38,478 nt of DNA from a virus (lineage: Duplodnaviria > Caudoviricetes): the IMG/VR virus record IMGVR_UViG_3300012038_000025, positions 1-38,478 of that record; one strand, given 5' to 3'. Positions 1 to 38,478 of the stretch are shown one piece after another (within the stretch, counting starts at the first letter, position 1; each line of letters starts with the position of its first letter). The notes under the pieces were generated by a model. It did no database searches. It was not told the origin of the DNA and worked only from the letters and a program-made list of their open reading frames with translations. A program made the position numbers and the translations under genes.

Positions 1-2011
1 CCGAGTCCGCCATGAAGAACTCGAAGCCGGCGAGCGCCTGGTTCTTCTTGATGCCTTCGGGCAGATTGGCCGTCTTGGCCTCAATGGCCGCCGTGTCACT
101 CGTCAGGAGCGTCGTATCCGAGTAGACCTTGACGAGCGCGGACTCTGTATCCGACGTGTTGACCTCGATGACGGCCGTGTCGGATTCGACCTTCGTCGTG
201 TCCGAGTAGACCTTCACCAACGCCGATTCCGTGTCGCTGACCCCGACTTCCACCGCCGCGGCATCGCTCTCGATATGCGCGGTGTCGGATTCCACCTTGG
301 TCGTATCGCTGTAGACCTTCACCAAGGCCGAGATGACGTCGGACGTGTCGGACTTCACCACGAGCAGCTGGGATTCGACTTTCGTCGTGTCGGAATACAC
401 CTTCACGAGCGCGCTTTCGGTGTCGCTGACGCCCACCTCAATCGCCGCCGCGTCGGATTCGATCTTGGTCGTATCCGAGTAGACCTTGACCAAGGCGCTC
501 TCGGTGTCGCTGGTGTTGACTTCAATGACCGACGTGTCGCTTTCGATCTTGGTGGTGTCGGAGTACACCTTGACCAAGGCCGACTCGATATCCGAGATGT
601 TGCCTTCGGCCAGGATCGAATCGCTCTGCACGCGCGCCAACTGGCTCGCCTGCGTCGCCGTCAACGCGCCGCCGCCAGCTTCGATCGCGGTGGTATCGGA
701 GTAGACCTTGACGAGGGCACTTCGGATATCCGACGTGTCCGACTTCACAATGAGCACATCGGAGCCGACAATCACGACATCAGACGTGACCTTGGTCAGT
801 TTGGAGTCTTGCGCTGCCGTGAGCGCTCCGCCGCCGGCCTCGATGGCCGTCGTGTCGGAGTAGACCTTCACTAAGGCGGACTCGGTGTCCGACACTCCGA
901 TCTCAATCGCCGCGGTGTCGCTTTCGATCTTCGTGGTGTCCGAATACACCTTCACCAGGGCGCTCTTGATGTCCGAGGTGTCCGACTTCACGATCAGCAC
1001 GTCGGAGCCGATGATGACCACGTCCGACGTCACCTTCGTGAGCTTGGAATCCTGCGCCGCTGACAGGGCACCGCCCGCGGCTTCGATGGCTGTGGTATCG
1101 GAGTAGACCTTGACGAGCGCCGACTCCGTGTCGCTTACCCCGACCTCGATCGCGGCGGCGTCCGACTCGATCTTCGTCGTGTCGGAATACACTTTAACCA
1201 GCGCCGATTCGGTATCAGACACCCCGACTTCAATCGCTGCCGCGTCGGATTCAATGTGGGCCGTATCGCTCTCAATCTTGGTGGTATCGGAGTAGACCTT
1301 AACGAGGGCGCTTTCGGTGTCGGACACGCCGACCTCAATGGCCGCGGCATCCGACTCGATGTGCGCCGTGTCGCTTTCGATTTTGGTCGTGTCGGAATAG
1401 ACCTTCACCAACGCCGACTCGGTGTCAGACGTGTTCACTTCAATGACCGCGGTGTCGGACTCGATCTTGGTGGTGTCGCTGTACACCTTCACCAGCGCAC
1501 TCTCGGTGTCTGAGGTGTTCACGACGATGATCGTCGTATCGCTGTAAACCTTCGCGAGTTCGGACTTGACGTCTGAGACGGCCGGTACGAGCACGGTCGT
1601 GTCGGAGTAGGCTTTCGTCAGTTCGGACTTGATGTCGGAGACAGCAGACATCGGGCTGTGTGAGACAAGGACGATCTCAACGGACGTGGGGTCAAGACCT
1701 GTTCCAGTGACGGTGAGCACGACCGCCCACGCGCCAGTGGCGAACATGGCGTCAGCGCAGTCCAGCCGGTAGAGCCCAGGCGCGTCTGTCGCGTGGACCT
1801 CCTCAAAGCCCCAATCGGTGTGGGCGTCCGTGAGCGCCGAGAGCGCCGCGGGCGTCACGTCGGTGATCACGACGTCGTTGTCGGTCTCAAACCGTGTGTA
1901 CGCGAAATCCACGCTTGCTTCGGTCAGCCCGGTCTTTGGAGCACCAGCGGTGTCGCGGATCAAGATCGGGATCGTGTAATCGGTTTGGCCGATCAAGACT
2001 TCTTGCTTCAA
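1..2011 (-). CDS. Ser/Thr/Asp-rich repeat protein, putative virion fibre (partial, runs off left edge; absent from supplied ORF track)
   Basis: TTG start at 2011 overlaps the upstream stop, with GGAGG at 2017-2021 (minus). My translation begins MKQEVLIGQTDYTIPILIRD, contains about 16 variants of SDTESALVKVYSDTTKIESD, and ends GIKKNQALAGFEFFMADS at the window edge in the same frame. Confidence 0.85.
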   Translation of the reverse strand, partial: MKQEVLIGQTDYTIPILIRDTAGAPKTGLTEASVDFAYTRFETDNDVVITDVTPAALSALTDAHTDWGFEEVHATDAPGLYRLDCADAMFATGAWAVVLTVTGTGLDPTSVEIVLVSHSPMSAVSDIKSELTKAYSDTTVLVPAVSDVKSELAKVYSDTTIIVVNTSDTESALVKVYSDTTKIESDTAVIEVNTSDTESALVKVYSDTTKIESDTAHIESDAAAIEVGVSDTESALVKVYSDTTKIESDTAHIESDAAAIEVGVSDTESALVKVYSDTTKIESDAAAIEVGVSDTESALVKVYSDTTAIEAAGGALSAAQDSKLTKVTSDVVIIGSDVLIVKSDTSDIKSALVKVYSDTTKIESDTAAIEIGVSDTESALVKVYSDTTAIEAGGGALTAAQDSKLTKVTSDVVIVGSDVLIVKSDTSDIRSALVKVYSDTTAIEAGGGALTATQASQLARVQSDSILAEGNISDIESALVKVYSDTTKIESDTSVIEVNTSDTESALVKVYSDTTKIESDAAAIEVGVSDTESALVKVYSDTTKVESQLLVVKSDTSDVISALVKVYSDTTKVESDTAHIESDAAAVEVGVSDTESALVKVYSDTTKVESDTAVIEVNTSDTESALVKVYSDTTLLTSDTAAIEAKTANLPEGIKKNQALAGFEFFMADS
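100..1640 (-). repeat. Intragenic degenerate tandem repeat encoding VKVYSDTT units
   Basis: Recurring GTCGGAGTAGACCTT-like motif on the + strand near 120, 205, 310, 395, 480, 560, 700, 860, 945, 1100, 1185, 1290, 1395, 1480, 1545 and 1605, varying mainly at synonymous positions. Confidence 0.9.
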
Positions 2012-3000
2012 GGGAGCCTCCGGTCGGCCGTGGCCGCACGTAAGACGTCATGGAACTGTTGGGCCGTCACGGCGGGATCGAATCGTCGCTCGGCTTCTCG
2101 CCGGACCGAGGCCCGGTCGGTATCGAGCGCCCGCGCGAAGTCGGTCCGGTAGCCGTTAAGGATCGGCCCCGCGAGTGGCACCACGGGACACCCGCAGGCC
2201 ATCGCTTCGCGCATCGTGCGAGTGGCGATCAGATTCGAGGACAGGGCGAAGGACGCCGCCCGGTAGACGTGCGCGAGCCCGTCCACCCAGGCGCAGACCT
2301 CGCCGAGGTTGCCGTCGTCCTGCACCCGTTTCAGCAGCACGGCCCAGCCCTTTTCCTTCGGGTGCGCGCCGTAGAGGTGCAGCTTCGCGCCGTTCATCTC
2401 GCGCGCCCACAGGGCGAAGGCGTTGACCACGACGAACGGGTCGACGTCGTCGCGCCACGGGTCCGCACAGACGACATTGATACGGCCCTTCTTGCCGTGG
2501 AAGCCGTAGCCCTTCGGCCCGTCTGGCGTCCACGCGGCGAGGTCGACCGACGCCGGCGCACAGGCCACCTTCTTGTCAGGGAACATGACTTGCAGATACG
2601 GGACGTGCTCAGGCCAGAACGTCACGATCGCCTTGAACCGCGCGTCTCGGTTCTTGTGGTAGTGATACGAGTAGATCGGCGTGGCCCCTGACTTCTCGGT
2701 CAGGAACGACGAGCGCGGGCGCCCGTGCGCGACGTGGACGATCGGCTGCGACGACGCCTCCAGTTCCTTGCCGAGCCCGGAATGATTCACGACGACATCG
2801 GCCGCGAGCGCCCACGCCAGATCCGCGAAGGGTGCGCCGCGGTCCTCGGCGCCTGACGGGTGCAGCTTGTTCTCCGCGCGCGTCGGGTCCACGAGCCGAG
2901 CATCCACGCCACGAGCACGGAGGCCGGCCACGAGTTCGCGCGTGGTCTCATAGAGCCCGCACCTCCCCGGAGTGACACAAGCCACATGTGCTGACGTCAT
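2008..3000 (-). CDS. GT-B fold glycosyltransferase (GT4-like)
   Basis: C-terminal EAMACGCPVV motif preceded by LAHVYRAASF; typical length (330 aa); coupled to both neighbours. Confidence 0.85.
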   Translation of the reverse strand: MTSAHVACVTPGRCGLYETTRELVAGLRARGVDARLVDPTRAENKLHPSGAEDRGAPFADLAWALAADVVVNHSGLGKELEASSQPIVHVAHGRPRSSFLTEKSGATPIYSYHYHKNRDARFKAIVTFWPEHVPYLQVMFPDKKVACAPASVDLAAWTPDGPKGYGFHGKKGRINVVCADPWRDDVDPFVVVNAFALWAREMNGAKLHLYGAHPKEKGWAVLLKRVQDDGNLGEVCAWVDGLAHVYRAASFALSSNLIATRTMREAMACGCPVVPLAGPILNGYRTDFARALDTDRASVRREAERRFDPAVTAQQFHDVLRAATADRRLP

Positions 3001-3812
3001 CCGCGCATGTCCTGCATGTCGACCGGAGACGCCATGTCCCGTGCGACGAACGGCAGAATTGACCCACCTGGGGCCGCGGCCACTTCATAGGGCACATACA
3101 ACTGCCCCACGCGCCGGAATGGGAGCGGCACATGGTCGCCCACCGCGCAGCCGGTTTCCGTGCCGTGATTGCCCACGCCGGAATAGTCCGGTTGCGTGGC
3201 CCCGGCCGCGGCGTAGCCGTAGCGCGAGAACAGCGAGCAGCCAGAGACGGCCGGGACGCGGCTGAACTGTTGGCGCTGCGCTTGCGCGAGCGTCAGGACG
3301 ACACCTGGCCAGAACATCATCGAGGCGAAGCGATACGCCCCCGATTCAGAATCAGCGCCGTTATCGCCCGTCGTGAATGTCGCCCCTGTATTGGACAAGT
3401 AGCCAGACGATGGGTCCGTCGCGGTGCCGAGTGTCTTCAGCACGGCGAGTGTCGAGAGATCCCCGACGTAGAAGTTCACCTTCACGCCCGCGCCAGCGCC
3501 TTGATCCACCGTCACGACGAGATACCACCACTTATCGGCCGTGATGCCGGCGTTGTTGGTTTCGTAGGCTAGATTTGCGCCGCCAGCGCCGCGCCGCCAC
3601 GAGAGACGAATCTCGTCCTCGGTTCCGACACCGGTGCCGGACACGATTCCGGGGACATTGAACGACCCAGACCACAGGGTGCTCAGTGTCCCGCCATTCA
3701 CGAGCGACCCCACGGGATAGAACCACAAGGCCCATGATGCCGCGGTAAATCCACCGAGCGACGTCCCGTGCTCGATGCGATCCGTGGAGCCGTCCGTAGT
3801 AACAAGGCTCAT
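2997..3812 (-). CDS. LamG/concanavalin A-like domain protein, probable tail/receptor-binding accessory
   Basis: Beta-rich pattern FTAASWALWFYP ... ITADKWWYLVVTVD ... VNFYVG ... DYSGVGNHGT, typical of phage LamG-like domains. Confidence 0.65.
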   Translation of the reverse strand: MSLVTTDGSTDRIEHGTSLGGFTAASWALWFYPVGSLVNGGTLSTLWSGSFNVPGIVSGTGVGTEDEIRLSWRRGAGGANLAYETNNAGITADKWWYLVVTVDQGAGAGVKVNFYVGDLSTLAVLKTLGTATDPSSGYLSNTGATFTTGDNGADSESGAYRFASMMFWPGVVLTLAQAQRQQFSRVPAVSGCSLFSRYGYAAAGATQPDYSGVGNHGTETGCAVGDHVPLPFRRVGQLYVPYEVAAAPGGSILPFVARDMASPVDMQDMRG

Positions 3813-3815
3813 GGC

Positions 3816-4316
3816 TTACACGTCGGCGTACTCGAACGCCACACCCTCGAACAGGGCTTCAGCGGCCATCGTGTCCGCCGCGTCCAGTCCATCGCGCGAT
3901 ACCTTCAGGAGCACGACGTCTTCCACCGCGAACGTGCTCCCCGTGGGCGTCACTTCGGATTCGTTGCGGTCGAGCGCCGTGCCGTTTGTCGTCGTCGTGA
4001 CGGTTTCCGACTCGTCGGCCGCGGCGGGGTCCAGCGTCTCGGCCACTGCCACCGCGACAAAGTCCACGTCCCACACGACGTCGCCGGAGGTCGCCGTGGA
4101 TTTCCATATCACTTGGAGCTTCGGCGTGCCGACGTAGTTGACCGGGATCTGAAACGTCGCGCCCGCGCTGACCTTCGTGCCGGAATCCTTGAACGCCAGA
4201 ATCTCGCGGGGGACAAAGTCGTTGGAGTCGTTGACGGACGACGGCTTGGGGTAGCAGTTCCCGCTCGTGTCTGGCAGGAAGGCAATCGCCGGAATATAGA
4301 GTCGGTGTGTCGCCAT
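3816..4316 (-). CDS. Hypothetical beta-rich virion-associated protein
   Basis: 166 aa, acidic, beta-strand pattern; ATG overlaps the upstream TAA. Confidence 0.65.
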   Translation of the reverse strand: MATHRLYIPAIAFLPDTSGNCYPKPSSVNDSNDFVPREILAFKDSGTKVSAGATFQIPVNYVGTPKLQVIWKSTATSGDVVWDVDFVAVAVAETLDPAAADESETVTTTTNGTALDRNESEVTPTGSTFAVEDVVLLKVSRDGLDAADTMAAEALFEGVAFEYADV

Positions 4317-4597
4317 TACAGGATGTCCTTCTGAAAGGTCAGATCAGCCCACAGCGCAAACAGGATCTTCTTCTGCGCGTTCGTCCAACTGAACGCGGAC
4401 GAGGCATCAACCGCGGCGCTGGTGATCTGCTGGACGGTCTGGCCGGCCTGCCCAGCGACCAGCGGCGTCGTCCGGATCGTGTCTTCGATCGCCTGCAGCG
4501 CCGCGTTGACCTGCGCTTTCGTGTACGTCACGGGCGCGAATCTGCCTTCGCAGGTATTCCGCATCTTGGCGAGTTCGGTCGTGGTCAGTGTTGCCAT
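4316..4597 (-). CDS. Hypothetical protein
   Basis: 93 aa; GAGGA RBS before ATG; packed within the operon. Confidence 0.7.
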   Translation of the reverse strand: MATLTTTELAKMRNTCEGRFAPVTYTKAQVNAALQAIEDTIRTTPLVAGQAGQTVQQITSAAVDASSAFSWTNAQKKILFALWADLTFQKDIL

Positions 4598-4604
4598 ATC
4601 GTCC

Positions 4605-4991
4605 TCAACTCAACACCACGCAGCCGCCGCGGAAGACCGGATCGTCGGCGGCCACGGAGGACGACGCGCGCAGGAATAGCAATTTCATGCCGGACAGACC
4701 GAGGCCCGCGATGTCGATCTCGGCCGTCGCCAGCGTCTTCTCGCCAGAGGCCCCCGCGTCGGCAATCGTGGCGAGCGCGGCGCTATTCGTCTCGTTCCAC
4801 AGTTGCCACGTCTGCGTCCCGCTGCCGATCTTGTTCACGCGGACGGTGAGCTTGACCTTGGTCACGTTGGTAAAGTCGGCCTCGGCAATCCCGAGCACGA
4901 CTGGATTCGTGCCGATGTTCGTCAACGTGACTACCCCGCCGATCGGCAAGGTCGTGACGTTGTATGGCGGCTTCTCCCAGGCTGGTCTCAT
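4605..4991 (-). CDS. Hypothetical beta-rich protein
   Basis: Start reassigned to ATG 4991 (MRPAWEKPPY), an ATGA overlap with the upstream stop. Confidence 0.65.
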   Translation of the reverse strand: MRPAWEKPPYNVTTLPIGGVVTLTNIGTNPVVLGIAEADFTNVTKVKLTVRVNKIGSGTQTWQLWNETNSAALATIADAGASGEKTLATAEIDIAGLGLSGMKLLFLRASSSVAADDPVFRGGCVVLS

Positions 4992-6655
4992 CGCGTCACC
5001 GTCGCCGTGCAGCCGCGCGTGTCTGTGACCGTGAGGGTGCCAGGCCAGGCAAAGTCGAAGAACGCCCACGCCTTCGTCCCCGTGTCGAATGTCACCGACC
5101 GTCGGCCCGTATTCGCGGAGGGCCACGCGATCCGCGTCACGCGCAGCGGATCGCTCGCGCACGGATTGACCGGCGGTGGCGGCGGTGGAGGTGGAGGCGG
5201 CGGCGGAACAGGGTCAGTCACCGTGACGCCGACCGAGTCTGTCGCCGTGAGGCCAGCGGCGTCTCGAGCTGTGGCCGTGACGGCATAGGTGCCAGCGCCA
5301 GTCGGCGTGAAGGCCGTAGAGTAGGGCGCCACGGCGTCGACCGTGACCCGCTGGCCGTTGACCTGGAACTCCACGTCGAGCACGCCCACGTTGTCGAGCG
5401 CCACGGCACTTAGGGCCACCGTCTGACCAGTGAACGGTAACGTCGGCGTTACCGTCAGCGACACCGAGGGCGGGGTCGTGTCAACTGGCGGCGGCGGTGG
5501 CGGCGGCGTGGACCCGCTGATCGTGTAGACCTTGATCCGCGGCTTCGGGTTGTTGCCCATCTGCTCCGTCACGAAGATCCGCCCCGTCGCGGGGTCGTAC
5601 GCCGCGCCCGCGATCGGCTGGTTGATATTCGGCAGCGTGGCGACTGACGTCGGCACGACCTCCCAGAATTGTTTCGTGCCCGCCTTGACGGCGGCGAGAT
5701 CGTGTGCGTCATAGAACCAGACGCGCGGCACGACCGGATCGGCGTGCGATCCGTAGGTGCCAGTACCACAGAGCCCGTAGCAGAACGTCCCCAGCCCGAG
5801 GTGCCCGATGAAGACGACCGAGGCCGTATTCTCCGGCAGCATCACGCCGACGACGTCCGCGGTGTCGTTGTAGATCGTGCCGGTCTGGTTCCAATCCCCG
5901 ACCGTGCGGTGGGCGGTGTCATAGCCGACGAGCATCGTCGCGGGCGTGGGGTTCGTCCCTGCCAGAAGCGCAGACTTCATCACGGCGCTGAGCGACGGCC
6001 CGTACGATGTGCGCTCAACAATGCTCAAGCAGCACTGCCCGGTGAACGTGTCGCCGCCGAGCGCGGCCTGCCAGACGGTCGGGATGCGGCTCATGTAGCC
6101 GGCGTACCAGCCGGGATTCTGCGAGCCCACACGATACGGACCGATCAGCGTGCCGGTCGCTGACAGGTTCGCCGAGCGCACGAAATGCGAACTCGTCGCC
6201 GTCTTGGACCCGTCGTAATAGCTGTACGCGCTGATGACGAGCTGGCCGCCCTCCACGAACATGCCGCCGATCTTCTTGGCGTTGCCATCGGTCGGATTGA
6301 TCTGGTTCAGGCGCCCTTCGAGCGCATCGCTGAAGCCCTGCCGCATCGTCGCTTGGCCGCCGATGGCGGGGATCGTGATCTCGGCCACGGGTGCCGTTCC
6401 AGGCGGAGCGTAACCCGCCACAAACAGCGAGTTATTCGCCGGGTTGAACGCGATCACGCCGTTGCCCCAGTCGAACCCTGAATCGTTGGGCACGTCGAAC
6501 GAGCCCTGATAGATCAGATCGCTGACCGTGAGCAGCCGCGTCGGCAGCGCTTGCGCCTGGAGGCGCGTGCAGTAGGCCCCACCCTCAAGGCAGAGCACGA
6601 CAAGCCCGACGAGTGCGAACAGTGACCGGATGGCCGTGTGCATGGGGAGCCTCAC
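4988..6655 (-). CDS. Putative exported protein: beta-rich domain, poly-Pro linkers and Ig-like domain
   Basis: Hydrophobic N-terminus (SLFALVGLVVLCL); two poly-Pro tracts flank DTTPPSVSL...ALDNVGVLDVEFQVNG...YAVTATARDAAGLT, a bacterial Ig-like signature. Confidence 0.75.
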   Translation of the reverse strand: MRLPMHTAIRSLFALVGLVVLCLEGGAYCTRLQAQALPTRLLTVSDLIYQGSFDVPNDSGFDWGNGVIAFNPANNSLFVAGYAPPGTAPVAEITIPAIGGQATMRQGFSDALEGRLNQINPTDGNAKKIGGMFVEGGQLVISAYSYYDGSKTATSSHFVRSANLSATGTLIGPYRVGSQNPGWYAGYMSRIPTVWQAALGGDTFTGQCCLSIVERTSYGPSLSAVMKSALLAGTNPTPATMLVGYDTAHRTVGDWNQTGTIYNDTADVVGVMLPENTASVVFIGHLGLGTFCYGLCGTGTYGSHADPVVPRVWFYDAHDLAAVKAGTKQFWEVVPTSVATLPNINQPIAGAAYDPATGRIFVTEQMGNNPKPRIKVYTISGSTPPPPPPPVDTTPPSVSLTVTPTLPFTGQTVALSAVALDNVGVLDVEFQVNGQRVTVDAVAPYSTAFTPTGAGTYAVTATARDAAGLTATDSVGVTVTDPVPPPPPPPPPPPPVNPCASDPLRVTRIAWPSANTGRRSVTFDTGTKAWAFFDFAWPGTLTVTDTRGCTATVTR

Positions 6656-6840
6656 AGACAGGAACCAGCGGACTGCCAGACAAAATGACCAGCGAGGACG
6701 CCGAAGAGAAACGGGACGAGCGGCTTCTTGGACGCCTTCCAGAAGATTTCGGAGATCGTGTCGCCCGGTTCCTTGCGTCGAATGGCCCAGATTTCATACG
6801 TCACGATGAGCACGAGCCCGAGAATCAGAATCCAGATCAT
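6652..6840 (-). CDS. Small membrane protein with two hydrophobic segments
   Basis: MIWILILGLVLIVTYEIW...PLVPFLFGVLAGHFVW; ATG 6840 overlaps the upstream stop. Confidence 0.7.
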   Translation of the reverse strand: MIWILILGLVLIVTYEIWAIRRKEPGDTISEIFWKASKKPLVPFLFGVLAGHFVWQSAGSCL

Positions 6841-7838
6841 TTCCGTCCCTCCCACCAGGCCCGCAAGATCGCGGCAATCAACGCACGCCACCACGGCTCG
6901 CGCGGGGGCTCAGGGTTCACGACGGGCGGCTCCACGGGCGGCGGTTCGATCACTGGCGGCTCGGGAGGAATCACAATCGGCGGTTCCGGTTGCGGAGGCT
7001 CCACGGGCGGAATGACAATCACCGGAGGCTCCGGCCTGACGAGCGCCTTCCGCGGCCACCGCGTGTCGATCTGTTGCGTGCGCCCCGCGTACGGCCCTTC
7101 GCCTTGCGAATCGCTCCAGCCCACCACGAGATGCACGTCGTCCAGCGCCACGAGATCGGGCGAGAAGAAGTGCTCGCCGTCGCCATCGATCTGCCAGCCT
7201 TCGAGCGAGTCAATCGGCCGGACCATGAGCCAGTCATGCCCGCGCTCGACGATGTAGACCTGCGTGGGCGTCTCCGCGAGCCGGAGGCTGTTGACGTGCT
7301 CCGCTCGAGCGACAAAGCCCGCGAGGCCGTGCGTCTGCACCGCGCCAGCGAGCCAGGCCAATCGCAGACCTTTCAACGCGGAGACTTGCGGGCCTGCCGT
7401 GGCGTCGTAGAGGATCGGCGGCGTCGCCAACGTCAGGAGCGGCTGGCCGCTGAGGTGCGGATCCGCGTGGTACGCCCGGATGTCCGTGCCTGTCTGGTAC
7501 GTCGTGACGTAGACCAGCCCGTCTGGCCCGACGTCGAGCACGTTGTCATCGGGCAAGAACAGCCCGTCATTCTGGACTTTGCCGTCCTCGTCGATCGTGA
7601 CGTTCCCGCGCACCTTGACGCCGCCTGGAGCCAGCGCCGCCCACACGTTGCCGCCACCGCGGAGCCATTGCGCCCCGTGCTCGGTTTCCTTGATCGCGTG
7701 CGCCCCGTCGAAGTCCGCGGTTTCAATCGACCAGCCCGTCGCGTCGGAGCCGACTTGGCGGGCCATGCGCGATGCGTTGATCGGGCACACCTTGGACGCC
7801 ACGCCGAGGAGCGGTTGACCGGTCTGCGTCAGCCTCAC
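6837..7838 (-). CDS. Hypothetical protein with Pro-rich C-terminal linker and amphipathic tail
   Basis: Start reassigned to GTG 7838 (GTGA overlap); PPVIVIPPVEPP repeats followed by WWRALIAAILRAWW. Confidence 0.65.
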   Translation of the reverse strand: MRLTQTGQPLLGVASKVCPINASRMARQVGSDATGWSIETADFDGAHAIKETEHGAQWLRGGGNVWAALAPGGVKVRGNVTIDEDGKVQNDGLFLPDDNVLDVGPDGLVYVTTYQTGTDIRAYHADPHLSGQPLLTLATPPILYDATAGPQVSALKGLRLAWLAGAVQTHGLAGFVARAEHVNSLRLAETPTQVYIVERGHDWLMVRPIDSLEGWQIDGDGEHFFSPDLVALDDVHLVVGWSDSQGEGPYAGRTQQIDTRWPRKALVRPEPPVIVIPPVEPPQPEPPIVIPPEPPVIEPPPVEPPVVNPEPPREPWWRALIAAILRAWWEGRK

Positions 7839-8053
7839 GCCATCGCTCCGATGTGAAGGCTCGCCGGCTTGCCGTCCTGGTCGAGATGCACGTAGAGCAT
7901 CGCGGCCCTCCACGTCCGTTTCACTTCGCCGCCGGGATGCACAATCCTCCCGCCGCGAAAGCGCACTGGCATCGCGTAGGACCACGACGTCCGGCCCGGT
8001 CGCTGATACATCGCGGCCTTCACGAGCGGCGGCGGCGGCCCTGGCACACTCAC
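7835..8053 (-). CDS. Small hypothetical protein
   Basis: GTG 8053 overlaps the upstream TGA and its stop overlaps the next start, filling the gap exactly. Confidence 0.45.
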   Translation of the reverse strand: MSVPGPPPPLVKAAMYQRPGRTSWSYAMPVRFRGGRIVHPGGEVKRTWRAAMLYVHLDQDGKPASLHIGAMA

Positions 8054-8292
8054 CACGTCACCGTCCCTTTGGCCCCGGCGTCCCAGCCTTGCCCCCACAG
8101 CTTCCCGGCATAGCCACCGACACTCAGCCAGTCCTTCGGTTTGTAGCCGGCGTCGAACTGCACGCCCTTGAGCGTGATCCCCGCTGAGGCTTGGCCTTTC
8201 TTGCCGGACGGGATCACCCGCACGGCTTCATCGATCGATTCACGCAACGCGCCCGACATGGGCCGAGGCACCAGAACGGTCGGGCTCGTCAT
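8050..8292 (-). CDS. Small hypothetical protein
   Basis: 80 aa; ATGA coupling; amphipathic beta-strands ending in Trp (GWDAGAKGTVTW). Confidence 0.6.
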   Translation of the reverse strand: MTSPTVLVPRPMSGALRESIDEAVRVIPSGKKGQASAGITLKGVQFDAGYKPKDWLSVGGYAGKLWGQGWDAGAKGTVTW

Positions 8293-8663
8293 TGCCCCGG
8301 TGCCTGCTGAGGGTTGTTCGTGGCCCCCATGCCTTCGTCCACAATCGCCGCCGTGACCTTGCGCTCAATCTCGGCGCGGTCGGCCTTCGGCAACTTCTCG
8401 ATCACCGTCGCCACCGCGGCGCCGAACTTCTCAGGCGAGGCCATCGCGCGAGTCCCGGCCTTCAACTTCGCGGCGGCCAGTTCCTCGACGAGCTTCACGG
8501 CCTCACGGGCGGCGTATTGCAACTGCGCCTCCTGCGCCGCGGAGACTTCGAGTCGATACTTGGACCGCAACGTGGCGATCAGCATCGGCCCCAACACGGA
8601 GATCGCGGCAATGCCGAGACCGCCGACGATCTTGATGATTTCGAGCCAGAGTTCGTCCGACAT
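8289..8663 (-). CDS. Putative holin (single N-terminal TM, LL-H-like)
   Basis: TM segment IIKIVGGLGIAAISVLGPMLIA followed by AAREAVKLVEE...EKF...IERKVTAAI; close to the putative endolysin. Confidence 0.55.
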   Translation of the reverse strand: MSDELWLEIIKIVGGLGIAAISVLGPMLIATLRSKYRLEVSAAQEAQLQYAAREAVKLVEELAAAKLKAGTRAMASPEKFGAAVATVIEKLPKADRAEIERKVTAAIVDEGMGATNNPQQAPGQ

Positions 8664-8845
8664 CAGTTCCCCCAGTAGTCCTCACCGAATGTCTGCTTCT
8701 GTTTCTGCGTCGGCCGCCATTGATGCGTGTCCGGCCCTTGCGCCAACGTCGCGAGGCGCCCGAACTTCGTCTGTGCCATCCGCGGCTGCTCGTCGTTCGC
8801 ACGCGCGGAGAATTGCTCACGGCTCAGTCCTACCCACCAGCTCAC
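8663..8845 (-). CDS. Small hypothetical protein
   Basis: GTG 8845 overlaps the upstream TGA (MSWWVGLSREQF...); stop overlaps the next ATG. Confidence 0.45.
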   Translation of the reverse strand: MSWWVGLSREQFSARANDEQPRMAQTKFGRLATLAQGPDTHQWRPTQKQKQTFGEDYWGN

Positions 8846-9300
8846 GCCGCCAGCCTCCACGCTTCCGCCCACGTTTGCGGGTGCGGCTTCCCCGGCCGCC
8901 ACGTCCGCAGATACACGCGCCACGCTTCCGTCTCGTCCTCGGGTAGCGGCGCCGGATCCGTCCACAGGAGCAACCGCGCGAACATCGCCGCGACGATGTC
9001 GTTGTGCTCCACTGCCAGGTAGCACCCGAAGGGCGTCAACGCTTGCCGGTAGCACAGCGCCGCCATCGCGTCTCGCACGATCACCCGCGTCTGGTCGTGC
9101 CCCAGCACGCCGCGGATCCCGCCCCCCTGCTCGAACTGCCAGAAGCCGCGGGCCGACCCGCCGATCTGCACTCGGTGCTGAAACCGAGACTCCTGCCAAC
9201 CGATCGCCACGAGCATTCGCACCGCCGCGGGCGAGTCCATTGCGACCGGCAGCGCCGTCAGCGCGGCCGGAATGACGTGCGACCGAATGAGTGCGATCAC
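8842..9300 (-). CDS. Putative endolysin, lysozyme/transglycosylase-like fold
   Basis: AIGWQESR (candidate catalytic Glu-Ser) and ARGFWQFE motifs; lies between membrane-protein genes. Confidence 0.6.
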   Translation of the reverse strand: MIALIRSHVIPAALTALPVAMDSPAAVRMLVAIGWQESRFQHRVQIGGSARGFWQFEQGGGIRGVLGHDQTRVIVRDAMAALCYRQALTPFGCYLAVEHNDIVAAMFARLLLWTDPAPLPEDETEAWRVYLRTWRPGKPHPQTWAEAWRLAA

Positions 9301-9303
9301 GTG

Positions 9304-9615
9304 TCACACGCCCCCCGTCAGCTTCGCCACGACGACCTGCAACCCCGCCACGAGCAATGCCCCACCAATCGTGAAGACGGCAAACTTGAGCACCGCAATC
9401 GCGATCTCGGCCTTTCGCAGTCGCCCATTCGTCGCTTCAACGGCCACGGCCAACCGATTGATGTCGGACCCGAGATGCTGCTTGAGTTCCGACGCCGTGG
9501 TCGCGACCAGTTGCAAGCAGTCATCTGACCGGCGCTCGAGATCCGCAAAGCGAGCCTCGAAGAACGCCTGCAAGCCGCGCCCGTCGAGGTCTCCTGCCTG
9601 TCGCTTCCCTCTCAT
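9304..9615 (-). CDS. Coiled-coil protein with C-terminal TM helix, possibly lysis-associated
   Basis: Start reassigned to ATG 9615; helical middle followed by IAIAVLKFAVFTIGGALLVAGLQVVVA. Confidence 0.6.
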   Translation of the reverse strand: MRGKRQAGDLDGRGLQAFFEARFADLERRSDDCLQLVATTASELKQHLGSDINRLAVAVEATNGRLRKAEIAIAVLKFAVFTIGGALLVAGLQVVVAKLTGGV

Positions 9616-9695
9616 GCCTTCGCCCCGGTCACGTAGGCAATGCCCACGATCTGAATGACCGCCGTGACGGCAACGCCGATCCACACTTCAGCCAT
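9612..9695 (-). CDS. 27-aa hydrophobic peptide (not in ORF track)
   Basis: GAGGA RBS, then MAEVWIGVAVTAVIQIVGIAYVTGAKA*; its stop overlaps the next ATG (ATGA). Confidence 0.55.
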   Translation of the reverse strand: MAEVWIGVAVTAVIQIVGIAYVTGAKA

Positions 9696-9706
9696 TCAGT
9701 TCCTCA

Positions 9707-11446
9707 CTAGATCGCGTCCACGATGCAGTACGTCAGGTGAAGCGTCAGAATGTTGTCCGCGTGCCCGCCGGTCAGCGGCGTGGCGCCCGAGTTGTCTGAC
9801 AGCACAACCAGCGCCTTGTTCTCGACGTCGGTAGTGATTAGGCCCACCGTGCGCGCCGCGCGGGCCGTCCAGTTCACGCCCGAGAACGTCGTCGAGAACT
9901 GATGGACCGTCGTCAGCGGTGTCACTTCGGTCTCGTACCGCAGCCCCCAGTCGGCGCTCCCCGTGTAGCCGGTGACGAAGTCCTGGGACGTCCACATGAA
10001 CAGCGGGACGTTGGCAAACCCGACCCCTGGGGCCGGCACAATGATCGGGAAGACGGTCCCGAGGTCGACGATCTCGGCATGCGTCAGGCGCAACGTCGCC
10101 ACGAGCACGGTCGGAGACGGGCTGGCGATCGGCGGGGCCACAATCGACGTGGGGCCGCCACCCGTGTTCAGCCAATCCGAATAGATGTCCCTCGGCGAGC
10201 CTCTGAACTGTGTCCCCTGAATCGCCGTGACGTGGCGGAGCACGTCTTGCGTCTCAGGCGGGTTCTCCGCGTGGACTTCCGTGATCAAAAAGCTCCCGTT
10301 GACGCCGCGATCGGCGGCCGTGATCGTTTGCGTCTGCCCAGGCTGGATCCCGAGTTCATAGGTGGAATAGCGGACGATCAGCTTGTCCGTCTGCGACTGC
10401 GCGAGGAGTGCATCGGCCATTTCCTGCGCTTCCGAGGCGCTCGTCACCGACGGATACAGGTAAACCCGGGTGACTGGCGGCGTGGCCGGCGACGTCTGCG
10501 CCGTGACCGTTTGCGGGAACTGCGCCGTATACCGGACGGTGAAGTCGACGCCGTTCCCCACTGCGCCCAGTTGACGGACGATGGTCAGCGTGTTCGGGTC
10601 GTAGAGCCAGATCGCTGGACTCGTCAGGCCGCCCAGCGTTTCGGTGCCGCCGCTGATGTCCACGACGTGGTAGGCGATCAGGCCGGACGAGGACGGCGGC
10701 GTCGGGCCGACGATCGGCTGCGACAGCGTGAAGGTATCTTCGACGCCGTCGCCGGTGAACGAGTCGACAATGTCGATCGGCGGGCCAGGCGGCCCGTACT
10801 TCACGATGACGATGTTGGGCTGGGACTTCTCGCGGCTGCGCGTGACACGAATATCGCCGACGTGGTGCCCGTCGCCGTCCACGATGTTGATCGGCGCGGC
10901 TTCCTCGCCGGCCGTCAGTAGCCGGAACTCTTCAGACGGATTGATGCGCCCGAAGTAGCCCGTCGCCGTCGTGAGGCGCCCCAGCGCGTCCGACAGCAGC
11001 ACGCCATCGCACACCAGATCCGCCGCCAGTGACGATCCAGTGGCCTGGTCCGGATCGAGCGTCACGCCGAAATCGCCGAGGTAGTTGTCGACGAGGATCG
11101 TCGCGATTTCTTCGATCGTCGTCCCGGCCAGGAACGTCTCGGTGATGTAGATCCCTTGGAAGTAGATATTGAAGGCGTCCGCGCTGAGTCGGAAGGCCGA
11201 CATGAACGACGTCGGCTGTCCGTCTGGGCCTTCTTCGTCGAAGTCGCTCACGATGCCGCCGAAGACGTCCACCCCGTCCTCAGACAACACGACCACATCG
11301 CCCAACGCCGGCACGTACGATCGATTGGGCGAGAGGATCGTGCAGGACAGCACGTCCGCGCCGTTGATGACGGGCTCCCAACTGAGGGAGCCGCCGCGGA
11401 GTTCGCGCTCCACGCCGTCGACTTCGAGGATATAGACGGCGCTCAC
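9707..11446 (-). CDS. Minor tail / tail-tip hub protein
   Basis: 579 aa, acidic, directly after the tape measure; VFGGIV and LGIQPGQTQTI...FLITEV patterns resemble tail hub proteins. Confidence 0.7.
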   Translation of the reverse strand: MSAVYILEVDGVERELRGGSLSWEPVINGADVLSCTILSPNRSYVPALGDVVVLSEDGVDVFGGIVSDFDEEGPDGQPTSFMSAFRLSADAFNIYFQGIYITETFLAGTTIEEIATILVDNYLGDFGVTLDPDQATGSSLAADLVCDGVLLSDALGRLTTATGYFGRINPSEEFRLLTAGEEAAPINIVDGDGHHVGDIRVTRSREKSQPNIVIVKYGPPGPPIDIVDSFTGDGVEDTFTLSQPIVGPTPPSSSGLIAYHVVDISGGTETLGGLTSPAIWLYDPNTLTIVRQLGAVGNGVDFTVRYTAQFPQTVTAQTSPATPPVTRVYLYPSVTSASEAQEMADALLAQSQTDKLIVRYSTYELGIQPGQTQTITAADRGVNGSFLITEVHAENPPETQDVLRHVTAIQGTQFRGSPRDIYSDWLNTGGGPTSIVAPPIASPSPTVLVATLRLTHAEIVDLGTVFPIIVPAPGVGFANVPLFMWTSQDFVTGYTGSADWGLRYETEVTPLTTVHQFSTTFSGVNWTARAARTVGLITTDVENKALVVLSDNSGATPLTGGHADNILTLHLTYCIVDAI

Positions 11447-14400
11447 GGCCAGCGCCTCAGCCGGTAGACCGCGCCTGGCATGTTTCTGACCATGCGCTCA
11501 GCCGTCCGGCGCCCGTCTTCCTCGAACACGATCCGGATGTCGCCGCCGATGCCGCCCATTGCATCCAGCGGGATGACGGCTTCCGGGCCAGCCTCGCCAA
11601 TCATCGCCAGCGTCGGCTGTGAGACGAACCCGCCCGCGGCCAAGTGCGGCACGTTGAACTCGGCGCCGGAGATGTCGACCCCGGTCGATCGGATCGCGTC
11701 GGCGATCTCTTGGATGGCCAGCTCGAAACTGCTCCGGATGCCGAGCACGTCAGGGTCGGACAACGGCTGCAACAGCTCCGCGATCCGGTCGAGCGAGATG
11801 CCCTGATCGGCCATCAGCCGTTCGAGGTCTTCTTGGCCCCCGAAGGCGTCGAAGAAGTTCCCCGCTTCTTGCTGGCCGGTGAGTTCGTCCCAGGGCCGGC
11901 TGTTCTTGTTCATCAGGCCCCAGACGAGCAAGCCCAGGAGTCCAGTCCCAATCGCCGCGCCACCAAGGGCTGCGCCCAGGCCAGCCCCGCCAGCGCCACC
12001 CGCTCCCCCACCGAGCGCCGCGCCGGCCGTGGCGTCCACAACAGCGCCGACCGATCCGGCCTTGCCGAACCCGCCCAGCAGCCCACCGAGCGCCGCGCCG
12101 ATCCCGCCTTGCCGGCCGGTGATTGCCGCGAGAATCCCATCGAGCACGGTCGAGACGAACGACTGAAGGATCTGGGTGAAGATGTTCAGCAGCGCGGCTT
12201 TGATCGAGTTCCAGATGTCGATAAAGCCGTCTTTGAAGGACTTGGCCCCGAGCAACATCTGCGCGAACGAGCCGTTAATGGCCTCGCCCAGCCGCTTCGT
12301 GACATCGGCCACCGCGGGGAAGATTTGCGTCTGCCAGATCGAGACAGTCTCTCGGGCGGCGGCACGTTCGGTCTCAAGCACCTTCTGCCGCGCGGCTTTC
12401 AGTTCTTCGGCTGTGGCCTTGCCGCTGGACGCGATCAGCCGGTAGGCTTCGCGCGCATCTTTCGCGGCCTTGTCAAGATCCGCCTGCATGCTCACGCCGA
12501 GCAACTTGTAGGCGTCCTTCAGTTCTTCCGCGTCATGCTGCGCCTTGACTGTCGTTAGGCTGATCTGCTTCAGGCCCGCCGTGATCGCCTTGACGTCGAA
12601 GGGCACGACGCCGAGCGTCGGCACACCGAGCAGCGCGTTGATTTCGGCCCTCAACTCCCGGATCCGCTGGGTAAGCGCCGCCGTATCCAGGCCAGACTCG
12701 CGCGCCTGCTTCTCCAGCGCTTCGAGTTTCGGGATCGCGGCTTTCAGGACTTCGACGAGCGGCACGCCCGCGGCCTGCGCCGCCAGCATGGCATCGCCGA
12801 ACCGCACGAGCTCGGCCGTGACGTCATCGCGCGTCGTAATGCCGAGTTCACGCAACAGGCCGCGCTGACGTTCAAGTTGGGCATTCAACGCTGCCGCGGC
12901 GGCCGTGGCGTCCTTGACTTCCTGCGTCTCGACTTTCTGGGCCGCCGTCTTCTCTTTGATCTGGCCCTTCAGAAAGGCCATCGTCGCGCCAGACAGATCG
13001 ACCTGCTTCGCCCAGGCGTTGAATCCTGCCTCGTTGGCCTTCATAGCCGCCGTGAGCTGCGGCACGCTATAGCCGGTCGCCTCGATCTCCTGACGGATCG
13101 CGCGTTCCGCGGCGACGGTCGCCTCGGCAATCGTGATGCGACGCTTCTGGACGTCTGCGGCTTTCTCCTCGCCTTGAATCGCGAGGATGCGAGCGTTATA
13201 GGTCTCTCGGCTGATCCGGCCGAGCGCTAGCTCTGCGTCAAGCGCTCGCTTCTGCACCTCGATCGTCTTGCTCCACTGCGCCTGACGGATGTCCTCCAAC
13301 TGCTGCAACGCCGTGACGGCTTCGAGATAACGCTCATTGGCCTGAGCGCTCTTGAGGACGACGCCTGCCTGTTCCGCCCGCGCAATATATTCGCGCTTAA
13401 TTCCATCGACCAGTTCTGATTGCTGCTTGACTGCTCGGCTTTCCTGTAGCTTGACCAGCGCCGCCGTGACGAGCCCGATGCCCGCCGCTACCGCCACCGC
13501 CGGGTGCGCCGCCATGACGGCCCAGAGCGCCCGCACAGCCCCGGTCGCTGCAATCGAGGCCGCCCCCATCGCCCCGTAGGCGGTCGTCGTCGCCATCGCC
13601 GCGACGACATTGGCCCGTAGGCCCACGGCTAGGAAACCGAGGTTGACATTGAGCGCGCGGCTAGCCAGCCCGTTGGCCGCGAAGGCGCCAGTTAGTGCAC
13701 TCGCCGACAGTGCCATCTGGCCGAAGACGAAGATCAACGGACCAGCCGCGGCGGCGACACCAGCTAGACCAAGGGCCAATAGCTGAATCGACGGCGGTAG
13801 CACTGCGAAGGCCTTGGCGGCATTGTCAAGGACCGGCAACAGGGCGCCCATGACCGACACGAGCGACTTGATGGTCGGTAGGAGCGCATTGCCGAGCGTG
13901 ATCCCGACGTCCTTGATCCGATTCCAGAGCAGGAGCAGTTGCGATTCCGTCGTCTCGAAGCGCTTCCGCGCCTCTTCCGTAAGGGCGCTATTCTCGCGCC
14001 AGGCTTTCCCCTGCAACGTCAGCGCCTTCTCGAGTCCGTCACTGTCGCCAGCGAGGCGCCGCAACAGGTCGGACTGGCGCAGTTCGGTAAAGCCCAACTC
14101 GTTCAGGGTTTTGTTGAGGTCGCCGCCGCCGGTCTGAATACGACCCAGCCCTTGGACGAACGCCAGCGTGGCGCCTGCGGCATCCTCCTTGAAGGCTTTC
14201 GTGAACTGCTCAGCGGACATGCCGGCGATTTGGGCGAACTTCGCCAACTCGCGTCCGCCTGCGCTCACCGCCTGTGACAAGTCAATGAACACGCGCGACA
14301 TGGCCGAACCGCCGGCTTCCGCCTCCATGCCGACGTTGGCAATCGCCGCCGAGAAACCGAGCACTTGCCCCTGTGTCAGCCGGATGGTCCGCCCGGCCGA

Positions 14401-14997
14401 TGCGATGCGCGTGGCGAGCGCGAGGATCTCCTGCTCAGTGGACGCGCCGTCATTGCCCAACGCCACGAGCGTGGACGCGAAGCGCTCCGTGTCCTTGCCG
14501 GCCGAGCCGAAGATGTTCTGAATCTTTGCGATGGACTCCGCGGCTTGGTCCGCCGTGACGTTCGTCGTGACCCCCAACAGGGCCATGACGCGCGAGAAGT
14601 CCACGATCTCTGCCTTCGGGATGCCGAGGGCGCCGGCCGCCTCGCCCAAACGATTCAGTTCGTTGACGCTGATCGGAATCTCCTTGGAGAGATCGCGGAA
14701 CTGCTGCGCCATCGCCGCGAACTCCGGCTCCGTCGCCTCCACGGTCTTGCGGACGCCCGCGAACGATGACTCGAAGTCGATCGCCGCTTTGACGGACGCC
14801 GCGCCCATCGCCACCAACGGCAGGGTGATCGTTTTCGTCAGACTCGTGCCGAGCGCCGTCGCCTGCCGGCCCATCGTGGCGAGGTCTTTCGACCACGCGC
14901 CCATCGACGTCGACACACGTTTCATCTCGGCGTCGAAACTCGCCGTATCCGCGGTCAGTAAGACCTTGAGCAGGCCGACTACAGCCGAGTTAGCCAT
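11443..14997 (-). CDS. Tail tape measure protein (TP901-like core)
   Basis: 1184 aa, Ala-rich and helical; AAIDFESSFAGVRKTV and AEAGGSAMSRV motifs; C-terminal LAAGGFVSQPTLAMIGEAGPEAVIPL; follows the tail chaperones. Confidence 0.95.
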   Translation of the reverse strand: MANSAVVGLLKVLLTADTASFDAEMKRVSTSMGAWSKDLATMGRQATALGTSLTKTITLPLVAMGAASVKAAIDFESSFAGVRKTVEATEPEFAAMAQQFRDLSKEIPISVNELNRLGEAAGALGIPKAEIVDFSRVMALLGVTTNVTADQAAESIAKIQNIFGSAGKDTERFASTLVALGNDGASTEQEILALATRIASAGRTIRLTQGQVLGFSAAIANVGMEAEAGGSAMSRVFIDLSQAVSAGGRELAKFAQIAGMSAEQFTKAFKEDAAGATLAFVQGLGRIQTGGGDLNKTLNELGFTELRQSDLLRRLAGDSDGLEKALTLQGKAWRENSALTEEARKRFETTESQLLLLWNRIKDVGITLGNALLPTIKSLVSVMGALLPVLDNAAKAFAVLPPSIQLLALGLAGVAAAAGPLIFVFGQMALSASALTGAFAANGLASRALNVNLGFLAVGLRANVVAAMATTTAYGAMGAASIAATGAVRALWAVMAAHPAVAVAAGIGLVTAALVKLQESRAVKQQSELVDGIKREYIARAEQAGVVLKSAQANERYLEAVTALQQLEDIRQAQWSKTIEVQKRALDAELALGRISRETYNARILAIQGEEKAADVQKRRITIAEATVAAERAIRQEIEATGYSVPQLTAAMKANEAGFNAWAKQVDLSGATMAFLKGQIKEKTAAQKVETQEVKDATAAAAALNAQLERQRGLLRELGITTRDDVTAELVRFGDAMLAAQAAGVPLVEVLKAAIPKLEALEKQARESGLDTAALTQRIRELRAEINALLGVPTLGVVPFDVKAITAGLKQISLTTVKAQHDAEELKDAYKLLGVSMQADLDKAAKDAREAYRLIASSGKATAEELKAARQKVLETERAAARETVSIWQTQIFPAVADVTKRLGEAINGSFAQMLLGAKSFKDGFIDIWNSIKAALLNIFTQILQSFVSTVLDGILAAITGRQGGIGAALGGLLGGFGKAGSVGAVVDATAGAALGGGAGGAGGAGLGAALGGAAIGTGLLGLLVWGLMNKNSRPWDELTGQQEAGNFFDAFGGQEDLERLMADQGISLDRIAELLQPLSDPDVLGIRSSFELAIQEIADAIRSTGVDISGAEFNVPHLAAGGFVSQPTLAMIGEAGPEAVIPLDAMGGIGGDIRIVFEEDGRRTAERMVRNMPGAVYRLRRWP

Positions 14998-15384
14998 CCG
15001 TCTTTAGTCCACGCACCAAGCGCATCCGGTTCACCGGCTGCACCTTTGTCCCAGCCCGTGCCGCTAACATCTCCCCAGCGGCCCGCGCCGCCTCAGGGCT
15101 CATGCGTTCGTCGATCGTGTTCATCGACCGCTCAGTGATCAGCGACTTGAACTCCGGTAGTCGGCCCTTCTTCTTCGCGATCGCGTAGATCCGCACGGTC
15201 TGGTACGCCTGAAACGTCGCCAGCGTGCGCGCGTCTTCGCGTTGCGCCTTGATCACCACGAACTCACGAAACAGCCCACGCACCGTCAACCGGGAGAACG
15301 CCTCCAGGCTCAGCCCCCACCGACGGGACTCGATCTCAAGTGCCCGCCAGTCCCACCGTTTGGCGGCTGAGCCATCCGAGGGCG
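14990..15384 (-). CDS. Tail assembly chaperone C-terminal (gpT-like) part, probably reached by -1 frameshift
   Basis: The frame is open upstream of the listed TTG (15289) and encodes WDWRALEIESRRWGLSLEAFSRLT; it is the -1 frame of the overlapping upstream chaperone. Confidence 0.7.
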
Positions 15385-15729
15385 CTTGGAGGGCTTGACG
15401 CCCAACTCCTTCACGTCATCCAGATCGGGAGCCGTCTCTTTCATCGCCTCCCGCATGGCTGCCGCCGCGCCGAGATCGACGGACGACATCAGGTCGCCCG
15501 CCTGCGCCAGCGTGATCGTCGGGTGATGTCGTTGCAGCGAACCCCAGAACAGCAGACGAGACGCCGTCTGACGCCCCTTCATCGCCGCCTCGGCGACGGA
15601 CTGAAAGGACACCTCTTTTGTCGGCGTGCTCGCCTGCTCTTCGACCAGGATTTGCGCGTTGATGTCGAGGACCAGTCGATAGACCTGGCCCTCGACCGTC
15701 AACGTCGTTTCAGGGAACAACTTCGCCAT
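15310..15729 (-). CDS. Tail assembly chaperone (gpG-like)
   Basis: 139 aa between tail tube and tape measure; LFWGSLQRHHPTITLAQAGDLM motif. Confidence 0.8.
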   Translation of the reverse strand: MAKLFPETTLTVEGQVYRLVLDINAQILVEEQASTPTKEVSFQSVAEAAMKGRQTASRLLFWGSLQRHHPTITLAQAGDLMSSVDLGAAAAMREAMKETAPDLDDVKELGVKPSKRPRMAQPPNGGTGGHLRSSPVGGG

Positions 15730-15739
15730 AAGGTCCGCC

Positions 15740-16228
15740 CTACGGCAGCACGAACGCCTGCGTCGGCATGATGCCGCACGTGTATTCGATCACCGCTTCG
15801 GCGCTCGCCTCGGACAGCGAGAAGCCCGTCAGGTAGCCGGTGATCTCGACTTCGCTCACGCCATCGGGCAGGCGGACGACGAAGTTGTGCGTGCCACGCG
15901 CGATCACCAGCGTCGGCAAGCCGCCCGACGCGAAGACGCCGGAGCCGCCGCCAGCCGTGGATAAGCTGTCTTCGCTCGGCAGGTAGATCCCGCGGATCTG
16001 AATCGCCGAGCTGTCGAGCATGCCGGGTGTGTGCTCTTTGTGTGAGTTCGGGCTGCGAAGGTGCGTCCGGTCCACATCGGCGACGGTCGTTTCGCCGAAG
16101 GTGACGGAGCGCACGCCCGCGATGGCCTCGAAGACTTCGGGCGAGGTGCCATCGCCAATCAAGACCTGCGTCTTGTAGCCGATGGTCCCTTCATCCGCGC
16201 TATAGAAAGTGCCAGTGCGATCTGCCAT
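15740..16228 (-). CDS. Major tail (tube) protein
   Basis: ATG 16228 with GGAGGAG RBS; GDGTSPEVFEAIAGV...DRTHLRSPNSHKEHTPGMLD matches lambda-like tail tube proteins. Confidence 0.85.
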   Translation of the reverse strand: MADRTGTFYSADEGTIGYKTQVLIGDGTSPEVFEAIAGVRSVTFGETTVADVDRTHLRSPNSHKEHTPGMLDSSAIQIRGIYLPSEDSLSTAGGGSGVFASGGLPTLVIARGTHNFVVRLPDGVSEVEITGYLTGFSLSEASAEAVIEYTCGIMPTQAFVLP

Positions 16229-16253
16229 GTGCCTTCTCCTCCACTCGTGTGAA

Positions 16254-16320
16254 ACCGCAAAAGAAAAAGGCCGCCTCGTCGCCCGCACAGGTCGTGTGCA
16301 GAACGTCGAAGCGGCCTTCT
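16254..16320 (-). terminator. Stem-loop plus U-tract in the leader of the major tail gene (terminator/attenuator-like)
   Basis: AAGGCCGC (16267-16274) pairs with GCGGCCTT (16311-16318); on the minus strand it runs into TTTTTCTTTTGCGGT. Confidence 0.5.
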
Positions 16321-16410
16321 CTTCGCGGCCTTGTCGGTGCTGACACGCGCCGGCCTGGCGCGGTTCGAGTGCCCTCTAGTCAGCCCGTTTCAAGAATCAA
16401 ACTCAGTGCA

Positions 16411-16851
16411 TCAATGACTCCGGTAGTCGACGGCGTAATCGCGCGTCACCGTCACGTATTCCTGTTCCTCGCCGTGATACAACTCGACCGGCCCGCCGAT
16501 CGGCCGGACCGACAGGATCTCCACGCCTGGGCTGCCGTTGACAGTCCCCGCAAAGCCACACAGCCCCGTCGCGTCTCCCGGTCCATGCGCCGCCTCGGCG
16601 ACGTCCCTGGCATCCGCCAGCGCGTCCCCGCCGTCTTTCACCGAGGCCATCGCGTCGACTTGCACGCGCGCCTGGTGCAGCCCTGACGAGCCGCGCAAGT
16701 GCATGGGCTCGGTATCGCTGATCGTCTGCACCCGCACGCACGGCATCGTCGTCCCTGGCCTGACAAGCAGCGTGTAAACCCGCGTCGACACGAGCGCCGT
16801 CACCGCGACGATGTCGAGGAGCCGATGGCGCACGAGCTCGGCGGCCGTCAC
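16411..16851 (-). CDS. Tail terminator / tail completion protein (DUF3168-like)
   Basis: VTALVSTRVY...ARVQVDAMA motifs; position before the tail tube gene. Confidence 0.8.
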   Translation of the reverse strand: MTAAELVRHRLLDIVAVTALVSTRVYTLLVRPGTTMPCVRVQTISDTEPMHLRGSSGLHQARVQVDAMASVKDGGDALADARDVAEAAHGPGDATGLCGFAGTVNGSPGVEILSVRPIGGPVELYHGEEQEYVTVTRDYAVDYRSH

Positions 16852-17336
16852 GTCAAGCCACTCCCAGGCCCAGTGGGCACACTCGGCGCCTCAATCGTCG
16901 GCCGCGAGATCCGCTTCGCGGCCAGTTCCAGCCACAGCGCCTCGCCGATGTTCTTGAGTGCCCGTGGCGCTTCGCTGTCGAACGCGGGCCGCATGAACGG
17001 CTGCGCGGCATGGCCACGCTTGCCCGTCGTGCCGTATTCCTGAAACAGCCCGTAGAAGAAGCCCTTGGCCGGTCCCATCGCGACCGTGCCCTGAAACTCG
17101 TCCTGCCGCTCCAGAAAGCCAGACTCGCCGATCGTCTTCATGTTGCGCGCGACGATGATGTTGGCCTTGATGTCCGGAGGGCCTGGCTCATGCGGAGCTA
17201 GCGACTCGGCCCGCTTCCGCATGGGCTCGGCGGCTTCCGTGAGCACGGTCACGAGCGTGTTGCGGCGGACTCGCGCACTGAGGCTGTTCAGCGCCGCCGC
17301 GAGTTCCTTGCCGCCTTCGATCCGCATCGAGACCAT
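16848..17336 (-). CDS. HK97 gp10-like neck/tail component
   Basis: IEGGKELAAALNSL...FYGLFQEYGT...AQPFMRPAFD signature. Confidence 0.9.
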   Translation of the reverse strand: MVSMRIEGGKELAAALNSLSARVRRNTLVTVLTEAAEPMRKRAESLAPHEPGPPDIKANIIVARNMKTIGESGFLERQDEFQGTVAMGPAKGFFYGLFQEYGTTGKRGHAAQPFMRPAFDSEAPRALKNIGEALWLELAAKRISRPTIEAPSVPTGPGSGLT

Positions 17337-17518
17337 CAGGGCTTCTGCTCCATCTCGAACTCCACGCCCATACCAGCCACCATCGCAGCCAGCCAGAACA
17401 ACGGCACCGCACAGCGCACCCGGAACATGGCCCAGGCCATGCCTGTGACACGCACAGTCACCGTGATTTGGCTCATCAACGTGTTAGCCGGGACAGTGAT
17501 GTCTCCCATAGTTGCCAT
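17336..17518 (-). CDS. Small hypothetical protein
   Basis: 60 aa; abuts both neighbours exactly. Confidence 0.55.
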   Translation of the reverse strand: MATMGDITVPANTLMSQITVTVRVTGMAWAMFRVRCAVPLFWLAAMVAGMGVEFEMEQKP

Positions 17519-17881
17519 CTAGCCCACCTTCGCCAGCGCCGTCAGTTCAATCGCGGCCTTCGCGCCCATCTGCTGCGCGCTCGTGATGTTGTAGATCCGC
17601 GACTGAAACGACAGCCGCCGATCCTTCGCCACGTCCACCAGATCCGGGTCCATGTCGGCCCGGTAGTGCATGACGAACCGCGTCTCGGCACGCGCGCTCA
17701 CCTGGTGCGTGTTCACACGTTCCATGCCTCCCACCGCCATCCGGGCCATAAACACCGTGACGGACGGCGTCGTCGTCCAGTCCTCCACGGGCATCCCCGA
17801 CTCCGTCGATCCGTCCGAACGGAACTGGATCGTCACGCGCCGATCAAGCGAGCCGGGGTCCAGGGGCACACCAAGGCGCAT
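17519..17881 (-). CDS. Head closure / head-tail adaptor (SPP1 gp16-like)
   Basis: PGSLDRRVTIQ...TRFVMHYR...RIYNITS pattern. Confidence 0.88.
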   Translation of the reverse strand: MRLGVPLDPGSLDRRVTIQFRSDGSTESGMPVEDWTTTPSVTVFMARMAVGGMERVNTHQVSARAETRFVMHYRADMDPDLVDVAKDRRLSFQSRIYNITSAQQMGAKAAIELTALAKVG

Positions 17882-17883
17882 CG

Positions 17884-18492
17884 CTAATACCTCGGCTGCC
17901 AGAACCGCTCGAGCTGCAACACGGCCGGCACGTTCTGGATCGTGTTCTGGACGCTCAGCGACCGCTGCTTGTAGAGCTCGCCCACCATGAGGCAGATCCC
18001 CGTGATGTAGCGCTCAGGAATCGCCGTGGCGTCCTCATAGCCACACTCGAACGTCACTGTCACCGCGTCTTCCTGCACCCGCGTCGAGGGCCACGTCTCG
18101 CCATAGAGCGGCGTCACTTTGGCCTTCGCCACACGGCCCGAAGGAATCACGGCATACTCGGCCGGCGAGCCCGCGAGGGTCTGCGAGTCGCCGTCGTCGT
18201 CGACGTAGGCCAGCGAGTCCACCTCGATCAGCGGCGGCCCCGGTAACACAATCGCGCCCCACGGAAAGCCGCTCAGGATGATCTGGCGCGTCTGCACGGG
18301 CAGCGCTTCGTGGGTCGCCTCTTCGCAGGCGTCCGTCGCCGCCTTGATCAGCCGCTCGATGTGCGCGTCTTCGTAGTTGTCGTTCGCCGTCCGCAGCACG
18401 TAGTCACGCACGTAGGCCACGTCGACCACGAGGTCGGTCGGCTCCACCGTGCGGCGAGAGAACCAGCGGATCCCCTGATCCCACGCCGTCAT
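17884..18492 (-). CDS. Head-tail connector (HK97 gp6 / phiE125 gp8-like)
   Basis: EDAHIERLIKAATDACE...DAVTVTFECGY...ICLMVGELYKQR motifs. Confidence 0.88.
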   Translation of the reverse strand: MTAWDQGIRWFSRRTVEPTDLVVDVAYVRDYVLRTANDNYEDAHIERLIKAATDACEEATHEALPVQTRQIILSGFPWGAIVLPGPPLIEVDSLAYVDDDGDSQTLAGSPAEYAVIPSGRVAKAKVTPLYGETWPSTRVQEDAVTVTFECGYEDATAIPERYITGICLMVGELYKQRSLSVQNTIQNVPAVLQLERFWQPRY

Positions 18493-19232
18493 GCGGGCAC
18501 CGCCTCATCTGTGGTCCAGTGCTGACGCACCCACGGACAGTGCATCTGCACGTAGCTATCCCAGGGATCGCGGTGGCCGTGAAAGACGACCACGCGCGCA
18601 TTCGCCGGCAGCCGGTGATTGTCTGGCGCGATGTGGTTCCGGTAGCTGTAGACGCCGTCGGCCTGCGTCCACTTCGCTTCGCCAGGGCCGAGGATCCGGC
18701 TGATGTGGCCCTGGTCGGAGCCGAACGACTTGGCCTTGTAGGACGCTTGCGGCGACGTGAACTGGTCGAACTCCGTCCACACTTGGGGCCGCGAGCCAGC
18801 GCGGATCAACTGCATCGAGCCGTTGTAGTGACTGCCCGGCAATGGGTTCGTGTCGCCCCAGAACACCACGTCCTCGTCCCTGTTCCAGAGCGGATCGAGG
18901 TCGTCCGTAATCACCACGTCCAGATCCAGCGAGACGAACCGTTCGCCAAACCACTGCGCGGCGTCAGGGTGAAACAGCCGCAGCCGGCGGTAACAACTCG
19001 GATTGTTCCGTCCATGCGGCGATGGCACCGCGGCGTAGTCGTTCCAGGCCGGCAGAATCTCGACCGACGAGTCGATCCCGTCCGGCTGGTCGGTGACGCA
19101 CACGAACCGATGCGGGTGGCGGTAGTGCCGGCGCACCATCGCCGCCAGGACGTTCACCGTCTCCGGCCCGAACGTCGAGCGGTAGCCAGGCGCGGGCGCC
19201 CACTTCCAGCAGATCACCGTCTCGGGCCTCAT
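18489..19232 (-). CDS. GT-A fold glycosyltransferase
   Basis: VICWKW...VNVLAAMVRRH...FVCVTD, DxD motif in VSLDLDVVI, SDQG, VVVFHG. Confidence 0.82.
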   Translation of the reverse strand: MRPETVICWKWAPAPGYRSTFGPETVNVLAAMVRRHYRHPHRFVCVTDQPDGIDSSVEILPAWNDYAAVPSPHGRNNPSCYRRLRLFHPDAAQWFGERFVSLDLDVVITDDLDPLWNRDEDVVFWGDTNPLPGSHYNGSMQLIRAGSRPQVWTEFDQFTSPQASYKAKSFGSDQGHISRILGPGEAKWTQADGVYSYRNHIAPDNHRLPANARVVVFHGHRDPWDSYVQMHCPWVRQHWTTDEAVPA

Positions 19233-19963
19233 GGATACACCTGCGACCAGGGAAACGTGAGCCGCTTGGGCTGATAGGACGCGCCGAGATAGAACTTGTG
19301 CGCCTTCCGCAGCGACCGCTCTTCGCGGTCGCTGTCGTCCTTCCGCGTGTAGCGCGTCGTGCTCGCGTCCGCGATCACCTCTGGCGGATACTCGATCACG
19401 ACTTCAGTCAGGATGTGGATCGCCTGCGCCCAGAGGGCCACCCGCCCCGCGAACTCGCCGTCGGTCCCATAGATGCCAGAGAACAACTCGTCGTAGCCGC
19501 CGATCCGGTTGAGGAACATATGGCGCGTCATCGCCCACGTATTGGGGTGAGGGTTCTTTTCCTTGTGGTCAGGCGCGACCACGCGCGAGAAGCGATAGGC
19601 CACGAGCGGATCCAACTTGTCCCGCATGAGCCGGCGCCACGTCGCATACGGCACGACGTGATCGATGTCCGTCATCAACACCCACTCGGTGGTCGCTTTG
19701 TCGACGCCCAGATTCCGGCAGAACAGCCAGTTCCACCGGACGTCCACCTTCGTGCGGAACAGCCGGAACGACGCCAGCGCCGGCGCCGTCTCAGGGTCCA
19801 GTTCGGGCGCGGCCGGATGCTCCGGCGAACAGTCATCGACGACGACGACGTGCAACGCCTGCCGCACGTCCAACTCCAGCGCCCGCCACTGCTTCTGCTG
19901 TTCGCGGAACATCAGCGGGTTGTCGTAGTAGGGAACGATCAACGTGAACGCGCGATAGGTCAT
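19229..19963 (-). CDS. GT2-like glycosyltransferase
   Basis: Start reassigned to ATG 19963; TLIVPYYD, VVVVDDCS, RNLG, MTDIDH, IGGYDE. Confidence 0.85.
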   Translation of the reverse strand: MTYRAFTLIVPYYDNPLMFREQQKQWRALELDVRQALHVVVVDDCSPEHPAAPELDPETAPALASFRLFRTKVDVRWNWLFCRNLGVDKATTEWVLMTDIDHVVPYATWRRLMRDKLDPLVAYRFSRVVAPDHKEKNPHPNTWAMTRHMFLNRIGGYDELFSGIYGTDGEFAGRVALWAQAIHILTEVVIEYPPEVIADASTTRYTRKDDSDREERSLRKAHKFYLGASYQPKRLTFPWSQVYP

Positions 19964-20568
19964 GCGTTCACCCACAGGAAGCTGGGCGTGCGCTCGCCCG
20001 TGGCAAACCACTGGCGGATCCCACGCGCGGCCGTGAACGTCTTCACCGCGTCGATCACGTTGATGAACGGCTTGGCAGGGTTGACGCAGTAGTCGTGGCC
20101 GGCGATCACCCCGTGGACCTTGACCTTTGGCGTCCAGGCGCACAGGTCCGCCAGCACCGCCTCGTAACTGTGATTCGCGTCGATGTAGACGAAGTCGAGC
20201 GACCGATCCGGCACGGTCGCCGCGATCGCCACCGACGCGCCCTTGCGGATCTCGCAGCCCAGCGGCTCGAGCACCCGCCGTGCCGCGGCCTCGGCCTCAA
20301 CCATCTGCGCGGGCGTCTTCAAGGCCACGCGCTGGCCGCTCACGTCGCCGTGGAACGTCTCCCACGCATCCACGCACAGTAGACGCAGGGCCGTATTCGC
20401 GGCCTTGAGCTTCGCCGAGAAGCCGCCGTGCCACACGCCGATCTCGGCGCCGGACGTGTAGCCACGAGCCGCGAAGAGGGCCGGCAGCGCTTTCCGGGTC
20501 ACGCCCGGCAGACGCACTTCGCCCTCGACCTCAGACACGAACAGGGCTTCCAAGGCGGCCACCGTCAT
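19960..20568 (-). CDS. Class I SAM-dependent methyltransferase (Methyltransf_24-like)
   Basis: Start ATG 20568; GAEIGVWHG, LDFVYIDANHSYEAV, GVIAGHDY. Confidence 0.88.
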   Translation of the reverse strand: MTVAALEALFVSEVEGEVRLPGVTRKALPALFAARGYTSGAEIGVWHGGFSAKLKAANTALRLLCVDAWETFHGDVSGQRVALKTPAQMVEAEAAARRVLEPLGCEIRKGASVAIAATVPDRSLDFVYIDANHSYEAVLADLCAWTPKVKVHGVIAGHDYCVNPAKPFINVIDAVKTFTAARGIRQWFATGERTPSFLWVNA

Positions 20569-21251
20569 GCGGCCCACCCGCCCCACTGGGCATCGAACCA
20601 GTCCCACTGCTGCGCGGCGAGATGGTTCTTCGGCTTCTTAACGAGGATCACTTTGGCTTCGGCCGGCCACGGGGGCTGCACCTGGCTGATCCGCGGGAAC
20701 CACGCCAGCGGCAACACGGGCGCGTCGGGATAGCGTTCGCTCATCCAGTCGTCGCACCCGTAGTAGTGATTCGCCAGCGACGGCGACCAGTCGGTGTAGA
20801 GATCCGCCACGGCCCCGGCGTCAAAGACGATCACGCTGCCCTGATGCTTCTGACAGACCACGCGCCCGTCCTTGAAGCCCACGACCGGCGGGCCGTCGCC
20901 GTTCCCGAACAGGTCCGCCGCACAGATGAACGGATCGCCAGTGTCCACCAGTGGATCCAGCGGCGCCACGATCAGCGTGTCCAAGTCGAGATAGAGCACC
21001 CGCCCATACAGCGGCATCGTCGGATCGAACAGAAACACCTTGTGCCAGAACGCCTGCGTGAGCCGAAGATTCGGGATCGCGATGGCCTCGATGTTGGCCG
21101 CAGACACCGCCTCTGGCTGATCCGTCAGACAGACGAAGCGAAACGGCCGCGACAGATAGCGCCGCGCCATGCGCTCGAGCCGCACGACGTAGTCGAGCGA
21201 GTACGCATAATTCCCGCGCACGAAGACGCAGGCCACAGTCAGCGGCGTCAT
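20565..21251 (-). CDS. GT-A fold glycosyltransferase, paralog-like to 18489-19232
   Basis: YVVRLERMARR...FVCLTD, FWHKVFLF, DxD motif in VLYLDLDTLI. Confidence 0.82.
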   Translation of the reverse strand: MTPLTVACVFVRGNYAYSLDYVVRLERMARRYLSRPFRFVCLTDQPEAVSAANIEAIAIPNLRLTQAFWHKVFLFDPTMPLYGRVLYLDLDTLIVAPLDPLVDTGDPFICAADLFGNGDGPPVVGFKDGRVVCQKHQGSVIVFDAGAVADLYTDWSPSLANHYYGCDDWMSERYPDAPVLPLAWFPRISQVQPPWPAEAKVILVKKPKNHLAAQQWDWFDAQWGGWAA

Positions 21252-22048
21252 GCCAGCACCGCCGTGCTCGCGTGGTGGGCATAGACGAAGTCCCGGCGCG
21301 CAATCGCCACCCCTGATCCGTAGCCGAACGACTCGAACGTCAGACCAGCCGCCTGCGCGGCGCTCAGCAAGGCGTCAAAGTGCGCTTGCAGGTCCGCGTT
21401 CGGATGTTGGAACACCGGCCCGCTATACCAGTGCGTCCGGCCCTGCGACGCCAGCCGCGCCATCGCGTGCTTCAAATGGACCTGGTGTTCGATGCGGCTG
21501 TAATGCGTGGCCTTGATCCGCCTGTCCGCCAGATCGAACCCGTCGATCGCATTCCAGTCGCCGGACGCGAAGTGGCTCACCAGGTCCGGCCGTTCCTTGA
21601 AGTAGGTCGTGTAATACCCCTGTGGATTGGGCATCCGTCGCAAGCCGTCGAGATCCGCGATGTGCCCTTTCGCCTTCGCGCAGTCGAACAGCGTGCAGCA
21701 GGTCTTCACTTTGCCGGCGAGTGTTGGACGCTTTGTCACGATCACGCCGGGAACGTCCTCGCGCCAGAGGTCCGCGAGGTCGCCGTGGAAGACGAAGTCC
21801 ACGTCGGCATAGATCGCCCGACCCTCGAAGTCGCACATGGCCGGAGGCGACCATCGGAAGCCCGAGAACGGCGTACGCCCGGAGGCGAGCTGCCAGCCCG
21901 CATACGGCCCAGACGGCGCCGCGCGCATCCAGGTGATGTCAATCGGCAGCGACGAGCACTGGCGCGCGGAGTACTCCAGCACCGCCTCGGCTTCGTAGTC
22001 CTCGCCGTTCGGTGACGTCCCGATGAACAGGCGGATGACGTCGCTCAC
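21248..22048 (-). CDS. GT-A fold (GT8-like) glycosyltransferase
   Basis: Start GTG 22048; IRLFIG, TPFSGFRW, GRAIYADVDF, DLADLW, WNAID. Confidence 0.8.
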   Translation of the reverse strand: MSDVIRLFIGTSPNGEDYEAEAVLEYSARQCSSLPIDITWMRAAPSGPYAGWQLASGRTPFSGFRWSPPAMCDFEGRAIYADVDFVFHGDLADLWREDVPGVIVTKRPTLAGKVKTCCTLFDCAKAKGHIADLDGLRRMPNPQGYYTTYFKERPDLVSHFASGDWNAIDGFDLADRRIKATHYSRIEHQVHLKHAMARLASQGRTHWYSGPVFQHPNADLQAHFDALLSAAQAAGLTFESFGYGSGVAIARRDFVYAHHASTAVLA

Positions 22049-22683
22049 AGGAACGCCTCCAGCGGCTTCCGCTCGAAGCACGTCACGCGCGACACGGGCG
22101 AGCAGTTGACGACGCGCAGCCCCTTCCGCAGACAGTCCTCGGCCAACTTGGGCAAGGGCGCCATGTGGCCCACGAAGTGCGACTCGGGGATCTGCGGCAT
22201 CGGGTGCGGATGCTCACCCGTGAACCACCGCCCGCCGGTCATGTCGTAGCCGATCAGGATCACTTCCGAAACGCCGAAGTGGTACGCGAGGTTGATCGCG
22301 CTCGTGCCGGAGTCGTAACCCGTCACATGCGTCTGCCGATCGGAGAGTGTCGTGTGATCCTTCCACCGGCCCACGCGCAAGACGGACGCCGGCAGACGCC
22401 GGCAGGACTTGCCGCGCACGGCGGCGTAGGTGCCACGAAAGACCGGCAGGAGCGGCAGTGCGAGTTCATTCATCGACTCGCCGCCAATCCACAACACGTC
22501 GGCGTCGGGTCGCAGATACACCGCCTGCTTGACCGCGATCACCCGCCCTTTCAGGCGAGGAATCAGCGCCCGTTGCGCCCGCACACTCGCGCCGCCGCAG
22601 ATGATGAAGCACCGTTCGCCCACCCACTCGCGTGGCACGGACCAGTGCGGCGCCGACACAGGAGCCGTGAGGACCGCCGTCAT
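22045..22683 (-). CDS. DUF115/MAF/MptE-like nucleotide-binding transferase
   Basis: Start ATG 22683; CFIICGGAS, SGTSAINLAYHFGVSEVILIGYDM, VVNCS. Confidence 0.7.
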   Translation of the reverse strand: MTAVLTAPVSAPHWSVPREWVGERCFIICGGASVRAQRALIPRLKGRVIAVKQAVYLRPDADVLWIGGESMNELALPLLPVFRGTYAAVRGKSCRRLPASVLRVGRWKDHTTLSDRQTHVTGYDSGTSAINLAYHFGVSEVILIGYDMTGGRWFTGEHPHPMPQIPESHFVGHMAPLPKLAEDCLRKGLRVVNCSPVSRVTCFERKPLEAFL

Positions 22684-23366
22684 GCGACCGCCTTGTCGTC
22701 CGGCGTCACCCACATGGGCAACCCGCGGAGGCGCTTCTTCCAGAACATCCCCAAATGGCCGAGATCCACCGCATGCACGCCCTTCGCGCACAGGTCGACG
22801 GCCAGCACGGTCGCGGTCGGCCCCAGGCAGAGCAGCGCCGTTTCCGGCGTGCCGATCTCGGCCAGAATCTCGGCATAGTTCGCCCACGCATCGCGAACGG
22901 GCGCGAGTATTTCTCGGACCTCCGACGCGCCCGCCTCCAGCAGCACGTCGGCCGTGAACGACTTCTGCTGTCCACGGACCAGCGTCACGGACTTGTTCAG
23001 CCAGAGCGACTGGACGAGCGTCCAGTAGGCGTCATCGTTGATCCACGGCGCGGAGTCGGGACGGGTCACGAACGCACTGCCGTACGGCCGATCCGCCAGC
23101 AGTTTTGACGCCCACTGATACGTGTTCCAGTGAACGGCCTTCGGCCCAGGATCGTGGATGTTTGGGATCCCCACGAGGCAGGCGCCGGAGTCGAGCAGGA
23201 TCGCGCGCAGGCGAGCCGTCAACGCCGCGTCCGCCACTTGCGGCTTGATGTTGCACACCCGGTCGGCTTGGCGGAGTTCCCCGTCACCGTAGCGGGACAG
23301 GCTGCGCCCGCCCACGACGGCGCGCATTGTGTCGAACTCGGACAGCACGCGCGGGTACGGCTTCAC
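22680..23366 (-). CDS. GT-D fold glycosyltransferase (DUF1792-like)
   Basis: Start GTG 23366; SLSRYGDGE, AFVTRP, LGPTATVLAVDL...AVDLGHL. Confidence 0.85.
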   Translation of the reverse strand: MKPYPRVLSEFDTMRAVVGGRSLSRYGDGELRQADRVCNIKPQVADAALTARLRAILLDSGACLVGIPNIHDPGPKAVHWNTYQWASKLLADRPYGSAFVTRPDSAPWINDDAYWTLVQSLWLNKSVTLVRGQQKSFTADVLLEAGASEVREILAPVRDAWANYAEILAEIGTPETALLCLGPTATVLAVDLCAKGVHAVDLGHLGMFWKKRLRGLPMWVTPDDKAVA

Positions 23367-24043
23367 GCGGCCCTCCACCGAGGCACGCACCGGCTGATCC
23401 AGTTCTGACGTCCGCCTTCAGGCCCACCCAGGTGGAACAGGTAGAGGTCGTCGCGCATTTCGAGCCGCGGGAACTTGGCGAAGACGTGAATGTCGTACTT
23501 GGCCGCCGATCCGTAGGAGCCGAACCGAAAGCCCGTGAAGTAGCGGAACAGTTGCGCGTAGCCCACCGGACGGCCGCCGGAGTTCTTCATGCGCTTGAAC
23601 TTGTGCAGACCCTTCCGTCCGTTGCAGTGCTGATCGAGGTCCGTCGGTGTCGGGCATTCATACCGCCACCAGCCCGCCATCGTGCCAGTCGGGATCGCGT
23701 CTTCCTTCGGCACGTTGCCAAACGGATAGACGTCGGCGTTAAGGCTCAGGCAGAGCTCGCCATCGGCGGGCTCATCGCGGATACCCGGCCGGAAGCCGAA
23801 CGCCTCATCGAGCCCCAGCGGCATGTTGAATGTCGGCGGGATCGCGCCGATATGGCCCTCGGCGATCCGTGACCAGCCGTCCGTCACCCACGCCTTGACG
23901 TCATGCTTCGCACAGACGGCCTGTGTTTCGGTGTCCTCTGGCGACGTCGCCACACCGAGCTGATCACCGAGCAGACGCTTCCACGCCGGCAGCGTATCGG
24001 CCAGGAAGTCGCCGCATCGGACACTCGTGATGAGGGCTCTCAT
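23363..24043 (-). CDS. Putative GT-A/GT2-like glycosyltransferase
   Basis: Start ATG 24043; LSLNADV (degenerate DxD), GYAQLF, YGSAAKYDIHV, FHLG; cluster context. Confidence 0.55.
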   Translation of the reverse strand: MRALITSVRCGDFLADTLPAWKRLLGDQLGVATSPEDTETQAVCAKHDVKAWVTDGWSRIAEGHIGAIPPTFNMPLGLDEAFGFRPGIRDEPADGELCLSLNADVYPFGNVPKEDAIPTGTMAGWWRYECPTPTDLDQHCNGRKGLHKFKRMKNSGGRPVGYAQLFRYFTGFRFGSYGSAAKYDIHVFAKFPRLEMRDDLYLFHLGGPEGGRQNWISRCVPRWRAA

Positions 24044-24753
24044 GCCGTCACCAACTGTCCCGCGCGCCACGGCCACGCGCCGAGGGCGTCAGGGATGATC
24101 CGGCGCGCACAGGCGTCGCGCTGTTGATACCAGTCGGCCTGATGGCAGTAGCCGACGCCTTGGCTCGACAACTTGCGGAACTGCGCCGACTCGGGCATCG
24201 GCGGCAACAGCAGATCGATGCCCTGCAACCGGGCGGACGCGCTGAACCACAGGTCGTCCATCTCGACGGTCGCCGGCCAGTGATAGCGCGAGAGAATGGT
24301 CCGCAGGATGGACGCCGGAACGAGATCGCAGCGGCCGAGCGCCACGTCCAGGCGAGTCGGCGACCCACCGGACGTCGCTTTCAGCGATCGCCACGCCTCA
24401 TACCCACCGTCGGTCGCGACCCTGCCGTGCATCGCCCAGACGGCCTTCGGATCCTGATAGTGCCAGTCCACAAGATCGTCGAGCGTGTCTCTCCCGACCA
24501 GTAAATCGTCGTGCGTGAACAGCACGATGTCGGACTTCGCCATCAGCGCCGCGTAGAACCGCCCCTGACAGCCGACGTTCCGATGCGACTGCACCACGGA
24601 CACGCCGTCGATCGGGTCGATCGGCTCGCCGTTGTTCCACACGATGATCTCGTCTGGCACGCGTGAGCCAGCGCGCAACGCCTCCACCACGATCGGCAAG
24701 TTCTGCCGACGTTCGGGATAGAACACGGGGATCACCGCCGTGACCGTGCTCAT
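24040..24753 (-). CDS. GT2/GT64-like glycosyltransferase
   Basis: Start ATG 24753; TAVIPV, EIIVWNN, LFTHDDLLV, MDDLWFS. Confidence 0.75.
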   Translation of the reverse strand: MSTVTAVIPVFYPERRQNLPIVVEALRAGSRVPDEIIVWNNGEPIDPIDGVSVVQSHRNVGCQGRFYAALMAKSDIVLFTHDDLLVGRDTLDDLVDWHYQDPKAVWAMHGRVATDGGYEAWRSLKATSGGSPTRLDVALGRCDLVPASILRTILSRYHWPATVEMDDLWFSASARLQGIDLLLPPMPESAQFRKLSSQGVGYCHQADWYQQRDACARRIIPDALGAWPWRAGQLVTA

Positions 24754-27044
24754 ACGAACGCCTCGTGTTGACGCTTCTCGAAAACCGGCGCGAGCTGTCG
24801 GTTCACCAGGTGCAACCTGCACATCGCTCGGCAACCGCTGAAGTCCGTCCACTGCCCCGGATGCCGCGCCCACAGATCCGCGAAGGTGTCGCGCGTCAGG
24901 TCGCCGAGTTCAGACCCAGCCAGGCCGCGGCGGTTCGGACAGACCCACACGCGCCCATCTGGCGTAACTTGCGTCACGAGCCGGATGCCGTGGCAGGTCT
25001 GATAATCGCGGCCGGTCCAGTCGCGGTACTCCTCGAAGCGATCGGGATCGACTTCGACGTCGGCCTCAGCGTGCAATTCCCAGAGCGTCGGCAATGCGGC
25101 CGTGACCCACGAGCGGTCGCCCGTGATCACCGACAGGTCGGCATGGTCCGTTTCGATCGTCGGACGGAAGGTGGCGTACGTGGCGCCGAGTGAGCGCGCG
25201 AGCGCCAGCATCTCGGCTGTGCGCGTCCAGTTGCCCGCGTGGAGCAGGAACGACACGCCCACCGTCGCGGCCCCTCCCGCCAATCGCCGTATACCGGCGC
25301 ACGCATCGGCGAACCGCGACGGTGGGACGCCCTTTTCCCTGGCGTACGTCTCCGCGTCCGGACAATCCAGCGAGACGACGGCCCAGGTGAAGTGTTGTTT
25401 GACGAACGCCGCGCGAGCCTCGGTGAGATGGCCGCCGAGCGTATACATGCCCTGCTGTAGCCCGCAGCGGTGCGCCCACTGGACGAACAGATCGAACTCA
25501 GGATGCAGGGTGGGCTCGCCCCCGCCGGACCAGACGATCGCCTGCACCCCGGCCGCGTGCATGTCCGCCACGGCGGGAATAAGCCAGCCCTGCTCGGCGA
25601 AGCGGCCGGTGTCGCCGTAGTCCTTCGGCTTCTCGGCCTTGCGTGCCCACGGCCCGGCGACGTGCGTATGCGCGAAATGGCAGTTGTGAACGACCATCCC
25701 ATCGGCCGCATACGTGCCGTGAGAGGTTTCGAGGTTGTAGACGGTCGCTACGCGGGTATCGCGGTCGATCCGATCGATCGAGGCCAGAACCAGATTTGGC
25801 TCCAGCCGGTCGCCAGAAACAGATCCACGGAGCGCTTGAGATCCGCCCGCATCGCCGCCGTTCGATGGCGCATGTGCGGCGGCAGCATCACCACGAGACA
25901 AGAGAACCCGTGCCCCTCGTAGTGCTGAATCGTTGGAATCGCGTAGCCGTCCAGCGTCCGTCCGCCCGGCGTTCTGTTGTAGCCGTCCGTAACTTCGATG
26001 ATCAGTTTCCGGCCGTGGACCTTGAAGTCTGGATTGCGCGCCTTCACCCAAAACTGTCCCGTGCCCGTATACCAGACCGGAACCGTGTGCAGCGCGCAGA
26101 ACCGGCCGAACCACTGCTCCAACTTCGACGCACTCAGGTGCAACCGCGTCTTGCTCAGGCTGCGTTCCTTGGTATCGTTGTCGAACATCGGATTGCGCGT
26201 CTTCATCCGCTGCACAACGGCTGCCCTGAACTCCGGGTGTGTGGCCCAGAACTGGCGTGACGCCTCTCCTCGTCGTTCGTATGCGCCACTGGCCAGAGAG
26301 GTAGCGTTCACCTTCGCTGCCACCTCCGGTCGTCTCATGGGATTGTCGCGCTTCATCCGCTCTGACGCTCTCAGGCGCCACTCCGCGCTCATCACTGGCG
26401 GCGTCAAGCGTCCGTCTGCGTACGCTTGCCGGCGCCACGCCGACACATCCGGACGACGCTTGCCTTTGTTCGCCTCGGCTACCTTTGCCGCAATCTCCGG
26501 GCGCTTCATGGGATTGTTCGCCCGCTTGGCCGCAGAGATTCTGGCGCGTGTCTCTGGAAGGTGATGGCCTCGACGAGTCATCGAGCCGGCCGTCAACACT
26601 CTCAGGCCGCAACCGCAAGCGCAAAGTTTCCGAGAGTCCAACGAGCCGATCTCCGACCGTGAGATTTGACGCGGCAACCCATCCTCGCTCGGTAAGGAAC
26701 GGGTGTTCGCCGGTCGCTTCGATCGCTGTCTGTCCGACATGGATGGTGTAAATGGTGCCAGCGAACGGCCGCTCCGATACGGCCAGCGTGGCCACCCATG
26801 CCGCGCGCCGAGTCGCCTCGTCGTAGCCGAGGACGATCTCCCCAGGCACGACATCGGCAATCGAGACGCGACCGCGCGCCATTGTCTCAACTTTCGCCTT
26901 CTGGGTAAAGCACGACTGGCACCCCAGCGAGCAGACGTTCGTCAGGTCGATCTCGACCGTCACCGGGGCCGGCGTCCCGCCGCGCTGCCACTCGGCCAGC
27001 CGATCGAGATGCGCGAACACCTTCTGCGCCCCGATGTGCTTCAC
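24750..27044 (-). CDS. Radical SAM protein with SPASM/twitch-like C-terminus, interrupted by an intein (764 aa precursor, about 354 aa spliced)
   Basis: EIDLTNVCSLGCQS|...|CHF reconstitutes CxxxCxxC; WSGGGEPTLHP; C-terminal C...DGRVWVC...LGDL...CxxxC. Confidence 0.92.
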   Translation of the reverse strand: MKHIGAQKVFAHLDRLAEWQRGGTPAPVTVEIDLTNVCSLGCQSCFTQKAKVETMARGRVSIADVVPGEIVLGYDEATRRAAWVATLAVSERPFAGTIYTIHVGQTAIEATGEHPFLTERGWVAASNLTVGDRLVGLSETLRLRLRPESVDGRLDDSSRPSPSRDTRQNLCGQAGEQSHEAPGDCGKGSRGEQRQASSGCVGVAPASVRRRTLDAASDERGVAPESVRADEARQSHETTGGGSEGERYLSGQWRIRTTRRGVTPVLGHTPGVQGSRCAADEDAQSDVRQRYQGTQPEQDAVAPECVEVGAVVRPVLRAAHGSGLVYGHGTVLGEGAQSRLQGPRPETDHRSYGRLQQNAGRTDAGRLRDSNDSALRGARVLLSRGDAAAAHAPSNGGDAGGSQALRGSVSGDRLEPNLVLASIDRIDRDTRVATVYNLETSHGTYAADGMVVHNCHFAHTHVAGPWARKAEKPKDYGDTGRFAEQGWLIPAVADMHAAGVQAIVWSGGGEPTLHPEFDLFVQWAHRCGLQQGMYTLGGHLTEARAAFVKQHFTWAVVSLDCPDAETYAREKGVPPSRFADACAGIRRLAGGAATVGVSFLLHAGNWTRTAEMLALARSLGATYATFRPTIETDHADLSVITGDRSWVTAALPTLWELHAEADVEVDPDRFEEYRDWTGRDYQTCHGIRLVTQVTPDGRVWVCPNRRGLAGSELGDLTRDTFADLWARHPGQWTDFSGCRAMCRLHLVNRQLAPVFEKRQHEAFV
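25683..26912 (-). mobile_element. Intein (410 aa) in the radical SAM gene
   Basis: Block A CFTQKAKVET, block B IEATGEHPF, block F VYNLET, block G MVVHN followed by Cys+1. Confidence 0.93.
25748..26641 (-). CDS. Putative homing endonuclease overprinted inside the intein (NUMOD3-like repeats plus PD-(D/E)xK / Vsr-DUF559-like domain)
   Basis: Separate frame with CACGCG, HLPETRARISAAK, three NPM(K/R/F) repeats, SKLEQWF, NPDFKV, IIEVTDGY; candidate TTG start at 26641 with GGAG 9 nt upstream. The longest ORF extends to 26890. Confidence 0.8.
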   Translation of the reverse strand: MDSRKLCACGCGLRVLTAGSMTRRGHHLPETRARISAAKRANNPMKRPEIAAKVAEANKGKRRPDVSAWRRQAYADGRLTPPVMSAEWRLRASERMKRDNPMRRPEVAAKVNATSLASGAYERRGEASRQFWATHPEFRAAVVQRMKTRNPMFDNDTKERSLSKTRLHLSASKLEQWFGRFCALHTVPVWYTGTGQFWVKARNPDFKVHGRKLIIEVTDGYNRTPGGRTLDGYAIPTIQHYEGHGFSCLVVMLPPHMRHRTAAMRADLKRSVDLFLATGWSQIWFWPRSIGSTAIPA

Positions 27045-27802
27045 GCGCCCACCCCGCGGTACGTGATGTCACAGGGAATCGTCAGCACAGCCGGCGGCAG
27101 TTTCTTCGACTGTTTGTCGGCGAGCACCTGTTGCACGAAGCCGTTGCGTCGGAAGGCGTCCCGGTTCGTCCGCGTGCTCGCGTCTGGAATCACTTCGCGC
27201 GGGAACCGCACGATCGGAATGTCGGGCCAATGCACGAGCGTGACATGGTCGATCAGCTTCCGGCGGTAGTAGCCGTCGGTCCCGTAGATGCCGAGCACGT
27301 CTTCGTCGTAGCCACCGACGGCCCAATATGTCCGCTTCGACATGGCGTAGGTGTTCGGATGCGGGTGCAGACGCCCTTGCTTGTCCACCTTCGGCGTCAG
27401 GTTCGGCGCGTCGAGTCGGTGGAACGAGTAGACGGGATCGCGGCCAGTCGGCTGCCAGATGCGATCGAGCAACGCGCGCAGACTGTCCGCCGGGAGGACG
27501 TGATCCATGTCGGACAGAAACAGCCAGTCGCCGGTCGCGTGGTGCGCCGCCCAGTTGCGGGCCGCGTCCTGGCGCCACGGGGGCGTCTCTGGCGTGGCGG
27601 TGGGCGGGAACTCGGCGAGCGTGAGGGCCGGGAGCCCATCGGGTTTCGCGACGTCCCTGGCGGGCTCTGGCGAGCCGTCGTCCACGATCAGCACTTCGAT
27701 CCGCGCCTTCAGATCAGCTGGATAGTCCGCCCACACGCGGTACTGGTGGGCCAACATCCCAGGGTTGCGCCAGTAGGCGAGGCAGATCGACAACGTCGTC
27801 AC
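27041..27802 (-). CDS. GT2-like glycosyltransferase, paralog of 19229-19963
   Basis: LIVDDGS, ARNWA, LSDMDH, HPHPNTYAM, VGGYDED...YGTDG. Confidence 0.85.
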   Translation of the reverse strand: MTTLSICLAYWRNPGMLAHQYRVWADYPADLKARIEVLIVDDGSPEPARDVAKPDGLPALTLAEFPPTATPETPPWRQDAARNWAAHHATGDWLFLSDMDHVLPADSLRALLDRIWQPTGRDPVYSFHRLDAPNLTPKVDKQGRLHPHPNTYAMSKRTYWAVGGYDEDVLGIYGTDGYYRRKLIDHVTLVHWPDIPIVRFPREVIPDASTRTNRDAFRRNGFVQQVLADKQSKKLPPAVLTIPCDITYRGVGA

Positions 27803-28506
27803 GCCGCCACCTCGGTTTCGAGGACGGCGCGCAGATCCGCCTTCGGAAAGCAGTCAAGCTTCGTGGTGCGTGTGCAGTTGACGACTTCGACGCCGAGCGC
27901 CTTCAGCGGCTCCACCATCTGGTGGAACATCGGCAGGAACGTCTCTTTCGCCGGCCCTTGATTCAAGCGGCCGGGATGATCCCCGAAGAAGTGCGAGGGT
28001 TGGCCTTTGCCGCGCCCCATGTCATACCCGAGCAGGACGATGCGCGCGGCGCCTAGATGCACGGCGAGATTGATGGCCGAGGCGCCGGAGTTCTTCCCGG
28101 TCCGCAACCCTGACGGGTGGGCTTCTATCCCCGTGTCACCCGTGTTCCGCAACACCATCACGTTCCACTCCGTCGGAGGATCAAGGGGGCGGATACCAAA
28201 CTTCCGCCCGGAGAACTCAGGGACGCCCTTGTAGTACGTCCACCAGTGCTGGTCGCTGCTGTAAAGCCCGTCAGCCCACGGCGCGAGCCGGTGGGCATCG
28301 TTCACGACGATCACGCGCCGCCCGCGGCAGACCTCGACGTCGTCAGCCGTCAGGCTGGGACCGGACGCGATACAAACGACCGTCGCCCCCGGCCACGCCC
28401 TTTGAACGGTCGGGAATGCGCTACAGTCGCCGTCTGGCCCAAAGGGTCCAAGGCCGCGACCTCCAGCGCGTCGTCCACGACGACGATCACCCCGTCCGCC
28501 AGCCAC
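27799..28506 (-). CDS. DUF115/MAF/MptE-like transferase, paralog of 22045-22683 (start uncertain)
   Basis: VVCIASGPSL, NSGASAINLAVHLGAARIVLLGYDM, VVNCT; protein-like sequence begins only near 28420. Confidence 0.7.
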   Translation of the reverse strand: MAGGRGDRRRGRRAGGRGLGPFGPDGDCSAFPTVQRAWPGATVVCIASGPSLTADDVEVCRGRRVIVVNDAHRLAPWADGLYSSDQHWWTYYKGVPEFSGRKFGIRPLDPPTEWNVMVLRNTGDTGIEAHPSGLRTGKNSGASAINLAVHLGAARIVLLGYDMGRGKGQPSHFFGDHPGRLNQGPAKETFLPMFHQMVEPLKALGVEVVNCTRTTKLDCFPKADLRAVLETEVAA

Positions 28507-28604
28507 GCGCGGAACTCACGCGGAAGTGCGGGCACGTCGATCGTCTGGCCCTCGGCGAAACTGAACCGCTCACCAGCGACCGACGTGCAGAACCGCAGCT
28601 TCAT
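28350..28604 (-). CDS. Small protein downstream of the major capsid
   Basis: ATG 6 nt after the capsid stop; MKLRFCTSVAGERFSFAEGQTIDV resembles the small post-capsid proteins of HK97-like phages. Confidence 0.65.
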   Translation of the reverse strand: MKLRFCTSVAGERFSFAEGQTIDVPALPREFRAWLADGVIVVVDDALEVAALDPLGQTATVAHSRPFKGRGRGRRSFVSRPVPA

Positions 28605-28610
28605 GCGCGA

Positions 28611-29984
28611 TCAACCCATCGTCAGGTACTTCACCGGGTTCGTGCCGGCGTCGAGCAGGTCGCCGTCGTGGCGCGAGAACGCCAGGAACGCGACCACGCC
28701 GAGTTCGGCGTACCGCTCGTCGAGTCGGACGAGCGTGACGTCGCGCACGTCACGGATGATGTACTTGGAGAACAGGCCGTAGAGCATGGCCTTGGTGCCC
28801 GGGCCCGACGCGACCTGCTGATTGATCGTGTACGGATCGCCGTCGATCGTGTCCGGCTCGTTCACGGTCAGGCCCGGTCGCCACAGCGGCCAGCCGCCCG
28901 TGTCGCCGGAGAACTGCGCGACCTTGATCTTCTTGAGGATCTTCAGGGTCGTGTCGTTGAACATGAAGCGCGACCCCTGCGAGCGGTACGCGGGATCCAC
29001 CGTGTGCTTCAGGTCCACGATGTTGTCGTAGGTGATCGTGGCCGCGCCCGACGTGGTGATGCCGGACGACGTCGCCGCCGTCACGACGCCGTTGGGCTTC
29101 GCGCTGCCATCGCCCGTGGTGAAGTGCGTGTTCGTGATCCGCCCGATCCGCTCGCCGAGAATCGACCCGATGATGCCGGCGAAGTTGATCGCGTTGTCCT
29201 GCAGGTACTCGACCGACACCGGCACCCGGCGCGACGTGTACTTGTAGGCTTCGAGGATCATCTGGTCGAACTCGGTGTCGAGCTCGGTGTGCTCCGACCC
29301 TTCACCGAGCAGCGCACCCGAGTTCGACGTGTCGTTCATCGTCGGGTAGGGCAGCGCGGCGCCGGTCGCGGTCCGGTCGACTCGCGCGACCTGCCGCATG
29401 CCGCCGAACTCGAGCAAGGCGCGCTCGAGCGGCTTCATCATCTCGTCGGGCACCGTGAAGTGACCGCCAAGATCCGGCGACACGACGTCGACCTGCGTCA
29501 ACCGCTGTTCCCACTCGCTCACGTCCTCGGCGCGCAGCGACCGGAGGGCCACCGGGGCCAGACGCATGCGGAGCTTCTTGGCATCGAGGCTGATGCCGCA
29601 GCGGGCCGCCGCCTCTCGGTGGGCCGGCGTGACCGTCTCGCCATCTGGCGAGCCGGAGCCGAACCAGCCGTGAAACGCCAGCGCGCGATCTTCGACGCTC
29701 GGCCTGCCCATGCGTCCGCGCGTGCTGTCGCGCCGCTCGATCTCGCGTGTGGTCTGCCGCTGCTGGGGCTGCTCGGCCTCGGTCAGACTGCGCTCGGTCG
29801 CTTCGAGTTTGGCCAGCCGGCCGATCTCGGCCGTGACGTTGTCGGCGTCCTTCATCAGGCCGTCGAACTTGGCCTCGTCGTCGCCCTTCCACTCGCCACC
29901 GTCTGTCTTGTAGACGCGGTCGCGGATCTCGTTGGCCGCCGCCACGAGGCCCTTTTTTCTGTCAAGCAATTCCTGAATCGTCAT
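28611..29984 (-). CDS. Major capsid protein, HK97 fold
   Basis: Start ATG 29984 (AGAGGG RBS); N-terminal coiled-coil delta domain, GGHFTVP, VSVEYLQD, GDGSAKPNGV, LDERYAE...AFSRHDGDLLD. Confidence 0.96.
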   Translation of the reverse strand: MTIQELLDRKKGLVAAANEIRDRVYKTDGGEWKGDDEAKFDGLMKDADNVTAEIGRLAKLEATERSLTEAEQPQQRQTTREIERRDSTRGRMGRPSVEDRALAFHGWFGSGSPDGETVTPAHREAAARCGISLDAKKLRMRLAPVALRSLRAEDVSEWEQRLTQVDVVSPDLGGHFTVPDEMMKPLERALLEFGGMRQVARVDRTATGAALPYPTMNDTSNSGALLGEGSEHTELDTEFDQMILEAYKYTSRRVPVSVEYLQDNAINFAGIIGSILGERIGRITNTHFTTGDGSAKPNGVVTAATSSGITTSGAATITYDNIVDLKHTVDPAYRSQGSRFMFNDTTLKILKKIKVAQFSGDTGGWPLWRPGLTVNEPDTIDGDPYTINQQVASGPGTKAMLYGLFSKYIIRDVRDVTLVRLDERYAELGVVAFLAFSRHDGDLLDAGTNPVKYLTMG

Positions 29985-30010
29985 GTCGGTCCCTCTGGGG
30001 TGCTTGGGGG

Positions 30011-30070
30011 ACCGCAAAACAACAAAGGGCGCCGCCCCAAGCGATTCGATTCGCTCTGAGCGGCGCCCTG
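30011..30070 (-). terminator. Stem-loop plus U-tract in the leader of the major capsid gene (terminator/attenuator-like)
   Basis: AGGGCGCCGC (30026-30035) pairs with GCGGCGCCCT (30060-30069); on the minus strand it runs into TTTGTTGTTTTGCGGT. Confidence 0.55.
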
Positions 30071-30200
30071 AGTGGTCAGGAGACGCTGCCGTCTATGTCG
30101 TCAGGTTCGAGCGGCTGAGGAGCCTACGCGCGCCTGACTCTGCTAGTTCACGATCAAGGCTAGGGGAACATGGCGTGAGACGCGATTTTTTATAACGGAG

Positions 30201-30234
30201 TGGACAATACCGGCCGGCCTACTATAAGGTAGGC
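30201..30234 (+). promoter_or_regulatory. Sigma70-like promoter for the RAMP cassette with an inverted repeat around the -10 box
   Basis: TGGACA (30201-30206), 16 nt spacer, TATAAG (30223-30228); GCCTAC-TATAAG-GTAGGC inverted repeat; AT-rich tract upstream. Confidence 0.55.
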
Positions 30235-30302
30235 GGAACCGTTCGACGCGCTAACGCCGAACGGCTCCTAACCACGCCAAGGGCCGCTGGAGGGCCCCAA
30301 AC

Positions 30303-31079
30303 ATGGCTGCAAAGAAGTCTACGTCACAACCCGAAGTCTCCGAGATCCTGAAGGTCGAAACCGCCTCAGTGACGTGCTACGTGCTCGGCACGAGCCCGAT
30401 CATCCTCAACCGGATGAGCGAGAAGGCGAAGCATGAACTGCTGATGCCAAAGGGCCGCAAGTCGGCCGTCGAAAAGGCGACGACGCTCAAGCACAAGCCG
30501 ATCGAGGAATACCGTGCGTCGGCCTACACGCTGAAGGACAAGGCGCAGCCGACGCTGCTGGCGATGCTGGCCACGTCGTTCAAGGGGGCCATTCGATCGG
30601 CGGCGCTCGACATGCCTGGTGCGAAGAAGGCGCAGATCGGCCGGCTCACCTACATCGCTGGTGAGTTCGTCGGGATCTACGGCGTGCCCAAGTTGTTCAT
30701 GTCCACGGTGCGCTCGGCCGACATGAACAGGACGCCGGACATCCGCACGCGCGCGATCGTGCCGGAGTGGGCGTGCAAGTTGTCGATCACCTACGTGCAG
30801 CCACTCATTCGTCAACAGGCCGTCTTGAATCTGCTGGCTGCGGCTGGTATCACGATCGGCGTGGGCGATTGGCGACCGGAGAAGGGCGCCGGCAACTACG
30901 GCCAGTTCAAGATCGTCGCGCCGAACGATCCCGAGTTCGCCGCAATCGTGAAGGCGGGAGGGCGCAAGGCGCAGATCGAAGGGCTGGAGAATCCGGTCTG
31001 CTACGACGACGAAACGACAGAACTGCTGTCGTGGTTCGATGAGGAACTGACGCATCGGACGCTGAAGGGAGCGGCGTGA
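30303..31079 (+). CDS. Stand-alone RAMP/Cas7-like RNA-binding protein (Vipr-like)
   Basis: Beta-1 VTCYVLGTSPIILN; LATSFKGAIRSAA resembles the RAMP PgSslKGalRs helix; thumb-like TPDIRTRAIVPEW; terminal Gly-rich loop AGITIGVGDWRPEKGAGNYGQF; GGAGG RBS. Confidence 0.8.
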   Translation: MAAKKSTSQPEVSEILKVETASVTCYVLGTSPIILNRMSEKAKHELLMPKGRKSAVEKATTLKHKPIEEYRASAYTLKDKAQPTLLAMLATSFKGAIRSAALDMPGAKKAQIGRLTYIAGEFVGIYGVPKLFMSTVRSADMNRTPDIRTRAIVPEWACKLSITYVQPLIRQQAVLNLLAAAGITIGVGDWRPEKGAGNYGQFKIVAPNDPEFAAIVKAGGRKAQIEGLENPVCYDDETTELLSWFDEELTHRTLKGAA

Positions 31080-31558
31080 TGAAACTCACGAAAGCGCAAC
31101 TCGACTGCCTCAAAGGGCTCGAGGACAAGCAGGGGCGCATCAGTGCCTCTCGCGTGGTGGCGCATGCGCGGAAGCCGTCGAGTCCGCTGCATCCGTTGTT
31201 CCCGTGGAATCTGAAAAAGGCAGCAATGCTGCACTGGATTCAACGGGCGCGAGAGATCATCGGCCACGTCACGGTGCTCGTGCAGCACGAGACGCACGAG
31301 ATCAAGGTGCCGGTGTATGTGCGTGACCGTTCAGTGGGCGGTGCGCAGGGCTATCGCAGCGTGATTGCCTTGCGTGCCGATCCGGCGGCGGCGCGTGAAT
31401 CGCTTGTCTACACGCTGGAGGTGGCCGCGGGCCACGTCCGGCGCGGTCTTGATCTCGCGGGGCCGTTGGGACTGACGCGGGAGATCGATCGGCTGCTCGC
31501 GGAGATCGTCGGGGTGCAACGGATCGCCAAGGGCGTCAAGAGCAAGAAGGCGGCGTAG
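31076..31558 (+). CDS. Phage protein of unknown function, partner of the RAMP gene
   Basis: 160 aa; start overlaps the RAMP stop; GRISASRVVAHARKPSSPLHPLFPW motif; ends 5 nt before the array. Confidence 0.8.
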   Translation: MMKLTKAQLDCLKGLEDKQGRISASRVVAHARKPSSPLHPLFPWNLKKAAMLHWIQRAREIIGHVTVLVQHETHEIKVPVYVRDRSVGGAQGYRSVIALRADPAAARESLVYTLEVAAGHVRRGLDLAGPLGLTREIDRLLAEIVGVQRIAKGVKSKKAA

Positions 31559-31563
31559 AACAC

Positions 31564-32201
31564 GGCTGGACAGGCGCGTCCTGACACGGCTGGGCGGGGC
31601 AAGCCTCGACTAGTCGCGACGAGACATGACGTGGCAGGCTGGGCGCGGCCAGTGGTGGACTGGCAACGCGGTTGATGGCTCGGACAGGCGTGGCGAGGCA
31701 GGCGACGCACGGTAGTTCAAGGCGGGGTCCGTCATGGCGCGGTCTGGCGAGGCAGGCGCGGCGCGGTCTAGTGAGGCGCGGTATGGCGCAATCGGGCGAG
31801 GTATGGCTGGGCGGGGCTGGTTCTAGGTAGGCAAGGCGTGGATGAACACGGCAGGCCAGGACCTTGGTCCGGACTGACAAGGACTGGCTAGGCCGGGCGT
31901 GACACGGCAGGCGAGGCGCGGCGAGACACGGCGCGGCGGGATCCGGTCGCGGCGAGTTCTGGCAGGCTATGACAGGCACGGCCCGATGGGGCCTGACGCG
32001 GCGGATCGACCCTTGGCCACGCAGGCGAGGTGTGGATCGGCGGGGCATCACTCTACTTGGCGCGGATTGGCGAGAGCGGCAGGCGTGGAGCGGCAAGGCG
32101 TGACGGGGGGGGATAGACACGGCTAGGCGTGGTTGGCCGAGGCAGGCGAGGTATGGACGGGCTAGGTTTGGCTGGGCGGCGTCAGTCGAGTCCCGGCAGG
32201 C
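31564..32201 (+). ncRNA. Pentamer-periodic GG(C/T)NN array of ten units delimited by GGCA-GGC; putative guide RNA array
   Basis: GGCAGGC at 31633, 31697, 31751, 31850, 31906, 31961, 32078, 32141, 32195 (variants at 31569, 32020); spacings 64, 64, 54, 99, 56, 55, 59, 58, 63, 54, mostly 5n+4. The repeat is seen directly; RNA function is inferred. Confidence 0.75.
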
Positions 32202-32203
32202 AA

Positions 32204-32395
32204 TCAGCGGTCGCGCGACTGAATCACCAGTCGCGTGACCGCTTCTCTTACTAACTCGTGAACGGGATGCCCGGATCGATTCGACAGATCCATCAACCGA
32301 TTGTGAATCTGGGCAGGCAGCCGCGTGCCTACCTGTAACATTGGCTGGCCTGGATACAGCGCCGGCCGGCCGCGGCGATTCCGTTCTCGGCTCAT
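32204..32395 (-). CDS. Ribbon-helix-helix (CopG/Arc-like) DNA-binding protein
   Basis: RGRP hook, then QVGTRLPAQIHNRLMDLSNRSGHPVHELVREAV; 63 aa; ATGA-coupled to the protease. Confidence 0.7.
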   Translation of the reverse strand: MSRERNRRGRPALYPGQPMLQVGTRLPAQIHNRLMDLSNRSGHPVHELVREAVTRLVIQSRDR

Positions 32396-33132
32396 CGAGC
32401 GAGTCTCAGACGCTCTGACGTCTGCTGTTCACGGAACCAGTGCTCTCGCGCGTCTGCGTTGATGGCTTTCAGCGTCGTGGCGGCATAAGCCGGGAACGCC
32501 ACCGCGGAGCTTTCGTACACTCGCATATCGAGCACGTCTCGCACGGGGACCGAATCTTCGATATGCCAGTCGTCTTCCACCGTCTCAAAGGCGAAACTTT
32601 GCTGGGTCACATCGCGCCTCTTCACGGACTCGATCTGGCCAGCGGCCCAGCGGGGCGGGTCCGCTTCAATCGCCAGCCCACGTGTCGTCTTGCGAATACG
32701 CAGCGTGCCGGCGCTCATGCGGCCCATCGTGATATCAGGATTGTGACTCCACAGATATCTCAAATCGATCTTCTCGGCGAATGTACGATCGACGGCAGAC
32801 GGCTTGATGATCTCGAAAAATCCCATCCACTCGGAACGGGAATTGAACACAATCGACAGGCCGGTCAGCGTGACCGGACTAGCCGCGTCGTCCTCCGGTT
32901 CCGCTCGGCTCGCTAACTGCGCGTCGCCGGATCGGATCGTCCGCTGTTCCCGGCAGCGTCCACAGAGCGGCAGCCCTGCCCGGATCCCCACGGCTGGCAG
33001 AGAGTGGCACCCGCCGCAGACTTCCGACTGACCGGCGGCCCACCGCTGCATGCGCTCGGCCGTCTCGAGCACAGCTTTCGGGCGCGGGCAGGAGCGCCCA
33101 TCGCCCCACTGCGTCATCGCGTATTCGATCAT
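32392..33132 (-). CDS. HK97-family prohead protease with N-terminal Cys-rich segment
   Basis: FFEIIKPSAV, LWSHN, MGRMSAGTL, QSFAF, YESSAVAFPAYAAT. Confidence 0.92.
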   Translation of the reverse strand: MIEYAMTQWGDGRSCPRPKAVLETAERMQRWAAGQSEVCGGCHSLPAVGIRAGLPLCGRCREQRTIRSGDAQLASRAEPEDDAASPVTLTGLSIVFNSRSEWMGFFEIIKPSAVDRTFAEKIDLRYLWSHNPDITMGRMSAGTLRIRKTTRGLAIEADPPRWAAGQIESVKRRDVTQQSFAFETVEDDWHIEDSVPVRDVLDMRVYESSAVAFPAYAATTLKAINADAREHWFREQQTSERLRLAR

Positions 33133-33392
33133 GTCGCGCCTCCAGTTGTGGCGCCGTCGCCATCGAGGCTTGTGTCTCGAAACACGTCCTGACCGCTCGA
33201 TGATTTGCCGACCAGCACGAGGCTTGGATACAGCTCCAGCATCTTTCGGCCATCCATGTCGAGTACAACCGGGAATGGATACATGACGCCACGAGAGGAC
33301 TTCACGAGCACGGTTCCGAAAAACACGTCTTCCTGAAGATCAATTAGTGCGCCCGAGTTTTCTGGCGTGCTTGGAGCAAGTGGATCAGACAT
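33129..33392 (-). CDS. Hypothetical protein
   Basis: 87 aa; AGGAG RBS; overlaps both neighbours. Confidence 0.6.
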   Translation of the reverse strand: MSDPLAPSTPENSGALIDLQEDVFFGTVLVKSSRGVMYPFPVVLDMDGRKMLELYPSLVLVGKSSSGQDVFRDTSLDGDGATTGGAT

Positions 33393-36108
33393 TACGGATC
33401 TCCTGTGTCAACAGCGCGTCGGCCACCGACTCGGCCCGGTCACGTTCCCACCGCGTCAACACGCGATCGAGTCGCGGGTGGAAGTCCTCTGCGTCGGCCT
33501 CCAGCGCCGCCCTAATCTGTCCCTCGAAGGCGGCCAGATGTTCGCGCACCATCCGGGCCGTCACGTCGGCCGGATCCTCGGCTGAGCCCTGCCAGGCCAG
33601 GTGCGCCCGCATGGCCGGCAGCAGGGCCTCGACGCACACGGCTTCCTGCAGGTCGGCGTACCCGCTGAGCCATGCCCGGAGCTTCTGTGGGGTGGCTTGC
33701 TTGGCTCTGGCCTGTTGGCACTCTCGGCGGGTCATGCGGCCGAGGGCGTCGACAATGAGCCCACGGTGCGCTGCCACTACGGCCAGCCGGCGCTGACGTT
33801 CACTTTCGCGCTGCTCCCGCAACTGCGCCTCGACCTGCTGCCGTTCACCCGCGAGCCGCTGGGCTTCCTGCTCAGCCGCGTCTGCGGTTTTCCTAATCAA
33901 CGCTAAGGCGGCCTCAGCCTCAAGCCGCGCGCGTGTCTCTGCCGCCTCGGTCTCAGCCAACGTCGCCCTGAGCGCCTGTTCCGAGTCGGCGTGCGCCTGT
34001 CGGGTGGCGTCCGCCTCGGCCTTGCTGGCGAGCGCCTGATCGCGTTCGTCTGCACGGGCTTGCGCCTCAGCGACCGCGGCGTGCTCGGCTTCTTCGGACA
34101 GCCGGCGCCGCAGATCCGCCTCGGCTTTCGCGCGCTCGGCGTCCTCGGCCAGCGCGGTGGCGAGCTCAGCGGCCTGACGCGCGGACAGCGCGTCCGCCTC
34201 GGCCTGTTCGGCGCGTGTCGTTAGGGCTGCCAGCCGTTGACGCTCAGCCGTGAGCGCTGTCTGCGCCTCTACGGCGAGCGCATGAGCCGCGTCGGCGTCA
34301 GCCTTGGCGCGGTCGCGTTCGGCTTCCAGGGCCGGCACGTCAACCGACTCAGCCCTCAGCGCCGATTCTGCCGTTTCCAGAGCGGCCCGCATCTCCTCAG
34401 CGAGCGCGGCCGCGGCCAGCCGGTCCTGTTCCTTCGCAGCCAGCCGTTGTTCCGCGTCGGCCTTCGCCTGCCAGGCTTCAGCCGCTCGCTGCTCGGCCTC
34501 AGCCCGTGCCCCATGCGCCGCTACACGGTCAGCTTCGAGGGTCTGGACGGAAGCGATCACGCGGTCCCGTTCCGCCGTGACGTCGGCCGCAATCTGCTCC
34601 AACGTGGCTACACGCGCCAGCAGCGCATTCGCCGCCGCCCGCGCCTGTCCTGATTCCTCGGTCGCGGCAGCGCCGTAGCCTTCAAGGTGCGCCGCTGTGA
34701 CCTGCGCCGCTTCTAGTTCGACCCGCGCCGCCGCCACCAGCGCCTCGGCACGTTCGGCCCGTGCGGTCAGTTCGTCGGCGAGCGCGCGATCGCCACCGCC
34801 GCCAGCCGGAGCCGTCGGCGTGGGAGCCGGCGTCTCGTTCTTCTTGATCTTCGACGCGACGAGTTCTTGCACGCTGCTGAGCGGGATGTTCTGTTCCTGC
34901 ACGAGATAGAGCGTGCCTTGCTCGCCATCTTGCGGGTTCATGTCTTCGAGCGCCCGCCACTCGTTCGCGTTGATAATGCCGGAGTCGCGCGCCACCTTGT
35001 AGGCGTCGTAGCGGCTCTTGATGTCACCGCGCAGGAAGGCGTTCGTGTTGTGCTTGAAGAACTGTTGCGATCGCTCCAGCGACGGGATCAGCTTGTAGTT
35101 GTATTCCTCTTCCGACAGCGTGACCCAGTTCAGGATCGGCCCCTTGTAATACTCCAGGGCTTGCTGCTCGACGGACGCATAGGACACGGCCCCAGGCTTG
35201 ATGACCCGCAACTTGTAGACCGGCATATTGAAGAACCCGGCCACCGAGCTGATCACCTGCTCCCAGAGTTCCACCGCTTGGGCGTTCTGCGGATCAACGC
35301 CCAACTTGGTGTACTTCATGTTCTCGGAAATCATCAGAAACTTGTGCGCCCGTTCAGGACCGCCGTGCTGTTCGTTGATCTGCCTCCGCAGTTCCTTACG
35401 GCGTTCGGGATCAGTCGGGGCCCCTTCGAGCAGTCCGCCGAACGTTGCGCCGTGCCCGAAGAACGCCCCGCCGAACCGCTCGACCGCGAGACCGAGTCCG
35501 ATCGCCTGCCGCGCCATCTCGATCACGGGATAGGCTGAATAGCCGTCTGGGCCGAGCCCGTGAATGTGCAGGACGTTGCGCTGGGGTAATGTGACCTGGC
35601 TCCCGTCCACTTTCGTGACGATGTAGATCAGCGCACCGCTGCGGTCTTCCTCGAGGCGCACGCGGCTGGGATGGATCGGCCAGAGTTCGATCGGCCGCTC
35701 GACGGCATCCCGCACGATCTCCGCGAACCCGCCCCAAAGTGTCAGCGCATGCGCGATGATGGTGCGGCGAAACACCATCGAGCCCATGTCGGGATTCGGC
35801 CGATCCTTCAGTAATCGGTAGAGTTTTGACGTCGTGTAGTGCTCGCTGCCGCCATTAGACAGGCGCTTGTGCAGGTTGAGCGGCAACTTGGCGACGTCTG
35901 AGCTGATTTGATTGACCGCATCGTAGACGGCCGAGAAGGTGAAGGCGGTCTCCTCAGTGACACGGACGCCGGCATAGGTCGGTGTCCCGTCGGAGAAGAA
36001 CTGGGCATTGAGCGCGGCCCAGGACGACTCCTTCAGGGTGAACGGCCCGGACCATGTGCGTAGCGCGGCCCAGAGTCGCGCGAGCCGTGACGGCGCTCTC
36101 ATCAGCAT
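33385..36108 (-). CDS. HK97-family portal protein with long C-terminal Ala/Glu-rich coiled-coil extension
   Basis: SAVYDAVNQISSDVAKLPL, LWPIHPSRV, VLHIHGLGPDG, FLRGDIKSRY, NEWRALEDMNP; start probably ATG 36108 (TAATG overlap). Confidence 0.93.
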   Translation of the reverse strand: MLMRAPSRLARLWAALRTWSGPFTLKESSWAALNAQFFSDGTPTYAGVRVTEETAFTFSAVYDAVNQISSDVAKLPLNLHKRLSNGGSEHYTTSKLYRLLKDRPNPDMGSMVFRRTIIAHALTLWGGFAEIVRDAVERPIELWPIHPSRVRLEEDRSGALIYIVTKVDGSQVTLPQRNVLHIHGLGPDGYSAYPVIEMARQAIGLGLAVERFGGAFFGHGATFGGLLEGAPTDPERRKELRRQINEQHGGPERAHKFLMISENMKYTKLGVDPQNAQAVELWEQVISSVAGFFNMPVYKLRVIKPGAVSYASVEQQALEYYKGPILNWVTLSEEEYNYKLIPSLERSQQFFKHNTNAFLRGDIKSRYDAYKVARDSGIINANEWRALEDMNPQDGEQGTLYLVQEQNIPLSSVQELVASKIKKNETPAPTPTAPAGGGGDRALADELTARAERAEALVAAARVELEAAQVTAAHLEGYGAAATEESGQARAAANALLARVATLEQIAADVTAERDRVIASVQTLEADRVAAHGARAEAEQRAAEAWQAKADAEQRLAAKEQDRLAAAALAEEMRAALETAESALRAESVDVPALEAERDRAKADADAAHALAVEAQTALTAERQRLAALTTRAEQAEADALSARQAAELATALAEDAERAKAEADLRRRLSEEAEHAAVAEAQARADERDQALASKAEADATRQAHADSEQALRATLAETEAAETRARLEAEAALALIRKTADAAEQEAQRLAGERQQVEAQLREQRESERQRRLAVVAAHRGLIVDALGRMTRRECQQARAKQATPQKLRAWLSGYADLQEAVCVEALLPAMRAHLAWQGSAEDPADVTARMVREHLAAFEGQIRAALEADAEDFHPRLDRVLTRWERDRAESVADALLTQEIRNV

Positions 36109-37916
36109 TACACCCACTCCGCGAAGACTTCGGGTCTCGTATCCGGCACGCTCGCCAGCATCTTCAGCCCCATGAGACTTGCCACGACGCCGTCAATGTG
36201 TTTGCTCGCCTGTTTCGGTTTCACGGGTCGGATCCGCTTCGCGTCGTCGGACTTGATCGCGACGTTGCCGACGTGGTTTCTCAGCACGCGGTTCGCGCCG
36301 TGGACGATGCGGCCGGACTTCGCCAGCCCTTCAAACACGTAGCAGGGCTCGGACAAGTGCGTGTAGTTCTGGAGGACTTCCAGGCACCATTCGTCGCGGC
36401 TCGCCCACTTGCGGAGCTGCGTGGCGAGGTCCGTCGCAAACGCCGGGTCATAGCCGATTACGCTCTCGCGCAGTCGGGGAAACCGCGGGGCGATCTTCGT
36501 CGTGATGTCGTCCAGAATCCGCGTGTAGTCGATCACCATGCCGGGCGTCGGCGTCACGAGGCCTTGACGCACCCAGTCCGAGTAGGGCACGCCATCGCGC
36601 GCCTCGTGCTCCCGCATGCGCTCTTCTGGAATCCAGAAGAACGGGACGGTGATCAGCCGGTAGTTCAGATTGAGCGCCTTCGGTTGTTCTTGCCCGTCCA
36701 CGGCCTCGACCTGCACGGCCGAGGCGAGCCGCTGGCGAAACGTCACCGAGAAGCACGCGAGGTCGATCTTCGCGGCCATATCCAAGCCCGCCGCACACGG
36801 CAGCGTCCGGAGCACGTCATCCGGCGGGATCGGCTCGTCTTTCGTCTGGTCCCACCAGTCGATCGGCAGCCACGACACCGCCTGATTGACCCAGCGGTTC
36901 AGGTGCCACATCAGAAAGTCGTTCAACTTCCGCGGGTCCGACTTGGCCTCGGCCGCCAGCGCCACGATTCCGTCATGCTGCACCGTCACGCCGTGGCCTG
37001 GGTTCACCCGGCGCCAGGTCTCTTCGGCGAACGGGTCATCGTCGGGCTGGCCCTCGAAGATCACCGGCAGCTCGGAGGCGTCCGTCACCGCCCCTGCGAG
37101 CACGCGCTTGGCGTAGTCGTATTCCTCGAAACAGATCCCTTCGTCGTCGTGGCCGGCGTGCGTCAGGATCAACATGACCGGCTCGAGCCGCTTGATCATC
37201 GACCGCCACAGGACTTCGTACAGATCCCGATTCTTCTGGGCGTGCATCTCGTCCATGACCACGGCGAACGGACGATACCCGTGCTTGCTGGAGGCGTCGG
37301 CGGACAGGACGATGTATTTCGAGTGAGTGTCGGTGCGCTCGATTTCGTCGCGCTTGACGAGCAGCAGTTCGCCGAGTTCCGGATCGAGCACCTTGATCCG
37401 CTCGGCCATGACGCGGGCGTTGTCGTGGACGACGCGCGCCTGTTTCATCTCCGACGCCACCGCGTAGACTTCCGCGCCTGGCTCGCCACAGCAGAAGGCC
37501 AGATAGAAGCCCAGCCCAGCGCCGAGCGGCGACTTTCCCGCACCTTTGGGCAGGAACCCGAACAGCTTGCGGAATCGCCGGAGCCCCGTTGCTGAGGACT
37601 TCCACCCGAACAGCGGACGCGCGATCAGCCATTCCTGATAGGGCATCAGCGTGAACGGCTGGCCGTCAAAGTGCCCGATGTAATGCCGAAGGTAGGCCGG
37701 GAAGAACTCGACGACGCGATCCGCCGCGGCCTGGTCGTAGTAGAACCGCCCGTCCGGTGACTCCCACCGCTTGCGGGCGCCCACCCAGACGGCCTCGAGC
37801 TCCACCGTGACACCAGGCCAGCGCTCTGTCGGCGACGACCCATTGCCCCACCAGCCCCGCGTCGGTGGCTTGCCTGACCGCTTCGCGGCCGGCCGCTCGA
37901 GGACGGCATCAGCCAC
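36108..37916 (-). CDS. terL: Terminase large subunit
   Basis: Walker A PKGAGKS, Walker B VVMDEMH, nuclease motifs GLDMA, GYDPAFA, HIDGVVA. Confidence 0.96.
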   Translation of the reverse strand: MADAVLERPAAKRSGKPPTRGWWGNGSSPTERWPGVTVELEAVWVGARKRWESPDGRFYYDQAAADRVVEFFPAYLRHYIGHFDGQPFTLMPYQEWLIARPLFGWKSSATGLRRFRKLFGFLPKGAGKSPLGAGLGFYLAFCCGEPGAEVYAVASEMKQARVVHDNARVMAERIKVLDPELGELLLVKRDEIERTDTHSKYIVLSADASSKHGYRPFAVVMDEMHAQKNRDLYEVLWRSMIKRLEPVMLILTHAGHDDEGICFEEYDYAKRVLAGAVTDASELPVIFEGQPDDDPFAEETWRRVNPGHGVTVQHDGIVALAAEAKSDPRKLNDFLMWHLNRWVNQAVSWLPIDWWDQTKDEPIPPDDVLRTLPCAAGLDMAAKIDLACFSVTFRQRLASAVQVEAVDGQEQPKALNLNYRLITVPFFWIPEERMREHEARDGVPYSDWVRQGLVTPTPGMVIDYTRILDDITTKIAPRFPRLRESVIGYDPAFATDLATQLRKWASRDEWCLEVLQNYTHLSEPCYVFEGLAKSGRIVHGANRVLRNHVGNVAIKSDDAKRIRPVKPKQASKHIDGVVASLMGLKMLASVPDTRPEVFAEWV

Positions 37917-38412
37917 GCGCGACTCCGAAGAACGCCTGACGGCTCTTAGCCTTGTCCTGCTCGGCCTTCGTCTTCGGCGGCGCCACCGTCAACGGCTTGC
38001 CAAACGGGGTCAGACAGAAGCTCTTGAGCAGCCCGTCGAGCACCTTGATCAGCCGGTCATGCCGCGTCGCTTTCGGGTGGTTCTTGACTTCCTGGTGCTC
38101 CTGGCCTGAGCCGTCGATCGTGACTTTCATCACGGTGTCGCCGTCCCTGAGCAGGTCCGCGGCCATCCGCGTTAGCGTGGCCTCCGTCCGACACAGCAGC
38201 CGGAACCCTGGCACCGTGGCCGGCACGAGCGTCCGCCGCTCGAGCGCCAACGGCGCGTACTGCCGCCAGAACCGCTGCTCCTCGGCCGTCAGATCGTCCG
38301 GTGGCAGATCCAGCCCCGCGGAATCAAACGACGCGCCGCCGTCGATCACGTTGAACTCGCGTGTTGGCTTGGGCTTACGGCCCGATCCGATCCGCGCGCC
38401 ACCGCGTCCCAT
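37909..38412 (-). CDS. terS: Terminase small subunit (P27-like)
   Basis: RGGARIGSGRKPKP, PPDDLT...W, NHP, FCLTP; directly upstream of terL. Confidence 0.85.
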   Translation of the reverse strand: MGRGGARIGSGRKPKPTREFNVIDGGASFDSAGLDLPPDDLTAEEQRFWRQYAPLALERRTLVPATVPGFRLLCRTEATLTRMAADLLRDGDTVMKVTIDGSGQEHQEVKNHPKATRHDRLIKVLDGLLKSFCLTPFGKPLTVAPPKTKAEQDKAKSRQAFFGVARG

Positions 38413-38478
38413 CAGGCGATCCCCTTTGAAAAAACGCCCGGCGGGTTTTCACTGAGACCCTTTTCAGAGCAAGGAAGG

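What the first reader, a model, noticed from the sequence alone, without database searches (positions are those of the whole stretch)
25683..26912. Intein whose homing endonuclease is overprinted in a different reading frame
The intein frame stays open for 410 aa, but its central ~290 aa are Arg/Gly/Ala-rich with no domain motifs. The +1 frame on the same strand (25748-26641) encodes a coherent protein: CxCGCG, NUMOD3-like repeats and a PD-(D/E)xK/Vsr-like nuclease. It has a candidate GGAG RBS and TTG just after the N-terminal splicing blocks and stops within the C-terminal region. Established: intein endonucleases are normally in frame and mostly LAGLIDADG or HNH. Inference: about 900 nt are dual-coding, with the nuclease translated independently of the splicing precursor.
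Basis: partly seen in the sequence, partly recalled or inferred. Interest (0 to 1): 0.8.

Follow-up and report, generated by a model that had tools for sequence, protein, structure and literature searches.

The report
Intein with out-of-frame Vsr-like nuclease
A phage iron-sulfur enzyme gene carries a self-splicing protein insert (intein) whose middle, read one base over, encodes a separate protein predicted to be the DNA-cutting enzyme that spreads the insert; the double coding is real and shared by distant relatives, but this general layout has been reported before.

Summary
Confirmed and not an artefact. A phage radical SAM/SPASM gene (27044-24750, minus strand) has a 410-aa intein (26912-25683) inserted just before the third cysteine of its CxxxCxxC motif. 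The intein's middle is predicted disordered in the host frame; the +1 frame (TTG 26641 to TAG 25748, 297 aa) is a conserved protein with a Vsr-like nuclease fold. Contigs from several runs show no indel. Stop-creating codons are avoided (0 of 54 risky sites against 36 of 187). Four of five homologous precursors (37-47% identical) carry the same +1 nuclease, and empty alleles occur in related phages and in three runs. Close relatives of the nuclease also stand free beside an empty copy of the same gene; distant ones sit in frame in radical SAM inteins. Most likely it is a homing intein whose nuclease is translated from its own start; expression, cleavage and splicing are untested. Out-of-frame intein nucleases are in print (Gosselin 2025; Phillips 2026), and this scan found the same layout before in at least eight other genomes. 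New here: host gene, nuclease subfamily (EDxHD His/Asp absent), and the free-standing link. New variant of a known kind.

The parts
26913..27044 (-). N-extein of radical SAM/SPASM protein, 44 aa, ends ...C-S-L-G-C-Q-S (first two Cys of CxxxCxxC)
   Evidence: aligns with uninterrupted homologues L008-L014
26642..26912 (-). Intein N-terminal splicing region (Cys1, block B T-G-E-H-P-F), host frame
   Evidence: Pfam PT-HINT E 2.4e-7, Intein_splicing E 1.7e-8; beta-strand Hint fold with pLDDT 70-90
26651..26654 (-). GGAG, candidate Shine-Dalgarno 9 nt before the TTG; in the host frame it uses GGA, the rarest Gly codon (41 of 740)
   Evidence: such a tetramer precedes 112 of 1529 ATG/GTG/TTG on this strand, so it is suggestive only
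25748..26641 (-). +1-frame ORF, 297 aa: CxCGCG module, three NPM helical repeats, C-terminal Vsr-like PD-(D/E)xK-type nuclease domain; predicted homing endonuclease
25985..26119 (-). Predicted active-site region: Glu (26119), Asp of NPDF (26029), Glu (25996) and Asp (25987) of IEVTDGY, invariant in 16 of 16 aligned sequences
   Evidence: role as catalytic residues inferred from fold
25800..26641 (-). Host-frame reading of the same DNA: about 280-aa stop-free linker, predicted disordered
   Evidence: pLDDT under 50 for precursor residues 140-414, no secondary structure; codon adaptation 0.39 against 0.63-0.67 in the flanks
25683..25799 (-). Intein C-terminal splicing region (block F V-Y-N-L-E-T, block G H-N); its first codons overlap the nuclease tail
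24750..25682 (-). C-extein, 310 aa; its first residue is the third Cys of CxxxCxxC and the +1 nucleophile of splicing; radical SAM core and SPASM domain
   Evidence: Pfam Radical_SAM E 5.9e-5, SPASM E 0.0026; 58-69% identical to 7 uninterrupted phage homologues

Best explanation
This is an intein in a phage radical SAM gene whose central DNA is coded in two frames: the host frame gives a stop-free linker predicted to be disordered, and the +1 frame gives a separate protein predicted to be a Vsr-like homing endonuclease, likely translated from its own TTG start and likely cutting intein-free copies of the gene so that the whole intein is copied in. Steps: (1) shown: both frames are open and both are under selection; (2) inferred from intein motifs: the 764-aa precursor splices at Cys45 and Asn454/Cys455, discarding the linker and rejoining CxxxCxxC, without which the enzyme cannot bind its iron-sulfur cluster; (3) inferred: ribosomes also start at GGAG-9 nt-TTG on the same mRNA and make the 297-aa nuclease as a free protein; (4) inferred from fold and allele pattern: the nuclease cuts the empty allele near the insertion site in co-infecting phages and repair copies the 1230 nt in; (5) inferred, weaker: the layout arose when a free-standing nuclease gene that already lived beside this radical SAM gene moved into an intein at the same gene, out of frame, and purged host-frame stops.
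For: No indel: contigs spanning the whole intein in runs X1 (depth 19, may be the source) and X2 (depth 7) have 0 gaps; short contigs of X4 (another habitat and year) cover both frame junctions with 0 differences. Nuclease frame is the protein-constrained one: GC3 and codon adaptation switch frames over the insert (0.56 in +1 against 0.39 in host frame); against relative L006, substitutions peak at host position 1 (= nuclease wobble) in the nuclease core (0.52/0.24/0.25) but at position 3 in the splicing regions (0.27/0.24/0.53; 0.14/0.10/0.38). Host frame is kept open: T at the wobble position occurs at 0 of 54 sites where it would make a host-frame stop against 36 of 187 other sites, Fisher p 6e-5; free-standing homologues L004 and L005 have 17 stops each in that frame. 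Four of five homologous precursors (P0033, P0034, P0035, P0037) are open in the host frame and can carry CxCGCG, NPD(F/Y), IExTDG(Y/W) and PTxxHY in +1 at the same spacing, against 0 of 300 shuffles each with two or more core motifs; P0034 and the separately called nuclease P0043 fit as two frames of nearly one sequence (127 of 130). Fold: Vsr 1CW0 Z 9.3, rmsd 4.0 over 120; I-Bth0305I 3R3P Z 8.1 and top Foldseek row; profile match 99% to DUF559-annotated P0030. Start: 8 of 15 homologues begin with the first Cys at residue 6-8, here 7; L006 has GAGG-6 nt-GTG with a +1-frame stop two codons upstream. Empty alleles: 7 of 7 phage loci found with the C-extein, a contig skipping exactly 1230 nt in X3, empty-site junctions in X6 and X7 with 1 difference in 191 nt of flank. 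Free-standing close relatives lie convergent to, 12 nt from, an empty homologue of the host gene in L004 and L005 and share a 99-support clade with this nuclease.
Against: Nothing here shows expression, cleavage or splicing. The His and last Asp of the EDxHD motif are not conserved, so activity is inferred from four invariant acidic residues. Foldseek gave no match at E 0.001 or better (best 0.089) and Z 8-9 is middling. The +1 frame is open 100 codons upstream of the TTG, which leaves room for a frameshift product; TTG is a weak start and the predicted mRNA fold leaves the site partly paired. P0038, the fifth precursor, shows only 1 of 7 motifs and background score. L006 has about 60 alignment gaps, probably sequencing errors. 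L004 and L005 come from one sample set and are sister sequences, so they count as one case; no mini-intein at this site turned up; the tree is a quick one, midpoint-rooted, and does not give the order of events.
Confidence: 0.75

Rival explanations
1. Same dual coding, but the nuclease is made by a +1 ribosomal frameshift in the N-terminal splicing region, as an N-extein/N-intein/nuclease fusion, not from its own start.
For: The +1 frame is open from 26941, across the whole N-terminal splicing region (about 0.05 by the window's +1 stop rate of 0.031 per codon). Several distant relatives were called with N-terminal extensions that read like block B in the shifted frame (14 of 100 against 6% in shuffles). 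TTG is a weak start.
Against: In L006 the +1 frame has two stops between block B and the nuclease start while the host frame runs on. Homologue N-termini and the GGAG fit the TTG. Codon adaptation of the +1 frame upstream of the TTG is only 0.43.
Confidence: 0.1
2. The nuclease frame is a conserved but now silent or catalytically dead passenger; the intein is inherited vertically or spreads by ordinary recombination.
For: EDxHD His and Asp are replaced; no expression data; empty alleles can also arise by precise loss.
Against: The ORF is intact, four acidic residues are invariant in 16 of 16 sequences, substitutions follow the nuclease frame, and filled and empty alleles with nearly identical flanks occur in related samples.
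Confidence: 0.09
3. Origin differs: an ordinary in-frame intein nuclease was shifted out of frame by two compensating indels in an ancestor, then fixed.
For: 40 of 64 scanned relatives carry the nuclease in frame with Hint domains, at least 27 of them in radical SAM proteins; L007 is in frame with a C-terminal splicing region.
Against: The 20-member clade that holds this nuclease has 0 of the 17 in-frame rows and both free-standing rows. A one-step shift would need a 290-codon alternative frame to be stop-free at once, whereas unconstrained homologues have 17 stops there; this difficulty applies to the insertion model too.
Confidence: 0.25
4. Assembly artefact: two sequencing indels hide an in-frame nuclease.
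For: In-frame relatives are common; only contigs, no raw reads, were available.
Against: 0 gaps in two spanning contigs and in junction pieces from another study; an error would not leave the wrong frame stop-free with 0 of 54 risky codons; four divergent precursors share the phase.
Confidence: 0.01
5. The host frame is not read through; the insert is removed at the RNA level or the two intein halves are made separately and splice in trans.
For: Fractured genes with split inteins around a related nuclease exist (L001, L002).
Against: The host frame has no stop here or in four homologues and stop codons are selected against; no Rfam family, introns included, reaches its threshold in the window.
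Confidence: 0.04

Closest known systems
Non-canonical actinobacteriophage inteins (Gosselin et al., bioRxiv 10.1101/2025.01.02.630785; passages and one discussion section read)
   Same: Contiguous intein with a structureless in-frame middle and a homing endonuclease in another frame; includes Vsr-like enzymes with a long helical N-terminal part and a same-strand out-of-frame type; proposes invasion of an intein by a free-standing nuclease gene.
   Different: There the Vsr-like nucleases are antisense and the same-strand one is endonuclease VII-like in frame 3; hosts are DNA polymerase, minor capsid, terminase, thymidylate synthase ('radical SAM' occurs 0 times in the main text). Here: Vsr-like, same strand, +1, radical SAM host.
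Cyanobacterial DnaX intein with out-of-frame endonuclease (Phillips, DeSimone, Gogarten, bioRxiv 10.64898/2026.09.14.751524; whole main text read)
   Same: Overlapping ORF with putative Shine-Dalgarno, disordered host-frame linker, purifying selection in the nuclease frame, filled and empty alleles in one population.
   Different: LAGLIDADG nuclease, bacterial chromosome, mini-intein alleles known, donor nuclease not found; here a Vsr-like nuclease with free-standing close relatives beside the empty gene.
EDxHD homing endonucleases, I-Bth0305I (PMC3239194; passages read) and the fractured split-intein genes it cites
   Same: N-terminal repeated DNA-binding modules, C-terminal Vsr-fold nuclease; found with inteins, introns and free-standing.
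   Different: His and final Asp of the motif are not conserved here; no sequence match to 3R3P at E 10; CxCGCG modules; intein is contiguous, not split.
ShiLan insertion with hidden HNH endonuclease (PMC11855218; abstract and discussion read)
   Same: Stop-free insertion in a phage gene whose nuclease is in another frame.
   Different: No splicing domain, HNH nuclease, no detectable ribosome-binding site.

Membership tests
Class 1 intein | N-terminal Cys/Ser, block B TxxH, C-terminal His-Asn, Cys/Ser/Thr at +1 | tested here: met
   Cys1, T-G-E-H, H-N then Cys
Class 1 intein | Hint fold formed by the two splicing regions | tested here: met
   Pfam PT-HINT above cut-off, Intein_splicing 34.8 bits against cut-off 35.8; strand-rich confident model for both regions
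Class 1 intein | Precise insertion; empty alleles lack exactly the element | tested here: met
   X3 contig skips 1230 nt; 7 of 7 phage homologues uninterrupted
Class 1 intein | Protein splicing activity | not testable with these tools
   needs expression
Intein with out-of-frame homing endonuclease (Gosselin 2025; Phillips 2026) | Contiguous host frame through an unstructured middle | tested here: met
Intein with out-of-frame homing endonuclease (Gosselin 2025; Phillips 2026) | Nuclease ORF in another frame, under selection in that frame | tested here: met
Intein with out-of-frame homing endonuclease (Gosselin 2025; Phillips 2026) | Signs of mobility (patchy distribution, filled and empty alleles) | tested here: met
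   consistent with homing, does not exclude loss
Vsr-like / DUF559 nuclease superfamily | Vsr-type alpha/beta nuclease fold | tested here: met
   best two of 48,161 chains are Vsr (Z 9.3) and I-Bth0305I (Z 8.1); Foldseek same top hit but E 0.089; 99% profile match to DUF559-annotated P0030
Vsr-like / DUF559 nuclease superfamily | Direct Pfam match to Vsr or DUF559 | tested here: not met
   0 families at E 0.05
EDxHD homing endonuclease family | Glu and Asp at the first two motif positions | tested here: met
   invariant Glu (SKLE) and Asp (NPDF), aligned to the same residues of P0030
EDxHD homing endonuclease family | His general base and following Asp | tested here: not met
   P0030 'EYWH...QERD' aligns with 'GYNR...GGRT'; correspondence taken through P0030, not through 3R3P itself
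EDxHD homing endonuclease family | N-terminal NUMOD-type DNA-binding repeats | tested here: inconclusive
   three NPM helical repeats without a Pfam hit; NUMOD3 hits only in distant relatives and in look-alike clusters
Homing endonuclease (function) | Cleaves the intein-free allele near the insertion site | not testable with these tools
   needs an in vitro or two-plasmid assay
Radical SAM/SPASM enzyme | CxxxCxxC motif, GGE motif, SPASM cysteines | tested here: met
   motif complete after splicing and in homologues; Pfam and NCBIfam hits all below family cut-offs, so no specific family

The most novel reading that the evidence does not exclude
One nuclease clade catches an intein acquiring its homing endonuclease in the act: the gene stands free next to an empty copy of its target radical SAM gene in some genomes, lies nested in +1 inside an intein at that same gene in others, and stays in +1 across precursors only 37-47% identical, so the overprinted state is a stable, selected design (nuclease dosage and timing uncoupled from the splicing precursor) and not a passing stage towards in-frame fusion; the nuclease would also be a Vsr-fold enzyme that cuts without the EDxHD histidine.
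Probability: 0.3. Interest if true: 0.62.

Novelty: new variant of a known kind. Interest (0 to 1): 0.38.

Why it matters
Gene callers report only one of the two frames (the database holds the nuclease of this locus from an internal Met, and the host-frame precursor of others), so such inteins are filed as degenerate and their nucleases as orphans. The published model says free-standing nuclease genes invade inteins, but the DnaX study could not find the donor; this family offers donor-like genes beside the empty target gene, the nested +1 form and in-frame cousins, which makes the model testable with one target site. It also offers a Vsr-fold nuclease subfamily without a Pfam model. The layout itself is no longer a surprise.

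Tried and rejected
Pfam, NCBIfam and PHROG scans of the +1 protein: 0 families. Sequence search of solved structures with the 16-sequence profile: three weak unrelated rows, none a nuclease. Nuclease profile in viral contigs and in GTDB genomes, and tblastn in 50,697 annotated phages: no relative. Profile against the DUF559-like domain of L001: probability 0.3%, so L001 shares the repeats, not the close nuclease family. Search for mini-intein or in-frame precursors at this site among proteins of 420-1337 aa: none among 8 and 2 hits; word-index searches, so absence is not shown. No RNA holder listed. No raw reads were offered, only contigs. Sigma-70 promoter and terminator scan 25500-27300: 0 sites, as in shuffles. 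Rfam: 0 matches. Block B shadow test in nuclease-only proteins was weak (14 of 100 against 6% null; other frame 12 of 100 against 16.5%) and is not relied on; the block F test was clearer (25 of 100 against 8%; other frame 4 of 100 against 4%) but cannot tell whether the host frame is open in those loci. P0038 was not counted as a +1 case. The careful tree did not finish; the quick tree was used. Paper searches that found nothing: intein + endonuclease + 'different reading frame' + phage; intein + radical SAM + Vsr + endonuclease; intein + overlapping + DUF559.
Full report
Setting. The window is a 38,478-base virus record, 74% complete by the record's estimate, with terminase, portal, protease, capsid, tape-measure and tail genes. 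Between capsid and tail genes lies a run of glycosyltransferase-like genes; the radical SAM/SPASM gene 27044-24750 (minus strand, 764 aa) is one of them. The same module surrounds the homologous gene in other phage contigs. What the enzyme does is not determined: all NCBIfam hits are far below cut-off; a role in making or modifying a virion glycan is an inference from the neighbours (search listing only).

The observation. The intein runs 26912-25683, 410 codons, Cys1 to His-Asn, and splits CxxxCxxC just before its third Cys, which is also the +1 nucleophile. By established radical SAM chemistry the enzyme cannot bind its cluster unless the intein splices. The +1 frame holds a 297-aa ORF from TTG 26641 to TAG 25748; the third frame has 18 stops over the same stretch. 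The +1 frame is open from 26941, so nine ATG/GTG/TTG candidates were listed; two have an upstream GGAG/GAGG/AGGA (26677, 26641).

The +1 frame is a real gene. It has 32 hits among 1613 candidates, 15 of them 37-67% identical over 81-99% of the query, and a profile of these finds 324 proteins at E 1e-10 or better among 1.84 billion. AlphaFold2 gives mean pLDDT 77.5, pTM 0.43: an N-terminal CxCGCG module, a chain of helices with NPM repeats and an alpha/beta domain. The best of 48,161 solved chains are Vsr (Z 9.3, rmsd 4.0, 120 aligned) and I-Bth0305I (Z 8.1, rmsd 3.7, 95 aligned); Foldseek also ranks I-Bth0305I first but only at E 0.089. The profile matches DUF559-annotated P0030 at 99% and the nearest language-model clusters are DUF559/NUMOD3 phage proteins (0.93, family shares 24-57% in the top rows). 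Glu, Asp, Glu, Asp are invariant in 16 of 16, but the His and last Asp that define EDxHD (PMC3239194, passages) align with Arg and Thr. So it works like a Vsr-fold homing endonuclease but is not filed as an EDxHD member.

The host frame over the same DNA is a tolerated linker kept open by selection. In a model of the precursor, residues 140-414 have pLDDT under 50 and no secondary structure, while both splicing regions and the radical SAM core are confident (12-sequence alignment, of which 6 have the insert). Codon adaptation drops from 0.63 to 0.39 in the host frame over the insert and is 0.56 in the +1 frame. A T at the nuclease wobble position makes a host-frame stop when the next codon starts AA, AG or GA: it occurs at 0 of 54 such sites and 36 of 187 others (p 6e-5); resampling gives P(open) of 0.0019 or 0.000035; the free-standing homologues have 17 stops in 376 codons (their GC3 is lower, 0.5).

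Not an artefact. Spanning contigs in X1 (possibly the source) and X2 have 0 gaps; X1 and X2 are of like size, year and habitat and may be one campaign. Two short contigs from X4 (mine drainage, other year) cover 26604-26801 and 25665-25815 with 0 differences, and X5 and X7 add internal pieces with 0 differences. Independent of this DNA, a search with the precursor returned 8 proteins of 7993 scored, five with an intein at the same site. Four (P0033, P0034, P0035, P0037; 37-47% identical) are open in the host frame and can carry CxCGCG, NPD(F/Y), IExTDG(Y/W) and PTxxHY in +1 with the same 13- and 21-residue spacing; two or more core motifs appeared in 0 of 300 shuffles of each. P0034 and nuclease P0043 fit at 127 of 130, i.e. 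both frames of nearly one element were called as genes. P0038 failed the test. L006 is the same intein at the same site, with the host frame continuous from block B into the +1 shadow of CxCGCG; despite about 60 gaps, substitutions against the window peak at the nuclease wobble in the nuclease core and at the host wobble in the splicing regions.

Mobility. All 7 phage loci found with the C-extein are empty (several are near-duplicates). X3 has a contig that skips exactly 1230 nt. X6 and X7 have contigs that run from the N-extein into C-extein sequence with 1 difference in 191 nt of flank, and X7 also holds an intein-internal piece. Filled and empty alleles on almost the same background fit recent homing; precise loss is not excluded.

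The wider family. L004 and L005 carry the nuclease (41-43% identical) as a free-standing gene on the opposite strand, ending 12 nt from an empty homologue of the host gene. L001 and L002 are fractured genes with split inteins around more distant nucleases, and L007 is in frame. Of 64 relatives scanned (chosen mostly for length from the best 150), 40 have Hint domains in frame, at least 27 in radical SAM proteins such as QueE. Of 100 nuclease-only proteins, 25 have a tail compatible with intein block F in the host-equivalent frame (8% in shuffles; 4 of 100 in the other frame), which suggests many more +1 cases. In a quick tree of 82 nuclease cores (148 columns) this protein lies in a 20-row clade (SH-aLRT 99) with both free-standing rows and none of the 17 in-frame rows. 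That favours capture of a free-standing gene over a shift from an in-frame ancestor, but the tree is unrooted in effect and no mini-intein was found.

Mechanism. Shown: two open frames, both selected, same phase in relatives, empty alleles. Inferred: cis-splicing of a 764-aa precursor; internal initiation at GGAG-TTG (homologue N-termini put the first Cys at residue 6-8 in 8 of 15, here 7; these are gene-caller starts; L006 has GAGG-GTG behind a +1 stop); cleavage of the empty allele and copying by repair (general homing mechanism, PMC3943268, passages). Confidence in the whole 0.75; the main alternatives are a frameshift fusion (0.1) and a silent nuclease (0.09).

Comparison with what is known. 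Gosselin et al. (bioRxiv 10.1101/2025.01.02.630785; passages and section 15 read) report antisense LAGLIDADG and Vsr-like and same-strand frame-3 endonuclease VII-like nucleases in contiguous phage inteins and propose invasion by free-standing genes. Phillips et al. (bioRxiv 10.64898/2026.09.14.751524; whole main text) show an overlapping LAGLIDADG ORF in the DnaX intein with frame-specific selection, credit Gorbalenya 1998 (not read) and could not find the donor. Arsenault et al. (PMC11855218; abstract, discussion) describe a hidden HNH without splicing domains. I found no paper on a same-strand Vsr-like nuclease in a radical SAM intein (open-access library only; preprint supplements not readable). 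Earlier notes of this scan list the same +1 Vsr-like layout in helicase, terminase and DnaX inteins of eight other genomes (unchecked notes).

Verdict. Real, well supported, a new variant of a known kind. Interest 0.38; the free-standing link and the altered active site are what a specialist would take up.

Noticed in passing
window 30303-32210 (+): A cassette inserted against the direction of the head genes, between capsid and prohead protease: a 258-aa gene with a Gly-rich C-terminal loop as in RAMP proteins (recalled motif; PHROG 4652, unknown function), a 160-aa gene (PHROG 15946) and a 650-nt array of GGY-NN pentamer repeats (28 GGY pairs at 5-nt spacing in 600 nt against a window median of 2). 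This matches the layout of VIPR RNA-guided systems (bioRxiv 10.64898/2026.04.26.720920, passages read). RAMP fold, type and targets were not tested; look-alike clusters are unnamed phage proteins.
   Followed up: partly
window 19229-28506 (-); L008-L013: Run of about ten glycosyltransferase-like genes (GT2, GT-D, sialyltransferase/MptE-like) with the radical SAM gene, directly after the capsid gene and conserved in related phage contigs; possibly a virion glycosylation module.
   Followed up: partly
L004:148-2451; L005:1733-4150: Free-standing copy of the nuclease, convergent with and 12 nt from an intein-free homologue of the host radical SAM gene.
   Followed up: yes
L001:2392-4876; L002:2298-5092: Fractured radical SAM genes with split inteins: in L001 the nuclease is fused to the N-half and the C-half starts in another frame; in L002 N-half, nuclease and C-half are in three frames.
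   Followed up: partly
proteins P0017-P0025, P0047, P0048, P0052, P0058, P0061, P0065, P0071: A second nuclease clade whose called ends read like intein blocks B and F in the shifted frame, so probably another group of +1 inteins; host genes unknown.
   Followed up: partly
window 25677 region; runs X6, X7: Empty alleles differ from the filled allele by one silent base 6 nt into the C-extein (His codon), a possible co-conversion or target-site marker.
   Followed up: no
window 33385-36117 (-): Portal gene is 910 aa, with the portal domain only in residues 62-392; the C-terminal 500 aa have no Pfam hit.
   Followed up: no
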